Assembly: GCA_041650835.1 (NCBI GenBank)
Contig: JBAZKL010000003.1
Location: 99,682 to 163,681 of the forward strand
Direction of reading: 5' to 3'
Source of the DNA: Candidatus Omnitrophota bacterium
GTDB lineage: Bacteria > Omnitrophota > Gorgyraeia > Gygaellales > Profunditerraquicolaceae
Length of the DNA stretch: 64,000 nt
Positions 1 through 64,000 of this stretch are shown here, in pieces. The translations under genes were made by a program, and so were the position numbers. How positions within the stretch are numbered: position 1 is the first letter of the stretch; the number at the start of each line of letters is the position of its first letter. The notes under the pieces were generated by a model. It did no database searches and was not told the DNA's origin. It saw only the letters and a list, made by a program, of their open reading frames with translations.

Positions 1-919
1 GCACGATAATAGGAGGCAATTCTACCGACTCTTTGGCTTCTGGAACGGATTTCTGGATTTCAATCGCTCCCGGCGATGATGCCCCTATCCCCAACTGCTC
101 CTTTACGTCATCGATCTGGTTCAGCTTATCTTTTACCGTATTTTCCAATCTATTATAGTTATCCTGCAAAAGAAGGCTCTTCTCCTGCACATCAGCGACC
201 TTTCTTTCCAAGGCGATTTTATGATCGGTTAACGATTTCAACTGCCGGCGCAAAGTTAAATTCTCGCTCTTAATGACTTTAGCCTCATTGGTAATAACCA
301 TTTTCTCGTTCTTTTCCCTTACCATCTCCTGCGTTAAACTATCCGTGACCTTTTGATTATAATCCAACTGCTGCTTCAACTCCTGGTTCTTGCGGTTCAG
401 GTCTTTAATATCAAAATTCATATTGTTCTTTTCGCGCAGCAATTGCTCATTACTGATCTGGACCTTTTTCAATTCTATACGGACTGTTTCCATCTGAAGC
501 TCTAAAGCCGCCTTGGCCTTTAAAACTCCAGCCCAATATGAATCCCCGGCGCCTGAAACAGCCGACTGCTGGGGTACTTCCTGTTTTTTAACTTCCGGTT
601 TCTCAGCGGCGGCCTTTGCCAGCTTCTTCATCAAATCTTCTTTTTCAATGCTCAACAATTCATATCTCTTATTAATCGTCTCTTTTTCTTTATTCACCCT
701 GTCGACATCATTGCCCAAAGAGCGGTTTTTCTGTTCCAAGCCGCTGATCCTTTGGCTTAAGTCATCAACCTGTTTATTTAATGCTGCATTTTCTTTCTTG
801 GCGCTGTTAAGCTCATCTTCGGTGATCTTTTGTGAACGCATCGTTTGTAGATTCACAAAAACACTGATCACTAAAAAAGCTGCCAGAGCAATAAGTATCA
901 CCTTTGTTTTTTGCAGCAT
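1..919 (-). CDS. Coiled-coil protein with an N-terminal membrane anchor. Only the N-terminal ~306 aa are in the window; the gene runs off the window start.
   Basis: My minus-strand translation from ATG at 919 (MLQKTKVILIALAAFLVISVFV...) is open to position 1. It is a K/E/Q/L-rich heptad-like sequence after one TM helix. A GGAGGA sits 4 nt upstream of the ATG. It is absent from the ORF track because there is no in-window stop. The plus-strand ORF 513..941 is its antisense. Confidence 0.45.
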   Translation of the reverse strand, partial: MLQKTKVILIALAAFLVISVFVNLQTMRSQKITEDELNSAKKENAALNKQVDDLSQRISGLEQKNRSLGNDVDRVNKEKETINKRYELLSIEKEDLMKKLAKAAAEKPEVKKQEVPQQSAVSGAGDSYWAGVLKAKAALELQMETVRIELKKVQISNEQLLREKNNMNFDIKDLNRKNQELKQQLDYNQKVTDSLTQEMVREKNEKMVITNEAKVIKSENLTLRRQLKSLTDHKIALERKVADVQEKSLLLQDNYNRLENTVKDKLNQIDDVKEQLGIGASSPGAIEIQKSVPEAKESVELPPIIV

Positions 920-1022
920 TCATTCCTCCTTAGTAAAATAAATAAAACCGAGAATCCGTGTTTTCTTTACTCTAACCGAGTCGAACTGATAGGGGGACGA
1001 TACTAACCGACTCTTTCAACAT

Positions 1023-2255
1023 TTATAATTTCGCGAACACCCGCTGCATAACCAGGCTTGCGGAACCCAAGGCAACGGAGTTCTCCCTCAATTGCGAATA
1101 AACGATCTTCAGGTCCTCAACAATCTCCCTGAACGCCCATTCCTTGACCGTTGAAGTAACCTTATTAAGGAAGTCGTCTCCCGCCTCTTCTAAACCGCCG
1201 CCGATAACAACCATCTCAGGATTCAGGAAATTAACAATAGAGGCGATCCTGATCCCCAGGCGTTTGGCGGCCAGGTCTAAAGCGGAACAGGCGATCGGGT
1301 CTTTAGCGCGGGCAGCGATAAAAACGCTCTTTAAATCCACATTATCAAGCGTAGCCGAAGTCAATTTCAGGAACCTTTCAGCCCCCTGCTTATCTTTATT
1401 CATCAAAGACTTTACATCTTCAACGATACCCAGGTCTATTTCCCACCGCTTCATGAAACAGCTGTTACCTAAATTGCAATTAAACGCATCTTGTTCCTTA
1501 TAATTATAAATAGACACCTCGCCTGCATACCCCTGGGTGCCCCGATAAATCTCGCCGTTAACCATCATCCCGCAGCCGACGCCTGAAAACATGTAAACGA
1601 CATTCTTGAGGCCGAACCCCGAACCCAGCCAATATTCCCCGAAACAGGCGCTCGTGGCGTCATTCTCTATCATCGCCGGAAGATTGAATTCCCGCTCGAT
1701 CAAATCTTTTAACGGTAAATCAACCGACGCATACGTATAATAATGATCCATCTTTTGCGGCCAATGGATCGAACCGTCTTTTTTATTGATCAACCCGGCG
1801 ATGCCGATGCCGATCCCTTTGATCTGCGAGGTATATTCTTTAGAACGCCTGATGATCTCGCGAATGATCTGCAAGAGGCATTCCGTGATCTCTTTTACCG
1901 ATGGACGGGGGCGGGCGATCTGCGTTTTAGTAATAATATTGCCTTTCAAGTCTATCAAGACGCCGACAATATTCATAAGGTTTAAGCCTACGCCGATGAC
2001 ATAGCCGCCCTGAGGATTCAGGTCCAGGAGTGTCGGGCGCCTGCCGCCTTCAGAGCGGTCCAATTCTTTTTCATACACGAGATTATATTTTATGAATTCA
2101 TCGATATAATTAGATATGGTTACTACGTTTATGCCGATCTCCTTAGAGATTTCCGGCCGGCTGATAGGCCCGAGCCTGCGCAGGATTTCAAAAATATCAA
2201 TATTTCGTTTTTCTTTTTCCGAAAATTCCTCTTTCTGAAAATTATTGAACTTCAT
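1023..2255 (-). CDS. ROK-family transcriptional regulator (NagC/XylR-like): N-terminal HTH plus sugar-kinase fold
   Basis: 410 aa. The N-terminal wHTH (ILRRLGPISRPEISKEIGINVVTISNYIDEF) is followed by an ROK glucokinase-like core (GVGLNL...GEI..G..G.AGE, C-x-C-G motif region). Confidence 0.8.
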   Translation of the reverse strand: MKFNNFQKEEFSEKEKRNIDIFEILRRLGPISRPEISKEIGINVVTISNYIDEFIKYNLVYEKELDRSEGGRRPTLLDLNPQGGYVIGVGLNLMNIVGVLIDLKGNIITKTQIARPRPSVKEITECLLQIIREIIRRSKEYTSQIKGIGIGIAGLINKKDGSIHWPQKMDHYYTYASVDLPLKDLIEREFNLPAMIENDATSACFGEYWLGSGFGLKNVVYMFSGVGCGMMVNGEIYRGTQGYAGEVSIYNYKEQDAFNCNLGNSCFMKRWEIDLGIVEDVKSLMNKDKQGAERFLKLTSATLDNVDLKSVFIAARAKDPIACSALDLAAKRLGIRIASIVNFLNPEMVVIGGGLEEAGDDFLNKVTSTVKEWAFREIVEDLKIVYSQLRENSVALGSASLVMQRVFAKL

Positions 2256-2688
2256 GTCAATGCCTTTCCCCGTGGCTCTAGAAAAAAAATTATTATTGGA
2301 TTTATTTATACTACCAATAGCACCTTAAGTCAAGTGTTTTTAATAAGTAAGCTATTGATTTTTTTGTAAATGCCTGACTAATAAGCAATACCGTTGAGTT
2401 TTCGTTACTAAAAACATTAAAAATAACTTAACCCTATTTAAGCCCTAGCCTTGCCTCTTTTTGTCATATACCCTTAAATCCGCAAGTTAATCTATGGCCT
2501 ACGGTCACAAGACACAGGTCTCAGGCCACAGGTCGCATGTCGCAAATAGTCAACAGTCCATGAACTACTTGTGACTTGCGACATAAGACCTGTGACTTAT
2601 GACTAAAACGCTGGGACACTGGCGGCTGGGGCACTGGTGTTCTGGGGCACCCGGAAAGCCGAAGCTCAAGCTTTCCCGCAGCCAAAGG

Positions 2689-2717
2689 TTGACTATTATG
2701 AAAAAATTGGTATAATT
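2689..2717 (+). promoter_or_regulatory. Near-consensus sigma70 promoter driving tRNA-Thr
   Basis: TTGACT (2689-2694), a 16-nt spacer, then TGgTATAAT extended -10 (2708-2716). The predicted TSS is a few nt before the tRNA 5' end at 2727. Confidence 0.5.
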
Positions 2718-2726
2718 ATTAAAATC

Positions 2727-2799
2727 GCTGGCGTAGCTCAGTTGGTAGAGCAGCGCTTTCGTAAAGCGCGGGTCGGAGGTTCAATTCCTCTCGCCAGCT
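2727..2799 (+). tRNA. tRNA-Thr (anticodon CGU)
   Basis: A cloverleaf can be drawn by eye. The acceptor stem is GCTGGCG/CGCCAGC, the D-arm AGCTCAGTTGGTAGAGC, the anticodon stem-loop GCGCT-TTCGTAA-AGCGC (anticodon CGT), and the T-arm GGAGGTTCAATTCCTC. The discriminator is T and no CCA is encoded. Confidence 0.85.
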
Positions 2800-2825
2800 T
2801 TTTTCTACCTATCCGCGTATTCAAC

Positions 2826-4088
2826 ATGGCAAAATTCACCCATATACTCAGCAACCGTAATTTCTTTCTCTTATGGATGGGACAGATCATCTCTCAATTA
2901 GGCGACAGGCTTGGACAAATGGCATTGATCGCCTTTGTCTATTTACGAACGCCCGGATCTTCTTTTGAAATAGCCAAAACCCTTTCTTTCACTATTTTGC
3001 CGGTGTTTTTGATCGGCCCGCTTGCCGGCGTATACGTTGACCGTTGGAACAGGCGTAAAACCATGTACTTTTGCGATTTTATACGAGCGGCATTAGTGGT
3101 AACCATTCCCGCCTTCCTTTTTTATAGTAGAAATTTGAGCTGGATCTACTGTATTATATTCATTATCTTCTCCATAGGGCGTTTTTTTGTACCGGCGAAA
3201 CTGTCCGTCATACCGGAGGTCGTTGAGGAAAAAGACCTCTTAATTGCCAACTCCCTGATCAATACGACCGGCATGATCGCGGCGATCCTGGGATTCGGGA
3301 TCAGCGGTGTTATCGTTGAATGGCTTGGGGCAAAAAGCGGTTTTTATTTAGATTCCTTGAGCTTCCTGGTCTCAGGGCTCTTGATCTTTGCCATTGTGAA
3401 AAAACACGGCGGAGGCTCCGCTTCCAGGAAAACAGGCGATACTGCGCTGCTGCATATCAGGAAATCGGTATTGCACGAAATTAAAGACGGCATCCTCTAC
3501 TTTATAAAAGAAAAGGATATCCGCTTCACCGCGGGCATCATGTTTATTTTATGGGCCGCGCTGGGAGCGGTGTATGTCGTCATCATTGTTTTTGTCCAGG
3601 AAACTCTCCATTCAGCGACAAAAGACCTGGGCCTTTTGATCATGTTCCTGGGGATCGGATTATTCCTCGGCTCTCTTGCCTACGGCCGGTTCGGCCACAA
3701 GATCTCTCATTATAAAACGATCTTTTCCGCTTTGATCTTAAGCGGGCTTATGGTCATACTCTTTGCATTAGGGATCAACCGTTACCCCTTTTTCTCAGTC
3801 GCCGCTACGCTTTCATTGATTTTAGGGCTGAGCATTGCCCCGATCATGATAGCTACAAACACCATTATTCATAAAGTAAGCCAAAATCATATGCTGGGAA
3901 AGATATTCAGCTCATTAGAGATCATCATGCACCTGGGATTCTTATTATTCATGTTTTTAAGCAGCATCCTCGCGGAAAAGATCCCGCCGTTATATATTCT
4001 TGTCTTTGTAGGAAGCATTATCAGTATCATCGGGATAATCAATCTCATCCTTAACAGGCGAATCCCCTGGCTCAATGGTATTTCCTAA
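2826..4088 (+). CDS. MFS transporter
   Basis: The track ORF 2637..4088 begins at a GTG that would read through the tRNA. The first ATG downstream of the tRNA (2826, MAKFTHILSNRNFF...) gives a ~420 aa protein with ~12 predicted TM helices and an MFS-like G-x-L-x-D-R-x-G-R-R motif (GPLAGVYVDRWNRRK). Confidence 0.75.
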   Translation: MAKFTHILSNRNFFLLWMGQIISQLGDRLGQMALIAFVYLRTPGSSFEIAKTLSFTILPVFLIGPLAGVYVDRWNRRKTMYFCDFIRAALVVTIPAFLFYSRNLSWIYCIIFIIFSIGRFFVPAKLSVIPEVVEEKDLLIANSLINTTGMIAAILGFGISGVIVEWLGAKSGFYLDSLSFLVSGLLIFAIVKKHGGGSASRKTGDTALLHIRKSVLHEIKDGILYFIKEKDIRFTAGIMFILWAALGAVYVVIIVFVQETLHSATKDLGLLIMFLGIGLFLGSLAYGRFGHKISHYKTIFSALILSGLMVILFALGINRYPFFSVAATLSLILGLSIAPIMIATNTIIHKVSQNHMLGKIFSSLEIIMHLGFLLFMFLSSILAEKIPPLYILVFVGSIISIIGIINLILNRRIPWLNGIS

Positions 4089-4129
4089 AAAGGGGAAATA
4101 TGATATAATAAAAATAATGAAAGAATATC

Positions 4130-5410
4130 ATGATTAAATTATCCGAACATAAATCTCAAACCGAGCATAAAACGATACGGGGATCTTCTCTGCCCGCGCG
4201 TGTTTACCTGCCGTTAAGCCAGCATATAGGTAAAATCTGTTCTCCGGAAGTCGCTCTTGGAGATACCGTATTAAAAGGCCAGCGCGTCGCCGCGGCAAAT
4301 GCCGGAGTATACTCCCCCCTACACGCGCCTATATCAGGTGAGGTTACGGCGATCAAAGAATGGCCGCATCCGCTTTTAGGGCGCTGCCAAGCTATCGTTA
4401 TTGAAAGCGACCTGGCAGATAAAGCGGTTGCAACTCAGACACCCCGGCTGCCGGACGAAATAGGCGCCTTGACCCCGGAACAGATCAGGACGGCCGTATT
4501 CGAAGCAGGGATCGTCGGCTTAGGCGGAGCAAGCTTTCCTACCCATATCAAATTGACACCCCCCAAGCCTATCGACAGCCTGATCATTAACGGCGCGGAA
4601 TGCGAACCATACTTAACCAGCGACGACCGGTTAATGGTGGAAAAAACCCGGGAAATCATCTTAGGTATACGCTTAGTTGAAAAGTGCCTCGGGGCTAAGA
4701 ATGTTTATATTGCCATTGAAAACAATAAAGCCCATGCCATAAAAATATTTAAAGAGCTCCTCGTCGATACAGGCTTTAAGCTGCATGTTTTAAGATCCCA
4801 ATATCCTCAAGGAGGAGAAAAGCAGTTGATTCAAAGCGTCGTGAAGCGGCAGGTGCCGACGGGGAAATTCCCTTTTGATATCGGGGTTGTAGTGCAAAAT
4901 GTCGCGACCATCTACGCCATCTATGAAGCTCTCTATTTAAGGAAGCCTTTATATGAACGGGTCATGACCATAAGCGGGGATTGCCTGCAGAATCCCGGCA
5001 ACCTCCTGGTCCGCTTAGGCACGCCGGTCAAAGACTTGATCGCGCAATGCGGCCCATTGATCAAGCCACCCCAACAGATCATTTTCGGGGGGCCGATGAT
5101 GGGGCTTGCCCAATATAGCCAGGATGTTCCGGTCATTAAGAATACCAACGGCATCCTTCTTTTATCAGAGGCGCAAGTCAAAGAGTCCCAAGAGAATACC
5201 TGTATCCGTTGCGGCCGCTGCGTGGAATATTGCCCTCTGGGATTAATGCCCTGCTTGATGAGCATGGCCGGTGAAAAAGAAAAATGGGACCTGGCAAAAA
5301 GCTACGGATGCCTTGAATGCATGGAATGCGGGCTCTGTAATTATGTCTGCCCGCAAAAAAGAAATATCGTGCAAACGATCAAAACGTCTAAAATAAGGAT
5401 ACCCAAATGA
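4130..5410 (+). CDS. rnfC: Rnf electron transport complex subunit C
   Basis: 426 aa. It has a NADH-binding glycine motif (GLGGASFPTHIKL) and two C-terminal 4Fe-4S ferredoxin motifs (CIRCGRCVEYCP, CLECMECGLCNYVCP). Confidence 0.9.
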   Translation: MIKLSEHKSQTEHKTIRGSSLPARVYLPLSQHIGKICSPEVALGDTVLKGQRVAAANAGVYSPLHAPISGEVTAIKEWPHPLLGRCQAIVIESDLADKAVATQTPRLPDEIGALTPEQIRTAVFEAGIVGLGGASFPTHIKLTPPKPIDSLIINGAECEPYLTSDDRLMVEKTREIILGIRLVEKCLGAKNVYIAIENNKAHAIKIFKELLVDTGFKLHVLRSQYPQGGEKQLIQSVVKRQVPTGKFPFDIGVVVQNVATIYAIYEALYLRKPLYERVMTISGDCLQNPGNLLVRLGTPVKDLIAQCGPLIKPPQQIIFGGPMMGLAQYSQDVPVIKNTNGILLLSEAQVKESQENTCIRCGRCVEYCPLGLMPCLMSMAGEKEKWDLAKSYGCLECMECGLCNYVCPQKRNIVQTIKTSKIRIPK

Positions 5411-5943
5411 AAGAAATGATACGATTCGGATTTATTTTGGGATTCATCTGTTTTTTAGCCAGCGGGGTATTAGCGGTAGTCAATAACGTTACCGCGCCAA
5501 AGATCAACGAACAAAAAGACCTTGAAGAAAAGGCCGGTTTAAAAGAAGTTGTGCCCGCTGCCGCGACGTTCAAGCCGCATAAACAAGGAGAAACAACCGA
5601 TTACTATAACGCTTATGATCCCTCAAACAAACTCATCGGTTTTGTGCTCAAGACGCAAACCAAAGGCTATTCCTCTACCATAGAAGCTTTAACAGGATTG
5701 GACCTTAACCTGGAAATAACCAGCATTAAAATACTATCCCAGAATGAAACCCCCGGTTTAGGGACGCGCATTACAGAACCGGCATTTAAAGGGCAATTTA
5801 CAGGGAAATCCCTGGCAACTTTTGGCCAGATCCAGGCTATTACCGGAGCGACTATATCCTCCGGAGGAGTAATTAATTCCATAAAAACAAAAATAACCGA
5901 ACTCAACGATCAATTATCAGGAGAGATCCCGAGTGCCCGATAA
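5407..5943 (+). CDS. rnfG: Rnf complex subunit G (FMN-binding)
   Basis: 178 aa with a single N-terminal TM and an FMN-binding domain carrying the covalent-FMN motif TGATISSGGV. It overlaps rnfC by 4 bp. Confidence 0.85.
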   Translation: MKEMIRFGFILGFICFLASGVLAVVNNVTAPKINEQKDLEEKAGLKEVVPAAATFKPHKQGETTDYYNAYDPSNKLIGFVLKTQTKGYSSTIEALTGLDLNLEITSIKILSQNETPGLGTRITEPAFKGQFTGKSLATFGQIQAITGATISSGGVINSIKTKITELNDQLSGEIPSAR

Positions 5944-6934
5944 ACCCGCTCAAGAAAATACTACAGAAGCCGTCAACCAGCTGCACGTCTTTACTTCGCC
6001 GCATATCCACAGCCGTGAAACCGTCTCTAAAACCATGTGGTCGGTATTCCTGGCATTGGTGCCTGCGGGTATTGCCGGAATATACTTCTTCGGATTTCCC
6101 GCGCTCAAAGTTATCATTATCTCCATACTCAGCTGTGTTATAACAGAAGCGCTCATTCAGAGGCTTAGCCATAAAAAGATCACCATTTCAGACGGTTCCG
6201 CCGCGCTCACCGGGATACTCCTGGCATATAACCTTTCTTCAAGCGTCCCTTTCTGGGTACCGCTGGCCGGCGGCATCTTTGCCATCGCCATCGCCAAACA
6301 GGTATTTGGCGGATTAGGAGCTAATATTTTCAATCCCGCATTGGCGGCGCGGGCATTCCTGCTGGCATCCTGGCCGAAACAAATGACTGATTTTGCCAGG
6401 CCGCTGAGCCCTGATGCCGTAACTCAAGCTACTCCTCTTATGCTTTTAAAAGAAGGGCAATTCAATGATTTAACGCAATTAGGGATATCCTACTGGGATA
6501 TGTTCATTGGCAAACGCGGCGGATGCATCGGCGAAGTCTGCATTATCGCCCTTCTGATCGGAGCGGCGTATTTATTATGGAAGGGGTATATCTGGTGGCA
6601 GACGCCTTTAGGGTTCATCCTCACCTTAGGAGGATTCAGTTGGATTTTCGGAACTGCCGGATTCTTTAAAGGAGATTTCTTATTCAGCATTCTATCGGGA
6701 GGAGTGGTTTTAGGAGCTTTTTTTATGGCCACTGATTACGTAACAACTCCGATCACCAGAAATGGGCAATTAGTATTCGGGATATCCTGCGGGATAATAG
6801 CTTTTATCATACGCAGGTTCGGCGGCTATCCTGAAGGGGTATCGTATTCCATCCTGATCATGAATGCCTTTACGCCGCTTATTGACCGTTATCTGCGGCC
6901 GCGTAAATACGGGACCAGGATACCTTCAGCATAA
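5933..6934 (+). CDS. rnfD: Rnf complex subunit D
   Basis: 333 aa polytopic membrane protein of the NqrB/RnfD family, with GGLGANIFNPALAARAFL and TGILLAYN motifs. Confidence 0.85.
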   Translation: MPDKPAQENTTEAVNQLHVFTSPHIHSRETVSKTMWSVFLALVPAGIAGIYFFGFPALKVIIISILSCVITEALIQRLSHKKITISDGSAALTGILLAYNLSSSVPFWVPLAGGIFAIAIAKQVFGGLGANIFNPALAARAFLLASWPKQMTDFARPLSPDAVTQATPLMLLKEGQFNDLTQLGISYWDMFIGKRGGCIGEVCIIALLIGAAYLLWKGYIWWQTPLGFILTLGGFSWIFGTAGFFKGDFLFSILSGGVVLGAFFMATDYVTTPITRNGQLVFGISCGIIAFIIRRFGGYPEGVSYSILIMNAFTPLIDRYLRPRKYGTRIPSA

Positions 6935-6940
6935 GAAAAC

Positions 6941-7576
6941 ATGAAGAAATTAATCAAAGAATTTACCAAAGGGATCATCATTGAAAATCCCACGTTCGGC
7001 TTAGTCCTGGGATTATGCCCGACACTCGCGGTTTCGACTTCAGTTTCTAACGCACTCGGCATGGGGGCCGCGGCAACCTTTGTCCTGCTTGGTTCTAATA
7101 TCATCATTTCTGCGATACGCAAAATGATCCCCAAAGAGATCCGTATCCCTTGCTATATAGTTATTATCGCCACTTTTGTCACGATTAATGAACTGGTGAT
7201 GAAAGCATACCTGCCGGCACTCAACGCTTCGCTGGGGATATTCGTCCCCCTCATTGTCGTTAATTGCATTGTCTTAGGCAGAGCGGAAGCTTTCGCCTGT
7301 AAGAACCCTGTATTGCATTCAATTTTTGACGCCCTGGGAATGGGAACGGGCTTTACCATAGCTCTCGTCATCATTTCTGCCATCAGAGAACTTTTAGGTA
7401 CGGGAAGGCTGCTCGGATCGGTTATCATTAAAGATTTTGCCCCGGTTACCATGATGATCCTGGCTCCGGGGGCGTTACTGACACTGGGATTATTGATCGG
7501 GCTTGTCAATTATTACCATATTAAACGAAAGACCAATAAAGAAATAACAAAGGTAGGCTGTGATGGATGTAAGTAA
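6941..7576 (+). CDS. rnfE: Rnf complex subunit E
   Basis: 211 aa with RnfE/NqrD family motifs (GLCPTLAV, VNCIVLGRAEAFA). Confidence 0.85.
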   Translation: MKKLIKEFTKGIIIENPTFGLVLGLCPTLAVSTSVSNALGMGAAATFVLLGSNIIISAIRKMIPKEIRIPCYIVIIATFVTINELVMKAYLPALNASLGIFVPLIVVNCIVLGRAEAFACKNPVLHSIFDALGMGTGFTIALVIISAIRELLGTGRLLGSVIIKDFAPVTMMILAPGALLTLGLLIGLVNYYHIKRKTNKEITKVGCDGCK

Positions 7577-8171
7577 GTTCATGGTTGTGATGATCTCCAT
7601 GGTATTCATAAACAACTTTATCCTTTCAAAATTCTTAGGATTATGCGCTTTTATCGGCGTCTCGAAAGAAACCAAACCGGCCATTTCCATGGGGCTCGCG
7701 GTAACGTTCGTCACCACGTTATCCAGCATGATCACGTGGCTTATATACAAATTCCTCCTGATCCCATTTAATATCACTTATTTAAGGACCATTTCATTTA
7801 TACTTGTTATTGCAAGCTTCGTTCAATTTGTAGAAATGGTCGTGCGCAAGACTTCTCCGGGGTTATATCGTTTGTTTGGGATCTATCTACCGCTTATTAC
7901 CGTAAACTGCGCGGTCTTAGGGGTAGCGGTCTTGAATTCGGAAACTTTTTTTCAAGAGGGATATACCGTTCAAGAAAGTTTTTGGTTCAGCGCTGCGCAG
8001 GGATTCTTTGCCGGGATCGGCTTTTTATTGGCGATGATCCTGATGTCCGGGATCAGAGAACGCCTGGAGCTGACCGATGTCCCCAAACCTTTTAAAGATG
8101 TGCCGTTAGCTTTCATTATTGCCTCTCTTATGAGCCTGGCATTCATGGGATTTAACGGCTTTCGCTTCTAA
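7560..8171 (+). CDS. rnfA: Rnf complex subunit A
   Basis: 203 aa with RnfA/NqrE motifs (FLGLCAF, LITVNCAVLG). Confidence 0.85.
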   Translation: MMDVSKFMVVMISMVFINNFILSKFLGLCAFIGVSKETKPAISMGLAVTFVTTLSSMITWLIYKFLLIPFNITYLRTISFILVIASFVQFVEMVVRKTSPGLYRLFGIYLPLITVNCAVLGVAVLNSETFFQEGYTVQESFWFSAAQGFFAGIGFLLAMILMSGIRERLELTDVPKPFKDVPLAFIIASLMSLAFMGFNGFRF

Positions 8172-8173
8172 AA

Positions 8174-8986
8174 ATGAATATTATAGCTGCGATTTTAACA
8201 GTTACCGGTTTAGGGATTATTTTCGGGATCGGATTAGCGGCAGCATCAAAGAAATTCTGCGTGGTAAGCGACCCGCGGCTGGAAAAGATTTATGCCCGGC
8301 TTCCCGGGGCGAACTGCGGGGCATGCGGGATGCCCGGATGCATGGGATTTGCCGAAGGCCTGATACAGGGTACTTGCACCGTTGATAAGTGCGCTGTTTC
8401 GCAGGAAGAATCGCGCAAAGAGATCGCAAGCATTCTCGGGAAAGAAGCAAAAGCCAAACTCAAGAAATTAGCGGTTTTACTCTGCCACGGCGGCTGTAAG
8501 CGCGTTAAAAACAAAATGTTCTACTCAGGAATCAAGGACTGCATTGCCGCAAACGCGGTATTAGGCGGCCCTAAGGCCTGCGCGTACGGCTGTATCGGCT
8601 ACGGAAACTGTGTTGCGGTTTGCCCCTTCGGGGCTATTACAATGGGAGAAGACTGCCTGCCGCAGGTAGATGAAAAAAAATGTACGGCCTGCGGAAAATG
8701 CGTCGCTATCTGCCCTAAGAAATTATTTATCCTTACTCCCGCGACAAGCATTGTTACGGTTGCTTGCAGTTCGCACGACACGGGAAAAGACACAAAAGCT
8801 GCCTGCCCCGTCGGCTGTATCGCCTGTAAGATCTGCGAGAAGACCTGTAAATTCGACGCGATCCATGTCACGAACAACCTTTCGGTCATTGACTACGCCA
8901 AATGCACTTCCTGCGGGGCCTGCGTAAAAGTCTGCCCCGCCAAGACCATCAGGATGAGGCAATTACCGCCGAAAAAAAAATCATAA
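8174..8986 (+). CDS. rnfB: Rnf complex subunit B (polyferredoxin)
   Basis: 270 aa. It has an N-terminal TM, a CGACGMPGC cluster motif and several CxxCxxCxxxCP 4Fe-4S motifs. Confidence 0.85.
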   Translation: MNIIAAILTVTGLGIIFGIGLAAASKKFCVVSDPRLEKIYARLPGANCGACGMPGCMGFAEGLIQGTCTVDKCAVSQEESRKEIASILGKEAKAKLKKLAVLLCHGGCKRVKNKMFYSGIKDCIAANAVLGGPKACAYGCIGYGNCVAVCPFGAITMGEDCLPQVDEKKCTACGKCVAICPKKLFILTPATSIVTVACSSHDTGKDTKAACPVGCIACKICEKTCKFDAIHVTNNLSVIDYAKCTSCGACVKVCPAKTIRMRQLPPKKKS

Positions 8987-8987
8987 A

Positions 8988-9593
8988 ATGATGAAAAATA
9001 TCGCTATCTTTGCTTCAGGAAGAGGGACCAATTTTGCCGCGATTGCCGAAGCAGTTTCCCGGAAGCAGCTTATGGCCCGCATCGCGATATTAGTATGCGA
9101 CAATCCCGAAGCGCCTGTTATCAAAAAAGCCGGACGCCTCGGGATAAAAGCCCTTATAATAGCGCGCGAAGATTTTACGGCAAGAGGCGATTTTGAAGCC
9201 CAGATCAGCCTGGCCCTCAATAAAGAAAAGATCGATTTTATCGTCCTGGCGGGCTTTATGCGTATCTTAAGTACCGCCTTCGTGCGCCGTTATAAAAACC
9301 GCATCATTAACATCCATCCCTCCCTGTTACCGGCCTTTAAAGGAGCGAATGCTATTAAAGAGGCCTTTGCGTATGGGGCAAAGATAACCGGTGTCACGGT
9401 ACATTTTGTCGATGAACAGATCGATCACGGGCCGATCATACTTCAAGAACCGCTCAAAGTAACCACAGCAGATACCCTGAAGTCATTGGAAGCTAAAATA
9501 CACTCCCTCGAACATGCCCTCTACCCCAAAGCTCTTCAATTATTATTACACGGGAAATTAAAATTCTCGGGAAGGAAACTTAAAAACAGTTAA
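8988..9593 (+). CDS. purN: Phosphoribosylglycinamide formyltransferase
   Basis: 201 aa. It shows the formyl-transferase hallmarks: IAIFASGRGTNF, LAGFMRIL, NIHPSLLPAFKG and HxxD (HFVDEQIDHGPII). Confidence 0.85.
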   Translation: MMKNIAIFASGRGTNFAAIAEAVSRKQLMARIAILVCDNPEAPVIKKAGRLGIKALIIAREDFTARGDFEAQISLALNKEKIDFIVLAGFMRILSTAFVRRYKNRIINIHPSLLPAFKGANAIKEAFAYGAKITGVTVHFVDEQIDHGPIILQEPLKVTTADTLKSLEAKIHSLEHALYPKALQLLLHGKLKFSGRKLKNS

Positions 9594-10474
9594 TTACTCA
9601 CCCGCGACCAGACCGCCGCCTTATTTAAAATAACGCGTTTATTCGTCACCTGGTTATTGAACTCAACACTCGAAAAATCGCGGAAATTATAGATCTTGAC
9701 CGTCGCGACTGCCACATCAACTATTTCTTTATCGATATCGGCATTTTTGTCGACTTCCGGTTTTTGGAATTTAAGCCTGATACGGTGTTCGATCTGCCAG
9801 GAGATAAACTCATCTAAAGTAATGTTCTTATAACGCAGGTATTTACCTTTTTTATCACCGATGGCTTCAGGGGCGATCGCTGTATTCTGAATGACCCTAT
9901 GCTGATATTCCCCCCAGGAAATAAATCCATAGGATACTTTTTTTAGATCCAAATAGTAAAATGTCTCGCGCATCTCAATACCGTTCTTTATATCGGCGGT
10001 GACAATGCAAAAGAACCTGGGCTCTTCCTGACGGCTGCGGTCCATGCTGAAAAGCACCCTTCGCAGCACCATCCAGAGATTGTTCATTTTTTCCAGGATA
10101 TCTTTTTTATATTTATATTCCTGGCTCTTCTCTTCTTCTTTCTTAAGCTTTATCTGATACTCGAGCTTTAAGGTGCTGCCGGAGAACTCATTATGATTAT
10201 TTAAGATCTCGAATTTCTCCGTATATTTATCCGGCTTATCGGACTTTTCAAAGATATTTTCTACCGGCATATAGATCCATAACGTCGAACCGACTTGCCT
10301 GACCTTAATCTCGATCTTATAATCGTTCAGGGCAATATTGGTTATCGCAGGCACGATATCATCGTAAAGGGGAGGGACAACGGGGGCAGAACAGCCGCAC
10401 AGAAAGATCAATATGATGAAGAGGTTAAGGCCTTTTCTTGCCAAATTCGTTAAAAATAGCCTCGATTTCATCAT
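9590..10474 (-). CDS. Hypothetical lipoprotein
   Basis: 294 aa, with a signal peptide and lipobox (LIFLCGCSAP) and a K/E-rich body. No recognisable family. The start overlaps the ftsH 3' end by ~50 nt; an in-frame TTG at 10444 would give a cleaner signal peptide (ARKGLNLFIILIFLCGC). Confidence 0.5.
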   Translation of the reverse strand: MMKSRLFLTNLARKGLNLFIILIFLCGCSAPVVPPLYDDIVPAITNIALNDYKIEIKVRQVGSTLWIYMPVENIFEKSDKPDKYTEKFEILNNHNEFSGSTLKLEYQIKLKKEEEKSQEYKYKKDILEKMNNLWMVLRRVLFSMDRSRQEEPRFFCIVTADIKNGIEMRETFYYLDLKKVSYGFISWGEYQHRVIQNTAIAPEAIGDKKGKYLRYKNITLDEFISWQIEHRIRLKFQKPEVDKNADIDKEIVDVAVATVKIYNFRDFSSVEFNNQVTNKRVILNKAAVWSRVSN

Positions 10475-12083
10475 AATTAAGCTCTTCCTTTGCGACTAAT
10501 TCTTTGGCTAAACGCTCTAAAAGAAGCTCTTCTTTTTTCAGGAGCGCGTCAACTTCTTTCAAACAACTCTGTAATATTTCCTGGACATCGTTATCCAGCC
10601 GCAGCTTCATTTCACTCGATATGAACCAGTCGCCGTCAATGCCGTAAAAATTACCGATGATGCCTGACTTACCCATACCCCAGCGCCAGACCATATTATG
10701 AGCGATATACATCGCTTCGCGGAAATCCATATCGACACCCGCGGTCGTCGTGCCTAATTTCAGCCTTTCAGCGGCATACGAGCCCACGCAGGTCTTGATC
10801 TCGCTTAAAAGTTTATTCTTATCGCGGATAAAGATCTCTTCTTTTTCCGGCGTCCAGGTAACCCCTCCGGTATGGCCGCGAGGGGTAATCGTGATCTTAA
10901 AAACATCCTGCGTGGGAACCAAAAGGTAGGTAACGATCGCGTGGCCCGCCTCATGATAAGCAGTCTGCAGTTTTTCTTCATCGCGCACCTTGATCCGCCG
11001 CTTAATGCCTAAAGCGATGCGCTCCCGTGCCTCATCGATCTCCTTCATGGATATTAACGCTTTATCATTTCTGACCGCGATCAAGGCCGCTTCACGCACA
11101 ATATTGGAGATATCCGCGGGAGTCTGCCCCACGGTGATCCGCGCCAAACGGTCGATCTTAATGCTCTCGGCGTCATATTGCACGCTCTTAAGGTAATAAC
11201 TGAACAGCTTTTGGCGGTCGTCGAGGTTCGGCTTATCGACATAGATCTTACGGTCGAACCTGCCCGGGCGCAACAATGCCGCGTCAAGAAAACGTTCAGA
11301 CATGTTCGTTGCGCCGATGACGACCACATTCGTATCTTTTTCTTTCAAGCCATCCATTTCAACCAACAGCTGATTCAAAGTCGTATTAGTCTCTGTTTGG
11401 CCGCCAAAACCGGTATCATTCGAGCGCTGCGCGCCGACAGCGTCTATTTCGTCGATAAAAATGATACATCCCCCTTCAAGAGAGGCGAGCTGCCGCGCCC
11501 TTTGGAAAAGGCTGCGGATACGCCCGGCGCCCACACCGACAAACATTTCCACGAATTCAGAACCCGACATGGCGATAAAAGGGATCTTTGCCTCGGTCGC
11601 GATGGCCTTGGCAAGATAGGTCTTGCCGCAGCCGGGGGCCCCCAGCATAAGGATCCCGCGCAGGATCTTACCGCCGATACGCTGCAATTGAGCGCGGTCA
11701 AGAATAAGCTTAACGACTTCCAAAGCCTCCTGCTTTGCTTCATCCATCCCGATAACATCATCCCAATGGATCCCGATACTCGCGCCCGATGTCGATTTCT
11801 TGGAAACATGGGTAAATGACTGCCCGCCTTTTTTATAAAACATCCAATACATCATAAAAACATAGACCGCGCCCTGGACAATGCCCATGACCCCCCAGAT
11901 AAACATCTGGAGCGGGGCGGTTGCCAGCTGTGACTGGCGAAGATAGGGGTCGGCAGTACGCCATTCACGCAAACCGCTGACAATGATCATGCATAAAATA
12001 ACGAATATGATGGTGATGAAAATAACGACAACACCACGCAGCCAATAAAGCTTCAAATAGAATTTTATCTTTTTCCAATTCAT
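10425..12083 (-). CDS. ftsH: ATP-dependent zinc metalloprotease FtsH (AAA+ ATPase plus M41 peptidase)
   Basis: 552 aa with an N-terminal TM. Walker A is GAPGCGKT, Walker B is IIFIDEIDA, the SRH region is present, and the zinc-binding motif is HEAGHAIV. Confidence 0.85.
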   Translation of the reverse strand: MNWKKIKFYLKLYWLRGVVVIFITIIFVILCMIIVSGLREWRTADPYLRQSQLATAPLQMFIWGVMGIVQGAVYVFMMYWMFYKKGGQSFTHVSKKSTSGASIGIHWDDVIGMDEAKQEALEVVKLILDRAQLQRIGGKILRGILMLGAPGCGKTYLAKAIATEAKIPFIAMSGSEFVEMFVGVGAGRIRSLFQRARQLASLEGGCIIFIDEIDAVGAQRSNDTGFGGQTETNTTLNQLLVEMDGLKEKDTNVVVIGATNMSERFLDAALLRPGRFDRKIYVDKPNLDDRQKLFSYYLKSVQYDAESIKIDRLARITVGQTPADISNIVREAALIAVRNDKALISMKEIDEARERIALGIKRRIKVRDEEKLQTAYHEAGHAIVTYLLVPTQDVFKITITPRGHTGGVTWTPEKEEIFIRDKNKLLSEIKTCVGSYAAERLKLGTTTAGVDMDFREAMYIAHNMVWRWGMGKSGIIGNFYGIDGDWFISSEMKLRLDNDVQEILQSCLKEVDALLKKEELLLERLAKELVAKEELNYDEIEAIFNEFGKKRP

Positions 12084-12233
12084 AGTAACTCCCTTTAGAG
12101 AAATAAGATATCACAAGAGCATACATAAGTCAAATTTTATTTTCTTGACCGCGGACATATTGCGTGTTATAATTCTTTTCCTGTTGAAACAAAGATGATT
12201 CTATCCCGGGCAATACATAGTTATACGCGATAA

Positions 12234-13514
<1,281 letters not shown>

Positions 13515-13517
13515 TAC

Positions 13518-13790
13518 ATGTTATTAAAGAAGACCTTGTACCTCTGGGGGGGAATACTTCTGGTATTAGTCATCTTTCTTCCCGGATATACAAAACTGCA
13601 AGAACTCAGAGAAAGAAATCTTGATCTGGAAGGAAAGATTAAACGTTTGGCCACAGAAAACACTTTCCTCCAAAAAGAAATAAAGCGGATCGAAAACGAT
13701 TCCTTCTATCAAGAAAAGATCATCCGGGAAAAAATGGGGGTTGTCCGTAAGAATGAAGTCCCTGTCCGGATAATCCCTCAAGATGAATAA
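13518..13790 (+). CDS. ftsB: Septum formation initiator FtsB/DivIC-like
   Basis: 90 aa with one TM followed by a coiled coil (LQELRERNLDLEGKIKRLATENTFLQKEIKRIEND). It sits immediately downstream of eno, a conserved arrangement. Confidence 0.7.
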   Translation: MLLKKTLYLWGGILLVLVIFLPGYTKLQELRERNLDLEGKIKRLATENTFLQKEIKRIENDSFYQEKIIREKMGVVRKNEVPVRIIPQDE

Positions 13791-13795
13791 ATGAT

Positions 13796-13872
13796 CGCGG
13801 GGTGGAGCAGCCTGGTAGCTCGTTAGGCTCATAACCTAAAGGTCAGAGGTTCAAATCCTCTCCCCGCAACCA
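13796..13872 (+). tRNA. Initiator-like tRNA-Met (anticodon CAU), with CCA encoded
   Basis: CGCGGGGTGGAGCAGCCTGGTAGCTCGTTAGGCTCATAACCTAAAGGTCAGAGGTTCAAATCCTCTCCCCGCAACCA. It is near-identical in its arms to E. coli tRNA-fMet, with the C1:A72 acceptor mismatch, A73 discriminator, anticodon CAT and encoded 3' CCA. Confidence 0.85.
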
Positions 13873-13883
13873 GTATAAAAAGA

Positions 13884-13925
13884 AAGCGAAGATCCTAGAA
13901 AATAGAGTCTTCGCTTTTTTGTTTG
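13884..13925 (+). terminator. Rho-independent terminator after ftsB and tRNA-fMet
   Basis: An 8-bp stem (AGCGAAGA...TCTTCGCT, 13885-13892 / 13908-13915) is followed by TTTTTTGTTTG. Confidence 0.6.
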
Positions 13926-13973
13926 CCCGGAGGCATCGCGGTTATTCACCTCATAAGCCCTCCCCACCCCCGC

Positions 13974-15530
13974 TTAATAAAGCTGAAAAACCTTAAATCC
14001 GCGCTTGGCGCCAAAGTGCTTCTCGAATACAACCCTGCCAAGCCTCCCTAAAGCTGCATAAAAATCTTTAATAGAGCGGTCTTCCTCATGCGGGCTTTTC
14101 TGCACATATTCCGGATTCCTGTCGAATATGACCGCGTAATCGATTTCCTTATTAACTATTAAACCCGCCCGGTAATTCGCTCGATTCCGTAAGTTGGCGA
14201 ATAAAAAAGTAGAATTTATTATAGGATATTTTTCCCCAAGGACCTCCCTGAATACCCGCGACATCCGGTTGTTATCACAAGCTATTGGTATTAAAGGAGC
14301 GGACTCTGTTTCAATGAATACTCTTGAATTCATAAGCATATGGGTCTGCATCCAGGTTAAAAGGGCAACACTCGGAGGCTCCGGCTCAAGAACGCGTTGT
14401 TGCCTCAGCCGATGATCATGAAGGAACATCTGCCCGCAAGCAAGGACAAAGAATATCACGGGTATCAGGGGCCATTTTTTGCTTCTGCTGCAAAAGCCCC
14501 CGACAATAATACACATAAAGACAAAAACAGGCAATATAAACCTGTCGAATTTTGAGACCACAAAGAACTGAAAAATAACAAAATATACCAAAGGAAAAAC
14601 AAGCGCTATCCTTTCTTTTGCCTTTCCCCGGAATATAAAAACAATAGTGGATACAATACAAAGCAGCGCGAAGATAAATCCTTGATTAAAGAATTTATAA
14701 TAATAGAAGTTGCTCCCCGCGCTGCCCGGATGCACCTGAAAGCTAAGGCCTGATTGATAGAAAAAATCCGCCTTAAACGCATCGGCCTCCAACACAATAA
14801 ACGGGGAAGTCAATAAAAAAACAGCGAGCGCAAGGCTCATCGAGTAGATCAAAAGCACGTTTTCGTTAAACTCCAAACCTTGAGCTTTATTCTTATTTCT
14901 GATCCTCAACACATGCATTGCGGCTAGGGCAAAAAACAAAACCGCTCCGTTATAATTGGTAGAAAGCGCCAATCCGGTCGTAACCCCGCTCCAAATATAA
15001 TACTTAAGTTCACCCGTCTCATAAAGACGGTATAAAAAGTAGAACGCGAAGAGCAGAAAAAAAACAAAAACACTGTCAACCCGTATCTGATTTGAATATT
15101 GAATATGCAACGGCAAGAGGCAGCATAAAAGCGCGGAGAACAATCCCGCTTTCGTATCCCAGATCATCCTAGCGATCTTATAAACGGCCACGATGCTTAA
15201 AGTACCGAACATGACCGGGACTAAACGCAGATAAAAAGCGACTAATCCCTCATGTTCAAGAAAAAGCCTTACCAGAATGCTTAGCGGCGCTGATCCGGCA
15301 AAGAAAAGTTTATATACGATGAACGGGGCAAGGAGGAAGCTTGCGGATATATAATAAAAAAGGCCCGGATGTATAAAATAATGGGGGTTTCCCTGCTCAA
15401 AGATAAGCATCAATATCCGGGTGATATTATCCCACTCCCCCTGTTCAGCCACGACGGCAGCGGAGGAATTTACAATTCTCAGATATAAACCCAGGATAAC
15501 TATTGCCAATAAGAGAAATGACCTCTTCAT
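13974..15530 (-). CDS. GT-C fold membrane glycosyltransferase (GT39 / ArnT-PMT-like)
   Basis: 518 aa with more than 10 predicted TM helices. The N-terminal region carries the acidic loop typical of GT39/GT83 dolichyl- or undecaprenyl-phosphate sugar transferases. The family call rests on architecture rather than alignment. Confidence 0.6.
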   Translation of the reverse strand: MKRSFLLLAIVILGLYLRIVNSSAAVVAEQGEWDNITRILMLIFEQGNPHYFIHPGLFYYISASFLLAPFIVYKLFFAGSAPLSILVRLFLEHEGLVAFYLRLVPVMFGTLSIVAVYKIARMIWDTKAGLFSALLCCLLPLHIQYSNQIRVDSVFVFFLLFAFYFLYRLYETGELKYYIWSGVTTGLALSTNYNGAVLFFALAAMHVLRIRNKNKAQGLEFNENVLLIYSMSLALAVFLLTSPFIVLEADAFKADFFYQSGLSFQVHPGSAGSNFYYYKFFNQGFIFALLCIVSTIVFIFRGKAKERIALVFPLVYFVIFQFFVVSKFDRFILPVFVFMCIIVGGFCSRSKKWPLIPVIFFVLACGQMFLHDHRLRQQRVLEPEPPSVALLTWMQTHMLMNSRVFIETESAPLIPIACDNNRMSRVFREVLGEKYPIINSTFLFANLRNRANYRAGLIVNKEIDYAVIFDRNPEYVQKSPHEEDRSIKDFYAALGRLGRVVFEKHFGAKRGFKVFQLY

Positions 15531-15603
15531 ACGGAATTATGCGGGGAATGTGTTGAGAGCTTCTTAATAGGATGAACTCCGCTTTTAGAGAACGCAGCAG
15601 GGC

Positions 15604-17253
15604 CTAATTTATATCGACAATAGCAAAGTTGCGGTCAATGATACCGCTTGCGGTAACCGCGACGGCATTGATCAGCTTGGGCCCAAGTTCATTGTAAGAG
15701 GTTTGAAAAGAAGCTTGGTCGGAAGCAGGCAATTCTTTACCGAGATCACCCGACCAAAGGTACTCAACGGAAACCTGCATACAACCGCTTTCCGATAAAA
15801 ACGGCATAGCGCTGACTGCCACCAAATGATCTTTACCGGCTGTTTGCGGCAAAGCTTTTAATTCTAACTTATTCATTTCAAAGTTCTCATACCCTTGCTT
15901 TAATGACGTATCGAGAAATGTTTTCAAATTATATTCAAGAGGCGCCAGTCCCTCCATTTCCTTCATACGCTCATGTATCAAAGCCTGGGTCTGCGGAAAA
16001 TCACCCTTGGCTTTTTCCAGGAAATCAGCGTAATATTTCTTTGCCGCGTCATTTGCCTCTTCCCATTGGCTTAAAAGCCCCAATTGATAGAGACTTGCCA
16101 GGCAATAAGGATTGCCGCCTTCTTTTTGAGCGGCCTTCTGAAGATACTCTCTGCCTGACTTTAAATCCCGCGAAGCATACAAATATATGGCGCCAAGCTT
16201 AAAACATGCTTCATCGACATGCGGGGAATCGGGATACCGCCGGACTAATTCTTCGTAATAGGCCCGCGCTAACGCGTACTCTTTTACTTTCTCAACGTTT
16301 AATGCCCGCGCGTAAAGCGATTCGGCATCAAATATATCTTTACCGCCGATAACAGCGATCTTTTCGAAAACACTTTCAGCATACAATAGATCCTGAATAC
16401 CTTCTTGTGTTGTGTAGGCGAATAAGGAAGCTATCTTTCTTAAAAGCGGGACCGCTTCTTCCTTCGGCATTACATTGGCGATCCTGGTGAAATAGGCGTC
16501 AAACATAAGCTCTGAGAGTTCAATATTGCTTTGTTTATAAAAATCCTGCGCTGCCGCAAGCAGCTCATCTGTTTTCGTAACGGTACGAATCGTTTTTTCC
16601 ACATATACCTTATATAACTCGCGCGATTTGCCTTTCTGGCCGTACGATAACAAGGTATCCGCCGTTTTCCTGATGGAGAGCATGTCTTGCGCCCCTTGAG
16701 CGTAGGCGACGGCATCATTCATCAATTCCACAAGCGCCTGTTCATGGAACGCATCCTGCTGGTCATAATGGAATTGCCAGAGGACCAGGCGGGAATAAAC
16801 CCTCAGGGGATCATTGGGGGAACTCGCCTCAATGGCTTTCTGCGCGCCCGCCATGATATCTTCCCGGTAGGTATTGCCTTGGCTGAAATATTCATCCCAG
16901 GAGAGCGTTTCTTCGAGGTATTTCAGTTGTTGATAACGGATGAAAGCGATATAATAATTGATAAACACATCAAGTGACTGTTTTTTCTGGGCTAAGGACC
17001 TTAACAATTCGACACAATCTGAATATTTACGGCTCTGGGCGTATTGGCCTGTTAAGGCCTCAAAACTGAGAGTGAGGCTCTCCTGGGTTTGAGCGTCCAT
17101 TATCTCTTTTGTCAGGGCCACCGTCGTATCATTCTGCTGAGCGCGCGCGGGTTGCGCGATCAGTAAAACACAAACCCACAAAATACAGATAACGTTACCT
17201 GGCCATGCCCGTACAATGAACCTTTGCCGTGAATCTAAATTATATTTTTTCAT
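15604..17253 (-). CDS. Secreted TPR-repeat protein
   Basis: 549 aa with a signal peptide and multiple TPR-like helical repeats (e.g. YARALNVEKVKEYALARAYYEELVRRYPDSPHVDEACFKLGAIYLY). Its start overlaps the upstream GH gene by 4 bp. Confidence 0.5.
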   Translation of the reverse strand: MKKYNLDSRQRFIVRAWPGNVICILWVCVLLIAQPARAQQNDTTVALTKEIMDAQTQESLTLSFEALTGQYAQSRKYSDCVELLRSLAQKKQSLDVFINYYIAFIRYQQLKYLEETLSWDEYFSQGNTYREDIMAGAQKAIEASSPNDPLRVYSRLVLWQFHYDQQDAFHEQALVELMNDAVAYAQGAQDMLSIRKTADTLLSYGQKGKSRELYKVYVEKTIRTVTKTDELLAAAQDFYKQSNIELSELMFDAYFTRIANVMPKEEAVPLLRKIASLFAYTTQEGIQDLLYAESVFEKIAVIGGKDIFDAESLYARALNVEKVKEYALARAYYEELVRRYPDSPHVDEACFKLGAIYLYASRDLKSGREYLQKAAQKEGGNPYCLASLYQLGLLSQWEEANDAAKKYYADFLEKAKGDFPQTQALIHERMKEMEGLAPLEYNLKTFLDTSLKQGYENFEMNKLELKALPQTAGKDHLVAVSAMPFLSESGCMQVSVEYLWSGDLGKELPASDQASFQTSYNELGPKLINAVAVTASGIIDRNFAIVDIN

Positions 17254-18533
17254 TTTGCCTTTTTCCCCCGGATACTTTTAACATCAAGAACAGGTTTCTT
17301 CCAGAATTCGCGGATAACATAATATGCCTTCCGCGGTACCCGCTTGTCCAAGCCGTATTCTTTCTCTTCGGAAGACAAAGCGACAATACCAAACCACTCT
17401 TCATTCATATTCATATTTTTTTCCGCTTTAATGTCAAAATAATAGCTGCCGTTCGACCAGTTTGATTCCGTATCATGCGCGCCCCATCCGTCGGGGCTGT
17501 ATTCATTATGCTTCCACCACTCATCATTCCACTCGAACATGGTCCCGCCCAAACAATTCCCCGGGCCTTCATGGCTCTTTGCCAAATTCTGGTAAATCTG
17601 CCGCCACTGGGACTCCAGGAAGAACGCCTGCATATTCTGGTCTTCTTTCTTCTGAAAAGCGTCATAACAATCCGCGCCGAATTCCGAGAGAAAAAGCGGT
17701 TTATCGAAAGTCAATTTCAACGAATTGAATAAATTCCCGAATGTCTTGCCTCGGTAAATGATACAAGCGACTAAATCCACCTCCCGGCAGACTTCGTTAG
17801 CAACCTCTAAGCCGATAAGCTCCCCATTGCCTAAGGCTACCGGGTGGTTCGGGTCTATCGCGTGTATCTCTTTTGCCAATTCATTCACGAAAGAATAATA
17901 GATCCGCGCGCGCATATTCTTTTGTTTCTGAGGATCGGGCTCTTTATCGATCTCATCATTCGACCAGGGATGCACGAGGTTCAGGCATGAATAATTATTT
18001 TCATTTCCTAAAACCCACATCAGGATCCCCGGCTCAGACTTATACGCGTTTACCATTTCCAGGACTTCCTTTTTTACTTTGTCCTGGAACGCCTGATCGC
18101 CATAAAACGGACAAGGGTATTCCCAAAAACCCAGCCAATGCCCCATAACCGAACGGATCCCATATTGCTCATAAAGGTCGTTCATAACAGCCTTGACCGA
18201 TTCAGGATTCTCTCCCGGCTGATAAAACCTGACGGTATTGACGCCCATATCCTTCATAAGCTTCCCGTCGGTAATCCAGGGTTTATACTCACTGGACCAC
18301 CAATCAAAACTATGGGTTTCTCCAAGAGGGATAGGATTATAACAGACCCCCTTGATCACGTAGGGCTTCTTATTGACTATCAATTGATAATGGCCGTTTT
18401 TAAACTGCTTTATATAGACACGGGGAATGGCTTTAGCGCTCATTCCCATTAAGAAAAGAGAAGAAATGATTAAGACGTAATAAAGTATATTTTGCTTTTT
18501 CATTATGATTTGCAGGAATTGTTTAAAAAACAC
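17250..18533 (-). CDS. Secreted clan GH-A (beta/alpha)8 glycoside hydrolase, family unassigned
   Basis: 427 aa with a signal peptide. It has a TIM-barrel signature: VNTVRFY, then the acid/base motif MWVLGNENNY, then a downstream nucleophile region (LFLSEFG). It is paralogous to the C-terminal half of 19917..22310. Confidence 0.6.
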   Translation of the reverse strand: MFFKQFLQIIMKKQNILYYVLIISSLFLMGMSAKAIPRVYIKQFKNGHYQLIVNKKPYVIKGVCYNPIPLGETHSFDWWSSEYKPWITDGKLMKDMGVNTVRFYQPGENPESVKAVMNDLYEQYGIRSVMGHWLGFWEYPCPFYGDQAFQDKVKKEVLEMVNAYKSEPGILMWVLGNENNYSCLNLVHPWSNDEIDKEPDPQKQKNMRARIYYSFVNELAKEIHAIDPNHPVALGNGELIGLEVANEVCREVDLVACIIYRGKTFGNLFNSLKLTFDKPLFLSEFGADCYDAFQKKEDQNMQAFFLESQWRQIYQNLAKSHEGPGNCLGGTMFEWNDEWWKHNEYSPDGWGAHDTESNWSNGSYYFDIKAEKNMNMNEEWFGIVALSSEEKEYGLDKRVPRKAYYVIREFWKKPVLDVKSIRGKKAK

Positions 18534-18614
18534 TTGAGTCCGTTATCAAAGTGATAACGGACTCAAGTGAATTAACGCTTTTTTCTCCGGCTATAAGCAG
18601 GAACCGAAGGATTA

Positions 18615-19772
18615 TTATTCGTATTTGAGTTCATCCAGATAAAAGACAGCTCCTTCCGGATTAACATCGATGTTCGTCGCCCAAGCAAACCCGCCGATAA
18701 TAAAAGAAAGGTCTTTGCCTTTTAAATCGATCGTGTATTGCGTCCATTCCTTATTCAGGATAACCGGACCGATACTGGCAGTATCTGAATCAGAGTATTC
18801 TCCCATAATGCCGCCGACTTTAAACTCTTCGATCCTTTCTCCGCCCTTGGCGCCGCGCGCCCAAAAAGTAGCTTTGGTGGCTTTAGAAAGGTCAAATCCA
18901 CCGTCAACGGTGCCCCAATTATTCGCGGGATTCTGCCAATAGATACCTGCCCAACGGGCTCCCTGAGTCGCCTTACCGCTGTACAGGATCTTAATACAGG
19001 TATCGCCTAAATACGGGTCTTCTTTAGAAGCACCGTCATATTTTAGATCGCCGTAATCACCCATCCAGCCCGAAGGAATAAAATGATTATTCGCTGAGGA
19101 CCGGTCTGAGTAAACATAAAACGGCACTGCTTCCTGCTTCTTACTTGCAGGTTTCATGGTAGGATCGGCTTCAAACTTAATATTATCCAGATAAAAAGTG
19201 CAGCCTTCAGGAGAAAGATCGTTTGTCGCGACCCAGCCAAAACCTCCGTTTATATACGAAAGGTCTTTTCCCGCCACATTAACGGTAAATTGTTTCCAGG
19301 TGTCGGTCAATTCAATAGGGCCGAATTCTACCGACGTAGAATCCGGATAGGTCCCTTTAATTCCGCCGACAACAACCTTCTGCAAAACTTCTCCACCCTT
19401 GGCGCCGCGCGCCCAGAAGGTAAGTTTAGTCATACCGGTCAGGTCAAACCCGCCTTTTTTGGTACCCCAGTTATTCGCGGGATTCTGCCAATAAACTCCG
19501 GCCCATCCCTGGCCTTGCGTTTTCTTTGCGGAATAAATGAACTGCAAACAGGTAGTTCCGGAATAAGGCTTATCAGTCGCCTGATCATTAAGCTTAATAT
19601 CGCCGAAATCACCCATCCACCCCGAAGGAACGTAATGATTATCGCGCGCTCCTTTATCCGAATAAATAACAAACTCTTTTACAGCGGCAGCCTTATCGGC
19701 AGCTTTTTCCTGAGCGAAAGCCAAGGATAAGCAGGCACATACCGCCATCACCGTCAGCACCAACTTTTTCAT
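18615..19772 (-). CDS. Secreted protein made of two tandem ~180-aa repeats of one unknown domain (possible carbohydrate-binding module)
   Basis: Start moved to ATG 19772, which follows GGAGGAGAGAT; the track start at 19841 is upstream. The signal peptide is MKKLVLTVMAVCACLSLAFA. Repeat 1 (..PSGWMGDFGD..GWAGVYWQNPANNWGT..FWARGAKGGE..FYLDNIKFE) and repeat 2 (..PSGWMGDYGD..RWAGIYWQNPANNWGT..FWARGAKGGE..FYLDELKYE) are ~55% identical. Confidence 0.6.
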   Translation of the reverse strand: MKKLVLTVMAVCACLSLAFAQEKAADKAAAVKEFVIYSDKGARDNHYVPSGWMGDFGDIKLNDQATDKPYSGTTCLQFIYSAKKTQGQGWAGVYWQNPANNWGTKKGGFDLTGMTKLTFWARGAKGGEVLQKVVVGGIKGTYPDSTSVEFGPIELTDTWKQFTVNVAGKDLSYINGGFGWVATNDLSPEGCTFYLDNIKFEADPTMKPASKKQEAVPFYVYSDRSSANNHFIPSGWMGDYGDLKYDGASKEDPYLGDTCIKILYSGKATQGARWAGIYWQNPANNWGTVDGGFDLSKATKATFWARGAKGGERIEEFKVGGIMGEYSDSDTASIGPVILNKEWTQYTIDLKGKDLSFIIGGFAWATNIDVNPEGAVFYLDELKYE

Positions 19773-19916
19773 ATCTCTCCTCCTTATTAATTGCCGTTCC
19801 CTTAAAAACATATTTGCAAAGGACTTAGGAAGTCCTAACAAAAAACACGGCCGTATAATTTATTTTTAAGTTTTTTTGTTTCGCCTGTTACAACCTCCTT
19901 TCTACCCCCTCGCATA

Positions 19917-22310
19917 TTATTTCGCTTTCCATTTTTTCTTATACATAAAATATGCTTTGCGTAACTGCCGCAAAAACGGGCTTAACTTACCCTTACCCTG
20001 TCCGCATATGCCGAGCCATTCCTCATGCATAAAACCATCCGGGAACGGGCCGGTAAACAACCCCTTCGTATCATGCATAAACGGCTCATACGCTTTCCAC
20101 CATTCATCCACCCACTCAAAAACGATTCCGCCGACTGAATTACCGGCTCCGTCGGAGAACGCCATATTATTCTCTATATCCTCCCAGGTGCCGCGATGAT
20201 ATTCCGATTGGAACTCCTCTGCTTCGTCTAAAGACTTGCCTTCGGCAAAAGCCGGGCAGCCGTATTCAGTAATAAATGCCGGCTTATCAGCCTGCTCCTT
20301 AACTTGTTTCCACAAAGAACCAAAGCCGTAATTCCCCCGGTACGCGTTGGTCCCGAACATATCAATGTCCGGGGCATTCTTGCCGAACTTATCCAGGAAA
20401 AGGACATCGCCGCTGCAGATGGCGACAGGATGCTCCGGGTCGATCGCTTTGATCTGCCTTGCCGCTTCATTGGCAAAAGCAAAGAACGCATCCGGTTCTT
20501 TGTCGGCGTTGCAGGCATAACCATACACGTTCTCATTGCCTAAAAGCCAGAACAAAATAAACGGCTCATCCTTATATTCCGCAACCATCTTCAAAACGGA
20601 ATCAAGCATATTCTTTTTCTGCTCTTCATTCGTATAATCGGTCCCGGGATTCCATTTCGCGCCTGAACCGATAGCATACTTGCCGAAAAAGTCACCCATA
20701 ATAACGCGGATACCGTATGTCTTATAAAGATCGCGCAATAATTCTTTGTTCACTTTAAGCGGATGATGATACAAACGTATGGAATTGGCTCCCATATCCT
20801 GCATTAATTTAAAATCGCCCACCGGAGGTTCATCGGGGTCCTGAACGTTATTCTTATTGGCATCCACGAACGCGTCGTAGGGGCCGTCGATCAAAGCGTT
20901 CTTGTTAAAATCTTCGAATTCCCAATCGCCTAAGGTATGCTCGTCGGGAGATTGCCCTATTTTAGTAGGAGAATAGGTGATCGCTTTTACGACAAACGGT
21001 TTATCATCAACGATCAACTGCCAATCGCCGTTCTCATATTGAGCCAGATGGACCTTCCCCTTGCCCAATGTCCGTTTTATATTTATCGAATCCGGCTGGA
21101 CTTTTGGTTTTATTTTATCCAACAGCCCGAGCTTCACGAATCTCCCGGGGTTAGTCATGATCACGTCGTTGGCAAGGTCATGATCAAAACCATTGGTAAT
21201 AGTGATATCGGCATCAATAAGCCGATAGCCCAACTGAGGATTATTACGCAATAAAAAATTGATCTTAGCGATAGCTGCCTGGCCCACATACCACGGCGTA
21301 TGCCAATAGGTCCATCCGTAGCTTCCGGGGAAATGTACCACGATCGAATAATAGCATTTAATCGCATGTTTAATTAAGCCTGATTTTTCCAGGAGTAAAC
21401 CTGTATAAAACAGCTTGACGCCTTGGGGCTCGGGAGCAGTCGCCCACTTCAAGAACGCAGCCTCCAAATCAGGCGAATTGACAAAATCCCAATGGCTGCC
21501 TTCGAGACGGCCTGTTTTTTGTGTTTTCTTATATTCAGGGTCCCACCGGATAGAAGAAGTATTCGGGTACACCCCTTCTCCGACAGCCACGCTTAATCCA
21601 TCCTGGTCTTTGACCGCGTATTGATAATCCTTTGTGCCGACATTTTTGAATTCTCCGTATTTCGAATAATCGACAAAATCTTCTTTCCCGGGATCATATA
21701 ACGTGATTTTCGTAGGAAGCTGGCTTACTTTCTTTACTGCGGCCGGTTTCGCTGCAGCAGACACATCTTTAAGTTGAGCGATAGCTTCCTGGGCGGTTTT
21801 AGCGATGACCCAGAACCACCCCCGCTGGTCCCATGCCTGGGCAAAAGAATACTTATCGGAAATAATCTGAAAAGTCTTTATGGCATCCTCTTTTTTTCCC
21901 TGGTTACGGTAGGATTCCCCTTGTATAAAATAAGCGGTCGCCACATCGTTTAAAACCTGGACAGCTTCGATCTCCTTCTTGCCGCGGGGCAGCTCTTTTA
22001 AAGCCCCCTGCAGCCTGGCAGCTTCATCTTTATAGAGGTCAATGCATTGATTGGTATACTCAAAGGTAAGAACGGCGTCTTTCTGGCCATGGGCTTCCCA
22101 TGCCTTATCGACTAATTCCGACGAAGAAAGCTTTTTTTCAGTAACGGGGATTTGCGCGGCTTCAGGGACAACGGAAGCCGTATCGGCAGGAATAGTTACC
22201 GGCTCTGCCGCCAAAACAAAGCTGCCGGAAGAAAGCACGAAAAGACATGCGGCATACAATAATATTTTGGCCGAAACCCTGTATTTGAGGACCCCTGGCT
22301 TCTCAATCAT
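19917..22310 (-). CDS. Large secreted glycoside hydrolase: N-terminal helical/TPR-like region plus C-terminal clan GH-A TIM barrel
   Basis: 797 aa with a signal peptide. The C-terminal ~400 aa are paralogous to 17250..18533 (ANSIRLYHHP; ILFWLLGNENVYGY; AFITEYG). Confidence 0.6.
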   Translation of the reverse strand: MIEKPGVLKYRVSAKILLYAACLFVLSSGSFVLAAEPVTIPADTASVVPEAAQIPVTEKKLSSSELVDKAWEAHGQKDAVLTFEYTNQCIDLYKDEAARLQGALKELPRGKKEIEAVQVLNDVATAYFIQGESYRNQGKKEDAIKTFQIISDKYSFAQAWDQRGWFWVIAKTAQEAIAQLKDVSAAAKPAAVKKVSQLPTKITLYDPGKEDFVDYSKYGEFKNVGTKDYQYAVKDQDGLSVAVGEGVYPNTSSIRWDPEYKKTQKTGRLEGSHWDFVNSPDLEAAFLKWATAPEPQGVKLFYTGLLLEKSGLIKHAIKCYYSIVVHFPGSYGWTYWHTPWYVGQAAIAKINFLLRNNPQLGYRLIDADITITNGFDHDLANDVIMTNPGRFVKLGLLDKIKPKVQPDSINIKRTLGKGKVHLAQYENGDWQLIVDDKPFVVKAITYSPTKIGQSPDEHTLGDWEFEDFNKNALIDGPYDAFVDANKNNVQDPDEPPVGDFKLMQDMGANSIRLYHHPLKVNKELLRDLYKTYGIRVIMGDFFGKYAIGSGAKWNPGTDYTNEEQKKNMLDSVLKMVAEYKDEPFILFWLLGNENVYGYACNADKEPDAFFAFANEAARQIKAIDPEHPVAICSGDVLFLDKFGKNAPDIDMFGTNAYRGNYGFGSLWKQVKEQADKPAFITEYGCPAFAEGKSLDEAEEFQSEYHRGTWEDIENNMAFSDGAGNSVGGIVFEWVDEWWKAYEPFMHDTKGLFTGPFPDGFMHEEWLGICGQGKGKLSPFLRQLRKAYFMYKKKWKAK

Positions 22311-23155
22311 CCCACTAATGCTCCTTGGGTAACCCCTTTAACGATATATTTTTGCATAAGGATATAAACGATAATTATCGGTAACGCGGTAATGGTCAAA
22401 CCAGCCATTAAAAGAGGATATTTCGTGATAAATTCTCCCTGAAAAGTCTGCAACGCGACCTGCAGCGGCATAAGAGGCTTTGAATCAAAGATGATCAACG
22501 CTAACACGTATTCATTCCAAACATTAAGCGCGTTAAATACGACCACAACCGCAAGCACAGGCTTTGCTAAAGGCAGGGCCACATGCCACCATATTCCCAT
22601 TTTGGAGCAACCGTCTATTCGAGCCGCATCTTCAAGCTCTTTAGGCATCTTATCAAAGAAAGTTTTTAAAAGGAATATGCTCGTTGATAATCCCACGTTG
22701 ATCATGCAAAGGATATACCCGACAGGAGTATTTCTCAAATGGAGCTTATTCAATAAAACGTAGAGCGCGACAAAGCTCCCCGGAATGGGGATCATCATAG
22801 CGACCATAAAGACCGAGAAAAGTATCCCGCGGCCGGGGAAACGAAAACGAGAAAACGCGTACGCGGCCATGGAAGAAATAATGACGATACCGACGACAAC
22901 CGAAACCGTATAGAATATACTATTTAAAAAGTACCTTCCAAATCCGCCTTCCTGCCAGGCCAAATAGTAATTTTCAAAATGGAACTCATGAGGGAATAAA
23001 GACATATCCGTAAATATTGTTTCCTGCGTTTTCAGGCTGGAAGAGATCATCCAAAAGAGAGGGAAAAGGCACGTAATAGAAACGGAGATCAAGAAAAGAT
23101 GGATGAGCGTATTTAAAGCGATTTTCTTCGTCGTATAATAAGCCGTGCTCTTCAT
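22307..23155 (-). CDS. Carbohydrate ABC transporter permease (MalG-like)
   Basis: 282 aa with 6 TM helices and an EAA loop (LEDAARIDGCSKMGIWWHVALPLAKP). Confidence 0.85.
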   Translation of the reverse strand: MKSTAYYTTKKIALNTLIHLFLISVSITCLFPLFWMISSSLKTQETIFTDMSLFPHEFHFENYYLAWQEGGFGRYFLNSIFYTVSVVVGIVIISSMAAYAFSRFRFPGRGILFSVFMVAMMIPIPGSFVALYVLLNKLHLRNTPVGYILCMINVGLSTSIFLLKTFFDKMPKELEDAARIDGCSKMGIWWHVALPLAKPVLAVVVVFNALNVWNEYVLALIIFDSKPLMPLQVALQTFQGEFITKYPLLMAGLTITALPIIIVYILMQKYIVKGVTQGALVG

Positions 23156-23178
23156 TATAGTCTATCCTTATTCTTAGG

Positions 23179-24063
23179 TTATGTCTGACGGAATTTACGG
23201 GAGAACTGATATTGGATAAATGATATCGCCATCAGGACGACACCGAAGGTCAGCCCCTGCGCACAGGCATACCCGAACCGGGAAGAGCCCCGCATCGAAG
23301 CTAAGATCCGTAAAACAGGGACCGAAGTATATCCCCCGACCTCGCCTCCCACTAAACCGATGATCAAGACAAACGCCTGCATAGTTCCCAGGACCGTGAG
23401 TATCGCGACCAAAACCGTGACCGGTATCATTAAAGGAACCGTAATATTCTTAAAGCTGTGCCAGGCATTAGCCCCGTCAACCCGGGCCGCCTCATAGAGC
23501 TCCCGGGGAATAGTCTGTAACCCCGCCAGGAAAATGAGGAACCCCCAGCCGAAGCCTTTCCAGCAATGTACCAACGCGACCGTTGTCAAGGCGGTTTTCG
23601 GGTCATAAAGCCAATGCTGCGTCCATCCCGATAATCCTATTGCGGACAACATACGATTTATCATATTCGCGCCGTCAATATCATTAATAACATACCTCCA
23701 CACCATGCCGACGACGATCTCGGACAATACCGGGGGTATAAAGAAAATAAGCCGGTAATAGTTCTTTAAGCGTATTTCCCTGTCGCACGCCATAGCCAGG
23801 AGAAACGCGAAGATATTCTGCAAGGTAAGGGCTATTATTGTAATATATCCGGCGTTCCACATTGCCTGCCACCACGATTTGTCCTGAGTAACTATTTCAA
23901 TAAAATTACTCATACCGACGAATACCTTGGTCGGCATAATACCGTCCCATTCAAACCTGCTCAACTGGAAGACCCACAAGAAAGGAACAATATAAAATAT
24001 CGTAAAAATAAGCACTGCGGGGAGCACAAAAACGTAATTCTCTAAAGTATCTTTGATCTTCAT
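23179..24063 (-). CDS. Carbohydrate ABC transporter permease (MalF-like)
   Basis: 294 aa with an EAA loop (LYEAARVDGANAWHSFKNITVPLM). Confidence 0.85.
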   Translation of the reverse strand: MKIKDTLENYVFVLPAVLIFTIFYIVPFLWVFQLSRFEWDGIMPTKVFVGMSNFIEIVTQDKSWWQAMWNAGYITIIALTLQNIFAFLLAMACDREIRLKNYYRLIFFIPPVLSEIVVGMVWRYVINDIDGANMINRMLSAIGLSGWTQHWLYDPKTALTTVALVHCWKGFGWGFLIFLAGLQTIPRELYEAARVDGANAWHSFKNITVPLMIPVTVLVAILTVLGTMQAFVLIIGLVGGEVGGYTSVPVLRILASMRGSSRFGYACAQGLTFGVVLMAISFIQYQFSRKFRQT

Positions 24064-24180
24064 AGTAAGTGTCTCGTTTTATGAAAACAGGGAGGAAATT
24101 AAGCTCCACACCCTTTTATCCGGCGCGATCCTCCGTAGCCCTGCCATCATTTTTCTTACCGATGAGCGTAGGAGGACGGT

Positions 24181-25515
24181 CTATTTCCTTTTCTTATTTA
24201 ATTCTCTCTCTTTGATCTTTTGGACCTCATCCGCGACCGCTTCAGGGGTCTTTTTGCCGATAATGATCAGCTGTATCCCTTTATCGAAAGCCTCGATCAC
24301 CGCGGGGAATTCCGACACACCCCAAATATTCGGGTGAGTTGTCTGCTCCATATCATCCGCGAACTGTGAAAGGATATCGGAGATATTCGCTAAACTCTCT
24401 TTGTTTGAAGGGAGGTTTTTTGTCGCTTCAGCTAAATATACTTCCTGGTCTTTTGAGGTAAGCCATTGCAGGAATTTCACCGCTTCTTCTTTTTTCGGCG
24501 AATTCGCGTTGACCATGAACGAAGACCCCGCCCCTCCCCATATCGCCATGGGATATTTATCCGACGCCGCAGGAGGCAGCATCGCCGCATAATTCAACTT
24601 GGGGTTCATCCCCTGATAAACATTGACGCACCAGGAGCCGTTAAAAGCAAAAACCGCCTTTTCAGTCGCGAAAAGCTGCTCGGCAGTCTTATTAACCATA
24701 GTCACGACACCGCCCGCCAGAACTCCCGACTCCTGCATCTGCTTAAAAAGGGTAAAGACCTTGATCCAATCAGGATCGGTATACGGGCTCTCTCCTTTAA
24801 TAGTCGCGAGCACCTTATCTTTACCCATGATATTGAACGCGTAATTATTCGCCAGGCAATCGATCATCCATAACTCGGCCCATCCTGAAACGAGGCCCTG
24901 CATGTTCTTCTCTTTGATCTTCTTGCCGATAGCTAATAATTCTTCGAACGTCGACGGAGCTTTCTCCGGGTCAAAGCCGAGCTCTTTCATAAGATCCTTA
25001 TTATAAACCATTTGAATGGTCATAATATCAATGGGCACGCCATAAATCCCCGGATTGATGCCGTAGCTGTTAGAAGGCGTAAATTCATTGACTGCCAAGG
25101 CTTTACTGAAAAAACTGTTTTCCCATTGCGCGTTATCGGCTTTCATATAGGGTGTCAGATCAAGGATATGCCCGGCTTTTATAAATGACGAAAAATCCCT
25201 TTTTTCACCCAATATGCCGAATATATCGGGCAGATTAGCCCCTTGCGCTGCCGCGCGTACTTTCTGAGAATACGCATCCGAAGGAGCGTACAACTCGAAG
25301 AAAACCTTTGTCCCGGTTTTTTCTTCATACCGCTTTGCCAACTCTTCAAAAGCAGGCTGTCGGTCAGTCATCCAATGCCAAATCGCGATAGTCGGTTTCG
25401 ACTCTATTTTCTTCGAAGCACAACCGGTGACACCCGCAAATGAAGCAAACAGAAACAAGGCTCCTACCCCGAGCGAGAGTTTGTTCATTATTGTTCTTTC
25501 TATACCGACTTTCAT
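24181..25515 (-). CDS. Extracellular solute-binding lipoprotein (family 1, sugar ABC)
   Basis: 444 aa, with a lipoprotein signal (LFASFAGVTGCASKK) and a family-1 SBP-like fold. No ABC ATPase gene is present in the operon. Confidence 0.8.
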   Translation of the reverse strand: MKVGIERTIMNKLSLGVGALFLFASFAGVTGCASKKIESKPTIAIWHWMTDRQPAFEELAKRYEEKTGTKVFFELYAPSDAYSQKVRAAAQGANLPDIFGILGEKRDFSSFIKAGHILDLTPYMKADNAQWENSFFSKALAVNEFTPSNSYGINPGIYGVPIDIMTIQMVYNKDLMKELGFDPEKAPSTFEELLAIGKKIKEKNMQGLVSGWAELWMIDCLANNYAFNIMGKDKVLATIKGESPYTDPDWIKVFTLFKQMQESGVLAGGVVTMVNKTAEQLFATEKAVFAFNGSWCVNVYQGMNPKLNYAAMLPPAASDKYPMAIWGGAGSSFMVNANSPKKEEAVKFLQWLTSKDQEVYLAEATKNLPSNKESLANISDILSQFADDMEQTTHPNIWGVSEFPAVIEAFDKGIQLIIIGKKTPEAVADEVQKIKERELNKKRK

Positions 25516-25913
25516 CCAGCCTCCTCTGTTAAATTAATAGTATATAATACCATTGAATTTGGAATAAATCAAGTTCATAGAGATAAGGTTACAAGAAAAG
25601 GATTTTGACCTTGGGGTATTATTAAAATTTAGCACAAGTTCCTGTAATGGTCAAGGTTTTTATTACTCAAAACAATTACCGCCATATTTCACTTGACCTT
25701 AAAATAAATTATGTTATTATTTATCTATCTGCGCTTTCCGGAAGATCGGTTATTCTCCCGGTTTATATTTTTACGCTCCAAAGTTCTCATAAACACTCAT
25801 CGCAAAAGAATGTTATAAGTATAGCATTTTTTATGGTATTTTTCAAAATTATTCTCATGTTTAAAATGCCTTGGCTTTTCTAGTATCTATTCATAAAAGC
25901 ACGGAGGGGACGC

Positions 25914-26522
25914 ATGAAAGATGAAATGGACATCCTCAGGGAGATGGGAACGATCTCAGCCGGACAGGGCAGTATCGCCCTTTCGGAAATAATCGGGAGA
26001 AAGATAAACCTTAAAGTCCCCGCCCTGACGTTTGTCTCCGGCACCGACATACTTAACCGTTTCAGGGAAAACCAGATCGTGGTCAGTATTTTAGGGAACC
26101 TGCTGACCGGCCTTGAAGGGAAGATCTTATTCCTGCTTGACGAAAAAAGCGCTTATAAATTGATCGACATGTGCTACGGCAGGAAACCCGACGAAAAACA
26201 ATGCGGGGTATTCACCGAAATGGGGATGTCGCTGATGAAAGAAGTGGGAAACGTGGTGATTTCTTCTTTTGTCGGGGCCTTAAGCATTCTTTTGAAATCC
26301 TTGATCATCCCCTCCATCCCGACACTGGTAAACGGCCCGATCAAGCAGATACTGAACATGATACTGTCTTCTGATGACGAATATGTCCTTTTTATAGAAA
26401 CAACCTTTGAAGAGCCTCAACAGAATATCACCGGATGTTTTTACCTGGTATTGACCCCGCAAACAGTCCAGTTTATCCAGACCGCGTGTAAAAAAATGCT
26501 TGAAAACATTAATCAAAGCTAA
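25914..26522 (+). CDS. CheC/CheX-family protein (divergent)
   Basis: 202 aa. The first CheC active-site repeat is degenerate ([14 protein letters not shown], with N replaced by T). The second retains S-x3-E-x2-N (SLMKEVGN). Confidence 0.55.
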
Positions 26523-26524
26523 CC

Positions 26525-27487
26525 ATGAATGAGAGCAAGAACGAAAATACAATATTGATCGTCAGCGCTGACCCTCAGAATATTAGCTTCTTATCGGAAC
26601 TCTTAAGCGGAGAAGGATATAAGGTCAAAGAATGCTCGACCCAGACGGGAGCGAAAGAAATCCTGCTGCAAGAGCAATTTAACCTGGTTATCGCTGATTT
26701 CGAAGCCAACCAGATGAACGGCATTGAGATCTGTAAATTTATCCGCAGTAATTACCGTATTCGCCACATCAGCGTCATTATGCTCATGAATTCAAAAGAC
26801 CCCCTGAACAAGATCAAAGGCATTTACGCGGGAGCGGATGATTATATTGAGACGCCTTTCGACCCGGGAGAATTATTAGTCCGGATAAAAGCGTCACTCG
26901 TGCGGCTGACCAGGGATTTAGATGCCAACCCTTTGACCAAACTTCCCGGCAACGTTTCAGTGATGAAAGAGCTCGAAGAGCGGGTAAAGACTAATGTTCC
27001 GCTGGCGGTCGGATATGTCGACTTAAACAAATTCAAGGAATTTAACGACCGCTACGGATTTGAACGCGGAGACACGATCATCTCGCATACCGCGGTCACT
27101 ATCATGAATGCTTTAGAGAAACACGGCTCGCCGACCGATTTCCTCGGGCATATCGGGGGTGATGATTTTATTTTCATCTCTACCCCGGCTTGTGTCGATA
27201 CAATCTGTAAACAGATCATTTCCAACTTTGACAAAACGGTCACCTCGTATTATGAACAAGAAGACCTTGCCAATGGTTATATTATCGCGCGCAACAGAAA
27301 AGGCGAAATGACCAAGATCCCTCTTCTGAGTATTTCCATCGGGGTTACTACCAATGAACACCTTAAGTTTACCCACATTGCCGCTATTATACAGAACGCT
27401 ACAGAATTAAAGCATTTTGCCAAAACCTACGGCGGAAGCATCTACTTAAAAGACAGGCGACAGAGAACCGACGCCAACCCTTCTTAA
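26525..27487 (+). CDS. Response-regulator receiver fused to a GGDEF domain with a non-canonical GGDDF motif
   Basis: 320 aa. The REC domain (LVIADFEA) carries the conserved Lys position as Thr (DDYIETPF). The GGDEF domain shows [27 protein letters not shown] and [10 protein letters not shown]. Confidence 0.75.
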
Positions 27488-27586
27488 AAACTCCTAACTT
27501 CAATAAAATAATTTAAGATTTGTTTTTGGTACTTTCGGGGGTTATTGCTTTGAAAAAAGAATTTCGTCCGTAGAAAAAGGCTGGAA

Positions 27587-27886
27587 TTACAAAGTATTCA
27601 TGATGGTGTTGATCTTTTCAAACATAACACCTACTTCATGCGAGGCATGCTTTGTCGATTCTTTTACCCAAACAACCTTGCCTTCGACAAAATAGGTGCC
27701 GAACTGCGGAGTAACCCTGAACTCTCCCGTCACCTTACTTCCGACAGGAACTGTTTCATTAAGAAAGACCCTCATCCCGCCGCTGCTCAGATCCGCAATA
27801 GGGACTTCCTTTTTTTCATGACCCTTGCCGAATGTTGCCTTATTATTCTCTATATTCCAGCGGCTATATTTTCTTCTCTCGTCCAA
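27587..27886 (-). CDS. PilZ-domain protein (c-di-GMP receptor)
   Basis: 99 aa. It has an RxxxR motif (RRKYSRW) and a DxSxGG motif (DLSSGGMRV). Confidence 0.8.
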   Translation of the reverse strand: MDERRKYSRWNIENNKATFGKGHEKKEVPIADLSSGGMRVFLNETVPVGSKVTGEFRVTPQFGTYFVEGKVVWVKESTKHASHEVGVMFEKINTIMNTL

Positions 27887-27911
27887 CGTCTTATAATACC
27901 CTGTTGTAAAC

Positions 27912-30272
27912 TTATTTTACTTTGAATTGGCCGACCAATTCCCTTAATTCAGAAGATGTTTTCGCTAATTCAGCCGCCCCCGCGCTCATTTCTTCCATTG
28001 ACGCGGTCATTTCCTCGGTACTGGCAGAGAATTGCTGGGTCGACGCGGCATTCTGCTCTGCGACTTGGGCGACCTGCTTAACCACATCCATGACTTTCTC
28101 CGTGGCACGGATCTGCTGCGGTACCGACTCTGAGATCGTGATCATCAGGTCCTTCGCTTTATTTGCCACGGTAAGGATACTTTCCTGGACTCTACTGGTG
28201 ATCTGGACGATCTTTCTTCCGTCTTCAGCCTGTTCCTTTTCACTGACTACCAGGCCTACAGCCCTGTCGATCTCATTAATGATCTTTTGGACCAATTGCT
28301 GGATCCTGTTGGCCGCGTGAGCAGAACCTTCGGCAAGCTTTCTGACTTCTTCAGCAACGACGGCAAACCCTCTTCCCGCGTCACCCGCGCGCGCCGCTTC
28401 AATTGCAGCGTTCAAAGACAAAAGATTGGTCTGATCGGCAAAAGATGTAATGGTGACAATAATGTCCCCGATCTCTTTAGAGCTATCTTTCAATTCCTGA
28501 ATAGCGGTCGATGATAAATTAGCCGCCTCAACTATCTTGTTGATCTTGTCGATCAACTGGATCGTGGATTCTTTACCCTGTGCCGCGTGTTCCGCCGACT
28601 TAACAGAGCTGTCTTTGGCAACTTCGGCATTGGTAGCGACCAGCTTCAGCCTTGAGGCCAATTCATCGAATATCTTCTCGACCTCGCGGACCTTATCCAG
28701 CTGGGTAGAGGCGCCCTTAGAAATATCCTGAATACCATTGCTTATCTGCACCATTGAGGCATTAGTTTCTTCGGCATTCGCGGAAAATTGCTGCGCGGCA
28801 TTTGAAACCTGTTCAGTATTCACCAAGATCTGCGAGATCATATTACGCATTTGTTCGACGAATACATTGAACCAGTTCGCGAGGTCCCCGATTTCATCGG
28901 AAGATTTGATGGAGATCCGATTGGTCAGGTCGCCTTTTCCTTTAGCTAATGTCTTAAGCATGGCAAGCATAAGCGTGCTCGGCTTGGTAATAGTACGGAC
29001 AATGACCAAAGAAACAATGACGAAAACAACCGCGATAATGATCATCGACCCGAATAAATAAATCAAAGAACTCTTGCCGACTTCAACGATACCCTTTTTA
29101 ACCTGCTCAACCGAAGAAATCTTGATTTCCTCAATACGCTTGGCGGCAGATTCCTGAGATTCATTTAATGCATTCCTTGAATCTTCAATAACCGCAGCTG
29201 CGCCCTTAACGGTCTCCGCGGCCTTGGTATCGATCTCTTTACGCATCTCTTCGCCAAATGCCGAAAGCTCTTTCGGTACTTCGGTATTTAAACGGTCGAT
29301 CTTACCTGAAAGAGTTTTCTCAACCGTCGATATCTTTTCACGCGCTTCAGACTGAATATTAATGACTTTAGCGATCGAGTCTTCAAATAAAGCCTGCAAT
29401 ACCTGAGAAGTCATGATCTTTTCTTTATCGGCATCTGTCTTGATCTTCAAGTCCATAAGGCGCATCTGCTCTTTAATGACTCCGATAACGCGCTTGATCT
29501 CTCTTTGCGTAGTGGAATATGCCTGGCCATAGCCTTTTTTGATATTATTCTTGAGACTCTCCTGCAAAGGCATGATCTGTTCCATAGCTTTATCAGAGCT
29601 AAAACCTGGAGTAGCGGACGCAGCTTCCCCTAAGATCGTCATCATCTGGATCGTATTGTCATCAACCTGGTCGTTTAAACCTCCCGTGATCTCCTCTAAT
29701 TGATGTCCTAAAATGACCAACACTTCTTCTATTTTACCGAATCCGTCTAAACTTGCCTGGATCAAACCCTCAACGCGAAAATATGCCAATTGAGTTAAAA
29801 CATCCTGGGATGTTGTCGCTTCTTCAATAGTCTGGCCTACAGCTTCAGAGGCGACCGCCAAGCTGGAATTAAAGCCATCCGCCATGGTAACTTCAAGCTC
29901 TTTCAGGGAAAGCGCGACATCCGAACCCGTTTTTGTGATCATTTCCTGGGTATACCCCTGGAACTTACCCTGGCTCTTCTGGGCAATTTCTTTTATCTCA
30001 CCCAAGGCGACTAAACCGCTGGTTTTTTTGACGCTCTCTTCAGCGATATTCTGGAAATTCTTAAAAAGATTTTTAACATCATTAAAAACATTATCGAAAG
30101 AATCAGTGACATTCTTACTGATATCCCGCTCGAGCCTCTTATTAGAAAGAATACCGGAGATGATCGCGCCGCTGCTGGATAGTAAAAAGATTAAAATAAC
30201 AAGACCTAATATCTTATGAGAAAGCCTTAACTTAAAACCTTTTTTCTCTTCCATGATAATGTTTTCGCTCAT
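27912..30272 (-). CDS. Methyl-accepting chemotaxis protein with a large helical periplasmic domain
   Basis: 786 aa. It has an N-terminal TM, a ~400 aa helical ectodomain, a second TM, a HAMP domain ([19 protein letters not shown]) and the conserved signalling hairpin ([38 protein letters not shown]). Confidence 0.9.
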
Positions 30273-30282
30273 AGTTATGTTT

Positions 30283-31248
30283 TTATTCGCTATACCGCGT
30301 GTCTATGATTTCTTTTAAATTTACCATCCCGCTTAGAACATTCAACGACATCAGGTTCTTGGCTATCTCTTCTATCTCTTGGAGCTGCGGGGTGAAATTC
30401 TTAAAAATGATCCTATCCTTAGGCATAGTCAATGACCGGGAGACCAGTTCAGGGTTCATTTTAAAAATGTTCACCTGGGACATCGCGGTCTGCCTGCCGC
30501 TTGAATCATTTTTATCTTTTTCGATAAAGTTCCCCGCTTTGATCAGGCCTTTAACAAACGCCTTAACCACATCAGGATGCTCTTTCAATACCTTAGGGCT
30601 GACGATAAAAACGCTATTAATAAGGTTAGGGTATACATCTTTACTGAGAATGACCCTTTTTGCTACCCCTTCTTTTTCCGCCAGCGCTCCATAAGGCTCT
30701 GAAAGGCAAAAACCGAAGATCCTGTCCTCTTTCATAAGAGATATGGTCCTGCTAAAAGGAATAAGTAAGTAACGCACATCACGGCCCATACGCAGCTTCT
30801 TATCTTTCAGGAAGCGGGCAAAAACAAGCAGATCCATGGTATCATTGCCGGAACCACCCATGATCTTTCCCTTCAACTCGTCTACCGAATCGCTATTAAG
30901 AACGATCGTGCTGCCGTTTCTTCCGACGTTAAGAAGGATCTTTAACGGAACACCCTCATACGCCATTAATAATGCCTTAGGCAGGGTTATAGCGGCCCCA
31001 TCGATAGCTCCCGTCCGGAAAGCGGCTTCAAGCGCGGTCCATGAATTATACACATCCAATTGCACTTTTTCTTTCGCGACAGTAGTAGCTATTTCCTGCT
31101 GCGCCAGGAGCAACGGGATATGCTCAACAAGAGGCATAACACCGACTCGCATGTTATATTCCTCTTGTTGAGCAAAAACACCTACGGTTCCCAGAAAAAC
31201 CATTACAGCGACTACACAGGCTTTAAAAACTGATTTTTGATTTTTCAT
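30283..31248 (-). CDS. Orphan periplasmic substrate-binding protein (NMT1/SsuA-TauA-like)
   Basis: 321 aa with a signal peptide and a type-II PBP-like fold. No permease or ATPase gene is adjacent. Confidence 0.55.
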
Positions 31249-31271
31249 ATTTAAGCTGGTACGTATCCCGA

Positions 31272-32552
31272 TTAAAATTTCTCTTTATCATCCCACTTTA
31301 CCGGATTATCCTTCTTGGTAGGTGCGACTTTTTCTCCAGGCACTTCGTCAATGATCTTAACCAGGTCCCATTCACCGTTCATTTCGGAGGCTGCTTTTCC
31401 TTCGAGGATCAATGTTGAAGTCATCGCCTGATGATCCCAGTCTCTCCAGGATTCTTCACCCTTAAGGACCGTGAACTTATGCCCTTCAAGCGCTTTAATC
31501 ACGGCCTTAGCGTCGATAGATCCCGCTCTTTTAACCGCGTCGGTATATTCCATAATAGCTACCCAGGCAGCAGCAGCAGCATTGCCGGGATATGTTCCAT
31601 AGCGCGCTTTAAATTTCTCGACAAAAGTCTTAGATCCGGGATATTTATCCTGTAACTGCCATTCCCACGGGGAAGTACAGATAACCCCTTCCATCGCTTC
31701 CGGCCCGGAACCTTTTGCCATATAAAGCTCCATCAACGGAACAACGATCTTTAAATCTTTTTTAACACCCATCGCTGTCGCTTGCTTTAAGGAGTTGATC
31801 ATATCTTTTCCAAACTGCACCAAAACCAATACGTCCGGTTTCGCAGCTTTAGCATCCAAAAGATATTTTACAAAGCTTTTCTCACCTAAAGGAGAACGTA
31901 CCGCGCCGATGGTCTGGCATCCGGCAGCTTCCAAAACTTGGCGGAAAGATTTTTCAACCGTATGGCCCCAGGTATAATCAGCGGTCACATAATAATATTT
32001 AGCGCTTTTTCCGAATTTGTTGATCAAATACTCGCTGGCCGCATGCGCGGACATCCACGCGTGATGATACCAACGGAATATATAGCGGTTGAGCGCCTGA
32101 TAAGTAGGCTCACCCGTCTTTGCGTCAATCTCATAACCGGTTGTCGCGTCTGAATGGCTCAAACACACCATAAAGATTTTGCCTTTTTCTTGCGCGACTT
32201 TCGCCTGCGCGACAGCTTCGCTGCTGGCAGAACCACCGGTCACCATAACCGCGTTATAAGTATCGTATAATTCAGCGGCGTTCTTCGCGGAAACCTGCGC
32301 GTTCGTTTCTGAATCTTTTTCCACATATACAACGCGCTTGCCTAATAATCCTCCGGCAGCGTTTACTTCATCAATGGCTAATTTATACGCTTTGAGCTCA
32401 TCAGCACCCTGATCAGAATAAGAACCGGTCAAAGGAACATTTATACCAATGGTTAAGGTATCTTCTTCAGCATGGCCGGCAGGAACAAATAAACTCATTC
32501 CCGATACCACCAGGCTTAACGCGAGTAAGAAAACAAGAACTTTTCCCTTCAT
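31272..32552 (-). CDS. Orphan periplasmic binding protein, type-I (LivJ/LivK-like branched-chain amino-acid binding family)
   Basis: 426 aa with a signal peptide. It shows GINVPLTGSYSDQGADELKAYKLAIDEVNAAGGLLGKRV, typical of Leu/Ile/Val-binding proteins. No permease or ATPase gene is adjacent. Confidence 0.8.
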   Translation of the reverse strand: MKGKVLVFLLALSLVVSGMSLFVPAGHAEEDTLTIGINVPLTGSYSDQGADELKAYKLAIDEVNAAGGLLGKRVVYVEKDSETNAQVSAKNAAELYDTYNAVMVTGGSASSEAVAQAKVAQEKGKIFMVCLSHSDATTGYEIDAKTGEPTYQALNRYIFRWYHHAWMSAHAASEYLINKFGKSAKYYYVTADYTWGHTVEKSFRQVLEAAGCQTIGAVRSPLGEKSFVKYLLDAKAAKPDVLVLVQFGKDMINSLKQATAMGVKKDLKIVVPLMELYMAKGSGPEAMEGVICTSPWEWQLQDKYPGSKTFVEKFKARYGTYPGNAAAAAWVAIMEYTDAVKRAGSIDAKAVIKALEGHKFTVLKGEESWRDWDHQAMTSTLILEGKAASEMNGEWDLVKIIDEVPGEKVAPTKKDNPVKWDDKEKF

Positions 32553-32571
32553 ACTACACCTCCTTAAATGA

Positions 32572-32612
32572 TAATAAAAAAAGCGAAAGTGACCTTTCTT
32601 TCGCTTTAAAAA
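32572..32612 (-). terminator. Rho-independent terminator (palindromic), downstream of the minus-strand outer-membrane protein gene
   Basis: The plus strand reads AAAAAAAGCGAAAGtgaccTTTCTTTCGCTTTAAAAAA. On the minus strand the stem is followed by a T-run. Confidence 0.5.
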
Positions 32613-32858
32613 ATGTTCCGCAAGAATAATGATGGGAATTTAGATTTTTCATTTGCATTAACTCTATAATAAAGATTTTAAATTTTTTGTCAAGATTTTT
32701 TTAATAAATCTTTACGCCTAACGATGAAAACTTAAAGACCCGATCTATCTCGACGATAAACTTCACCGCGAACATCGTCCTTCACAAACCATACAACACT
32801 GTTACGAAAGGGGGAGGATAATCACCTATCCTTCCCCTTTCGCTTAAGAATAATTACT

Positions 32859-34250
32859 TTAGAATTTCAGTTCGAGCTGCGTCCTTAAGAAACAGGCGTC
32901 ATCTGCGCTGGCCACATAAAAATCACCGGGATGGAAATATTCGCCCATCACAAGCGCCGAAAGATTCTTATTAAAGGTATAATCGAACTTCGCCTGAGTA
33001 AGCGTGCCTCTGTTCTTGCCCGTGCCGAAGGTATCACTCGTCGGGGCGATAGTCTCATTGGCTTTTAAATAATAGTACGCAAGGCTCAGCTTCGACTTTT
33101 TCGTCGGAGACAACAACAAACCGATCTTATACAATTGTAAGTTGGTCCAATAGCCGAGGGCACCCGCCTCGTTATTATACGTCAGATAATACAGTTCGGA
33201 ATAAACATCCGACATGATCGGCCAGCGGGAAAACAAAGGATTCCAGGATTCATTGGTAGATGAATCGCGGTCATCGCCTGACAAATACATATACCCGGCA
33301 TTGAGGACAGGAGAGAACATGACCTTTTTGAAATCCCGGGTAACGAACCCATACCCACCCATAGCCCTGCGGGCATCATCGCCGTACTTGCCGAACTGGG
33401 ACGCGAGCTGGCCTTTAAAAGTCCAAGGCGCGATAGTATATTTCGCGTAGGTGCCTACCGTACTTAAAGTACTCTTCCTGGCGCCCAACTTACTACCGAT
33501 ACCGCCCTCTTCGGCTTTGTAGATGTAATAATTCTCCAAATGCAGCTTCTTTGAAGGATCGCTCTTAAGATATGCGATAAAACCTTGTTCATCCCCGAGA
33601 TTAAGCTGCTGCTCTGCTCCCGTAGCTCCCGCGGGAAGCCCTTTACCGTCAAGGCGATTGATCACGGGTAATTTTTCATCAGTTGCGTCGTCAGAAAGAT
33701 AGATCAAATCAAGAGTATTCTTCTTATCGATCTTCCAAGAAGCCTTGATCGCGTCGAAATAGACCGTTCTCGATCCGTCTTGAGGAGTTCCGTCGGAGAT
33801 CAAGAAACCTTCTCCATACTGCCCGATAAGATCCTGGCGGCCGACTCTCACATCAACCGGTAATTCCCCGAAATTCTTAACGTCAAAATAAAGATTATCA
33901 AATACTACTTCATTAATATCGAAATGAAACCCTTTTTTCTTAGTTCCTGAAGCTTGGTGATAAAATGTATACGCCCTGTTCTCATTGGTCAACTTACCGT
34001 ACAAGGTAAGTTTCTTGGTAACATTCGCCTGCCCCCACAATGATGTCTTTATCCTGAAGAAATTACGGTTATCACTTGTCGGGGTAGCGCTTACCAAGCC
34101 ATTGGTCATATCATTCCAGTTTCTCCAAAATTCATGGCGTACGCGCAAATACGGCCCCCACTTGAATGTCACTTCAGCAAAAACAGGCGAAGCGACCATA
34201 ATACCTACCAGCGCAAAAGCAATAAGACAAAGCCAGTATTTCTTATTCAT
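32859..34250 (-). CDS. Outer-membrane beta-barrel protein (porin-like)
   Basis: 463 aa with a signal peptide (MNKKYWLCLIAFALVGIMVASPVFA). It has alternating amphipathic beta-strands rich in Y/G/T/N and a C-terminal aromatic residue (…LRTQLELKF). Confidence 0.55.
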   Translation of the reverse strand: MNKKYWLCLIAFALVGIMVASPVFAEVTFKWGPYLRVRHEFWRNWNDMTNGLVSATPTSDNRNFFRIKTSLWGQANVTKKLTLYGKLTNENRAYTFYHQASGTKKKGFHFDINEVVFDNLYFDVKNFGELPVDVRVGRQDLIGQYGEGFLISDGTPQDGSRTVYFDAIKASWKIDKKNTLDLIYLSDDATDEKLPVINRLDGKGLPAGATGAEQQLNLGDEQGFIAYLKSDPSKKLHLENYYIYKAEEGGIGSKLGARKSTLSTVGTYAKYTIAPWTFKGQLASQFGKYGDDARRAMGGYGFVTRDFKKVMFSPVLNAGYMYLSGDDRDSSTNESWNPLFSRWPIMSDVYSELYYLTYNNEAGALGYWTNLQLYKIGLLLSPTKKSKLSLAYYYLKANETIAPTSDTFGTGKNRGTLTQAKFDYTFNKNLSALVMGEYFHPGDFYVASADDACFLRTQLELKF

Positions 34251-34912
34251 TCCGCACCTCCTTATTGTTAGTCCACCTAAAAATTTGCATTACGAATTCC
34301 TGCTTGCCCGCTGTTCACCTAACAGGCCTTTAGACAGGAAAAAACGCTTTAATGAAGAATTGATTATTATACCAACCTGAAAAAGAGCGCAAATTTTAGG
34401 TTTCACCCTTACAATAACCCATCCCCCAGAGATCGGTTACAAAACACTAAAACAACACACAACTAATCAACAACCTATGTACAGCTTATCTACATCTTAT
34501 ATACATCTTTTCCACAGCTTATGCACTATTATATGCACAGGCCCTGTTTTGTCAAGTCTTTTTTTTAAGTTTTTTTTCATTAGCCCCCGAAGCAATAATC
34601 CTTCCTTACACCGACGGAGAGTCACCGTAAACAATATTAACGGTAATAATTCATAAATCTAAATGGAATAATTAGTTATGGAAATAACTCCGGATAGGAG
34701 GCCTAAGGAGGGAGGTTGGAAGGAGATGAAATAACATCAACCTATGGGGTTAAAATGATCATTAATGCGTTATAAATGACAGGCTTCCTATATATAGGTA
34801 GTTTTATGGTTAAAAGTGGCCCTAACTCAAGCAACAATCACTAACAGGTAGCTCAATTAGGGTACGGAGAAAGGTTAAGTAGTTGGATTATTTAACGTTA
34901 ATGATAAAGATT

Positions 34913-35037
34913 AAAGTCTAAAGAACAAAGGAAATTCAAAGACTAAATAACAAATTTTAAAATTACCTGACTGCAGACAGGAACCTTGAACCTTAAACCT
35001 TTAACCTTCCTTTGTTATTTAGCCTTTAGACTTTAAA
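34913..35037. repeat. Copy A of a ~125-nt hairpin-forming intergenic repeat element (REP/MITE-like)
   Basis: The imperfect inverted-repeat arms are AAAGTCTAAAGAACAAAGGAA (34914-34933) and TTCCTTTGTTATTTAGCCTTTAGACTTTAAA (35007-35037). The right arm matches copy B at 50700-50730 with 3-4 mismatches. Both copies contain AACCTTAAA between the arms. Confidence 0.5.
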
Positions 35038-35160
35038 CTTAACTTGTCATACCTAATTACCAATAATTAAGTCACAGGTCACAAAGAATCAGAAACTAGT
35101 GAATTAGAAGATCGAAAGGCTGGAAAGACGAGACTCTGGGGACTAAAAATCGAAGCTATA

Positions 35161-36834
35161 TTATACTGTTTTGTCCTGTAATTTAAACTTTTGTACCGTT
35201 TCCTTTAATTCTACGGCCAAACGGGCAACTTCCTGGCTCGAAGCGGCAACTTCCTGCATGGAAGCAGTTTGCTCCTGGGTATTCGCCGAAACATGCTCTA
35301 TCGCGGTTGCCGACTCTTTAGCTATCTGCGTAACTTCGCTTATTACCTTTACCATGCCCTCTATCTCAGCAACACTATCCTGGCCGGTAGAAGCAATATG
35401 GTTAACAAATACGGTAGCCTCCTGGGCAACCTTATTAATCTCCCCCAAAACCTCAGTTATTTTAGCTACCTGGGCCCGGCCGCCCTGGACTTCTTTTGAA
35501 CTGGCTTCAATGGAATTAACCGCGCGATTAGTTTCTTCCTGGATCAACGTGATCAGCCCCCCGATCTTACGCACAGCTTCAGCTGCGCCCTCAGCGAGCT
35601 TTCTAACTTCTTCGGCAACTACCGCGAAGCCTCTCCCCGCGTCTCCAGCCCTGGCGGCCTCAATTGCCGCGTTAAGCGCCAAAAGATTGGTCTGATCCGC
35701 GATAGAAGTGATAGTCTCGGTGATCTCTCCTATCTGCTGCGAAGTCTTGCCAAGCCCCTGAACAACAGAAGTTGTCTCTAAGACCGTATTTGTCAAATGG
35801 CTTATTCTTTCTACAGTTTCCAAAGCTGCGATACGCGCGCTTTCCGCGCAAGCCGTTGTCTGGCCAACCGCCCTATGCGCCATTTGAGCATCTTTAACCA
35901 CATCCTTAAGATTATCAGCTGCCCGGCCCATAGCTTCAAATACCCCATTGATCTGCTTTGCCTGAGTATTGGCGCCTTTACTTACCTGCGCCACGGAATA
36001 AGCGACTTCTTGCGTTGAAGAACTCATTTCCTGAATAGTATGCGTCGTCTCTTGTAAAGAAAACGCCACCTTATCGGCAATTCCGCTGATCTGAGCGATC
36101 ATGTCGCGTAACCCTTGAGACATCTTAGAGAATGCTTTCGACAACTCCAGCATCTCATCATCGCCCTTCATCTCGATCGCCCCCAAAGAAAGATCACCGG
36201 AAGAGATTTTCTTAGCAATAAGCATAAATGCCGACAAGGGCCGTAAAACATGCTTTTCCAGGAAAAGGCTGTACAGTACACCCCCGCCGACCAAGACTAA
36301 GACGCATAAAAAAACCGCCAGCATGATAATGCCGTTAACATCCGCGATGATATACTTATCCGTAATTCCCACCCTCAAGATACCAACGGCCTGAGTGCCT
36401 GACATAACAGGAATAACCGCCTCGAAAACACTCCCATAGCCGGGCCGCTTAAGGATAAACTGGCTTTTTGCCTTAAGACAGCGCTTCTCATCCGCTGTTT
36501 TGTTCAGGTATTTTCCCTCCAGGTCCCGGCGCGTGGAAACCAACACCAACCCTTCTTTCTCAAGAAGGATAATATACTCAATATCGAAATTCCTGCCCCG
36601 GGCATCTTCGAATAAACGGGAAATCCGGTCTATCGCGCCGGATTCTAAAAGGTCCCTGCATGAAAGCGCAAGGCTTGACGCCATGTTCTCAGCCGCTAAC
36701 TGCTGCATCGAAAAAAGCTGGGCGCGCATTCTATAGCCGACAACCGACAGCACTATGGCAGTTACCAGGGAAACAACCCCGAGAAAATAAACCATCATTT
36801 TCAATTTCATCCGGGAGCTATTCGCGAGATCCAT
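35161..36834 (-). CDS. Methyl-accepting chemotaxis protein
   Basis: 557 aa with two TMs flanking a ~150 aa periplasmic domain, a HAMP domain, and the signalling hairpin [38 protein letters not shown]. Confidence 0.9.
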
Positions 36835-36979
36835 ATACCCTCTGAAGCTGTTGAGAATTTAACGAACGGTTACTGATCTTGTATTGAATAAACAGCAAAA
36901 ACTGCTTTCGCTTGATAAAAAAGGCTGGAACAAATCAAAAACCCTGAAGACATCCTTCGATAAGGCAGGCAGGCGAAGC

Positions 36980-37504
36980 TTAACTTTCTTTTTCTTTACC
37001 TTCTTTCAGCACAGACGCGGAGGAGCCCTTCACCCGCTCAACATGCTGCACTTCTTCGGGGCTCAAGACGCTCTTAAGGTCTAAAAGGATCAAAAGCCTG
37101 TCTTTTAATTTCCCGACCCCCCAGATATAATGTTCAGGGATCTCCGTCATAACCAGCGACGGGACGTCTTCAACATATTCTGAAGATAACCGCAACACTT
37201 CTGAAACCGAATCCACGATCATGCCCACGGTGTTATCGCCGAATTCCACGATAACGATACGGGTGCGCTCCCCGCGTTCTTTAGCGGTAATACCCAATCT
37301 TTTCGCCAAATCAATAACAGCGACTACCTGGCCGCGCAAATTAACGACACCTTCGATAAAAACAGGAGCCTTGGGTAAATAGGTGATTTGCAGCAACCGG
37401 ACAATTTCCCTTACCTGGCTTATATCAACACCAAACTCTTCTTCCCCGATCGTGAAAACAACCAACTGGTATTCTTTTAATTTACTTTCAGCCATGAGGA
37501 TCAC
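36980..37504 (-). CDS. cheW: Chemotaxis coupling protein CheW
   Basis: 174 aa with a CheW-like SH3-type domain (EYQLVVFTIGEEEFGVDISQVREIV...). Confidence 0.9.
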   Translation of the reverse strand: MILMAESKLKEYQLVVFTIGEEEFGVDISQVREIVRLLQITYLPKAPVFIEGVVNLRGQVVAVIDLAKRLGITAKERGERTRIVIVEFGDNTVGMIVDSVSEVLRLSSEYVEDVPSLVMTEIPEHYIWGVGKLKDRLLILLDLKSVLSPEEVQHVERVKGSSASVLKEGKEKES

Positions 37505-37531
37505 CCCCTGTTATGAACTGCCCGGAAATAA

Positions 37532-38143
37532 CTATTCTTTTAATCCTAATAAATCAAATATTTTCAACAATGAGTCCGTTGACGGGAACAACAAAAACAA
37601 GCCTTCGAGATTCAACCCCTTAACTTTCATATCGGTCTTGATCACAATCGCCTCTTCCGAATACTGCGCGATCTGTATAAAAATAAAATCCAGGATAGCA
37701 CCCACCATATCCATCGCTAACGAAGGGATAGAAGTAAGGATGTTTTGGTGGACCATGTCGGCCAAAGCGGATAAATACGACCCGCCTAAGATATTCGCTG
37801 ATTCTTTTAAAGAGGACTGGAACAAGGAATCGTTAAAATCGATCTGGTCTTTAGGCAAACCCAGAAGGCTGCTGGATAAAAGCCGCGCGTCATTCGGAGA
37901 AAACAATAAAAATATCCTCCCGTAAATATCCCCCTTGATCTCCATATCTAAAACAAAAAATAACCGGTCCATTTCCCCTAATAATTTATAAATCTGCTCC
38001 AAGGGAACCATGGTAACTTCAGGGACGTTGATCTCGACTTTCTCAGCGACCAGATCGGCCAAGGCAGTAGCGGCATTGGCAGCGCCGATAGTGCCGATCT
38101 CTCTTATCAGATCCATCTGAGCTAAAGAAAACTTTTTATCCAT
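37532..38143 (-). CDS. cheC: CheC-family phosphatase
   Basis: 203 aa. Repeat 1 is DLIREIGTIGAANAATALADL, with N replaced by T. Repeat 2 is SLKESANILGGSYLSALADM, with E..N retained. Confidence 0.75.
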   Translation of the reverse strand: MDKKFSLAQMDLIREIGTIGAANAATALADLVAEKVEINVPEVTMVPLEQIYKLLGEMDRLFFVLDMEIKGDIYGRIFLLFSPNDARLLSSSLLGLPKDQIDFNDSLFQSSLKESANILGGSYLSALADMVHQNILTSIPSLAMDMVGAILDFIFIQIAQYSEEAIVIKTDMKVKGLNLEGLFLLFPSTDSLLKIFDLLGLKE

Positions 38144-38164
38144 GACCGATTCCTTTTTTATTAA

Positions 38165-39208
38165 CTATATTTTTTCTAATATCGCTTTCGCTATATCAAA
38201 AACAGGCAGCACCGCGTCAGACAAGCCGGCATCATAAATAACTTTCGGCATACCCCAGACAACCGATGTCTTCTCATCCTGGATAATTACCGTACCGCCT
38301 TTTTCTTTTATTTTCCTTACCCCTTCCAAAGCGTCCTTACCCATCCCCGTCAAGACTACCACGACAACATTCTTACAGTCATAATTCTCAACGACCGACA
38401 ACAGTGTCACATCCGCTGCAGGGCGGACAAAATTCACGAGAGGCCCCTGGTTCAATTTTATCCTTAAAACCCCTTTTTCATTTTCAATCCCCATATGGGA
38501 GCCGGCAGGCGCGACAAAAGCTTTTCCAGCGACAAGAATATCGCCCTCCTCAGCCTCTTTAGCCTTGATCTTTGACTGCCAGGAGATCCTTTCAGCAAAG
38601 CTTAAGGTAAATCCCAGCGGCATATGCTGGATTATCAAAAAAGACGCGGGGACATTCGCGGGGATATCCCGCATAACATCTAACACCGCTTTCGGGCCGC
38701 CCGTTGAAGCCGCTATCAAAACCAGCTTCTTAAAGGCGATCGGTTTTACCTCCGCGCCAAAAGTATCTGCTTTAAATTGTTCTTTTGAAGAGACCTTCGT
38801 CACCTCAACCTTAGCCGCTAATTTTATTTTCGCGATAATCTCATCTTTAAGCTTATTGATATCTAAAGAAATCTCGCCTGATGGCTTGGCAACAAAATCA
38901 ACCGCCCCTAACTCCAGCGCCCGCAATGTCGCGGTCGCGCCCGCGCGGGTATACGCGGAGATCATGACAACGCGCGATGGCTGTTTTTTCATTACTTCTT
39001 CAAGGACGCTTAACCCATCCAGCAAAGGCAAGTTTATATCCAAAGTGATCACGTCGGGCTTGAACTCGTATATTTTTTCCAAAGCCTCTTTACCGTCTTT
39101 CGCTTTACCGATTATTTCCAAAGCCGGATCGCTCTCAATAATATCGGAAATGATCTGGCGCATCAAGAATGAATCGTCAACGATTAAAACACGTATTTTA
39201 TTTTCCAT
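38165..39208 (-). CDS. cheB: Chemotaxis methylesterase CheB (REC plus methylesterase)
   Basis: 347 aa. It has an N-terminal receiver domain (VLIVDDS...DVITLDINLP) and a C-terminal catalytic domain (ASTGGPKAV, IIQHMPLGFT). Confidence 0.9.
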   Translation of the reverse strand: MENKIRVLIVDDSFLMRQIISDIIESDPALEIIGKAKDGKEALEKIYEFKPDVITLDINLPLLDGLSVLEEVMKKQPSRVVMISAYTRAGATATLRALELGAVDFVAKPSGEISLDINKLKDEIIAKIKLAAKVEVTKVSSKEQFKADTFGAEVKPIAFKKLVLIAASTGGPKAVLDVMRDIPANVPASFLIIQHMPLGFTLSFAERISWQSKIKAKEAEEGDILVAGKAFVAPAGSHMGIENEKGVLRIKLNQGPLVNFVRPAADVTLLSVVENYDCKNVVVVVLTGMGKDALEGVRKIKEKGGTVIIQDEKTSVVWGMPKVIYDAGLSDAVLPVFDIAKAILEKI

Positions 39209-39696
39209 TATACTTCTTTCTCTCCCCAGGAAACCGTTTTAACCAGGACCTTACCGTCATCCAAATTAAGCTCGATCGTTCTCCCGAAACTACCGCCCGT
39301 TTCCTGGACATCGACCTTCATATCTAAAGCCTTAAGCGTGATCATGGCAACTTCAAGGTTCTTTTGGCCGACATTAAGGATACTATCGGAAGCAATAAAA
39401 CCGAACATATGCGCTCCGCCGAAAAGCTTGGTAACAATTGAGCTGCGCGACACGCCCCGCTTCTCCATTTCTTCGACCATCTTCGTAAGAGCGGAGTTGA
39501 CAAACCGGCTGGGATTTGATTTAATCTTGGCTTTCTCGATATCAGGGAGCATCGGATGCGCCATCACGCCGATCTTCTTTGACGGGTCATACATAGTGAT
39601 ACCTAAACAGGAGCCAAGCCCCCGGGTGATCAATCGTGCAGGGGCTTCGGATATTTCCATTTGAGCCATATTTACTTCAATGGTTTTTGCTTCCAT
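39208..39696 (-). CDS. cheD: Chemoreceptor glutamine deamidase CheD
   Basis: 162 aa with GLGSCLGITMYD and GVMAHPMLP motifs. Confidence 0.85.
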   Translation of the reverse strand: MEAKTIEVNMAQMEISEAPARLITRGLGSCLGITMYDPSKKIGVMAHPMLPDIEKAKIKSNPSRFVNSALTKMVEEMEKRGVSRSSIVTKLFGGAHMFGFIASDSILNVGQKNLEVAMITLKALDMKVDVQETGGSFGRTIELNLDDGKVLVKTVSWGEKEV

Positions 39697-39709
39697 GATA
39701 ATCGTACCC

Positions 39710-40081
39710 CTATCCTCCTATAACTCTTTTTAATGCCTCCACGACGCGTGAAGGTTGAAAAGGTTTTGTTACAAAATCCTTGGCACCTGCCTGAATAGCT
39801 TCAACAACCAAGGAATGCTGCCCCATAGCCGAAACCATGATGATCTTCGCCTGCGAATCCACTTTCATGATTTCCTTGACCGCGCCAATACCGTCGATCT
39901 CTTCAACCTTCGGCATGACAATATCCATCGTGACTAAGTCGGGTTTAAGCTGCTGATATTTATCGATCGCATCTTTGCCGTTCTCAGCCTCACCGCAAAT
40001 CTCTATACCTTCCTTCTTGAGAATATCGGAAAGCATCCGACGCATGAACAACGCATCATCAACAATTAATACCCGTGCCAT
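39710..40081 (-). CDS. cheY: Chemotaxis response regulator CheY
   Basis: 123 aa single-domain receiver (LIVDDALFMRRML, DLVTMDIVMP, SAMGQ, KDFVTKPF). Confidence 0.9.
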   Translation of the reverse strand: MARVLIVDDALFMRRMLSDILKKEGIEICGEAENGKDAIDKYQQLKPDLVTMDIVMPKVEEIDGIGAVKEIMKVDSQAKIIMVSAMGQHSLVVEAIQAGAKDFVTKPFQPSRVVEALKRVIGG

Positions 40082-40136
40082 CTGCTACCTCCTTTGTATT
40101 TTTGAATCAGGCCTTCTTTAAAGTCCCGGAATACAT

Positions 40137-40982
40137 TTATCCGATTTTCTGGTAAATCTTATTCTTATTGCCCGGTTCTGCCGCCGTGAATAAATCTTTT
40201 TGCCAAACATTTTCCACTTTGCCGACGGTCAAATACCCTTTCGCGTTAAGCGAGCTATAGAACTTCCGGGTAAATTCCTCCTGCTGTTGGCGGGTGAGGT
40301 AAATCATAATGTTCCGGCAGCAAACCAGGTCCATGAACTGCAAATACGGTTCGGTTATCAAATTGTGCTGCTGGAACTTCACCATCCCCTTTATTTCGTC
40401 TTTCAATTTGTAAACGTTATTATAAACTGGTATGAAATATTTATCAAGCGTTTTCTTATCTAACTTTTTTAACTCGATAGCCTTATATTCGGCTTTCGCC
40501 GCTTTATCCAATGCTTCCCGGTCCATATCGGTAGCGATGATCCTGAGGGAATAATCCCCCCGGCTGGCCAATTCTTCTTTCAGCATGATCGCCAGGGAAT
40601 ACGGCTCTTCTCCGGTCGCGCACGCCGCGGACCAAACCCGCAGCACCCGGTTATTCATTTCGGCCTTACGCTTGAGGATGTCCGGGATCACAACGCTGCG
40701 CATTGCCTGGAAAACTTCTATATCGCGGAAGAACTCGGTAACATTAACGCCAAGGGTATTCAATAAAAACCCGAATTCTTCGGGGGTCTTTCGGATATAC
40801 CCCTCATAATCCACATACCGCTCCAGCTTCAGATTCGACATACGCACGCGCAAGCGCCGCAAAACAAAACTCTTACGATACGAGCTTAAGTCGATACCCT
40901 TTTGTTGCCGGATATAAGCAAGGAGCGACAAAAATCCCGGATCTTTTAAATATTCCGCTTCCTGGGGATCCTGCATATTCAT
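40137..40982 (-). CDS. cheR: Chemotaxis methyltransferase CheR
   Basis: 281 aa with a CheR N-terminal helical domain and a SAM-binding domain (RVWSAACATGEEPYSLAIML). Confidence 0.9.
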   Translation of the reverse strand: MNMQDPQEAEYLKDPGFLSLLAYIRQQKGIDLSSYRKSFVLRRLRVRMSNLKLERYVDYEGYIRKTPEEFGFLLNTLGVNVTEFFRDIEVFQAMRSVVIPDILKRKAEMNNRVLRVWSAACATGEEPYSLAIMLKEELASRGDYSLRIIATDMDREALDKAAKAEYKAIELKKLDKKTLDKYFIPVYNNVYKLKDEIKGMVKFQQHNLITEPYLQFMDLVCCRNIMIYLTRQQQEEFTRKFYSSLNAKGYLTVGKVENVWQKDLFTAAEPGNKNKIYQKIG

Positions 40983-40989
40983 TCTATAA

Positions 40990-41253
40990 TTAATGACGCG
41001 GGTTCTTGCTGATATGCAAGATCGCTTTTGTTAATTCTTTAACGACGTCTGCGCGGAACTGGGTGCCTTGTTCATTGAGCTTGGTAAACACCCGCCCCTT
41101 ATCGGTAATGACATAATTCGGCGGTAGCCTGTTCAAAGCCCAAACCATAATATCAAACTTGCATTTCTGGCATTTACATATATCCTCGATCTCGGAGAAT
41201 AATTCATTCAACTCATCTTCAACAATATCTTCCATGTAATTATGTATTTGCAT
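40990..41253 (-). CDS. ComFB-family protein (late competence ComFB-like; candidate cyclic-dinucleotide receptor)
   Basis: 87 aa. It shows the ComFB hallmark cysteine cluster and downstream motif ICKCQKCKFDIMVWALNRLPPNYV. It is embedded inside the che operon with an 8 bp gap to cheR. Confidence 0.75.
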   Translation of the reverse strand: MQIHNYMEDIVEDELNELFSEIEDICKCQKCKFDIMVWALNRLPPNYVITDKGRVFTKLNEQGTQFRADVVKELTKAILHISKNPRH

Positions 41254-41412
41254 GAATGCCTCCTTGTAGCTTCATTATTCGGCTGCTGCAACACCGATAA
41301 CCTTACACCCCCCGCGCTGATCGCACCTTGACTTATCGGATAGCCAAGTGCGCGCTTTCTGCGCAGGAATTGCGCGGGGTATGCTGCTTTCTGCAGCACC
41401 GATAACCGAATA

Positions 41413-43560
41413 TTAAACTCTATCCTCAAACAATATCTGAACCCTAGCCCCTTCAGTTAAAGGCGTCACAAATCCCGCAGGGCTATCATTAACCAGGATC
41501 CTGATCTTTTTCCCAAAGCCCTTGTAAGGATCAAAGTCAATATACTTGAATATATCGGAAAGCAGGATCTGTCTTTTCTTTACGTAATAGACCTTTATAT
41601 CCGCGCCATCGATCAAGAATTCATCAAGTTTGACCTGCTGGCCGTTCATAAAGGCCTGCACCGCCTCAAAGGCCATATCAATATCTTTACCGTCTACGGT
41701 CACATGTATCGTATCATGCATTTTAGGCAAGTCAATAATATCTTTGATCCGGTAATAGGTCGGGGTATCCGCGACAAATTCCAGGAAATCATTTTCCTTC
41801 AATTCAGCATCCAAGCCGGTCAATTGCCCATTAAGCCTCAGCGTAAAATTCTGCTGGGTCAATATCCGCGGGGCCTCATTGACATTAACCAGGATCTGGC
41901 GTTCAGACAAATTATCCATGCCGATACCCTGAAACTCCAAAAGATCGCGAACCCGGGGGCCAATCGTTTCAATAACAGCGCGGTCGGGCACCATTGCTTC
42001 CGCAGCGCGCCGGATACCGTTCACCAAAACAGGGGCGTTGAATTTCACCTGCTGACGGTTAAATATTACGGAAACCGCCTGAGGGGCGACAACTTCCTGC
42101 AAACGAACACACCCGTCAACGCCGTCAACGGCTTCAACAAAGGTGAGGGAATCCCCATCTTCTACTTGATCAGCGAGAGAATTAACCGGGTTACCGTTTA
42201 AACTTACCGTTGCTGAGCCGCCGAGGCTACCTTTAAAAATCCGCAGCTCCCCATTGACTTCAGCCGTCAAAGACAAACCGGGGCGGGGAAACAGCTTCTT
42301 GTTCACAATCACCCCTGATGCCGTCAATACGGCCATGATATCTTTTTTTTGCTGAAAATCCAGCATCCGTAACGGCCGGCCGTTGACCGTAACATTAATA
42401 AAACGCAATCCTAAAGACTGCATCGTCATGAGCGTAATACCTATGGGAGTTATGGTTTCCGGCCCCTTGAGCTTCCCGGTAAGGTCATGGACACTCTTGA
42501 TCATATGCGGCAGGCGTACGCCAACCTTGTGAGGGGCGATCCCAAAGCCTTTCGCAAGCTCCTGGACCAGGTCAAACGTCTGGCTTGCCCCTCCGACAAC
42601 AACAACAGCTTCGGGAGGCCCTTCATTCAACGCAAGGCCGGCCTGAGCGATCGATGCCGCTAATTTGTTAACGGCAGGTAACAGGTTTTTCTTAAGGGTG
42701 AAAATATCGATACGCTGAGGCTTTCCCCAAATATCTTCATAGGCGACCATGACATCGTGATCCAGGGAGCGCTTGATCCGTTCCGCGGAAGAGAAATCCA
42801 CCAGCAAAACCTTGGAAATATATTCCGTGATCTCATCACCCGCTTCGGGGACCATGCCGTAGGCGAAAACAAACCCGCCCTTGGTCAAGGCCAGATCAGA
42901 CGTTCCGGCACCGATATCAATAAGGACGATATTAAGGCTGCGCATCTCCGGGGGGACAATAGCATTGAGAGCGGCAATAGGCTCAAGGGTCATATTAATC
43001 GCCTCAAGCCCGGCCTTTTCCAACACGGCGAACATGCTGTCTAAAACTACGCGCGGCAAGAATGTCGCAATAACCTCGACACAGATCATTTTCCCGCGAT
43101 GGCCCCGGAGGCTGGAGATCCGGTTATTATCCAGCTCGTAATAAACAGGACTGTAGCCGACGCAATAAAATTCAGAGAGCTTGTTCCCCGAATTAGAAAC
43201 GATCGCCTCGATAGCTTCCAACTCCAGGTCACGCACGATCGCCGGAGTGATCTCCTGCTCCGTGCCAAGTTCTTTGGAAACCTTACTTTTATGCGCGGCC
43301 AGATTTCTCCCGGCGACCGCTACCCCGACTTGCCTGAGCTTCCTGCCCAGGCGCGATTCAAGGCTTTCTTTTATCTTAACGACGGTCTTGACGACCTCTT
43401 CAATGCTATGGATCTGCCCGTCGAACATCGGGCGCGCCGCATGTTCCCGGACCTCCACATCGACGATCTCGACATGCTCATCCTGCTGACGGGCAACAAT
43501 CCCCATCACCTTGCGTGTCCCGATATCCAACGCAAATATTTCCCGCGCCATAGGAATCAT
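41413..43560 (-). CDS. Actin-like ATPase (FtsA/PilM/EutJ superfamily) N-terminal half fused to a C-terminal array of 4-5 small ThiS/MoaD-like (beta-grasp) repeats
   Basis: 715 aa. The N-terminal ~370 aa carry ASKHA motifs: FALDIGTRKV (phosphate-1), LIDIGAGTSDLAL (phosphate-2) and VVVGGASQ (adenosine). The C-terminus repeats a V/L-x-V/L-N-G...L..GD.I.F/V pattern (VTVNGRPL; SLNGNPVNSLADQVEDGDSLTFV; RLNGQLTGLDAELKENDFLEFV; MNGQQVKLDEFLIDGADIKVYYV; LVNDSPAGFVTPLTEGARVQILF). Its start overlaps the upstream cheC by 4 bp (ATGA). Confidence 0.6.
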   Translation of the reverse strand: MIPMAREIFALDIGTRKVMGIVARQQDEHVEIVDVEVREHAARPMFDGQIHSIEEVVKTVVKIKESLESRLGRKLRQVGVAVAGRNLAAHKSKVSKELGTEQEITPAIVRDLELEAIEAIVSNSGNKLSEFYCVGYSPVYYELDNNRISSLRGHRGKMICVEVIATFLPRVVLDSMFAVLEKAGLEAINMTLEPIAALNAIVPPEMRSLNIVLIDIGAGTSDLALTKGGFVFAYGMVPEAGDEITEYISKVLLVDFSSAERIKRSLDHDVMVAYEDIWGKPQRIDIFTLKKNLLPAVNKLAASIAQAGLALNEGPPEAVVVVGGASQTFDLVQELAKGFGIAPHKVGVRLPHMIKSVHDLTGKLKGPETITPIGITLMTMQSLGLRFINVTVNGRPLRMLDFQQKKDIMAVLTASGVIVNKKLFPRPGLSLTAEVNGELRIFKGSLGGSATVSLNGNPVNSLADQVEDGDSLTFVEAVDGVDGCVRLQEVVAPQAVSVIFNRQQVKFNAPVLVNGIRRAAEAMVPDRAVIETIGPRVRDLLEFQGIGMDNLSERQILVNVNEAPRILTQQNFTLRLNGQLTGLDAELKENDFLEFVADTPTYYRIKDIIDLPKMHDTIHVTVDGKDIDMAFEAVQAFMNGQQVKLDEFLIDGADIKVYYVKKRQILLSDIFKYIDFDPYKGFGKKIRILVNDSPAGFVTPLTEGARVQILFEDRV

Positions 43561-44177
43561 GTTTGATTTATACTAAGGATCTTATGCACGCTTTCCTGCG
43601 CCAATAAGAAAAGGACGAAGACATTCAACTCGACATCTTCGATAAAAAGACGGTTCTCGATCGGCAGGATATACCCGGCATCGCCCTTATGCAGCCCGGC
43701 GATCAAGTGACGGACCAAACGAGCCATCGTATCCATGTGGATCTGATTTACCGACGGGACTAATTTATACAGCTTCAAGAACTCAGTCACCGCGTTCAAG
43801 TAGGAACAACAGAGGATATTAGAACTTTCGGAGAGGGCGGAAGCATCCGCAAGATTAAAAAGCTGGCTGGTCCCGGCTTTCCGGCGCGCGAGAATATCGA
43901 TCATTGAAAGCGCGCTCTTGAGCGAGAACAAAACCAGCATATCACCGGTTAAAGACCCCAAAATATTCACGCTGACCGCCATGCCTATTTCATGGGGGTC
44001 GGATAAGAATTCGGCGCTTAAAACCTCAGGGAATGAAAGGATCTTAACGCTCGGGACATTAATAAGCACTTTCTTGTTAAAAAGCTGGCCTAAAGCCGTG
44101 GCGGCATTACCCGCGCCGATATTGCCGATTTCTTTTAATACGTCTAATTGCTGAGATGTTAAATTCAATCCGCTCAT
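43557..44177 (-). CDS. cheC: CheC-family phosphatase
   Basis: 206 aa with a canonical first repeat (LDVLKEIGNIGAGNAATALGQL) and a second repeat (SALSESSNILCCSYLNAV). Confidence 0.85.
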   Translation of the reverse strand: MSGLNLTSQQLDVLKEIGNIGAGNAATALGQLFNKKVLINVPSVKILSFPEVLSAEFLSDPHEIGMAVSVNILGSLTGDMLVLFSLKSALSMIDILARRKAGTSQLFNLADASALSESSNILCCSYLNAVTEFLKLYKLVPSVNQIHMDTMARLVRHLIAGLHKGDAGYILPIENRLFIEDVELNVFVLFLLAQESVHKILSINQT

Positions 44178-44189
44178 TTTTACCTTTGC

Positions 44190-46184
44190 CTAACGCAGGC
44201 TCATCGTATCTAAAATCAACGCGACTTTCCCGTCACCCAGTATCGTCGCTCCCGCAATTCCCTTTGTCCGCTTGATCAACGCCCCTAAAGGCTTGACGAC
44301 AATATCTTGTTCGCCTAATACCTGGTTGACGACCAAACCGGCTGCTTTTGTGCCGTATTCAATAATGATCACGGACAAACTTGTATCTTCGGCGGCATCA
44401 AGCTGTAACGCCAGCTTCTTAATATCGAGTTCTTTCTGCAGCCGGATGATCGGGATGATCTCATCCCTGACCCGCGCCACTTCAAAATTCTGTATGATCC
44501 GGAGCTCTTCTTCCTGGATCTTAATGATCTCCCGGACGCTCATTAAGGGGATCGCAAAGACCTCGTTACCCACCTTGACCAGCATCGCCTTGATGATCGC
44601 CAACGTCAACGGCAGCGTCAGGATAAAACGGCTCCCCTTACCGGGCTCGGTTTCAAATTCAAGCCTGCCCCCCAGGGATTCGATCTTGGATTTAACGACA
44701 TCCAGCCCTACGCCCCTGCCTGAAATATCGGTTACTTTCTTGGCGGTCGAAAAGCCGGGCAGCGTGATCAGGTCAAGGATCTTTTTTTCATCAAGGCCTA
44801 CGGCTTCTGCTTCCGTTATCAGTCCTTTCGTAAGAGCAACGTTCTTGACTGTCGTGAAATTAACGCCCCTGCCGTCATCGGCTATCTCAATGAAGATCTG
44901 GCCTTTCTGCCTGCTGACCTGAATAAGCAATTTGGCGTTCGGCTTCTTGCCGGCAGCGCTGCGCTCCTCGGGGTTTTCGATACCATGATCAATAGCATTG
45001 CGTATCAAATGCACCAGCGGGTCGCTCATTTCATCAAGGACCACGCGGTCCAATTCGATCTCACTCCCGCTGATCTCCAGCTCCACCTGTTTATTCTGCT
45101 TCCGGGCCAGGTCCCTGACCATGCGCGGAAAAGTATCCAGGATATAAGCGACCGGTAATAACCGCGTCTGCATGATCTCATCTTGCAGCGACGAAATAAG
45201 CCGGTCGAGCATCGAACTGACATCTTCTAAAGGGTCTATCTTATACTGCTGAGAGATCTGCATCAGGCGGATCTTAGCGATCGCCAGCTCCCCCATCAAA
45301 TTCATGATCTTATCCAAACGTTCCACCGGCAGGCGCATACTCTGGATCTTCTTGACATAATGCTGGGCAGGAGCAGCGACGGTAGCGGATGAAGCAGCCC
45401 CCCCTGCTACGGCAGGACGGACATTGATTTCAAGGGAATTGATCTCCACCTTCTCGATCTCCGAGATAGTCAACAAGACCCGGTTGATCGTTTCTTGAGT
45501 CTCTTTTGTTTCCAGGATCAAGGTAAAGGTAAAATCAAATTTACCCTCTTTCAGGCAATCAAGCGCAGGCAAGGACTTAATGATCTCTCCGCTGCGTTTG
45601 ATATTATTAACCACCAGGTACGCGCGGGCCTCACGCATGACACAATCCTTGGAAATGATCACTTTGACCTTATAGATATTATGCTTGAGGTCCTTTGCCA
45701 GGTTTATTTTTTTAAGCTCTTCTTCGCTGAACTCAATATCCCCGTTCCCTTCTAAAACCTTCTTCGCCGGTCCGGTTGAACCCGAGGCAATTTTCTCCAC
45801 ATCGGGCTCCTGGGTAAAAATATCCTTCAAATCCTGCAAAAAAGGATTAATGTCGACCTTGGATTCCTGTTTGGCTTTTATTTCCTCGACTAATTTTTCC
45901 AGGAGGTCAACGGTAGCAAAAAGCTTATCGATGATCTCTGAGGTGACCTTCTTGCGCTGGCTGCGCAACTCATCCAGAAGGTTCTCCATATGGTGGGATA
46001 ACTGGGTAAGTTTATCAAACCCCATCGTTGCCGACATGCCTTTTAAGGTATGCATACAACGGAAGATCTCATTCAACGAACTTAAGTCGGCGGGATTTTC
46101 TTCAAGTTTAACCAGGCAATTACTGATAACGCTGAGGTATTCTTCGGACTCGGTAAGAAATAATTCTCTATAGCTATCCTGCAT
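44190..46184 (-). CDS. cheA: Chemotaxis histidine kinase CheA
   Basis: 664 aa. It has an HPt domain (FRCMHTLKGMSATMGF), a dimerisation domain, a HATPase_c domain (DDGRGV, GRGVGLDVV) and a C-terminal CheW-like domain. Confidence 0.9.
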   Translation of the reverse strand: MQDSYRELFLTESEEYLSVISNCLVKLEENPADLSSLNEIFRCMHTLKGMSATMGFDKLTQLSHHMENLLDELRSQRKKVTSEIIDKLFATVDLLEKLVEEIKAKQESKVDINPFLQDLKDIFTQEPDVEKIASGSTGPAKKVLEGNGDIEFSEEELKKINLAKDLKHNIYKVKVIISKDCVMREARAYLVVNNIKRSGEIIKSLPALDCLKEGKFDFTFTLILETKETQETINRVLLTISEIEKVEINSLEINVRPAVAGGAASSATVAAPAQHYVKKIQSMRLPVERLDKIMNLMGELAIAKIRLMQISQQYKIDPLEDVSSMLDRLISSLQDEIMQTRLLPVAYILDTFPRMVRDLARKQNKQVELEISGSEIELDRVVLDEMSDPLVHLIRNAIDHGIENPEERSAAGKKPNAKLLIQVSRQKGQIFIEIADDGRGVNFTTVKNVALTKGLITEAEAVGLDEKKILDLITLPGFSTAKKVTDISGRGVGLDVVKSKIESLGGRLEFETEPGKGSRFILTLPLTLAIIKAMLVKVGNEVFAIPLMSVREIIKIQEEELRIIQNFEVARVRDEIIPIIRLQKELDIKKLALQLDAAEDTSLSVIIIEYGTKAAGLVVNQVLGEQDIVVKPLGALIKRTKGIAGATILGDGKVALILDTMSLR

Positions 46185-46212
46185 AAAAGGCCTTCAAGGA
46201 TTGTGTATTGTA

Positions 46213-46821
46213 TTATTCGCCGATGCTTTTAATAATAAGCTCCAGCCCCACCGAGTTGGGGATCAGGAAAAAATGCCCCCGGATGGAAGCTTTGAGTTCC
46301 GTAAATTCAGATTCGATCAAAAGGGCAAACTCAGACGTACAACTTAATTCGATCAAAACATAATCAAGCATTGCCCCCGCCATATCAATGATCAACTCCG
46401 GCACAGTCGGGACCAACCCCAAGCCGACAAAGCTCCCTAACGCCCCCAAATAAGCGTTAGCGAGTATCACCCCTACTTCTTTTAACGCAGAACGCTCGAC
46501 ATCGCCGATAACGCTTCCGCCGGAAACCGGCTTGCCGGTCATCAGCCCCGCGAGGGCAAGCGCGTCTTTCTGGGAAAAGATAAAAATAATGGTGCTCGGT
46601 AAATCGCCGAGGACCCGTAAAACCAGGCCCGCGACAAGCTGATCATCGCCGCCGACGGCATTCGGGACCTCTTCAATAGGAAGAAACAATATCCGGGGGA
46701 CAACGATACTAATATTGGTATCGAGCAACTGCGATAGCGCGGTCGCGGCATTACCGGCACAAATATTGCCGATCTCCTTCATCGCGTCTTTTTGCTTATC
46801 GGTAAAAGCCATATCAGCCAT
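46213..46821 (-). CDS. cheC: CheC-family phosphatase
   Basis: 202 aa with a canonical first repeat (DAMKEIGNICAGNAATALSQLL). The second repeat has E but N replaced by V (SALKEVGV). Confidence 0.85.
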   Translation of the reverse strand: MADMAFTDKQKDAMKEIGNICAGNAATALSQLLDTNISIVVPRILFLPIEEVPNAVGGDDQLVAGLVLRVLGDLPSTIIFIFSQKDALALAGLMTGKPVSGGSVIGDVERSALKEVGVILANAYLGALGSFVGLGLVPTVPELIIDMAGAMLDYVLIELSCTSEFALLIESEFTELKASIRGHFFLIPNSVGLELIIKSIGE

Positions 46822-46869
46822 TTCGCTTACGCTCCTCCTGCGTTTACGTGCAAATAAATAAACGGTCGG

Positions 46870-47256
46870 TTACAATCTTTTTTCCGCCGGAAGCAAAGCA
46901 TTACGGACCGCCTCCACCAGCCGGATCGCCTGGACCGGCTTCGTCACAAAATCTTTGGCTCCCGCCCGTATCGCCTCCACAACCAACGACTGCTGCCCCA
47001 TAACCGAACAAATCAATATCTTCGCGTTCGGGTCGATTTTGACAATTTCCCTCACAGCGCCGATACCGTCAAGCTCTTCCATCATAGGCATGACAATATC
47101 CATAGTCACCAGATCAGGCTTGAACTCTTGATACTTCACAACCGCATCTTTGGCGTTCGAAGCTTCAACGCAGATCTCGTAACCTTCTGCGGTCAAGATC
47201 TTGGCGATCATTTGGCGCATAAAAACAGCATCATCAACTATCATAATTTTTGCCAT
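46870..47256 (-). CDS. cheY: Chemotaxis response regulator CheY (second copy, first gene of the operon)
   Basis: 128 aa single-domain receiver (IMIVDDAVFMRQMI, DLVTMDIVMP, KDFVTKPV). It is ~60% identical to the CheY at 39710..40081. Confidence 0.9.
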   Translation of the reverse strand: MAKIMIVDDAVFMRQMIAKILTAEGYEICVEASNAKDAVVKYQEFKPDLVTMDIVMPMMEELDGIGAVREIVKIDPNAKILICSVMGQQSLVVEAIRAGAKDFVTKPVQAIRLVEAVRNALLPAEKRL

Positions 47257-47273
47257 ACATACCTCTCGTAAAA

Positions 47274-47301
47274 ATTATAAGCTACTCTGACATTATGTCA
47301 A
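47274..47301 (-). promoter_or_regulatory. Candidate sigma70-like promoter for the che operon
   Basis: On the minus strand: TTGACA (47301-47296), a 16-nt spacer, then TATAAT (47279-47274). The RBS AGAGG and the ATG follow within ~18 nt. The predicted TSS would fall at or inside the SD, so the leader would be very short. Confidence 0.3.
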
Positions 47302-47357
47302 GAGAAATCGTCCTTTTCCAATTCCCTCTTAAGTTTTTTAATCCAAGCTACTTACCG

Positions 47358-48134
47358 TTATTTTTTCTTAAGCGATCTTGTTTTGATAACGTCAGAGATC
47401 ACCCCCCAGCCGCATAAAAAACCGCAGGCTGCATAAAACAGCGTTATCACCAAGCGGTCGGCAACCGCCAAAGCAACAGACTGTTTAAAAGGCACCCCTG
47501 TCTGCATCAACAAGAACGTCATCCCGCTTTCCTTGATACCGAGCCCTGAGGGAAGAGGAGAAAGATATCCCATGGTAAAGGAAATGGCGATAAGCTTAAC
47601 CATTTCCCCCCAGGGGATACGCACGCCGAACACCTTGAATAAAAACCAATAATAACAGACGCCGGAGATAATATTCAAGAGCGCAAGCGGCGCCACGGCA
47701 AGAATATTACGGCTCGTTCCTTTAAAATACCCCGCGGCGTTGCTGATAAAATCACCCAGCCGCTTTCTTTTATTCAGGATAAAAAAGAAGGCCAGCGCAA
47801 AAAAAACGATCAAGAACCAATGGGTGCGCGCCGCAAGCTGCGCGCCGAAATATAACCCGGCGATAATCCACGGCAAGACAGAAAAGAGCTCGAGAGCGGC
47901 GAATGACGCAAGGCTTTTATATAACGGGACAGAGTCATTCTTAAGCGCCGCGCTTGCCAATGCGTAGCCGGAACCCGTCAAAAATATCTTATTCAACGCC
48001 CCCGCAACGATCGTCCCTTGTATCGCTTTTCCCAAAGAAACCTGCCGATTAAGTAAGATCCAAAAAACACATGAGCTTAAAAAAACACTCATTCCTAACG
48101 CCAAGAAAATAAATACCCCATAGACGATCGTCAT
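47358..48134 (-). CDS. Polytopic membrane protein (lysylphosphatidylglycerol-synthase TM-region / UPF0104 flippase-like)
   Basis: ~258 aa with 7-8 TM helices. Start chosen at the second ATG (MTIVYGV...) because it forms a 4-bp ATGA overlap with the upstream methyltransferase stop; the track start is 48146. The family call is weak. Confidence 0.4.
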   Translation of the reverse strand: MTIVYGVFIFLALGMSVFLSSCVFWILLNRQVSLGKAIQGTIVAGALNKIFLTGSGYALASAALKNDSVPLYKSLASFAALELFSVLPWIIAGLYFGAQLAARTHWFLIVFFALAFFFILNKRKRLGDFISNAAGYFKGTSRNILAVAPLALLNIISGVCYYWFLFKVFGVRIPWGEMVKLIAISFTMGYLSPLPSGLGIKESGMTFLLMQTGVPFKQSVALAVADRLVITLFYAACGFLCGWGVISDVIKTRSLKKK

Positions 48135-48793
48135 CGTTTCCGGCACACACCCGTTAATCCTTTACACCAAGGAGTAAACCTGCTCAAGAAGCCGTGGAAT
48201 TTGCGCACAGATGAAAACCGGCGCCACGGCAGGAGCCATCCGAAACGCCCGTATAAACACACTTCCGGGAAACTCTTTTCTAACAGCGCTTTAAACTCGA
48301 AATAATCCAGTTCCGAGAAATGCGTGGGATGCTTTTCTCCGGTCAGGGCGCAATATACCCAAAACAACGGCTTATTCGGCGTCGAGATCACGAATGTTCC
48401 CGAAGGAGACAGCACCCGGGATATCTCCTCAAGAAAACCCCGGTGAAACAACCGATGAGGGAGATGTTCAATGACTTCGATAGCGCAGACTGTCTCAAAA
48501 GAATTATCCTTAAAAGGGAGCTTACGCGCATCCGCGCGGACAAAGCTTATTCCTGCCGCGCCTGCCAACCGGCGAGCCCTGAGGAGCCTGCCGGCGGAAA
48601 TATCCATCGAGATCAACGTGTCGCAGCGGCCGCGGATATCTTTGGCCCACATGCCGTCTCCGCAGCCGATCTCCAGGCACCTTCCCCGTACATGCGTAAG
48701 CACAAAATCAACAAACTCCCGGGAGCCGCTTTGCCGATGCGCCTGCTTTGCCGCGGAAAGCTCTAAAGAATCCAAGTATGTTTTTTCATTCAT
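48131..48793 (-). CDS. Class I SAM-dependent methyltransferase
   Basis: 220 aa with motif I (LEIGCGDGMW) and motif post-I/II (ISMDIS; VCAIEVIEHL). Confidence 0.7.
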   Translation of the reverse strand: MNEKTYLDSLELSAAKQAHRQSGSREFVDFVLTHVRGRCLEIGCGDGMWAKDIRGRCDTLISMDISAGRLLRARRLAGAAGISFVRADARKLPFKDNSFETVCAIEVIEHLPHRLFHRGFLEEISRVLSPSGTFVISTPNKPLFWVYCALTGEKHPTHFSELDYFEFKALLEKSFPEVCLYGRFGWLLPWRRFSSVRKFHGFLSRFTPWCKGLTGVCRKR

Positions 48794-48794
48794 A

Positions 48795-49502
48795 TTATTT
48801 CCGCGCTACCATGCTGTAACCCAGCGTATCTTCTTCATTCTTGTTCAAACATTCCAATAAAACAAACGACGATTGGACAAGAGCGCAGGTAAAAAGCTTT
48901 AAAGCCTCCGCGGCGGCGGATCGCGGCCTGCCGCCGGCATAATAAAGGTAATTACTTAACCGCTGGCCCATCATCTTCCAGAACCCTCCCCGCGCTTTAA
49001 CAGTGACTTGCGTAAAGCCGGCCGTTGCCGCCAGGTAACTTAAGCCGTAACGGGTAAAACGGTAATAATCATGCGGGGCCTCATGAATGCCCCAATCCAT
49101 CGGCGCTGTTAAGATAAGGCAGCCGCCTTTTTTGAGCACCCGGTAAGCTTCCCGGAATAACACCTGGGGGCGGCGGACATGCTCAAGCGCCTGGATAGAC
49201 AAGACCGTATCAAAGCTATTATCCCTGAACGGCAGTTCCTCTGCCGAGCCGTAAATATCCGGCTTGCCGGATGAAGTTGTTACATCGAGCCCGATATAAC
49301 GCGAACAGTAACCGTCAAAAACCGCCTGGTATGGCTTTTCACCGCAGCCTATATCCAACAAAACCCCTTTGGCATCTATGCGGCAGGAGATGAGCGCGTC
49401 AAGTATCGACTGTTTTTCGATCCGCTGCGGATGCAGCCAGGGAAACCTCCCCCTGAGGATATACGCTGAACGTTTTTTCCTGAAAATTTCCCTGGCATTC
49501 AT
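48795..49502 (-). CDS. Class I SAM-dependent methyltransferase
   Basis: It has motif I (LLDIGCGEKPY) and VLKKGGCLIL. The ATG at 49502 overlaps the GT4 stop as ATGA. The track start at 49553 is a TTG and would overlap GT4 by 55 nt. Confidence 0.65.
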   Translation of the reverse strand: MNAREIFRKKRSAYILRGRFPWLHPQRIEKQSILDALISCRIDAKGVLLDIGCGEKPYQAVFDGYCSRYIGLDVTTSSGKPDIYGSAEELPFRDNSFDTVLSIQALEHVRRPQVLFREAYRVLKKGGCLILTAPMDWGIHEAPHDYYRFTRYGLSYLAATAGFTQVTVKARGGFWKMMGQRLSNYLYYAGGRPRSAAAEALKLFTCALVQSSFVLLECLNKNEEDTLGYSMVARK

Positions 49503-50602
49503 TGAGCGCGCGCTTTCAGATAATGAGCGATCCTTGTTATCACCTTCTGCCAATCATACTGACTGCTTAAACGCAGGCCCTGTTCAGAAAGTGTTTTAAG
49601 TTGTGCAGAAGAGCTTAAGGTTGCATGCAACAGGCTGGTTAAATCCCTGACATTATTCTTCTCAAACCGCGGCAGCCCTAAATCCGGACAGCCGGTAGAA
49701 ACAAGCGTCGGCGTAGCAGAAGCCATCGCCTCCAGAGCTGCCAGGGGTAATCCTTCATAGAGAGAAGGTAAAACGAACAGGTCCGCGTGACGATAAACTG
49801 CCGGAAGGCTTTCATAGGGGACCTTGCCCAGGAATTCAACGGCAAACGGCAGCTTCGCGGCTTGAGCGCGTAAACGTTTTTCCTCCCTGCCAACACCGGC
49901 TATCCGCACCGCGATCCCGGTGCTGCCGGGAAGGTTCTTTACCGCGCTCAACAAAATATCGATCCCCTTCCTGGCATCCAGCCTGCCGGCATAGAGTATT
50001 GTTTTTACCGCCTGCCCGAAGCTGCGCGCCGATACGGGTTTAAAAAGCCCCGTATCCACACCGTTAGGAATGATCTCTATTCTTTCTTTCTGCGCCCCCA
50101 TAAACTGAAGCTCCTCCGCCATATCCCGAGAAAGAGCGATGAGCCCGGAAGCTTTCTTTAACAATGTTTTCTCATAAGGGATATACGCCTTATTCAAAAA
50201 AGCGTACAAGGGCCTGCCCATTAATACGCAAGCCTTATACTCTCCATAGCGGCTGCCCTGAAAATGAGCCACGAGCGGCCGGGTTATCCGGCAGACAAAA
50301 GGAGAAGACAGGCTGTATAACAAATCGAATCTTTTTTCTATCTTCGGTATTATGCCGCCGGCATAGTAAGCAAACGACGGCATCCGGGTCAAAAAAGTCT
50401 TACCCAAAAGCGGGACACGGTAGAGCGAAACCAGCCCTCTCGTTTCTTTCCTGACTTTATATATCGTCGGATCACCCGCGATTATCGTCAACTCAATCCC
50501 GTGCTCTGGAAGAAGGCGTTCGATATAACCTGAACAAACTCCCATCCCCCCTTTTGCGTAGGGAGGATGGTCACGGCTTAACATTAAGACCTTCATAGCC
50601 AT
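49499..50602 (-). CDS. Glycosyltransferase family 4 (GT-B, retaining)
   Basis: 367 aa with an N-terminal GGMG motif (PYAKGGMGV) and a C-terminal E-x7-E motif (EGLPLAALEAMASATPTLVS). Confidence 0.8.
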   Translation of the reverse strand: MAMKVLMLSRDHPPYAKGGMGVCSGYIERLLPEHGIELTIIAGDPTIYKVRKETRGLVSLYRVPLLGKTFLTRMPSFAYYAGGIIPKIEKRFDLLYSLSSPFVCRITRPLVAHFQGSRYGEYKACVLMGRPLYAFLNKAYIPYEKTLLKKASGLIALSRDMAEELQFMGAQKERIEIIPNGVDTGLFKPVSARSFGQAVKTILYAGRLDARKGIDILLSAVKNLPGSTGIAVRIAGVGREEKRLRAQAAKLPFAVEFLGKVPYESLPAVYRHADLFVLPSLYEGLPLAALEAMASATPTLVSTGCPDLGLPRFEKNNVRDLTSLLHATLSSSAQLKTLSEQGLRLSSQYDWQKVITRIAHYLKARAQ

Positions 50603-50622
50603 AAATTATTTTCTTAAGTTTA

Positions 50623-50730
50623 AAAGCTAAAGATCAAATAACAAAGGAAACTCAAAGGTTAAAGTTTCAATTCTAAAATTTAACCTTAAAACTTTAATCT
50701 TCCTTTGTTCTTTAAACTTTAGACTTTAAA
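50623..50730. repeat. Copy B of the hairpin-forming intergenic repeat element
   Basis: The arms are AAAGCTAAAGATCAAATAACAAAGGAA (50623-50649) and TTCCTTTGTTCTTTAAACTTTAGACTTTAAA (50700-50730). It lies 17 bp downstream of the epimerase stop and ~20 bp upstream of the GT4 start. Confidence 0.5.
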
Positions 50731-50761
50731 ATTATCTTATTACTCCTGATTCTATTAAACA

Positions 50762-51856
50762 TTACGCGTACTCCCGCAGGCGGTCCACGATCACCTCGGA
50801 AGCAGTAAAAAGAAGCGGCTGCATAAGTTTATTCTCCCGGTTAAACGCCGGGTAACCGGTGATGAAGGATCCTGCAATAGTTTTATCGAACCGGGAAAGA
50901 ACAACATTTTCTCCCAACCCTTCACTTCTCTCCGTATGCGCGCGCAGGAGTAAACACGGTTTCCCTAAATAATACGCCTCCTCCTGGATACTGCCTCCAT
51001 CGGTCAAGACACACGCGCATTGTTCAAGCAAGAACATGAATTGGCGATGAGAAACAATAGCGCAGGATTCAATGTTACGCATACCCAAAACCTTCCGCAA
51101 CAGCCCGTATTTGTTCAACTGCCGCGCGGTCGGGGAGTGCTGCACAAAAACAACAGGCATATGCGAACAGGCGCGCTCAATGGTATCGACAATAAATTCA
51201 ATACGGCGCTTCGAGAAAATATTCTCAAACCGATGGAACGTTACCAGGCAATACCCGCGCTCCCGCGGTTGTATATTCCTGTTTCTTTCAAAGCTGAAGC
51301 GCGCCGTTTCAAACGATGTATTCGCCGGCATCAATACCGATTTATCCTTATACCCCATGCCGTCAAGATTTTGATACGCCCAGGCGGAGGGAGCGAAAAG
51401 GATATCGGAGAATTTCATCGCAATGAGCCTGACGATTTCTTCAGGAAAAGGCGCGTTCCAGTGAAAAGACCGTAATCCGGCCTCGATATGCGCGACCGGC
51501 AAACCGGCCCGCTTCGCCAGGTATAAACCTAAAAGCGTGGAAATTGTATCGCCATGCACCAGGCATATCCCGGATTTCCCGTGAAAAACATTCCTTTTTA
51601 TCCAGGCGGAAGAAGCGCTCCTCAAGAGCATCCCGCTCAACCAAATAAACGCCTGCGGCAGCGTAGCAATATCCCTTCCTCGCGACAAACACGCTCCAGG
51701 CTCATCCAAAGAAAACTCGGCACGCAACTCTTTGGAGAGTAACGCGTGTTGGCCAAGGTCGATGAGATTATACGGGATATTTTTTGCCTTCAGGCGCCAG
51801 AGGACCGGAGCCATTTTTACAACCTGGGCCTTTGTGCCGAGAGCGATATGGATCAT
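50762..51856 (-). CDS. UDP-N-acetylglucosamine 2-epimerase-like (WecB/MnaA family)
   Basis: Start set at MIHIALGTKAQVVKMAPV, which aligns with the canonical epimerase N-terminus (M..I..v.GTRPe.iKmaPl). It also has HIEAGLRS and the PFPEE motif. The track ORF extends to 51931 through the 18-bp tandem repeat, which would add an N/D/T-rich extension (NDTNDNNDTNDNNDT). Confidence 0.7.
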   Translation of the reverse strand: MIHIALGTKAQVVKMAPVLWRLKAKNIPYNLIDLGQHALLSKELRAEFSLDEPGACLSRGRDIATLPQAFIWLSGMLLRSASSAWIKRNVFHGKSGICLVHGDTISTLLGLYLAKRAGLPVAHIEAGLRSFHWNAPFPEEIVRLIAMKFSDILFAPSAWAYQNLDGMGYKDKSVLMPANTSFETARFSFERNRNIQPRERGYCLVTFHRFENIFSKRRIEFIVDTIERACSHMPVVFVQHSPTARQLNKYGLLRKVLGMRNIESCAIVSHRQFMFLLEQCACVLTDGGSIQEEAYYLGKPCLLLRAHTERSEGLGENVVLSRFDKTIAGSFITGYPAFNRENKLMQPLLFTASEVIVDRLREYA

Positions 51857-51901
51857 AGTATCGTTATTGTCGTTAGTATCGTTATTGTCGTTAGTATCGT
51901 T
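51857..51901. repeat. Tandem repeat of 18 bp x 2.5 copies, immediately 5' of the epimerase start codon
   Basis: AGTATCGTTATTGTCGTT, AGTATCGTTATTGTCGTT, AGTATCGTT. It is followed by degenerate AACGA-rich sequence up to 51945. Confidence 0.7.
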
Positions 51902-51945
51902 TAATATGTTCAACGAAAATAACGAATACAACGGAACTAACGATA

Positions 51946-53478
51946 TTACCCTTTTATTTTAAGCAACTCAGTATTACCAATGCGATGAACCGGAATGATC
52001 CGGTCCCTGTATTTCACAAGGAACTCCTTAAGGTAAACACTTGTATTATCCCAGGCCTCAGAAACAATAATATATCTGATATTATTCGCTAAAACTGCCT
52101 GCCATATAACATCGGGATCCCGGCTGAACGGATACACAACCGATTGATGTCCCGTGTATAAATACGTTACGGTCGGTTTACGTGAAATGATCCGCTCTTT
52201 ATCCTTCACCTGCGATGCTATCCACGCATTCATAGCCAGAAAATTCCGCGCGGGCGGATAATCGGTAATATACGACCAAAGCTTCAGGTACCTATCGCGC
52301 GGGGAGAACCACAGTGCACAGATCAACTGCGCCACCAGCGCCAACTGGAGCGCCTTTAAGGCTTTCTGCGGGCTGCGGGTAAAGAATCGGAAAACCGCGG
52401 TAAGGCCGAAAAAGTAAAAATAAAATACAAACGGCAAGATAGGAAATAAATATCTCCCGTCTTCATAAAAAGGCCAGAAAGAAATCAGGAAAAGATACGC
52501 CAGGAAATAGATAACAAATACCCGGCGGCCGCGCTTCATCCGGTCCCAAAGCCCTAACCAGACTATATAAAAAGATATGCACACCGCGGCATTATAAAAC
52601 GCCCCCGGAATAGGAAAAGGCAGGAGCGCTTCCTGGATATTCGAAGCGTAAAAATTTATCCCTTCAATAAAACGCAGCAATAAAAACCAGGGATTATCGG
52701 TGATCAAGCCGTGATGAGGGGCATAGCCGTCCAAAGGAAGGAACTGCTGGGCAAAAGAAGGAGCATACGGCGAAGCGACAGAGGCATTACGCAGCTGCCA
52801 AACAAGGAAGACAGGGACAAAAACAGCTGTAAGAAAAATGATCTTTTTCTTGACGGCTTTACCATCATCATTCTTTCTTTCCATCCATAAAGACAAGAGC
52901 ACGCTCAAGAATACCAGGACCCCGACATACCGGAAGAAATAAACCAGGAGCAAAGCCGCGGCAGTTAACCATCCTTCCTTATTAATGACCGTCGGCATTC
53001 TTTTGTAACGGGCGAAGGTTAAAAAGCTTATCCCTGAAAAAAACAATAACGGGACCTCGGTCAGGATTTTATGCGAATAACCCCAGTAGAGCCTGTTTAA
53101 GAACAAGAACGCCACAAGGAAAAAAGCCGCCGGATGCGGCAGGTCTTCTTTGAATAACCGGTAAAAGGCCACCAGCGTAAAGTAAGATAACAATAAAATG
53201 AGCACCTGCATCAGCCAGAAATTCCTGCCGAAGAAAAACAGTATAGCCGACAATAAAACGGAGATCCCCGGAGCTAAAACGGACAAAGGTTTACCCGGAT
53301 AATTTACCATCCGTAAACCATCGCCTTGAGCTAAAGATTCACCGATAATGATATACTGCGCGCTATCCCCGCCGGTATCAAGAAGTCCGGGAGCAACACA
53401 CCGAAGACCGCAATACCAGAAAATAACGCTCAATAAAATCCAATGCCAATTCCTGGCGGCCCTTTGCACAACGCTCAT
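51946..53478 (-). CDS. GT-C fold polytopic membrane glycosyltransferase (GT39 / ArnT-like)
   Basis: 510 aa with ~12 TM helices. It is translationally coupled (ATGA) to the upstream GT2 polyprenyl-phosphate sugar synthase. ArnC-ArnT-like pairing. Confidence 0.55.
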   Translation of the reverse strand: MSVVQRAARNWHWILLSVIFWYCGLRCVAPGLLDTGGDSAQYIIIGESLAQGDGLRMVNYPGKPLSVLAPGISVLLSAILFFFGRNFWLMQVLILLLSYFTLVAFYRLFKEDLPHPAAFFLVAFLFLNRLYWGYSHKILTEVPLLFFSGISFLTFARYKRMPTVINKEGWLTAAALLLVYFFRYVGVLVFLSVLLSLWMERKNDDGKAVKKKIIFLTAVFVPVFLVWQLRNASVASPYAPSFAQQFLPLDGYAPHHGLITDNPWFLLLRFIEGINFYASNIQEALLPFPIPGAFYNAAVCISFYIVWLGLWDRMKRGRRVFVIYFLAYLFLISFWPFYEDGRYLFPILPFVFYFYFFGLTAVFRFFTRSPQKALKALQLALVAQLICALWFSPRDRYLKLWSYITDYPPARNFLAMNAWIASQVKDKERIISRKPTVTYLYTGHQSVVYPFSRDPDVIWQAVLANNIRYIIVSEAWDNTSVYLKEFLVKYRDRIIPVHRIGNTELLKIKG

Positions 53479-54386
53479 TCTTCGGTCCTATCCATCCTCA
53501 ATTGATTGATCTGCTCGGAGACAAGGCCGAGCATAAATATGACCAGGGAAGCGGTAAAAAGCAAAACGCTCATATTGGTAAACCGGTGGCTGGAAATGAA
53601 GGTATAAACGTAATAAACAAATCCGCTTATAAAAAACACGGCACTGACGGGCATAAACACGCGCAGGGGGGAGAAAAAAACAGCGATGCGTATCATGATA
53701 AGCAAAAACCGCAGGCCGTCTTCCCAAACATTGATCTTGCTGACGCCGTGTTTACGCAGTCCGCCGGAAACAGGCACATACCTGATCGCCCTGCCGCTGT
53801 TTAAAAAGGCAAGCGTCAAAGTGGTGGGGGAAGAAAAACCGTTGGGAAGCAGGTAAATATATTTAACGGCGAACCTGCGCTTTATGGCGCGAAAGCCCGA
53901 AGTCAGGTCTTTTATGGGGAACCGGGTCACATAACCGGAAAAAAAGTTATAACAGCGGTTACCGAAATTGCGCAGGCCAAGCTTCGAAAAATCCCTGGCC
54001 CCGATGACCATATCAAAAGAGTCCAGTTCACGCAAGAGGCGCGGGATATCCCGGGGATTATGCTGTCCGTCGGCATCCATTAAAACCACTATATCCGCGG
54101 CAGAATTGCGCAATCCTGTTTTGATGCAGGCGCCGTTACCCATGCGATAGGGATGCCGGATAACGTGAGCTTGGGCTGCAGCGGCTTTTTCAGCGGTATG
54201 GTCCCCTGAAGCGTCATCAACCACCACTATCCGGCACGCCGGGCCTAAAGTTTCACGGACCTGCAGGATGACCGCAGCAATGGAACCAGCCTCATTATAC
54301 GCAGGCATAATAACTTCCACAGTCTCTTCTTCCATACGCGCCTTTCCCCTTATACCGGAACAAAACACCTCAAATCCGGCACACAA
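53475..54386 (-). CDS. GT2 polyprenyl-phosphate glycosyltransferase (DPM1/ArnC/GtrB-like)
   Basis: 303 aa. It has IVVVDDASGDHT and LMDADGQH (DxD) motifs and C-terminal TM helices. Confidence 0.85.
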   Translation of the reverse strand: MCAGFEVFCSGIRGKARMEEETVEVIMPAYNEAGSIAAVILQVRETLGPACRIVVVDDASGDHTAEKAAAAQAHVIRHPYRMGNGACIKTGLRNSAADIVVLMDADGQHNPRDIPRLLRELDSFDMVIGARDFSKLGLRNFGNRCYNFFSGYVTRFPIKDLTSGFRAIKRRFAVKYIYLLPNGFSSPTTLTLAFLNSGRAIRYVPVSGGLRKHGVSKINVWEDGLRFLLIMIRIAVFFSPLRVFMPVSAVFFISGFVYYVYTFISSHRFTNMSVLLFTASLVIFMLGLVSEQINQLRMDRTEE

Positions 54387-54465
54387 AACACATATATTAT
54401 TGTAACAAAGAATCCAAAAAAACCTATTATTTTCTCCTGGATTTTGCTATAATACTCTTACTCAA

Positions 54466-55422
54466 ATGAAAGAAAATAAAAGAATAAAGATCGCTATCAT
54501 CGTCGAAGACCACCGCCTCCAGGACTATATTGTACTTTTACTGGTAGGGGAAGGCTATGAGGTCAAAGCGTATTCTTCGCAAAGCGACGCCTTGGAAAAC
54601 CTCGAAAAAGAGACAGTCGACCTTATTATCTCCGAGTTCCAATCGCCCAACATCAACGGCCTGGACATCTGCAAAGTCTTACGGAAGAATTTCATCTATA
54701 ACCTTATCCCCATGTTCTTCCTTATTCCCGATAAAGCCCCGTTGAATGCGGCCCGGCTCATTTACGCGGGAGCCGATGACTATATCAAGAAATCATTGAT
54801 CGAAGAAGAATTGTTCCTCAAGGTCAAATTAAACCTCTACCGCAAATCACGCCATCAGGATATCGATAACATCACCCGGCTTCCCGGGCAATCATATTTA
54901 CTGCGGGAGCTACAAAAACGTATCGAGTTCAAGGAATTATTCGCCGTATCGTATATCGACCTGACCAAATTCAAGGAATTCAACCACCGCTACGGATTTG
55001 AGCGGGGCAATGCCGTGATGCAGTATACCGCTTCGCTTATCCACAACACTATGCGCCAAAAAGGCGCGATTTCCGACTTTCTTGCCAAAACCGGCAGCAA
55101 CGACTTTATCATGATCACCTACCCGGAAAATGTCGATGAAATCGTGAACAAGATCATTAAAGAATTTGACACCGATATCCCCTCTTTTTACGATGAAGAA
55201 GACAAAAAGAACGGTTTTATTACGATTAAGGACCGAAACGGCGAAATACAAAGATCACCGTTCTTAAAGATCCACATCGGAGTCGTTATCAACGAATATT
55301 TCCCGCTCTTCTCTCCTACCCGGATCGTTCAGATCGCCAGTGAAGTTAAGGACCTCGCCCAGAAGAACGCCGATAAAAGCGTGTATATTAAAGAGGACCG
55401 CAAGCATTATATTATCTCTTAA
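54466..55422 (+). CDS. Pseudo-receiver fused to a degenerate GGDEF-like domain
   Basis: 318 aa, paralogous to 26525..27487 (RLPGQ, IDLTKFKEFNHRYGFERGN). At the receiver phospho-acceptor position Asp is replaced by Glu (DLIISEF). The GG(D/E)EF motif reads TGSNDF. Confidence 0.7.
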   Translation: MKENKRIKIAIIVEDHRLQDYIVLLLVGEGYEVKAYSSQSDALENLEKETVDLIISEFQSPNINGLDICKVLRKNFIYNLIPMFFLIPDKAPLNAARLIYAGADDYIKKSLIEEELFLKVKLNLYRKSRHQDIDNITRLPGQSYLLRELQKRIEFKELFAVSYIDLTKFKEFNHRYGFERGNAVMQYTASLIHNTMRQKGAISDFLAKTGSNDFIMITYPENVDEIVNKIIKEFDTDIPSFYDEEDKKNGFITIKDRNGEIQRSPFLKIHIGVVINEYFPLFSPTRIVQIASEVKDLAQKNADKSVYIKEDRKHYIIS

Positions 55423-55428
55423 GTAAAG

Positions 55429-57441
55429 TTATTGAGCGGTTTTTTTCTCTTGAGCGGAAATTTCTTGTATCGTGGAGAGAAAATCGGCATTGACCGGGTA
55501 TCCCAGAGTAAGGGCTCGACGCGCATGGAAGCGCGCAAGGTGCCCGCGCGGAGGCTCCAGAGACCCGTAAATAACAGCAAGATTATTATGCGCCTCAGCG
55601 GAATCAGGGTTAAGTATAAGCGCTTCTTTCAGATGCCGTAAAGCCCGCAGGTCGGCATTACGCGCATAACAGGTACCTAACGCGTATTGTGAAAAATAGT
55701 ATCCGGGATTCAAGCGCACCGACTTTTCGTACGCGGTGATCGCAACGGTGAGATCTCCGAGCTCCTCACAAGCCTGACCTAAACCATAATAACCCAGATA
55801 TGAATCGGGGTCAGCTTTTATTGCCGAAAGAAAGTGCTCTTTGGCGCGCGCGGGATCATTTTCCAGGAGGCAAAGCTGCCCGAGGCCGACGTACATTTCA
55901 GACGCCGCCGGATTAATACGCAAACCCTCTTCCCAGCGATGGTGAGCCTCCTGAGCCCTGCCCATTGCCAGATAGATCCTGCCCAGAAAATTATAAATAT
56001 GGAAATTATTATTATCGATCCCTTTTGCCTGAAGCAGTAACCGCTCTGCGTCGGCCAGGCGGTTTTCTTTTTCCGCGACATACGCCAGATTGATCCTGCC
56101 GGTGACCTGATTCTCAATAGTGTTGGATAAGACAAGCGACTTTCCAATAAGGGCCTTTGCTTTACTATAGTCACCCTCGTTTAAATACTCAACGCCCAGA
56201 TTATGCAAGGCAATGGTTGATGCGGGTTCAGTTTTTAGAACAGCTTTCCAGAGACGCGTTGCGCTTGACCATTCGTAATTCCTCATCCATACCAGGATAA
56301 TGAAAATACCCAGCACGCAGGCATACAGGTACGGAATGACCTGATTCCAGCGCCGATACAGCCGATCGAGTGATAAAGCCGCAATAAAATACAGGCCGAT
56401 CGAGCCGCAATAAAAATGGTGCTCCGCCGCAACAATGTTAAGGACCGCGTAAAATTTCGGCAGCTGGCAGATCACATACCATGCCAGCCCAAAGCTTACC
56501 CAGGGCTGTTTTTTACGCAACACCAGGATCATAACGATAAGTATGACGATACCTACGATAGACAAGAACGCCGCGGGCTCATAAACCGAGGTAAGCGAAG
56601 GAAAACTATGGTGTATTGATAACGGATAGGGAAAAAGAAAAAGCCTTAAGGAAAAAAATAACACCGCCGCCTGGGTAAGGGCATTCGCGGAAAAACTTCT
56701 CAAAGGACTGGCTAAGGGAGCCAATATCCCGGCACTGCTGCCGATCATAAAAAAGCGGTATTGCCAATACGCCACCGACAAAAAGGCCAAACCGATATAA
56801 AGAACACGCCGGCGCAGAAGGCACTGCAACAACGGCTCACCGGGATGAACGACGAGGAGATCATAGGCAAGGACCAAGAGGCCGAAGACTAAGGCGCTTT
56901 CTTTTGTTAAGAGCGCGCACAGATACATAAGCAAAACCAGCGCATTCTTGTGCTTCAAGAGGAAGATCATGCCCGCGAGGATAAAAAAAGTCACCAACAG
57001 ATCGGAACGGCAGGTAATGTAACTTACCGCCTGAGTATTGAGCGGATGGCAGACAAAAAGTATCGTTACGCCTAAGCGGACGGCAAAGGCAAGGTCTTTT
57101 TTAAGATACTTAATTATCTGGAACAGCAAAACCGCATTTAAGAAATGTATCAAGACATTGATACAATGGTACCCAAAAGGCTTAAGCCCGCTAAAAAAAT
57201 AATTAAAGCTGAAGGTGATCATCAATAACGGGCGAAGCATCCCTTTTCCGACATTAGTTTCAGAAGTATATGTCCCCTGAAAAAATAAAGGGATATAGCG
57301 GAAGCTTTTGATAAAAAGATTATGGACTATCGTGTGCAGGTCGTCAAAAATAAAGGGGTTCCCTAAAGAATTAAAATAGAGGACGCAGCAGAATAACGCG
57401 ATGAATAAAACAGCCGTTTTTTCCTTAAAACTTTCTCCCAT
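55429..57441 (-). CDS. TMTC-like membrane protein: N-terminal polytopic GT-C-like domain plus C-terminal TPR repeats
   Basis: 670 aa. The N-terminal ~400 aa have ~11 TM helices with a DD motif in the first loop (FIFDDLHTIVHN). The C-terminal ~270 aa carry 6-7 TPR repeats. Confidence 0.55.
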   Translation of the reverse strand: MGESFKEKTAVLFIALFCCVLYFNSLGNPFIFDDLHTIVHNLFIKSFRYIPLFFQGTYTSETNVGKGMLRPLLMITFSFNYFFSGLKPFGYHCINVLIHFLNAVLLFQIIKYLKKDLAFAVRLGVTILFVCHPLNTQAVSYITCRSDLLVTFFILAGMIFLLKHKNALVLLMYLCALLTKESALVFGLLVLAYDLLVVHPGEPLLQCLLRRRVLYIGLAFLSVAYWQYRFFMIGSSAGILAPLASPLRSFSANALTQAAVLFFSLRLFLFPYPLSIHHSFPSLTSVYEPAAFLSIVGIVILIVMILVLRKKQPWVSFGLAWYVICQLPKFYAVLNIVAAEHHFYCGSIGLYFIAALSLDRLYRRWNQVIPYLYACVLGIFIILVWMRNYEWSSATRLWKAVLKTEPASTIALHNLGVEYLNEGDYSKAKALIGKSLVLSNTIENQVTGRINLAYVAEKENRLADAERLLLQAKGIDNNNFHIYNFLGRIYLAMGRAQEAHHRWEEGLRINPAASEMYVGLGQLCLLENDPARAKEHFLSAIKADPDSYLGYYGLGQACEELGDLTVAITAYEKSVRLNPGYYFSQYALGTCYARNADLRALRHLKEALILNPDSAEAHNNLAVIYGSLEPPRGHLARFHARRALTLGYPVNADFLSTIQEISAQEKKTAQ

Positions 57442-57447
57442 GGCAAC

Positions 57448-57500
57448 AAAAAGCCCCTGTTTTCGTTTAACCTTTGAAAACAGGGGCTTTAAAAAACATA
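57448..57500 (-). terminator. Strong rho-independent terminator downstream of the pilin gene (minus strand)
   Basis: A 13-14 bp perfect stem (AGCCCCTGTTTTC...GAAAACAGGGGCT) is followed on the minus strand by TTTTTGTTG. Confidence 0.6.
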
Positions 57501-57523
57501 CTCTGTTTAAGTTCTCTTATAGC

Positions 57524-57901
57524 TTATAACCCGTGATCATGATCCCGCAGTACGCCTGTGGTATTGCTGTACAAAGCCAACCCTGTAGAATCATAAACAC
57601 TGGCCCTTCTCGGGCAGGTAGGTACCGCTCCGACCAGAAATGGTTCTGCGTGACGGTTAGACGCCGTACCCAAAGAAGCGATCGATACCGGGAAGCCGTT
57701 ATTATCCATACGGTTACGAGCGGCTGATTTAGCATAAAAAGCTGAGATCGCGCTCCTTAAAGAACCGATGTTCCCCTGGCATGCTGCTTGATCAGCATCT
57801 TCTTTCAAACTAACAAAACGAGGAATTGCAACTGCCGCTAAAATACCTATGATAACAATGACCATTACCAATTCAATAAGCGTGAAGCCTTTCTTATTCA
57901 T
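57524..57901 (-). CDS. Type IV pilin / T2SS major pseudopilin (prepilin-type N-terminal methylation domain)
   Basis: 125 aa. It has a class III signal peptide and conserved N-terminus (MNKKGFTLIELVMVIVIIGILAAVAIPRF), with Glu at +5. A GGAGG RBS is present and it is followed by the strong terminator. Confidence 0.85.
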   Translation of the reverse strand: MNKKGFTLIELVMVIVIIGILAAVAIPRFVSLKEDADQAACQGNIGSLRSAISAFYAKSAARNRMDNNGFPVSIASLGTASNRHAEPFLVGAVPTCPRRASVYDSTGLALYSNTTGVLRDHDHGL

Positions 57902-57987
57902 TTCTCACCTCCTCTTAAAAGTTTACCATATTGACCGTTTTATTGTCAAGTATTTTCGTAAATTAATCTATCCTCACCCGACGATTA

Positions 57988-58524
57988 TTACTCGACAAAT
58001 GTATATGATACCATATCAAAAGTGATCTCCTGATAGGGCAAAAGGGCCTTCTTCCGGGTAATAGTAACAGCCCCCACCGACACGAGCCTTTCCATCGCGC
58101 TCAACTTCTCAAGAAAATTGATCGCCTGCGGATAGGTGCTTTCATATTTCATTTTGATAAAAAACTGCTTCAAACCGTTATTTGCCGGGTCAGGCTTGCC
58201 TGAATCGGTTATTTTAAAGCTGCCGCCTTTTAATCCCGCTTGCGTACTGACGCGAATAAGGTCCTTGACTAAACTAAAAGGCTTCTCTTCATTAACAGGG
58301 ACCACTTTATTTATTTTCTGCTCTTCCTGCTTCAAAGCCTCATTTTTGCGCTCCAACTCGGCTAAATACTTGTTTGCGTTCTCTTCTTTTTCATATTCCG
58401 CGGTTTTCTCCGCCAGCGACGCCTTTAAATCAATATTTTCTTTAAGGTACCAGCCGAAAAGCGCGATAACCAGCACCAGAATAACAATAACAACTATATT
58501 AACGATCAGGTTCAATTTTTTCAT
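57988..58524 (-). CDS. PilO/GspM-like pilus assembly protein
   Basis: 178 aa with an N-terminal TM, then a coiled coil, then a C-terminal globular domain. It is positioned directly after the pilM-pilN fusion. Confidence 0.5.
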   Translation of the reverse strand: MKKLNLIVNIVVIVILVLVIALFGWYLKENIDLKASLAEKTAEYEKEENANKYLAELERKNEALKQEEQKINKVVPVNEEKPFSLVKDLIRVSTQAGLKGGSFKITDSGKPDPANNGLKQFFIKMKYESTYPQAINFLEKLSAMERLVSVGAVTITRKKALLPYQEITFDMVSYTFVE

Positions 58525-60263
58525 TTTCCACCCACACTGGCGGTAACCGTGAATTTCCTCACCTTTACCGACGTCAATACGATATCACCGGATGAGCCGG
58601 CCATTTGCGCGGTAAATCTTTCCAGTTTTAACGGCGTAATACTCACATCCCTGAAATACTTCGTACTTTCCAGCTTATGCCGGAATGCCTCCACGATCTC
58701 AAGCGCCTGTTCATAGTCGCTTGAAACTTCGGCCTTTATCGTAACAATACCCGCTTCAAGCGTCAATTTCGTTAAAACTATTTCTTCAGGGACCGCTTTC
58801 GGCAACTCCTGTAACGCTGCGCGTAAAGCATCTTTGCCTGCTGCCAACAGTTTAACCGCAGCGTCTTTCTTCCCGACAAACTGCTCTTTAGCCTGAAGTT
58901 CACTCAATCGTTTGCCCAGCTTTTTAAATCTTTTCAATTCGAATTCCTTGCTTTTGATATCCTTACGGATAAGCGCGTTATCGAGGGTAACTTTAAGCGC
59001 GGCTAAACTAAAAAGAGAAATAACGACAAAACTAAGGACCAGCAGGATCAAACGCCGCCGGGCGACAATTTCTTTTTTCTTGATCTCAAGCGGCAGGAAA
59101 TTAATAACCGTTTCCTCCGCCGCTTTCGTCTTGATGCTTCCTAACGCGAGGCTGGCGGCATTCACAAAAATGGGGGAATTAACCACCTCATTCTCATTTG
59201 TTTTTTCTTTGACTATCTGGACATCGGCAAAAGGCATGATCAGATGACACTTACCGCCTACCTGAGGGGCGATTGAAGCAAGAAAATGTTTGATCTGGCT
59301 GACGCCGCCAAGAAAATAGATCTGATCAACTCGCTTACCTTCCGATTGCTCCTTATAAAAAACCAGCGACCTGCGTAACTCATGCATGATACGCTCCAGA
59401 TGCGGCTGCCACAACATCCGAAGCTCCAAAGCATTGACCCGGGGGCCGTCAGCGCTTAATTCCTGGCCTTCCTCATATTTCTGACGCATGATCTCTTCAG
59501 CGATCGCGACCTTATCTTTCAGGTCAAAGGGGATTTGAGGAATACCCTGCTCCTGGATCGCTCTCTCCGCGACTTCGCGGGCAACACCCAATTGCCGCGC
59601 GACATCCACGATAATATCATTAAATCCGAAGATAACGTTACGCAGGAACACTAATTTAGAATTACGCACCACACTGATATTGATAGACGTGGCGCCGATA
59701 TCCATACAAATAACGGATTCATCTTTTTCTTTAGCTTCCTTGGGAAGCAGGTTTGATAAAACGCATCCTGCAGGAGTAATTGAGACCGGGGCAATATCAA
59801 AGGAGGCAAAAACATCAATGATCTTCTGAATGTATACTTTTTCAGTCCTGACAACCAAAACTTCCGACTTCTTGGACTTGGCGACGATCTGTTCACCAAG
59901 CATCAAGCATTCAAAAACATGATGGATGCCGCTGACCGGGATCATCTTATGCTTGGCTTCATTGACCGCCGCAAAGAGTAATTCTTTTTTATTTATGACC
60001 GGAAGGAATATCGAAGTAGCGGTGATCGACGGCGGAGGCAGGTTAACGCTGATACGGGCAACGCGCAGGTTTTTCTCAGGGATAAACTTGGTTATTTCCT
60101 GCAGGAAACTATCGCCCTTGATATACAAAAGCCCGTTGGGAAGCGCCTCAGTAGGCGTAGGGAACAAAAAGGCATTCAACAAAACCGGTTTACCTTTAAG
60201 CTCTAACTCGACAACCTTGGTAAACCGCGAACCGATATCGATCCCTATTAACATATTAGGCAT
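58521..60263 (-). CDS. Fused PilM (actin-like ATPase) and PilN (TM plus coiled coil) protein
   Basis: 580 aa. The N-terminal ~370 aa are PilM-like (MLIGIDIGSRFTKVVEL...ICMDIGATSINISVV). A TM helix (LILLVLSFVVISLFSLAAL) then leads into a C-terminal PilN-like periplasmic region. Confidence 0.7.
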   Translation of the reverse strand: MPNMLIGIDIGSRFTKVVELELKGKPVLLNAFLFPTPTEALPNGLLYIKGDSFLQEITKFIPEKNLRVARISVNLPPPSITATSIFLPVINKKELLFAAVNEAKHKMIPVSGIHHVFECLMLGEQIVAKSKKSEVLVVRTEKVYIQKIIDVFASFDIAPVSITPAGCVLSNLLPKEAKEKDESVICMDIGATSINISVVRNSKLVFLRNVIFGFNDIIVDVARQLGVAREVAERAIQEQGIPQIPFDLKDKVAIAEEIMRQKYEEGQELSADGPRVNALELRMLWQPHLERIMHELRRSLVFYKEQSEGKRVDQIYFLGGVSQIKHFLASIAPQVGGKCHLIMPFADVQIVKEKTNENEVVNSPIFVNAASLALGSIKTKAAEETVINFLPLEIKKKEIVARRRLILLVLSFVVISLFSLAALKVTLDNALIRKDIKSKEFELKRFKKLGKRLSELQAKEQFVGKKDAAVKLLAAGKDALRAALQELPKAVPEEIVLTKLTLEAGIVTIKAEVSSDYEQALEIVEAFRHKLESTKYFRDVSITPLKLERFTAQMAGSSGDIVLTSVKVRKFTVTASVGGK

Positions 60264-60266
60264 ACT

Positions 60267-61487
60267 TTAACCGCCGACTTTGGAAACTACTGACGTAAGA
60301 GGCAAGAACACTGAAAGCGCGATCCCGCCGACAACAACGCCCATGGTAACGATCATAAGGGGTTCAAACATGGCAAACAAGCCCCTGACCGCCGCCGGGA
60401 CTTCTTTATCATAATACTGATTGACCTTTTCCAGTGTGTCGCTTAACGTACCTGTCTGTTCACCGACACCGATCATGCGCACGACCAGATAAGGGAACTT
60501 TCCTGACATTTGCAATGCTGTAGAGATTTTTTCTCCCACATTGACATAGTCGCGGGCTTTAACGATCAAAGTCTCAAAATATTTATTCCCGGTTACTTCC
60601 GAAGCGATACCTAACGCCGCGAAAACATTGACACCGGAACGTAATCCCAAAGCAAAGGTGTGGCAAAACCGGGACAAGGCTATTTTTTCCATCAGGACAC
60701 CGACAACCGGTATCCGCAGCTTCCATTTCGCGATCAAGTATTGGCCTTTTTCCTGAGAATTAACTACTTTATACCCGATAACCCCCCCGATAATTATAAG
60801 CAGCCCGGCCCACCAATACCCCGCCGCTAAATCGCTGACCGCTAAGACGATCTGCGTTGGTAAGGGTAAGGCGACTCCCAGGTCATCGAACATCGGTTTA
60901 AACTTAGGGATAACCACAATAACGAGAACAAGGACCACCAGGATCATGGTAGTAAAGAGTATGATCGGATAAATAGAAGCTTCCTTCACCTTCGACTTTA
61001 ACTCCTCCTGCCACTCCAGAAGCTTCGCTAAATCCCCCAACACAAAAGGAAGCTTACCCGTGCTTTCTCCGGCGCCGATGATCGAAGTATATAATTTAGG
61101 GAATGACTTCGGATAATCGGATAACGCGTCTTTTAACGACCTGCCGGATTCCACATTATTAGCGATACTCTCCACCACCGCTTTTACTTTCTTTGTCGGG
61201 GCGGCTCCCGCTAAATCACGCAAAGCCGCCAGTAACGTAATACCGGCATCCAAAGAAATAGCCAGCTGTGTGGTAAAATTAAGCAATTCCGAAGCATTAA
61301 GCGTATTGATATGATGGGCTCTTTTAGAGCCTGCCTTCGATCCTTGCGATGAAGAAACCCGCGAAAAGGTAAGATAATAGCCGGATTTGCTGAGCTGGCC
61401 GGATAACTCTATTTCATTCTCGGCAGAAAGGGTCCCCTGGATCAATTTCCCGGCAGCATCCCTGGCTTTATAGGTATATGTTTGCAT
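60267..61487 (-). CDS. Type II secretion system F-family inner-membrane platform protein (PilC/GspF)
   Basis: 406 aa. It has duplicated T2SSF domains and three TM segments. Confidence 0.85.
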   Translation of the reverse strand: MQTYTYKARDAAGKLIQGTLSAENEIELSGQLSKSGYYLTFSRVSSSQGSKAGSKRAHHINTLNASELLNFTTQLAISLDAGITLLAALRDLAGAAPTKKVKAVVESIANNVESGRSLKDALSDYPKSFPKLYTSIIGAGESTGKLPFVLGDLAKLLEWQEELKSKVKEASIYPIILFTTMILVVLVLVIVVIPKFKPMFDDLGVALPLPTQIVLAVSDLAAGYWWAGLLIIIGGVIGYKVVNSQEKGQYLIAKWKLRIPVVGVLMEKIALSRFCHTFALGLRSGVNVFAALGIASEVTGNKYFETLIVKARDYVNVGEKISTALQMSGKFPYLVVRMIGVGEQTGTLSDTLEKVNQYYDKEVPAAVRGLFAMFEPLMIVTMGVVVGGIALSVFLPLTSVVSKVGG

Positions 61488-61489
61488 AC

Positions 61490-61912
61490 TTAGTTTTCAA
61501 CCCAAGATAAATTAACTTGAGAATAAGAATTCGGAACGCCTATATCCACCCTTAAGCGGACACTAATAGTCTTGTTAATATCCCCGATCTGGCCATGTCC
61601 TGTTACCGTTACTTCGCGGTATACCGCCGGGCTGGTATCGTCCCGATTGGCAAGCTCAACCCAATAAAAACCATCTCCTAAGGAAACTTTACTTGCCTCA
61701 AGGATCCCCGTCCAGTTCCAATTATTCTTCAACTCATACTTTGCCCGTTCAACACCTGCTTGCGCTAAATAAAAAGCAGTGATCCCCTTCTTTTGCAGCG
61801 CTCCCACCTTAACCTTGGCTTCCCATATCGTTGATAAAGCGCCGACCAGGAAACTGACTACTGCCAGAAGGAAGAAAACAAATAGTAACACCTGGCCCTT
61901 ATTCCTGCGCAT
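61490..61912 (-). CDS. Minor pilin-like protein (PilX/GspK-like?)
   Basis: 140 aa. It has an N-terminal hydrophobic helix (GQVLLFVFFLLAVVSFLVGALS) but no canonical G-F-T/S-L-x-E cleavage motif. Confidence 0.35.
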   Translation of the reverse strand: MRRNKGQVLLFVFFLLAVVSFLVGALSTIWEAKVKVGALQKKGITAFYLAQAGVERAKYELKNNWNWTGILEASKVSLGDGFYWVELANRDDTSPAVYREVTVTGHGQIGDINKTISVRLRVDIGVPNSYSQVNLSWVEN

Positions 61913-62574
61913 TAATCATTCCTCGCTTTTATGGAAGTTTCCAGTGTGAAATCATAATTATCCGGGCCTGCCGGTTGAGCAGGGAACGGACGGGTAGTCA
62001 ACATAATTCGAAGATAGCCGTTTGTCGCGTTGAAGAAGGGATCGTGCGCGTCACAGGGAGGAGCAGCATAGGCATGAGGCACGGAGAATATATTCCACAA
62101 TGACGCATGACAATTAAGATCGCTATCGCATTGCAAATCGGGATTATCGACAATATTCCCCGCTAAGACCTGTTGAGCGGACCATCCGCCGCTCGAAGGC
62201 TTCCAACGGCGCGTAATAGTATAATTAGCTTCATCTCTTTCGTATTGCACCCTGATCGGATCTACGCCGTCACCATCAGGATCAATCAGAAAATCCAATT
62301 TCTTAAAATGCCCGTAAGCGCATCCGACGCCGTTATTATTGCCATTACCCGGGTCATCAAGATCACTTACAGAAGCCATTCGGATCTCTCGGGACATATA
62401 TTCCAAAGCCCAGCGCAAATTCTCCTGGCATTCAATATAGCGGGTTTGTTTTCTCCAGTCACGGGAGACCTTATAAAATATGCTGGACGCGGCGGTCATG
62501 GCAAAACCGAACACTACCAGTCCGATCAAGATCTCTATTAAACTAAACCCTTCTTTCTTTTGCGCCATAGCCAC
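61912..62574 (-). CDS. Prepilin-type pseudopilin (PilW/GspJ-like)
   Basis: 220 aa with the N-terminal motif KEGFSLIEILIGLVVFGFAM. Confidence 0.7.
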   Translation of the reverse strand: MAMAQKKEGFSLIEILIGLVVFGFAMTAASSIFYKVSRDWRKQTRYIECQENLRWALEYMSREIRMASVSDLDDPGNGNNNGVGCAYGHFKKLDFLIDPDGDGVDPIRVQYERDEANYTITRRWKPSSGGWSAQQVLAGNIVDNPDLQCDSDLNCHASLWNIFSVPHAYAAPPCDAHDPFFNATNGYLRIMLTTRPFPAQPAGPDNYDFTLETSIKARND

Positions 62575-62578
62575 ACCT

Positions 62579-62971
62579 CTAATAATTTGCTAAAAGCTTC
62601 ACTAAGGTAACAGAACGTTCCGCATCCAGCTTCTCGCCTGCCCAGGACATAGTCACGCTAATTTGTTTAAGGTCGCCGCCAAAAAGGATCGTGACCGACA
62701 CCGTGCGAAAGAACGGCATGTTAGTCAACGCATGTTTTGCTTCAGACACAGCAGTTGTGTAATCCGATAACTCTTCCATCCGCTGCTGCGCAAGCAATAG
62801 TGCCCGCGTTAACATAGCACTTTTGCGCACATAGCGATACCCCTGGGTAAACATCGACAGCATAGAAACAAGCATAATACCGAGGATAGCAATAGAAATA
62901 GAAACTTCGATCAGGCTCAACCCCTTACCAGATGTTTTTTTCTGAAAGATCCCCGTCGTCATGACGAACAC
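62579..62971 (-). CDS. Prepilin-type pseudopilin (PilV/GspI-like)
   Basis: 130 aa with the N-terminal motif GKGLSLIEVSISIAILGIML. Confidence 0.7.
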   Translation of the reverse strand: MFVMTTGIFQKKTSGKGLSLIEVSISIAILGIMLVSMLSMFTQGYRYVRKSAMLTRALLLAQQRMEELSDYTTAVSEAKHALTNMPFFRTVSVTILFGGDLKQISVTMSWAGEKLDAERSVTLVKLLANY

Positions 62972-62977
62972 TCCAGG

Positions 62978-63445
62978 CTATTGCACCTCTAAAAAACCCG
63001 TCTCGGCAATTATTTTTATCAACTTGGTGTTCCCGGCCCGGGTCAACGTAATATCCGTATCCGCAGAAACCGCGCCTGCCGCGTCAACACTTTTCCCAAA
63101 AGGATTGCTAAAACGTATTGTTGCATCGGGAGTCACTGAAACAGAAGTATTTAACTTCTTATATATCTCCTGCTCTTGAGCGCTCAACGCGTCATCATCA
63201 TTTTTATCTTCACCGATCTTATAAGACCGGTCCGAAGTGTCGATAATGAATAAATAATTATGCTGATGGAGCGTTGCCGATGCTTTTGCCCAAGCCAGGT
63301 CGACATAAACACTGCGCGCAGAAGATTCAAGAGCGCGTTTATCAAGCAATGAGAACGCGACCAATGTTACCGCCGCCAGGCCGGCAGCGATCGCGATCGC
63401 AATAATCAGTTCCATTAACGTCGTAGCTTTTTTCCCCATAATCAC
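62978..63445 (-). CDS. Prepilin-type pseudopilin (FimT/GspH-like)
   Basis: 155 aa with the N-terminal motif KKATTLMELIIAIAIAAGLAAVT. Confidence 0.7.
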   Translation of the reverse strand: MIMGKKATTLMELIIAIAIAAGLAAVTLVAFSLLDKRALESSARSVYVDLAWAKASATLHQHNYLFIIDTSDRSYKIGEDKNDDDALSAQEQEIYKKLNTSVSVTPDATIRFSNPFGKSVDAAGAVSADTDITLTRAGNTKLIKIIAETGFLEVQ

Positions 63446-63495
63446 GATAAATTATATACTAAACGAAGATTACCGGCAATATGTTTATCTTATTT

Positions 63496-63933
63496 TTAAT
63501 ACCCTTCAAAAACAACTATACATACCGACGTCCCATACAAGGGATGATCCGGCATCTCCTGCAAAAGCCCCATATTAAGGCCGTTGCCGCCATCTAATAT
63601 CCTGTCCAATTTATCACGGGAAGAGCTCGGGATCTTAGGATTAGTATCATACGGCCCGGGATGCACCGCCAGGTCGAACCAAACCACATGTTCATTAGGG
63701 ATCCCGTTCAACGTAGCGTCAAAATTATTGCAGTCCCACATATACGGCCAACCCCAGGGGCTCACAGACCATTTATCCAGATACGGCCCCTGCCAGAAGG
63801 CGATCGCGTTATTGCCGATCGCCTGGCGATCGGCTGATCCGCTATGCACGACCGGAGGGACGCAAAAACCCTCTCCATAATCTGCCCTGGAATAGGGGTC
63901 ATCTTCAAACCCCGTGGCAGGGTTCGCGGGCAT
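63496..63933 (-). CDS. Hypothetical protein (possibly pilus-associated)
   Basis: 145 aa, rich in W/P/G, with no recognisable motif. It lies at the upstream end of the pseudopilin operon. Confidence 0.3.
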   Translation of the reverse strand: MPANPATGFEDDPYSRADYGEGFCVPPVVHSGSADRQAIGNNAIAFWQGPYLDKWSVSPWGWPYMWDCNNFDATLNGIPNEHVVWFDLAVHPGPYDTNPKIPSSSRDKLDRILDGGNGLNMGLLQEMPDHPLYGTSVCIVVFEGY

Positions 63934-64000
63934 AACACCCCATTGACTGCCAGGCCAAAGCCCGAGGTCATTATAAAATCCTATGGAAGCGGTTTTAATA

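Follow-up and report, generated by a model that had tools for sequence, protein, structure and literature searches.

What does a chemosensory operon control when its neighbours are type IV pilus genes rather than flagellar ones? The question is posed by a set of che genes in a 64,000-nucleotide stretch (the window) of a Candidatus Omnitrophota MAG, for which a preliminary description had suggested control of pilus-based behaviour or of a non-motility output. We propose that the operon is the Omnitrophota form of an F1-type pathway, in the style of Thermotoga, Firmicutes and archaea, that was co-opted for a type IV pilus-like machine and not for a flagellum; we give this reading a probability of about one half.

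Operon layout, chemosensory class and conservation

The operon comprises 13 genes, all on the minus strand (Table 1), in the order cheY-cheC-cheA-cheC-ftsA-like-comFB-cheR-cheY-cheD-cheB-cheC-cheW-mcp from cheY1 to the receptor, and spans positions 35161-47256. Twelve genes had been counted previously; the coordinates and single-strand arrangement given then were right, and Pfam supports the product of every member. The operon had also been described as mostly translationally coupled, but true overlaps are confined to two junctions, cheC-b/ftsA-like (4 nt) and cheD/cheB (1 nt), and the remaining intergenic gaps are mostly 7-55 nt, with two of 145 and 159 nt. The first product, CheY1, has the acidic pocket, phospho-accepting Asp, Ser/Thr and Lys all in place.

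Table 1. Coordinates of the features discussed (positions within the window)
Feature	Position	Strand	Support or remark
Type IV pilus-like block: pilin, PilO, PilM-PilN fusion, PilC/T2SSF, minor pilins	57524..63445	-	Pfam
Insertion: LPG_synthase_TM, two methyltransferases, GT4, epimerase, 510-aa unknown, GT2, pseudo-REC-'GSNDF', TPR	47358..57441		Lineage-specific
Promoter-like element, TTGACA-16 nt-TATAAT	47274..47301	-	12/12 match; followed by RBS GAGAGG and cheY1 ATG
cheY1, single-domain response regulator	46870..47256	-	Pfam Response_reg 92 bits; best NCBIfam CheY_Halo
cheC-a, CheC family, active site 1 alone intact	46213..46821	-	Pfam CheC, NCBIfam CheC_Thermotogales; site 2 Asn to Val
cheA, Hpt-P2-dimerisation-HATPase-CheW, no receiver domain	44190..46184	-	Pfam
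cheC-b, CheC family, both sites intact in window copy	43557..44177	-	Pfam; stop overlaps ftsA-like start by 4 nt
715-aa FtsA-like accessory protein, FtsA + ThiS/TGS	41413..43560	-	Pfam, structure comparison
comFB, stand-alone ComFB family, 87 aa, putative c-di-NMP receptor	40990..41253	-	PF10719 90.6 bits, cut-off 25
cheR methyltransferase	40137..40982	-	Pfam
cheY2, second single-domain response regulator	39710..40081	-	Pfam, NCBIfam; ~66% identical to cheY1
cheD deamidase / CheC partner	39208..39696	-	Pfam; catalytic Cys + His motifs GSC...AH
cheB methylesterase, REC + CheB_methylest	38165..39208	-	Pfam
cheC-c, CheC family, active site 2 alone intact	37532..38143	-	Pfam CheC, NCBIfam CheC_Thermotogales; repeat 1 Asn to Thr
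cheW coupling protein	36980..37504	-	Pfam
Transmembrane MCP, sCache_3_2 sensor + HAMP + MCPsignal hairpin of ~44 heptads	35161..36834	-	Pfam
Alginate_exp-family outer-membrane porin	32859..34250	-	Own perfect promoter-like site 34528-34555
Linked sensory string: periplasmic binding protein, NMT1-like binding protein, second MCP, PilZ	27587..32552	-	Pfam
Second MCP, 786 aa, C-arm ~22 heptads	27912-30272	-	Outside operon
PilZ, stand-alone, RxxxR + DxSxxG motifs	27587-27886	-	In window
Fourth CheC-like gene directly followed by REC-GGDEF-like gene with 'GGDDF'	25914..27487	+	In window
Fourth CheC-like gene, site 2 only	25914-26522	+	Outside operon

Domain order and NCBIfam scores, used as a proxy for class HMMs, indicate that the components are F1-like in the Wuichet-Zhulin scheme. 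Specifically, the Pfam domains of CheA (residues 5-663) are one Hpt, P2, dimerisation, kinase and CheW, and the protein scores 514 bits against CheA_Halo versus 386 bits against the E. coli-type CheA model. The best NCBIfam models were CheA_Halo, CheY_Halo and CheC_Thermotogales, and three cheC genes and one cheD are co-encoded with the core genes. The MCP hairpin turns at D398 between arms of 153 and 159 residues (~22 heptads each, calculated from the arm lengths), and its best PDB match is the 44H receptor TM1143 of T. maritima, with a length difference of 7 residues. A Tfp-class (Pil-Chp) identity is ruled out by the architecture of CheA, which has one Hpt domain, a P2 and no receiver, and by the presence of CheC and CheD; the receptors, estimated at ~44H, also differ. 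As a rule, systems of the F1 class act on flagella or archaella. The preliminary description had named two findings that together would tell against pilus control, a CheA class typical of flagellar systems and a complete flagellar regulon elsewhere in the genome; the F1-like CheA corresponds to the first of these.

Conservation of the operon extends across Omnitrophota, an uncultured phylum. Its exact order from cheY to cheW recurs in at least 10 further Omnitrophota loci (L002-L005, L007, L009, L010, L017, L092 and L093), in which the FtsA-like proteins are 52-89% identical. The combination of three CheCs with a single CheD had been called an unusual dosage; it is present in every related Omnitrophota locus examined, and so is not peculiar to this genome but does stand as a conserved design feature. 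Multiplicity of CheC is thus common in close relatives, an observation that had been listed beforehand as counting against pilus control. Haem-synthesis genes lie 3′ of the operon in six of the loci (L005, L007, L009, L017, L092 and L093).

CheC half-sites and the two embedded proteins

The CheC fold was recognized by two pseudo-symmetric D/S-x3-E-x2-N-x22-P sites, which are found here, but catalytic Glu and Asn are not retained at both sites in every paralogue. As first read, the gene at 37532 lacks the Asn in repeat 1 and that at 46213 the Asn in repeat 2; the third copy has both, and both motifs are matched when it is aligned to 1XKR, the CheC of T. maritima. This half-site pattern is conserved among orthologues. 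For cheC-a, the site 1 Asn is present in 9/10 and the site 2 Asn in 0/10; for cheC-c the corresponding counts are 0/10 and 9/9. Since cheC-c keeps site 2 alone, it is CheX-like in logic. The orthologues of cheC-b are more often siteless, with the site 1 Asn in 4/11, the site 2 Asn in 2/11, and both lost in 7/11.

For both embedded proteins the fold could be shown. The N-terminal ~385 residues of the FtsA-like protein superpose on FtsA with TM scores of 0.82-0.85 and on PilM with up to 0.79; they form an FtsA-fold ASKHA ATPase with intact phosphate and adenosine motifs, and these nucleotide-binding motifs are invariant. The C-terminal ~330 residues form tandem ThiS/MoaD/TGS-type beta-grasp modules. 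FtsA and PilM are themselves actin-like ASKHA proteins, whose docking partners are short peptides from FtsZ/FtsN or PilN; they differ from the protein described here, which has che neighbours and the beta-grasp tail. Identity as FtsA was rejected on these two grounds, on a score of 98 bits against the FtsA equivalog TIGR01174 (cut-off 175.85), and on the terminal amphipathic membrane-targeting helix of FtsA, which is missing, as judged from the sequence and the model; neither ftsZ nor ftsQ was identified in the window. Identity as PilM was likewise rejected: the PilM_2 score is 19.5 bits (cut-off 27), there is no adjacent pilN, and a genuine PilM-N fusion is encoded separately at 58521-60263, to which the FtsA-like protein has no detectable similarity by BLASTP. 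The che-linked FtsA-like proteins, which also occur in Methanolobus and other bacteria, form one clade and are always encoded next to cheA or cheC. A further ~65 more distant family members lie in housekeeping contexts, and the core activity of the family is therefore not specific to chemosensing.

The second embedded gene, comFB, ends 7 nt upstream of cheR. By alignment to 4WAI, its product keeps all the dimerisation and c-di-GMP contact positions of BsComFB, with N5, E8, D34, V37, W38, N41, R42, Y47, V48 and F56 at positions corresponding to N4, E7, D33, A36, L37, N40, R/K41, Y46, V47 and Y55 (PMC12448109). Among the homologues listed, identity is 61-92%, and those named by organism are Omnitrophota, save for one labelled Deltaproteobacteria. 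ComFB-CheR fusions have also been published from Omnitrophota (PMC12448109).

Pilus linkage and alternative outputs

As the preliminary description had reported, pilus/pseudopilin, PilZ and GGDEF-like genes are present in the window. Past the window, the contig continues the pilus block with genes for a major pilin and for an MshEN-T2SSE ATPase; towards the che operon, an insertion of ~10 kb with TPR, GGDEF-like and polysaccharide genes intervenes. More often the two are contiguous: in 10 of ~14 informative che/FtsA-like loci, the che genes are directly preceded by type IV pilus genes of the same orientation (including PilC, a PilM-N fusion, PilO, pilins, a secretin and T2SSE). They are immediately upstream and co-directional in the six loci with haem-synthesis genes; the window has the identical pilus block, and L003 has an intermediate arrangement. 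The ten include two non-Omnitrophota clusters with another che gene order. The differently ordered che clusters L094 and L096 abut co-directional pilus genes upstream, and the linkage spans three different che gene orders. No pilus genes were found in the flanks of four che-linked loci (L013, L015, L095 and Methanolobus L091). Synteny of che and pilus genes is not proof of function, and a search for a FliM-like CheY-docking peptide or other direct clue to the output found none. The missing BLASTP similarity between the FtsA-like protein and PilM-N, the housekeeping members of its family, the degenerate GGDEF motifs described below and the flagellated Omnitrophota also count against pilus control. 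Nevertheless, the conserved operon, its usual adjacency to pilus genes and its two built-in parts together make pili, and not flagella, its probable target. The earlier hypothesis of pilus control gains from the upstream pilus genes and loses from the F1-like class, which is typical of flagellar or archaellar control.

Rather than pili, the output might be envelope or exopolysaccharide (EPS) synthesis and cyclic-dinucleotide signalling, in a non-motility pathway of the Dif or Wsp type that acts through the flanking glycosyltransferase, methyltransferase, porin and GGDEF-like genes. The operon does lie between an EPS-type gene string (47358-54386, within the insertion) and the Alginate_exp porin, flanks that are conserved in L002-L004, and genes for ComFB, PilZ and two REC-GGDEF-like proteins lie nearby; furthermore, EPS is under the control of the Dif system of M. 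xanthus, which uses the CheC homologue DifG and receives its input from type IV pili. However, the EPS genes belong to an insertion specific to this lineage and are absent from the same six loci in which pilus genes adjoin the operon, and the che operon is preceded by a perfect promoter-like element of its own. The porin adjoins the MCP in L002, L003 and also in L095, which is without EPS genes. Both GGDEF-like proteins of the window have degenerate motifs (GGDDF, and GSNDF in the divergent pseudo-REC protein of the insertion), and neither contains an intact GG(D/E)EF. We regard a pathway of this kind as rather unlikely.

It is also unlikely that this is an ordinary F1-class flagellar chemotaxis operon, with the flagellar genes elsewhere, coincidental pilus neighbours and the embedded genes as accessory modulators. 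Its F1-like components fit such a role, and in archaeal F1 systems it is normal for several CheCs to accompany one CheD: H. salinarum has CheC1-3, and the Methanolobus che cluster holds four CheC-like genes. The phylum has flagellated members (Ca. Omnitrophus magneticus) as well as homologues of the flagellar protein FlgV, and ComFB of B. subtilis inhibits flagellar motility. Against this, and in agreement with the preliminary description, no flagellar gene was found among the Pfam-identified ORFs of the window (~9 ORFs gave no Pfam match), nor in ~16 flanks (±10 kb) of related loci, and pilus genes adjoin upstream in 10 loci with three che orders. Type 4a pili are near-universal in the phylum, two large surveys of which never mention flagella or chemotaxis, and motility genes are absent from 14 Ace Lake MAGs. 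Finally, that the FtsA-like protein positions or partitions the array (like ParC/ParP or PpfA) or links it to cell division, with the output encoded elsewhere, seems quite improbable: polymerisation is plausible given the full FtsA fold and intact nucleotide motifs, and most of the family lies outside che loci, but the strict adjacency to cheA or cheC and not to cheW or mcp, the start/stop overlap with a CheC-like gene, and the lack of the membrane-targeting helix argue against it.

Proposed pathway and known systems

Based on these results, we predict that the F1-like pathway recruited to the pilus would work as follows. Two MCPs of an estimated ~44 heptads, of which one has a Cache sensor, would control CheA via CheW, and CheA would phosphorylate CheY1 and CheY2. 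CheC-a, through its site 1, and CheC-c, through its site 2, would each serve as a single-site CheY-P phosphatase, with adaptation supplied by CheR, CheB and CheD. ComFB would sense a cyclic dinucleotide and act on CheR, so that the level of the second messenger would set receptor methylation, a step that would be analogous to the action of the PilZ protein MapZ on CheR1 in Pseudomonas. An output or scaffold module, formed by the FtsA-like/beta-grasp ATPase and the translationally coupled, mostly inactive CheC-b, would link CheY-P to the basal body of the pilus (PilM-N/PilC/ATPase). The polysaccharide cluster inserted in this lineage may provide a second, EPS-related output.

Among known systems, the F1 class (Thermotoga, Bacillus and archaea) shares the five-domain CheA with P2, CheC together with CheD and, as in haloarchaea, several CheC paralogues; the receptors of the window, at an estimated ~44 heptads, would fit it too. 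In contrast to it, the window operon has pilus neighbours in place of flagellar or archaellar genes, CheF, FliM or FliY, its CheCs are mainly single-site or siteless, and the FtsA-like/beta-grasp and ComFB genes are extra and conserved within it. The Dif system of M. xanthus has DifG as a CheC-type phosphatase and is connected both with type IV pili and with the production of exopolysaccharide, and the lineage of the window likewise has EPS genes between its pilus and che blocks; to our knowledge, the Dif operon is without the CheR, CheB and CheD set, the FtsA-like protein and ComFB, and it has another gene order and belongs to another phylum. In P. aeruginosa, MapZ acts on CheR1 and thereby places receptor methylation under c-di-GMP control. 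The likeness lies in a small cyclic-dinucleotide receptor proposed to act on CheR, as suggested by the 7-nt comFB-cheR junction and the fusions (PMC12448109); the receptor fold here is ComFB and not PilZ, and both its ligand binding and its contact with CheR are putative. The Tfp class (P. aeruginosa ChpA, cyanobacterial Tax/Pix) resembles the window operon and its relatives in association with pilus genes, in two CheY-like proteins and in the proposed pilus output. However, 94% of Tfp-class CheAs have multiple Hpt domains and a receiver (PMC10782961), whereas the CheA of the window has a single Hpt, a P2 and no C-terminal receiver, and is accompanied by CheC, CheD and receptors estimated at ~44H. 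These differences suggest that the F1-like system was probably recruited to pili independently of the Tfp class.

The chemosensory operon and its conservation

Thirteen co-directional genes occupy the minus strand at positions 35161-47256, every assignment resting on a Pfam match well above threshold; the preliminary description had arrived at twelve by miscounting its own list. The genes are tightly spaced, but of the junctions, described there as mostly translationally coupled, two overlap (cheC-b/ftsA-like, -4 nt; cheD/cheB, -1 nt). Eight of the remaining gaps measure 7-55 nt; ftsA-like and comFB are 159 nt apart, and cheW and mcp 145 nt. Directly 5′ of cheY1 a perfect TTGACA-16-TATAAT element precedes GAGAGG and an ATG, so the operon probably has a promoter of its own, despite the polysaccharide genes upstream on the same strand. 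The 910-nt non-coding gap after the MCP gene holds no ORF longer than 59 aa and includes a perfect promoter-like site for the porin gene, while an uncalled 73-aa ORF runs across the 159-nt gap, which among relatives ranges from 18 to 386 nt. Neither gap matched an Rfam family, two tRNA genes being the sole Rfam result in the window, and a terminator scan returned sites no more frequently than in shuffled sequence.

Features of the window and their coordinates
Feature	Position	Strand	Basis or remark
cheY1	46870-47256	-	Pfam
cheC-a	46213-46821	-	Pfam
cheA	44190-46184	-	Pfam
cheC-b	43557-44177	-	Pfam
ftsA-like	41413-43560	-	Pfam; 715 aa
comFB	40990-41253	-	Pfam
cheR	40137-40982	-	Pfam
cheY2	39710-40081	-	Pfam
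cheD	39208-39696	-	Pfam
cheB	38165-39208	-	Pfam
cheC-c	37532-38143	-	Pfam
cheW	36980-37504	-	Pfam
mcp	35161-36834	-	Pfam
Promoter element of cheY1	47301-47274		
Gap, ftsA-like/comFB	41254-41412		159 nt
Uncalled ORF	41208-41429	-	73 aa
Gap after mcp	34251-35160		910 nt
Promoter-like site, porin gene	34528-34555		
Alginate_exp porin	32859-34250	-	
Second MCP (MCP2)	27912-30272		
PilZ	27587-27886	-	99 aa
Fourth CheC-like gene	25914-26522	+	
CheC-like/REC-GGDEF-like pair	25914-27487		
REC-GGDEF-like gene (GSNDF)	54466-55422	+	
TPR, GGDEF-like and glycosyltransferase/methyltransferase genes	47358-57441		
Pilin, PilO, PilM-PilN fusion, PilC/T2SSF, minor pilins	57524-63445		
tRNA genes	2727-2799; 13796-13869	+	
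MFS gene as called	2637-4088		
Rnf operon	4130-8986	+	
DivIC/FtsB	13518-13790	+	after enolase
ORFs without Pfam match	15604-19841	-	549, 427, 408 aa
ORF without Pfam match	51946-53478	-	510 aa

The gene order, with its three CheC genes, FtsA-like gene and comFB, is kept in full at nine other loci, whose FtsA-like proteins share 89% (L002), 62% (L003), 59% (L004 and L005), 52% (L007), 54% (L009), 55% (L017) and 56% (L092 and L093) identity with that of the window; three short contigs, L010, L011 and L014, show part of it. The contig search, run with a single protein query and not an alignment, returned three loci, so that the breadth carrying taxon labels is limited. Three CheC paralogues beside a single CheD had been called an unusual dosage. 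The same set recurs in related loci with conserved order, and it is a fixed design of the lineage rather than an oddity of this genome.

Several other genes in the window were recorded. An Rnf-type ion-translocating ferredoxin:NAD oxidoreductase is encoded by a complete operon (RnfC, G, D, E/A and B-like), which is consistent with anaerobic energy metabolism. Since the first tRNA gene (2727-2799) falls inside the 5′ end of the ORF called for an MFS protein, that gene must start further downstream. The enolase gene is followed by one for a DivIC/FtsB septum protein. Four sizeable ORFs have no Pfam match; a PMT_2 glycosyltransferase and a TPR/GH2-like protein flank three of them, and the fourth, conserved in L002, lies within the polysaccharide gene string.

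CheC paralogues and the FtsA-like protein

In alignment to T. maritima CheC (1XKR), CheC-b of the window has both D/S-x3-E-x2-N motifs. Across 9-11 orthologues of each paralogue, CheC-a has the Asn of site 1 in 9/10 and that of site 2 in 0/10, where Val or Leu replaces it; CheC-c has Thr or Ser at site 1 (Asn in 0/10) and Asn at site 2 in 9/9. For CheC-b the counts are 4/11 and 2/11, with both Asn missing in seven of the 11 orthologues. The two degenerate repeats first noted in CheC-a and CheC-c are therefore genuine and persist across orthologues. Together the three paralogues resemble a pair of complementary single-site phosphatases accompanied by one largely non-catalytic CheC-fold protein. 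Apart from the main operon, a fourth CheC-like gene with site 2 only is directly followed on the same (plus) strand by a gene for a REC-GGDEF-like protein with the degenerate signature GGDDF, and the two may be a putative phosphatase/receiver pair.

In most loci cheC-b abuts the FtsA-like gene or overlaps it by 1-4 nt (L093, with a 95-nt gap, being one exception), and in every arrangement seen the FtsA-like gene adjoins cheA or a cheC gene. Its product combines an FtsA fold with tandem ThiS/MoaD-type beta-grasp modules. The DxGTR, DxGAGTxD and GG columns, corresponding to the ASKHA phosphate and adenosine motifs, are invariant in an alignment of 33 family members, and in the AlphaFold model (pLDDT 88) the N-terminal domain of ~385 residues superposes on FtsA with TM scores of 0.82-0.85 and on PilM with scores up to 0.79. 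Orthology to either was rejected, the protein falling below both family cut-offs and having no membrane-targeting helix, as was a recent origin from the PilM-PilN fusion (PilM-N) of the window, to which BLASTP finds no similarity. The family comprises 526 representative clusters at E<1e-30. Most of its distant members (31-36% identity), apparently from Firmicutes, lie beside genes such as CtsR/McsAB/ClpC, MutS2, AroA and AcpS, as assigned by reading neighbour sequences and not by domain search; these housekeeping contexts were set aside as uninformative about function. Neighbour-joining groups the che-linked members from the Omnitrophota loci, L013, L015, L085 and the Methanolobus locus L091 in one clade; the tree does not include L094, L095 and L096, which were added after it was built. 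The operon defines a che-specific clade within an uncharacterized FtsA-like/multi-ubiquitin-like family.

Because adjacency and overlap are conserved, CheC-b has lost catalytic residues, and FtsA and PilM both dock partner peptides, CheC-b together with the FtsA-like/beta-grasp ATPase is the best candidate for an output or scaffold module, which is the weakest step of the proposed mechanism. Six-frame searches of the window and of eight related loci found no FliM/FliY-type CheY-docking peptide (LSQxEIDxLL-like), the search pattern being strict and its power therefore low.

Pilus genes, cyclic dinucleotides and alternative outputs

Beyond the pilus genes near the end of the window, the same contig goes on to encode a major pilin and an MshEN-T2SSE ATPase. 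In L009 and L017 the very block seen in the window (minor pilins, PilC, PilMN, PilO and pilin) leads directly into cheY1 on the same strand; upstream of the operon lie pilins, PilC and an MshEN-PilZ protein in L005 and L007, and a secretin, a T2SSE ATPase and a pilin in L092 and L093. About 10 kb separates the pilus block from the operon in the window, and L003, ordered pilin-TPR-(divergent REC-GGDEF)-GT2-epimerase-LPG_synthase_TM-cheY1, is an intermediate arrangement towards this separation. PilMN-PilO-x-secretin also stands immediately upstream of che genes in L094 (labelled Elusimicrobia) and L096, where these are differently ordered: cheW-(cheR/mcp)-cheY-cheB-cheA-ftsA-like-cheC-... The flanks of L013, L015, L095 and L091 contain no pilus genes.

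A live rival is that the operon controls a flagellum: a flagellated magnetotactic member of the phylum exists, and FlgV, a flagellar protein, has homologues in Omnitrophota. Against this, pilus genes lie directly upstream in 10 of the ~14 informative che/FtsA-like loci, and flagellar genes occur in none of these loci. Type 4a pili are near-universal in the phylum, two large phylum surveys mention neither flagella nor chemotaxis, and motility genes are missing from 14 Ace Lake MAGs. An EPS-related output is possible in the window's own lineage, where polysaccharide genes are inserted upstream and an Alginate_exp porin adjoins the operon. However, the porin, whose gene neighbours that of the operon MCP here and in both L002 and L003, is likewise beside an MCP in L095 (487-1797), an Omnitrophota che cluster that has another gene order and lacks EPS genes; this placement suggests that it may admit the MCP ligand, serving the receptor rather than polysaccharide export. 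An anti-phage defence reading was dropped, as PADLOC gave no meaningful match.

In alignment to B. subtilis ComFB, the window's ComFB (87 aa; PF10719, 90.6 bits) keeps all dimerization and c-di-GMP contact positions of PMC12448109 (N5, E8, D34, V37, W38, N41, R42, Y47, V48 and F56). The B. subtilis protein is a receptor for c-di-GMP and inhibits flagellar function. Among the best 120 homologues listed, identity is 61-92%; of those with an organism name, one is labelled Deltaproteobacteria and the rest are from Omnitrophota. In L003 and L004 ComFB is more conserved than the neighbouring CheR. The window's comFB ends 7 nt before cheR, and this putative cyclic-dinucleotide receptor lies directly within the adaptation module. 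ComFB-CheR fusion proteins are reported from Omnitrophota (PMC12448109), a Rosetta-stone argument that the two may work as a pair; all 120 closest ComFB homologues stand alone, so the fusion evidence rests on that publication. From the fusions and the adjacency, ComFB would most likely make CheR activity dependent on a cyclic dinucleotide, with core signalling, adaptation enzymes and phosphatases expected, from family knowledge, to work as in Thermotoga or Bacillus.

Other parts related to cyclic dinucleotides lie in these loci. MshEN is a c-di-GMP-binding module; one forms the N-terminal domain of the pilus assembly ATPase in L090 (1664-3340), the window's own contig past position 64000, a further sign of cyclic-dinucleotide control of the pilus. 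The MshEN-PilZ protein of L005 and L007 is separate and lies in the pilus block. MCP2 is followed, 25 nt downstream, by the gene of a stand-alone PilZ protein whose RxxxR (RRKYSR) and DxSxxG (DLSSGG) motifs are canonical; this gene closes a string in which two binding-protein genes precede MCP2. Another REC-GGDEF-like protein has GSNDF for GGDEF and Glu at the phospho-acceptor position, and looks like a pseudo-receiver/pseudo-cyclase; its gene is also divergent beside the EPS/che block in L003 (2447-3400) and L004 (1465-2412).

Probable inter-domain transfer and class of the system

Methanolobus zinderi (CP058215.1, 2009407-2031530) has a cluster ordered cheY-cheB-cheA-cheC-ftsA-like-cheR-cheC-cheC-cheD-...-cheC, without CheF, whose proteins are 26-50% identical to their window counterparts. 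Since Methanolobus is the sole archaeal holder of the FtsA-like protein and the nearest outgroup is bacterial (next-best matches, ~41% identity), the protein was probably acquired horizontally, and inter-domain transfer of the che/FtsA-like module is suggested. For the same reasons, the idea that the FtsA-like protein is the missing adaptor of CheF-less Methanosarcina che2 clusters was rejected as unsupported. As the cheA-cheC-ftsA-like-cheR core occurs in cultured Methanolobus species, parts of the hypothesis are experimentally approachable.

The evidence best supports a chemosensory pathway, derived from the F1 class, that in Omnitrophota and a few other lineages has become tied to a type IV pilus-like machine. 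Further, with a probability of roughly 0.3, the FtsA-fold/tandem-ubiquitin-like ATPase and the catalytically decayed CheC-b may be an unrecognized output ('switch') module linking CheY-P with the type IV pilus machinery of ultra-small, host-attaching Omnitrophota, with adaptation gated by a cyclic dinucleotide through ComFB-CheR and the whole module spread horizontally to other bacteria and Methanolobus. The widespread Omnitrophota are uncultured and for the most part ultra-small, and presumably use type 4a pili in attaching to other cells or preying on them; a chemosensory operon found across the phylum and linked to pilus genes is a concrete candidate for how they find and respond to hosts. 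The component families and ComFB-CheR fusions are already known. In the literature we found no description of the conserved Omnitrophota operon, its pilus linkage, the half-site CheC pattern or the che-specific FtsA-like/multi-beta-grasp clade, no account of an FtsA-like protein in che operons, and no paper discussing chemotaxis in Omnitrophota.

The make-up of the system appears F1-like, judging from the CheA domains, NCBIfam models and MCP heptads together with CheC and CheD. By Pfam, CheA combines a single Hpt with P2, dimerization, kinase and CheW domains and lacks a receiver. Among NCBIfam models its best match is archaeal CheA (514 bits, against 386 for the E. coli type), while the CheY and CheC proteins match the archaeal CheY and the Thermotogales CheC models best; both MCPs have ~22 heptads per arm, and the closest solved structure to the MCP is the 44H receptor TM1143. 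Whereas 94% of Tfp-class CheAs have multiple Hpt domains and a receiver (PMC10782961), the single Hpt and missing receiver place the window CheA outside that class. If the pilus coupling is true, this would be a second, independent route from Che proteins to pili, F1-derived rather than Tfp-class.

Follow-up and report, generated by a model that had tools for sequence, protein, structure and literature searches.

Background

Chemosensory pathways are among the best-catalogued signalling systems of bacteria, and the list of their accepted auxiliary proteins is short: CheC, CheD, CheV, CheX, CheZ and archaeal CheF. To our knowledge, no ATP-binding protein with an actin fold has been included in this list. 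Che clusters can also encode ATPases of the ParA type, namely ParC in Vibrio and PpfA in Rhodobacter. The actin-like proteins closest to the one described here are FtsA (TIGR01174, PDB 7q6f/1e4f), a four-subdomain actin fold with an SHS2/1C insert and a C-terminal amphipathic membrane-targeting helix, and PilM (TIGR01175, PDB 2ych/5eou), which has an FtsA-like fold and is part of the type IV pilus alignment complex. FtsA binds the tail of FtsZ, and the two genes are neighbours in the division cluster; in Bacillota a canonical ftsA is generally retained in dcw. PilM binds the PilN N-terminus, and its gene is normally followed by pilN-pilO(-pilP-pilQ). Among the beta-grasp proteins, ThiS and MoaD are free carriers with a C-terminal Gly-Gly and an E1-like partner (ThiF/MoeB). 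Archaeal CheF is a motor adaptor that interacts with CheY, CheD and CheC2 (PMC2666748).

A che operon with an additional gene

The window analysed here, a 64-kb stretch of DNA from a Candidatus Omnitrophota bacterium, contains a che operon in which one gene, called X hereafter, codes for an FtsA-like domain joined to a beta-grasp array. The main features are the following.

41413..43560, minus strand: gene X, 715-aa FtsA-like ATPase plus five-module beta-grasp array (ORF, Pfam/NCBIfam, AlphaFold model)
35161..47301, minus strand: che operon around X (ORFs, profiles, promoter-like site)
43557..44177, minus strand: cheC-family gene upstream of X (profile match, stop/start overlap)
41254..41412, minus strand: structured 159-nt spacer from X to comFB, in which GGTTATCGGTGYTGCAG occurs twice
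40990..41253, minus strand: member of the comFB family of c-di-NMP receptors, separated from the following cheR by 7 nt (profile match)
57524..63933, minus strand: cluster resembling type IV pilus genes, some 10 kb upstream (pseudopilins, PilC/T2SSF, PilM-PilN fusion, PilO)

The order of the operon is cheY, cheC, cheA, cheC, X, comFB, cheR, cheY, cheD, cheB, cheC/X, cheW and MCP. Immediately 5' of the first cheY there is a promoter-like site (47301-47274) with 12 of 12 positions of the sigma-70 consensus. The first-pass annotation described X as ATGA-coupled within the operon, between cheC and comFB. Actually, this holds only for the upstream side, where the TGA stop of cheC overlaps the ATG start of X; no ATGA is found at the other junction, with comFB located 159 nt downstream. 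X is co-directional with the operon, coupled to cheC and syntenic across divergent lineages, as expected of an operon member. The co-expression with the che genes that had been proposed is supported by three features: the overlap with cheC, the synteny kept in other loci and the promoter-like site. The ORF starts at an ATG and codes for 715 aa; in the identical protein available at NCBI the start was modelled at Met4, giving 712 aa.

The type IV pilus-like cluster, with its PilM-PilN fusion and PilO at 57988-60263, is separate from X and may be the machine on which the che system acts. Most Omnitrophota genomes encode Type-4a pili, and the phylum-wide survey of these genomes never mentions flagella or chemotaxis (PMC10066038). 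The possibility that X was a recent duplicate of the local PilM was rejected on its comparison with the PilM-PilN fusion of the window (BLASTP E 2.8).

The N-terminal half is an actin-like ATPase

The N-terminal half of the protein was delimited as follows.

42421..43560, minus strand: residues 1-380, FtsA/PilM-type actin fold including an SHS2/1C insert at about residues 85-170 (profiles, PDB, Foldseek, conservation)
Motifs of this half: phosphate-1, residues 9-18; TLEPIAA connect motif, 191-197; phosphate-2, 212-225; adenosine, 319-327

The ASKHA phosphate-1, phosphate-2 and adenosine motifs first noticed in the sequence (FALDIGTRKV, LIDIGAGTSDLAL and VVVGGASQ) are all present in the translation. 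In an alignment of 75 diverse homologues, 32-61 % identical to X, the corresponding cores DIGT (12-15), DIGAGTSD (215-222) and GG (323-324) were invariant or conserved in at least 90 % of the proteins; the invariant columns were G14, T15, D215, G217, A218, T220, D222, G323 and G324, and D12 was conserved in at least 90 %. X thus retains a complete nucleotide-binding site, which is conserved in the family. The assignment to the FtsA/PilM type was also borne out by Pfam FtsA (8.8e-10), TIGR01174 (5.9e-28), the FtsA sequences in the PDB (3e-13) and Foldseek. The AlphaFold model (pLDDT 87.2) matched FtsA with an E value of 1.7e-28 and a TM score of 0.73 (target-normalised), covering the entire FtsA chain, followed by PilM, EutJ and MreB. 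The subdomains 1A-1C(SHS2)-2A-2B of the actin-like fold and the order of the secondary structure elements are those of X, and SHS2_FTSA (Pfam) is matched by its homologues.

FtsA is the best match of this half in both sequence and structure, but X does not reach the FtsA cut-offs (98 vs 175.85 bits for TIGR01174 and 50.3 vs 409 for NF007009), the membrane-targeting helix is replaced by a beta-grasp array of 335 aa (residues 381-715), and the gene is located in a che operon, with all scanned neighbours being che genes, instead of beside ftsZ. PilM, the second-best structural match, is similarly distant (40.8 vs 133 bits for TIGR01175 and 19.5 vs 27 for PF11104), and the genes after X are comFB and cheR, with no pilN. 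The likeness to PilM extends to the pilus genes found close to X in several loci and to some homologue entries that carry the name PilM.

Some of the FtsA structures among the top Foldseek matches were solved as filaments (7q6f, 'double filament', and 7q6i). Considered with the intact ATP site and the location in a che operon, this might indicate a cytoskeletal positioner, as the first-pass annotation suggested. Such a protein would form ATP-dependent polymers and be responsible for the placement or partitioning of chemoreceptor arrays or of the pilus platform, an actin-fold counterpart of ParC/PpfA. We regard this as rather unlikely, since neither the sequence nor the AlphaFold model of X has a membrane-targeting helix or other obvious anchor, its C-terminus is a beta-grasp module, and the known positioning ATPases of che operons have a different fold, so that the parallel is one of analogy only. 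The pairing with cheC described below argues in the same direction.

The C-terminal half is a tandem array of beta-grasp modules

The C-terminal region starts with a cap followed by five repeat modules.

42277..42414, minus strand: beta-beta-alpha cap, residues 383-428 (AlphaFold model, HHalign)
42127..42276, minus strand: repeat module 1, residues 429-478, …LTAEVNGELRIFKG…VSLNGNPV…VEDGDSLTF (HHalign)
41953..42090, minus strand: repeat module 2, residues 491-536 (HHalign)
41761..41916, minus strand: repeat module 3, residues 549-600 (HHalign; partial Pfam ThiS/TGS matches)
41572..41727, minus strand: repeat module 4, residues 612-663 (HHalign)
41416..41523, minus strand: repeat module 5, residues 680-715, shorter and without the leading hairpin (HHalign)

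Four to five repeats had been anticipated. The five modules matched each other in pairwise HHalign comparisons with probabilities of 97.5-99.3 % (E 7e-12 to 6e-21), against at most 2.8 % for column-shuffled controls (n=30), and the repeats are real and well above chance. The cap and module 1 combine into a complete beta-grasp of the ThiS type, with two strands, a helix and further strands in this order. The resemblance to ThiS/MoaD that had been suggested was confirmed for the fold, the array having the beta-grasp fold of that family (PF02597), in which modules 2-5 may each be an entire unit, helix included. Isolated repeats scored only 15-19 bits each against the Pfam ThiS threshold of 22.5. 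The sum over the whole protein exceeded this threshold (29.5 bits, and up to 65.9 in other members of the family), with no single stretch passing. These summed ThiS/TGS matches originate in the 'VNG…(D/E)GDxI' half-motif that X has in common with ThiS/MoaD/SAMP and TGS. In contrast to the free carriers, the modules of X are internal tandem repeats, and the protein ends in …ILFEDRV, its last element being the strand 706-713, without Gly-Gly. No ThiF/MoeB-like partner was found in the operon, where all genes are che or comFB.

Neither Pfam nor NCBIfam has a dedicated model for these repeats, and the profile of the C-terminal half found nothing significant among PDB sequences, with only chance-level matches to Atg23 and CpaB (E about 0.1-0.3). 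The repeats matched no family described as fused to FtsA-like domains in the PDB profile search, Pfam, NCBIfam or the literature. No additional recognisable domain was found in the longer homologues (738-871 aa). The best whole-array Foldseek matches were tandem ubiquitin-fold arrays, namely linear poly-ubiquitin (7eb9), bacterial proteins with multiple ubiquitin domains (9cd2/9d59) and USP7 UBL1-5, with E values of 4.6e-6 to 2.8e-4, 7-10 % identity and TM scores of 0.11-0.22. Like X, they have several beta-grasp units along one chain, but there is no sequence similarity, and X has neither a conjugation nor a defence context. An anti-phage role, to which the multi-ubiquitin matches had given rise, was discarded given the che context and a PADLOC score of only 15.6 bits (chance level).

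Weak Pfam matches to TGS, S4 and RnfH among the family members, and the presence of comFB directly after X in Omnitrophota, would be consistent with modules that sense ligands or nucleic acids in the manner of SLBB, TGS or S4 domains. Through them X, perhaps with ComFB, would inform the pathway about metabolism or a nucleotide. This seems very improbable to us. All these Pfam matches are limited to the 'VNG…GDxI' half-motif without any single stretch passing, the conserved positions of this half are mostly Gly/Asn, many of them inside the recurring NG motif, with no pocket-like polar cluster evident, and comFB follows X solely in Omnitrophota-type loci, being absent from the other che-linked loci.

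Distribution and gene neighbourhood

The layout of about 710 aa is shared by at least 459 clusters at 50 % identity, already visible in the databases as FtsA plus ThiS Pfam matches, and all the names of these clusters are generic (FtsA, PilM, MreB, 'rod shape-determining protein'). In full-text searches, neither a fusion of beta-grasp and FtsA domains nor an FtsA-like gene in a che operon turned up in any paper. The novelty first claimed for this architecture is therefore one of the literature, not of the databases.

The majority of the family, apparently from Bacillota, are stand-alone genes. About 65 of the 90 loci examined had no che gene within about 8 kb; they showed mostly Bacillota-like neighbours, 31-36 % identity to X and a variable neighbourhood (mutS2, nth, aroA/ccpA, acpS). 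Thus, co-occurrence of the orthologues with che genes was found in one group and not in most members; the family is not confined to che genes in the way CheF is, and its ancestral role need not be chemosensory. The che-linked group comprises proteins from Omnitrophota, from one MAG labelled Elusimicrobia and from some metagenome contigs, as well as from Methanolobus, an archaeal genus. In Omnitrophota-type loci the order cheY-cheC-cheA-cheC-X-comFB-cheR-cheY-cheD-cheB recurs, with X proteins 53-89 % identical. Che clusters of other gene order contain X in Methanolobus zinderi, the Elusimicrobia-labelled MAG and the metagenome loci L012, L014, L044 and L066. A cheC-family gene is located on the same strand within 200 nt of X, either upstream or downstream, in 16 of the 17 cheC-bearing loci, and two more loci have cheR alone as che neighbour. 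This tight pairing, independent of orientation, suggests that X works with a signalling protein and not with the receptors, and does not favour the positioning of arrays. Genes for type IV pili directly adjoin the che genes in only four of the fetched loci (L004, L006, L016 and L090), compared with a distance of about 10 kb in the window. A scan of the genome collection queried with X alone, which finds close relatives only, returned three loci.

All the archaeal homologues among the 120 best matches listed came from Methanolobus, and no match to the CheF family was recorded in the X-bearing Methanolobus locus. Methanosarcina has che2 regions that lack CheF (PMC2666748); a connection of X with them was considered but not supported, with no Methanosarcina among the 120 best matches listed.

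A first neighbour-joining tree suggested a single recruitment and strict monophyly of the che-linked proteins. A larger tree with bootstrap did not, giving 0/100 for all 15 che-linked proteins and 37/100 for 14 of them, and the claim was dropped accordingly. The protein from L044 falls outside the main che-linked group. Universally conserved positions numbered 54 in the N-terminal half and seven in the C-terminal half, which fits a conserved engine with a binding array adapted in each lineage. Only six positions were specific to the che-linked proteins, too few to be used as signature residues marking an interface.

The stand-alone members beside housekeeping genes might indicate that X is a general actin-like protein, an FtsA paralogue for division, shape or envelope whose ancestral role is kept in Bacillota, and that its location among che genes is a chance order, inherited and transferred. 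The N-terminal half and its ATP site are equally conserved in che-linked and non-che members, and the few che-specific residues would also agree with it. However, the che linkage recurs with differing gene orders and in very distant hosts including an archaeal genus, it occurs in two or more places of the tree (the L044 protein being separate from the other che-linked members), the translation of X is coupled to that of cheC, X falls far under the FtsA equivalog cut-off given above, and Bacillota generally retain a canonical ftsA. We consider this explanation unlikely.

A putative role in CheC/CheD-type signalling

We tentatively favour, though with less than even confidence, that X serves a pathway of the CheC/CheD type as a scaffold or adaptor whose action depends on nucleotide, the pathway probably controlling type IV pili. 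X would be a cytoplasmic accessory protein of a CheA/CheW/CheR/CheB/CheC/CheD chemosensory pathway. By analogy with FtsA and PilM, its N-terminal half would bind ATP and, depending on the nucleotide state, self-associate or clamp a partner peptide. The five ubiquitin-fold modules, evolving faster than the N-terminal half, may form a protein-docking platform. The most likely partner is the CheC-type phosphatase encoded next to X, possibly along with CheD or CheY-P, which the platform would keep near the target of the pathway, which in Omnitrophota is probably the type IV pilus machine and not a flagellar switch. We infer from the above the ATP-dependent assembly, the binding of CheC/CheD/CheY and the coupling to pili. 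X would be functionally akin to FliM/FliY or to archaeal CheF, connecting Che proteins to a motor. FliM/FliY, CheF, ParC and PpfA are also encoded with che genes and resemble X in the proposed role only; since their folds are unrelated, this is functional analogy and not membership.

A wider proposal is possible but more doubtful. X might found a new chemosensory class in which an actin-fold ATPase with a ubiquitin-fold tail docks CheC/CheD/CheY-P and couples the Che phosphorelay to type IV pili, or organises them as a filament, a stand-in for FliM/CheF in organisms that steer by pili. The module would have moved between bacteria and archaea together with the che genes around it. In Bacillota, the stand-alone proteins would then represent a cytoskeletal family, built alike, that has so far gone unnoticed.

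Implications

X may be an unrecognised component of the chemosensory pathway, an actin-fold protein conserved in che operons of a whole phylum and an archaeal genus. Signalling from Che proteins to type IV pili is poorly understood beyond a few models, and Omnitrophota are uncultured nanobacteria thought to depend on pili for host contact (PMC10066038). The generic names of the at least 459 clusters are misleading, and the array is a clean case of five ubiquitin-fold units strung together and attached to an ATPase. The che-linked form is found in cultivable Methanolobus species and the stand-alone form in cultivable Bacilli (Robertmurraya, Alkalicoccobacillus), which makes genetics and biochemistry of both forms feasible.

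An FtsA-like gene inside the chemotaxis operon

The gene studied here, called X, is an ORF on the minus strand that codes for a protein of 715 aa and lies inside a co-directional che operon. The proteins deposited for a Candidatus Omnitrophota MAG include an identical one, annotated from Met4 (712 aa) and labelled generically as "cell division FtsA domain-containing protein". From a promoter-like site onwards the order is cheY, cheC, cheA, cheC, X, comFB, cheR, cheY, cheD, cheB, a cheC/cheX-like gene, cheW and MCP.

Features of the operon and its surroundings
47301-47274, minus: sigma-70 consensus TTGACA-16-TATAAT (12/12 match), immediately 5' of the first cheY (47256)
46213-46821, minus: CheC-family paralogue
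43557-44177, minus: CheC-family paralogue, adjoining X
41413-43560, minus: X
41254-41412, minus: spacer between X and comFB (159 nt), with GGTTATCGGTGYTGCAG present twice
40990-41253, minus: ComFB-family gene (PF10719, 6.6e-26), ending 7 nt before cheR
40137-40982, minus: cheR
37532-38143, minus: CheC-family paralogue
35161-36834, minus: MCP gene with sCache_3_2 sensor, downstream of the operon
27912-30272, minus: second MCP gene, downstream of the operon

The sigma-70 site is likely the operon promoter. The start codon of X (ATG) shares bases with the stop codon (TGA) of the cheC gene before it (caaacATGAttcc), so that the ATGA coupling proposed in the first-pass annotation holds on this side but not for comFB, which starts 159 nt past the X stop. 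This spacer has a folding energy of -66.3 kcal/mol (z -3.6 vs shuffles) and no U-tract; it may have arisen by insertion of a repeat element, or act as a regulatory structure in the RNA. In the other loci close to the window's arrangement (Omnitrophota-type) the gap measures 15-52 nt, except in L001, which is the closest relative (118 nt), and in L010 (195 nt). GC content is 0.517 over X (42001-44000) vs 0.45-0.49 in the adjoining che genes. By eye, the D/S-x3-E-x2-N phosphatase motif appears twice in the cheC adjoining X and once in each of the other paralogues. Further downstream (27912-36834, minus) the MCP genes are interspersed with periplasmic solute-binding proteins and an alginate-export-type porin.

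Fold of the two halves

Residues 1-380 (N-half) matched Pfam FtsA (8.8e-10), TIGR01174 (5.9e-28) and Vibrio maritimus FtsA (PDB 7q6f, 3e-13). An AlphaFold2 model of X built with 34 homologues (mean pLDDT 87.2) had FtsA as top PDB structural matches (E 1.7e-28, target-normalised TM 0.73), followed by PilM, EutJ and MreB. The FtsA-type N-half expected from the first reading is therefore recovered by sequence and model alike. X has the FtsA/PilM fold type and is an orthologue of neither, since its scores are far under the curated cut-offs of both FtsA (98 vs 175.85 bits) and PilM (40.8 vs 133 bits). All three ASKHA motif strings quoted earlier are found in the translation. Among 75 homologues that are just 32-61 % identical to X, conservation is complete or at least 90 % at D12, G14, T15, E193, D215, G217, A218, T220, D222, G323 and G324; to judge from these residues, the nucleotide site is intact.

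The C-half (residues 381-715) appears to be a chain of beta-grasp-type repeats. Modelled separately (pLDDT 87.0), the whole array retrieved ubiquitin-fold chains with Foldseek, linear tetra-ubiquitin (E 4.6e-6), an E. coli multi-ubiquitin-domain protein and USP7 with five UBL domains among the leading matches. Support at the sequence level is weaker: the ThiS/TGS relationship to be checked appears in Pfam as summed scores (ThiS 1.1e-6, TGS 1.3e-5) and not in single repeats, which reach 15-19 bits with ThiS (cut-off 22.5), and the C-half profile gave nothing significant against PDB sequences. In other family members the summed ThiS score is far stronger (up to 65.9 bits), and there are partial matches to Ub-Mut7C, RnfH, TGS and S4 as well. 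Segments cut from the 75-sequence alignment and compared as profiles (HHalign) were mutually alignable in every pairing (probability 97.5-99.3 %, E 7e-12 to 6e-21), with a maximum of 2.8 % in 30 column-shuffled controls. The internal repetition is unambiguous, and the 4-5 repeats first described are five.

Elements of the C-half
383-428: strand-strand-helix cap, preceding module 1
429-478: module 1
491-536: module 2
549-600: module 3
612-663: module 4
680-715: module 5

In the model, the cap and module 1 together adopt the canonical ThiS-like topology. Modules 2-4 are units of a hairpin plus "xxNGxxV … (D/E)GDxIxF" with short helices between them, and module 5 is without hairpin. The repeats share their fold with ThiS, MoaD and ubiquitin, but the features that define a carrier are missing: a free Gly-Gly is found in none of the modules, the C-terminus being …ILFEDRV, and they are neither sulfur carriers nor modifiers.

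Distribution and genomic context

A search with only the C-half as query, run against 1.84 billion cluster representatives, retrieved 459 proteins at E ≤ 0.001 (183 at ≤ 1e-10), nearly all of ~700-730 aa and matched over ~385-715. With identities down to 22 %, this indicates that the two-part architecture is old and widespread. Among the named members are proteins of Methanolobus (Archaea), Robertmurraya and Alkalicoccobacillus (Bacilli), Desulfitispora, Thermoanaerobacterales, Clostridia and of MAGs from Omnitrophota or labelled Elusimicrobia. All go by generic names such as "FtsA", "PilM", "rod shape-determining protein" or "ATPase", and Pfam and NCBIfam contain a model neither for the C-terminal array nor for the whole protein. 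Full-text searches of the literature, mostly outside subscription journals, returned no report of a che operon that includes an FtsA-like gene, nor of a beta-grasp/FtsA fusion, in line with the initial statement that no described chemotaxis component is known to have this domain combination.

We surveyed the context of homologues in 90 loci. Omnitrophota-type loci keep the gene order of the window, with X 53-89 % identical over aligned columns, and only they have comFB after X. In Methanolobus zinderi (L007, CP058215.1, 2009407-2031530) the order is cheY-cheB-cheA-cheC-X-cheR-cheC-cheC-cheD, with no match to CheF in the locus, and in an Elusimicrobia-labelled MAG it is pilM(N)-pilO-secretin-cheW-cheR-cheY-cheB-cheA-X-cheC-cheC-cheD-cheY. 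Metagenome loci L012, L014, L044 and L066 carry X in che clusters of differing gene order. In L014 (5581-13789) a GH3 glycosidase gene separates cheC from X, and genes for a trypsin-FHA protein and for a TPR Ser/Thr kinase come after X; this signalling neighbourhood is unlike that of the other loci. The most consistently recurring neighbour is cheC: in 16 of the 17 cheC-bearing loci its nearest family member lies on the same strand less than 200 nt from X (13 upstream, 3 downstream). In a Thermoanaerobacterales MAG (L089, 10001-12208) and a metagenome contig (L075, 7751-9700) cheR, directly upstream, is the sole che gene near X; in L089 a large multi-PAS protein gene lies downstream.

X might also be a housekeeping FtsA paralogue merely carried along with the che cluster. 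The co-occurrence with che genes that was to be checked in orthologues is partial: clusters with X recur across distant lineages, and in ~65 of the 90 loci (31-36 % identity) the flanks examined are free of che genes, the neighbours being varied and housekeeping (mutS2, nth, aroA/ccpA, ytxJ, acpS).

Phylogeny and conservation

Neighbour-joining placed 14 of the 15 che-linked proteins in one cluster, with a bootstrap of just 37/100, and L044 outside it; the Omnitrophota-type subgroup has 100/100. Among the 120 best matches listed, all archaeal homologues are from Methanolobus. The proteins nearest to them come from bacteria (~40 % identity), which suggests that a bacterial-type che cluster with X reached Methanolobus by horizontal transfer. 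One Omnitrophota species is reported as a parasite of methanogens (PMC10066038), and such parasitism could be a route.

Omnitrophota-type, other che-linked and non-che members have 54 conserved positions in common in the N-half and 7, mostly Gly and Asn, in the C-half; no more than six set the che-linked proteins apart. Mean identity between the window protein and non-che members is 42 % (N-half) and 23 % (C-half). From the sequences, this pattern fits a conserved nucleotide-driven engine with a faster-evolving binding array. Less probably, the beta-grasp modules might sense ligands.

Putative role

In L004, L006, L016 and L090 the che cluster directly adjoins type IV pilus genes, and in the window a cluster of the pilus type lies ~10 kb upstream of the operon.

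57524-63933, minus: type IV pilus-like cluster with PilO, PilC/T2SSF and several pseudopilins
58521-60263, minus: PilM-PilN fusion within it

The PilM part of this fusion showed no similarity to the N-half of X (BLASTP, E 2.8). Genomic context leads us to propose, tentatively, that X serves a CheC/CheD-type pathway as a nucleotide-dependent scaffold or adaptor. The beta-grasp chain would dock CheC, possibly CheD or CheY-P, close to the pathway target, probably the type IV pilus machine, because several of these che clusters have pilus genes beside them and because most Omnitrophota genomes encode type-4a pili while a phylum-wide survey makes no mention of flagella or chemotaxis (PMC10066038). 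A functional precedent for such a Che-to-motor adaptor is archaeal CheF, which links to the archaellum and interacts with CheY, CheD and CheC2 (PMC2666748). In working mode X would resemble FtsA/PilM-type scaffolds, although it fails the membership tests of both families. Alternatively, X might be a filament positioning arrays or the platform, by analogy with ParC and PpfA.

Whatever X does, the che system of the window probably also integrates a second-messenger signal, as its gene content suggests. ComFB is a recently defined c-di-NMP receptor family (c-di-GMP/c-di-AMP), and fusions of ComFB with CheR have been reported from Omnitrophota (PMC12448109); with comFB 7 nt from cheR, receptor methylation may therefore be under second-messenger control.

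X represents an actin-fold family that is widespread but uncharacterised and whose C-terminal array is new; one subgroup of the family is found in chemosensory operons, a solid and testable finding that should come as a surprise to chemotaxis specialists.

Follow-up and report, generated by a model that had tools for sequence, protein, structure and literature searches.

A conserved pseudo-receiver/pseudo-GGDEF protein from the type IV pilus neighbourhood of Omnitrophota, a probable non-catalytic adaptor

The window analysed here is a stretch of 64,000 nucleotides on contig JBAZKL010000003.1 of a Candidatus Omnitrophota bacterium, and the gene under study encodes a protein of 318 aa in which a receiver (REC) domain is joined by a stalk helix to a GGDEF-fold. 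Its genomic surroundings contain chemosensory, glycosyltransferase and pilus genes as well as a paralog.

26525..27487, plus strand: paralog, clade C, with an atypical REC (A14, D57, M87, T109) and an intact GGDDF (alignments, BLASTP)
41413..47256, minus strand: chemosensory operon of CheY (46870..47256), CheC, CheA-CheW (CheA at 44190..46184), CheC and an FtsA/PilM-like protein of 715 aa, kept beside clade A orthologues
53475..54386, minus strand: GT2 glycosyltransferase of the polyprenyl-phosphate-sugar synthase type, divergent neighbour (best NCBIfam matches AglJ, PpgS and ArnC)
54445..54453, plus strand: extended -10 promoter-like element TGcTATAAT, 12 nt before the ATG (sequence)
54466..55422, plus strand: pseudo-receiver/pseudo-GGDEF gene, clade A of the Omnitrophota REC-GGDDF lineage (ORF, Pfam, AF2, Foldseek, dN/dS)
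55429..57441, minus strand: TPR membrane protein of 670 aa with C-terminal TPR repeats, convergent neighbour, syntenic in L001, L003, L004, L089 and L091
57524..57901, minus strand: type IV pilin gene with N-terminal methylation motif, a neighbour in every context with downstream DNA

The gene is a lone plus-strand unit, convergent on pilin and type IV pilus assembly genes, in all seven contexts that include downstream DNA, namely the window and the contexts of orthologues at 98, 69, 62, 55, 53 and 42% identity. The downstream sets consist either of a TPR/GT-C-like protein, pilin and PilO/PilMN/PilC, or of pilin, MshEN-PilZ, a histidine kinase (HK), a REC protein and PilC, and the TPR/GT-C-like protein is usually among the downstream neighbours of clade A genes. 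On the other side, a CheY-CheC-CheA-CheC operon lies upstream of the clade A gene in most contexts. Within the window, the stop codons of the gene and of the TPR protein gene are 6 nt apart, and a scan for a terminator between the two found none. The orthologues in L001 and L003 are likewise preceded by TTTGCTATAAT, and the one in L005 has a plain TATAAT 9 nt before its ATG; to judge from the position of the -10-like element, the mRNA leader would be very short or absent.

The original prediction placed the gene next to glycosylation and pilin genes and opposite a GT2/GT-C glycosyltransferase operon. It is indeed divergent from the GT2 gene and beside the pilin gene, in a neighbourhood kept down to 42% identity, but the conserved link is to the pilin and type IV pilus genes and not to a glycosylation operon: the GT2 gene is syntenic in five of six orthologue contexts and is missing from the sixth, L005, beside the 42% orthologue P0036. 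The GT-C part of the prediction finds no support in the 510-aa protein at 51946..53478, for which no family or PDB match was obtained (nothing in Pfam, even at E <= 5, in NCBIfam or in PDB). GT-C-like homology is found instead in the TPR protein, whose N-terminal membrane domain has no direct Pfam or PDB match but has distant homologues carrying PMT_2/PMT/DUF1736, and is distantly related to GT-C glycosyltransferases of the PMT_2/TMTC type.

Within the gene itself, the following segments are of importance for its interpretation.

54487..54825, plus strand: REC domain, residues 8-120, with E57 at the phospho-site, I87 at the switch site and K109 kept (Pfam, alignments)
54634..54636, plus strand: codon of Glu57 at the phospho-acceptor Asp position (translation IISEFQS, opposite the Asp of DgcR VVLLDWELP)
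54790..54855, plus strand: long alpha5/stalk helix that bridges REC and the GGDEF-like domain, residues 109-130 (H109-130 by DSSP of the AF2 model)
54862..55401, plus strand: GGDEF-fold domain spanning residues 133-312, its catalytic residues eroded (Pfam, alignments, AF2, Foldseek)
55093..55107, plus strand: GSNDF, residues G210-F214, at the GG(D/E)EF half-site, where the family norm is GGDDF (translation, DgcR and TpbB alignments)

Both domains are recognized by Pfam, with Response_reg at residues 11-120 (E 2.8e-14) and GGDEF at residues 133-233 (E 1.1e-13), the latter covering only positions 3-109 of the 161 in the profile. The AF2 model (pLDDT 89.6) contains the five strand/helix pairs of a receiver (PF00072) and has its best Foldseek matches in WspR (3bre), DgcR (6zxb) and PleD, with E-values of 1e-21 to 1e-16; against isolated domains, TM scores reach 0.92-0.94 for the REC part, and target TM scores 0.7-0.77 for the GGDEF (PF00990) fold. 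The stalk helix is 22 residues long and is followed by an invariant LPG turn, and R126, P140 and G141 are invariant across 63 aligned sequences. Pfam detected no domain beyond REC and GGDEF in the whole 318 aa, PAS and EAL included, and since these two fill the protein there is no room for further ones. The earlier idea that the protein regulates glycosylation or pilus genes is unlikely, as it has no DNA-binding domain, and protein contacts are more plausible. NCBIfam returned sub-threshold matches only (PleD at 65.8 bits against a cutoff of 474, DgcR at 63.5 against 500), so that the protein cannot be assigned to a specific named family. For the GGDDF family as a whole, a Cas10/mCpol-like "GGDD" polymerase was considered and rejected, as Foldseek and phmmer matched diguanylate cyclases only; the guanine-binding N335/D344 pair, which is kept in the active clades, also counters this idea, and a GGDEF variant is preferred.

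The protein has 36 full-length orthologues at 42-98% identity, none of them truncated, which form an Omnitrophota clade (clade A). This clade is recognized by a full-length identity of 42% or more, the lack of Thr87, an SxF.S.NINGL motif, a KERRKxYPF tail and convergence on a pilin gene, and the protein shows all of these. Scanning genome contigs with a clade A profile mostly retrieved generic receivers; of 80 loci, about 10 belonged to the family, and most of these were orthologues of the paralog. Compared with L089, the 98% relative, the gene shows 27 nucleotide and seven amino-acid differences and a dN/dS of 0.086, a measurement limited to this relative since synonymous sites are saturated in more distant orthologues. 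Despite the loss of key catalytic residues from REC and GGDEF alike, the reading as a decaying pseudogene or chance ORF has practically no probability left: it is refuted by the intact orthologues, the confident AF2 model and the purifying selection, and the promoter-like element is conserved as well. In the comparisons below, clade statistics refer to 37 clade A sequences and 26 sequences of clade B, the active relatives, and L018, which contains a frameshift, was left out of motif calls.

HMM alignment of the receiver with that of the active cyclase DgcR (6zxm) reveals three substitutions (CheY numbering): the phospho-acceptor Asp57 is Glu, the switch Thr87 is Ile and Pro110, directly after K109, is Ser. 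D15 and K109 are retained, and the E14-D15 pair does not count as a loss, since E-D is found in active DgcR too. Glu cannot receive phosphotransfer by the canonical mechanism, and the pseudo-receiver assignment of the original prediction stands. It had also called the Glu a classic phosphomimetic, which the orthologues do not support: the phospho-site is E in 20, D in 10, I in three, A in two, and S and V in one each of the 37 clade A sequences, as against D in all 26 of clade B, and a switch Thr or Ser is present in none of clade A versus 25 of 26 in clade B and 134 of 145 family representatives. With such variation and no switch Thr, the site is better described as relaxed than as an "on" mimic. 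In known pseudo-receivers, such as the plant PRRs with Glu, FrzS and ChxR, the phospho-Asp is replaced, the fold is kept and function is independent of phosphorylation; clade A differs from these in that the replacement residue is not fixed, so that Glu is not a conserved mimic. Among the ten clade A members with Asp at the phospho-site, some may still take phosphate despite lacking Thr87. The beta3-alpha3 segment of the REC domain, DLIISEFQSPNINGLDICK, is conserved specifically in clade A, with a mean pairwise identity of 0.75 versus 0.55 in clade B, and the SEFQSPNINGLDICK surface may be a candidate partner interface.

In the GGDEF-fold domain, the lost residues were identified by comparison with DgcR, TpbB and DgcB, all of them active cyclases. 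At the half-site, KTGSNDF lies opposite RFGGEEF of DgcR (6zxm; HMM alignment) and AKTGSNDF opposite ARLGGDEF of TpbB/YfiN, whose alignment in a second segment pairs FKEINDRLGHAAGD with FKEFNHRYGFERGN of the protein. GSNDF deviates from the [G/A/S]G[D/E]E[F/Y] of active cyclases, and the parent family has a strictly conserved H[IV][GA]GDDF. In PleD numbering, which we take from the TpbB and DgcR alignments and from the PleD sequence, D336 is replaced by His174, D344 by Asn182 and K442 by Gln299, and the RxxD of the I-site reads AISD (A201-I-S-D204); D327, K332 and N335 are retained as D165, K170 and N173. The guanine-recognition pair is thereby reduced to N173, and from the metal-binding Asp and phosphate-binding Lys/Arg set (D327; K332, K442, R446) D165 and K170 are left, the R446 position being Ser throughout the family. 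Across the clade, the first Gly of the motif is G in five of 37 sequences and K442 is K in four of 37, each compared with 26 of 26 in clade B, while D344 is kept in 27 of 37 clade A members. Mean pairwise identity is 0.50 in clade A versus 0.86 in clade B for the A-site strand, and 0.51 versus 0.80 for the metal/base-binding segment; orthologue motifs at the half-site include QTNDF, PQNDF, QINEF, QNDDF, Q-DGF, TH-HF and YMDRF. The catalytic residues are not intact when aligned with active cyclases, and the pseudo-GGDEF and catalytically dead labels given to the protein in advance are both upheld: with half-site, D344 and K442 lost, c-di-GMP synthesis is not plausible.

It could still be argued that "pseudo" is a misreading, and that the protein is an enzyme with an unusual cyclase motif or a changed product and/or is still phosphorylated, given that the metal-binding D165 is kept, that the entire family deviates from the textbook motif, and that the non-canonical GGDDF has been found active once, in GSU1937 (PMC8835794). 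We consider this very improbable. The protein has GSNDF and not GGDDF, so that neither the second Gly nor the first acidic residue is left, when GADDF is already inactive in GSU1937 (PMC8835794); no alternative motif is conserved among the orthologues, K442 is lost in 33 of 37 clade A members, and the Glu of the receiver is no phospho-acceptor in the canonical mechanism. GSU1937 is a Hypr enzyme with Ser for D344, a residue that the family discussed here keeps, and the protein has lost even the GGDDF variant. A literature search on "GGDDF" yielded this one demonstrated activity and several unassessed cases, and nothing on the Omnitrophota family.

Degenerate GGDEF domains can also be reused as receptors. 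Caulobacter PopA and Pseudomonas PelD bind c-di-GMP through a retained RxxD I-site, and Bdellovibrio CdgA is linked to a pilus-associated hub. With its degenerate GVNEF, CdgA is found at the prey-contact pole and binds c-di-GMP through an RxxD I-site (PMC3271064). The protein resembles these in being a dead GGDEF reused as a signaling module, and a related function is conceivable, in which it would bind GTP, c-di-GMP or another nucleotide at the remnant A-site or at an insertion and relay the levels to the pilus machinery; we regard this as unlikely. Nucleotide binding without catalysis is conceivable as D165, K170 and N173 remain. The insertion, a family-specific helix and beta-hairpin at residues ~241-265 (FYDEEDKKNGFITIKDRNGEIQRSP), has conserved residues in common with the active clades (Y242, D246, G250, R257, G259; all but D246 near-invariant in degenerate and active clades alike) and could be a ligand site. 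The clusters are accompanied by c-di-GMP receptors, with a PilZ gene near the paralog in the window, and the pilus clusters of L003 and L005 containing MshEN-PilZ and PilZ. However, RxxD is absent from the whole family, with Arg at position 201 found neither in the 63 aligned sequences, all clade A members among them, nor in the commonest variants of the 145 representatives, and c-di-GMP binding at the canonical I-site is predicted to be negative for this reason. The protein has lost the phosphate and metal positions GG, E370, K442 and R446, the A-site is free to vary between orthologues, unlike a conserved ligand pocket, and FimX of Acinetobacter baylyi works without nucleotide binding (PMC12139848).

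The paralog at 26525..27487 is 41% identical to the protein over 305 residues (BLASTP E 2e-84) and has D57 and GGDDF, which agrees with the original view of the protein as the more eroded of two paralogs. A CheC-like gene (25914..26522) lies directly upstream of the paralog and a PilZ gene (27587..27886, minus strand) adjoins it, a CheC - REC-GGDDF - PilZ wiring that characterizes clade C. Clades A and C also occur together in GCA_005239725.1 (SBBM01), with P0017 (clade A) on SBBM01000019 and L011, an orthologue of the paralog, on SBBM01000010. GGDEF cyclases need two half-sites per dimer, as in the DgcR, WspR and PleD structures, and the stalk and LPG turn are kept in both clades (L116, L124, R126, P140, G141). 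It has therefore to be considered that the protein heterodimerizes with the GGDDF cyclase via stalk and REC, yielding half-dead dimers that damp or localize c-di-GMP synthesis near the pilus. Despite the co-occurrence of the sister clades this is quite improbable, as 27 kb lie between the two genes, which belong to separate transcription units, the stalk residues differ (L118/L122 in clade A versus A118/M122 in clade B), and the surface conserved in clade A itself is the REC beta3-alpha3 face, not the stalk.

Clade A is the sister of the CheC-linked clade C in an NJ tree without bootstrap values read together with the motif table, and from the same tree and table a series of half-site erosion emerges, from GGDDF over GADDF to Q/G-x-[DN]-[DE]-F. 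The gene would have arisen by an old duplication inside the Omnitrophota lineage of chemosensory-linked REC-GGDDF cyclases. The receiver switch was probably lost first, the loss of Thr87 being common to clade A and its sister clade; the phospho-Asp would then have been freed to vary, and the GGDDF half-site would have been eroded last. Kept throughout clade A are the fold, the stalk, the REC beta3-alpha3/alpha3 surface, the helix and beta-hairpin insertion and the C-terminal tail.

Because fold, stalk, REC surface, insertion and tail are preserved, the most likely mechanism is that of an adaptor. We favor, with a probability of roughly 0.6, a conserved pseudoenzyme of WspR/DgcR-type architecture that acts as a phosphorylation-independent, non-catalytic and dimeric adaptor of the pilus/chemosensory apparatus. 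Such a protein would have lost both phosphorylation at the canonical site and the condensation of GTP into c-di-GMP, and would act constitutively and independently of a signal, probably as a dimer, through protein-protein contacts with the type IV pilus apparatus or its CheA/CheC/CheY control system, much as FimX, whose REC and GGDEF are also degenerate, acts on pili via PilB or ChpA. WspR, DgcR and PleD share architecture and fold with the protein and are its best structural and sequence matches; they are activated by phosphorylation and possess D57, T/S87, GG(D/E)EF and RxxD, all four of which it lacks.

FimX of A. baylyi, in which REC and GGDEF are both degenerate, does not bind c-di-GMP or GTP and positions pili by binding the CheA homologue ChpA (PMC12139848). 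The protein likewise unites both degenerate domains in a type IV pilus setting, located between the CheA operon and the pilus genes, its suggested connection with the pilus being one of gene neighbourhood. Unlike FimX, it has neither PAS nor EAL; the EAL domain that serves as a c-di-GMP sensor in the FimX proteins of Pseudomonas and Xanthomonas is not a feature of it, and the two show no detectable orthology, the protein deriving from the Omnitrophota GGDDF-type REC-GGDEF lineage.

Like WspR, which belongs to the Wsp system, clade C is connected with a chemosensory pathway. A wider scheme, which is distinctly doubtful at present, would regard clades A and C together as phosphorylation-independent chemosensory outputs, whose REC domains dock CheC-like proteins or CheA via beta3-alpha3, with clade C making c-di-GMP for the adjacent PilZ and clade A tethering the complex to pilin, candidate glycosylation enzymes and the assembly machinery. 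If true, chemosensing would be coupled directly to pilus biogenesis in host-associated nanobacteria.

Degenerate GGDEF domains and receivers without the aspartate are common, and with FimX, PopA, CdgA and PelD several adaptors or receptors of this kind are known, so that the category is not new and the protein is of a familiar type. The new addition is its strict placement beside pilin genes in Omnitrophota, in a clade that forms a clean natural series in which the switch Thr, then the phospho-Asp and then the half-site are lost, and in which the fold persists along with a new conserved surface. Omnitrophota are uncultured, and their pili are thought to be relevant to host attachment. The gene is a concrete candidate for how their pilus and chemosensory clusters connect, and proteins of this type mean that genome-based cyclase counts in Omnitrophota MAGs overestimate the capacity for c-di-GMP synthesis.

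The ORF at 54466..55422 (+) encodes a 318-aa protein with two Pfam matches, to the receiver domain over residues 11-120 (E 2.8e-14) and to GGDEF over residues 133-233 (E 1.1e-13); the GGDEF match leaves the last third of the profile uncovered. Its predicted paralogy to the product of 26525..27487 is real, since the two share 41% identity over 305 residues (E 2e-84). In HMM alignments, the closest solved structures are the Leptospira cyclase DgcR (6zxm) and, next, PleD, WspR and TpbB. E57 (codon 54634-54636) aligns to the phospho-Asp of these relatives, I87 occupies the position of the switch Thr, and K109 matches the conserved Lys, while the acidic pair E14-D15 is no defect, as active DgcR also carries E-D. 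The segment 'KTGSNDF' (55087-55107) is aligned to 'RFGGEEF' / 'RLGGDEF', and 'FKEFNHRYGFERGN' to 'FKEINDRLGHAAGD'. In PleD numbering, D327, K332 and N335 are retained and D336 (H), D344 (N), G369 (S), E370 (N), E371 (D) and K442 (Q) are lost; the RxxD I-site is also lost and reads AISD. The original prediction of a Glu at the phospho-site and GSNDF in place of GGDEF therefore holds against active cyclases and even understated the losses; that the protein is still an active enzyme is barely credible.

The fold itself is preserved. A confident AlphaFold2 model (pLDDT 89.6), calculated from 63 homologues, comprises the receiver, a 22-residue stalk helix and the GGDEF fold, with full-length Foldseek matches to WspR, DgcR and PleD (E 1e-21 to 1e-16). 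Of the 63 relatives retrieved by a database search, almost all come from Omnitrophota MAGs, and some of the records carry the label Planctomycetes. Compared with its 98%-identical relative, the gene shows 27 nucleotide but only 7 amino-acid differences (dN/dS 0.086); it is maintained, not decaying, and a pseudogene reading is refuted.

Alignment and an NJ tree resolve three groups: clade A (the target and its orthologues), its sister clade C and the active-type clade B, whose genes are located in FIST - GAF-histidine kinase - REC-GGDEF operons. Among the best 150 representatives of an exhaustive profile search, 145 aligned full-length, and these are closely similar to clade B. Their receivers are canonical (D57 in 132/145, T/S87 in 134/145, K-P in 127/145) and their cyclase signature is uniform, if non-textbook ('LPGN', D-x-[DN], K, N-D, G-[FY], D344, H-[IV]-[GA]-G-D-D-F, K442); RxxD is absent from these 145, and an insertion of ~15-20 residues, made up of a helix and a beta-hairpin, precedes the last strands. 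The REC-linked GGDEF family numbers 19,069 cluster representatives at E <= 1e-30, a count that includes generic REC-GGDEF proteins. Further family-wide traits (homologues P0037-P0213; loci L006, L007) are G[FY] for GH and Ser for R446, and members with H[IV][GA]GDDF often lie in FIST - GAF-HK operons. As the only demonstration of GGDDF activity is GSU1937, active with GGDDF and dead with GADDF (PMC8835794), the product and regulation of the H[IV][GA]GDDF family look unstudied.

Clade C, including the window paralog, has kept GGDDF and D57; Thr87 is replaced by M, I or V, and the first acidic Asp is missing too. Its gene always lies 3' of a CheC-like gene and is followed by an oppositely oriented PilZ gene, a module found in the window and recurring in five loci (L010-L014):

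CheC-like - REC-GGDDF - PilZ module, window 25914..27886
25914..26522, + strand, CheC-like gene
26525..27487, + strand, REC-GGDDF gene (paralog)
27587..27886, - strand, PilZ gene

In a further locus (L018), the REC-GGDDF gene is the last of a CheY-CheY-CheA-CheC operon, a layout similar to that of Wsp. The paralog's receiver is atypical (A14, M87, T109), with D57 and GGDDF intact. A role of the target as heterodimeric damper or localiser of this active paralog is distinctly improbable.

Clade A is eroded further. Thr87 is missing in 37/37 members, the phospho-site is E20/D10/I3/A2/S1/V1 (n=37), and the first motif Gly and K442 are kept in 5/37 and 4/37. Basal members carry GGDDF (L009/P0070, in which E57 and L87 are already present) or GADDF (P0035/P0036), versus QTNDF, PQNDF, QINEF, QNDDF, Q-DGF and similar in the crown, so that the switch Thr was lost first, the phospho-Asp second and the catalytic half-site last. 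As the residue at the phospho-site varies from member to member, Glu57 is more plausibly one tolerated replacement than a phosphomimetic (the first proposal) maintained by selection.

Constraint, measured as mean pairwise identity per segment, has shifted accordingly: clade A falls below clade B at the A-site strand-turn (0.50 vs 0.86) and the metal/base-binding segment (0.51 vs 0.80), and exceeds it in the receiver beta3-alpha3/alpha3 segment (0.75 vs 0.55). Residues conserved specifically in clade A cluster in 'DLIISEFQSPNINGLDICKxLRK' and the C-terminal 'KERRKxYPF' tail. A pseudoenzyme that retains its scaffold and either gains or retains a surface for protein contacts would be expected to show this pattern. 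Stalk R126, the 'LPG' turn (P140/G141) and insertion residues Y242, G250, R257 and G259 are common to all clades. A nucleotide sensor, with its ligand at the remnant A-site or this conserved insertion, is unlikely; the missing I-site speaks against the CdgA/PopA/PelD mode (PMC3271064).

The target is the sole + strand gene within a 22-kb block of - strand genes:

Gene order around the target, from the pilus end
minor pilins, PilC, PilMN, PilO (- strand)
57524..57901, - strand, pilin
55429..57441, - strand, TPR membrane protein, 670 aa
54466..55422, + strand, target
53475..54386, - strand, GT2
51946..53478, - strand, 510-aa polytopic membrane protein
epimerase, GT4, two methyltransferases, LPG_synthase_TM protein (- strand)
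CheY, CheC, CheA-CheW, CheC (- strand)
41413..43560, - strand, FtsA/PilM-like 715-aa protein

This placement is also found for orthologues at 98, 69, 62, 55, 53 and 42% identity, each standing alone on the + strand and ending 2-8 nt from a convergent TPR or pilin gene, except that the pilin gene starts ~100 nt downstream of the 42% orthologue. The constant neighbours are pilin and pilus-assembly genes; the GT2 operon is absent beside the 42% orthologue, and the upstream Che operon is found in most contexts. Further upstream in the window, two MCPs, CheW, CheC/X, CheB, CheD, CheR and the CheC - paralog - PilZ module make up the rest of the chemosensory pathway. In two orthologue loci (L003 11416..13187; L005 9961..11733), MshEN-PilZ, REC, PilZ and histidine-kinase genes replace PilO/PilMN, which places several c-di-GMP receptor domains directly beside the dead cyclase and pilin. 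The 715-aa protein combines an actin-fold N-terminus resembling FtsA/PilM with a ThiS/TGS-like (beta-grasp) region at its C-terminal end; it is encoded last in the CheY-CheC-CheA-CheC operon, is kept in L001 and L003, and is unusual for a chemosensory operon.

An extended -10-like element, TGcTATAAT, lies at 54445-54453, 12 nt 5' of the target ATG. The extended -10 'TTTGCTATAAT' also precedes the orthologues in L001 and L003; in L003, as in the window, only 7-12 nt separate it from the start codon. The L005 orthologue has a plain TATAAT 9 nt 5' of its ATG. This proximity, together with the absence of a Shine-Dalgarno sequence upstream of these genes (window 54445..54465; L001, L003, L005), suggests a leaderless or near-leaderless mRNA. 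An 'AAAAA(A/G)CCTA' box lies ~25 nt further 5'. At the 3' end, the target's stop codon lies 6 nt from that of the convergent TPR gene (55420..55431), with no terminator-like hairpin between them in either direction; convergence is equally tight (2-8 nt) in L001, L003, L004, L089 and L091, and the transcripts therefore probably overlap antisense.

The GT2 best matches the polyprenyl-phosphate-sugar synthases AglJ, PpgS and ArnC. The N-terminal membrane domain of the TPR protein has no direct Pfam match, and its distant homologues bear PMT_2, PMT or DUF1736, making a GT2 -> GT-C -> pilin O-glycosylation route plausible. The 'GT-C' label proposed for the 510-aa protein of the glycosylation operon found no support, its sequence matching nothing in Pfam, NCBIfam or PDB. 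The 5' end of the epimerase ORF (51856..51943) contains 2.6 perfect copies of an 18-bp tandem repeat (TAGTATCGTTATTGTCGT) and a second array with a 9-bp unit, which are translated as a 'NDTNDNNDTNDNND' stretch if the ORF starts at the TTG; translation probably begins at a downstream Met ('MIHIALGTK'), which would make the region a repeat-bearing intergenic spacer. In the 98%-identical relative's locus (L089, Ga0376277_0022988, 1497..3869), the GT2 and 510-aa region is split into four short gene calls (172, 114, 366, 132 aa); frameshifts in the glycosylation genes, or their decay, may explain this, as may assembly errors. Its target orthologue and pilin genes are intact.

We favour, at a probability of roughly 0.6, a phosphorylation-independent, non-catalytic, probably dimeric adaptor, which by contacting other proteins would act on either the type IV pilus machinery or the Che system that controls it. 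Functionally, FimX comes closest as a precedent: in A. baylyi its REC and GGDEF are both degenerate, it has no affinity for c-di-GMP or GTP, and it positions pili through its interaction with ChpA, a CheA homologue (PMC12139848). Dead GGDEF domains and aspartate-less receivers are well known, and there are pilus-linked cases among them; the value of this case lies in a clear stepwise series of motif erosion, a strictly conserved pilin neighbourhood in the Omnitrophota, an uncultured phylum, and a candidate partner surface open to testing.
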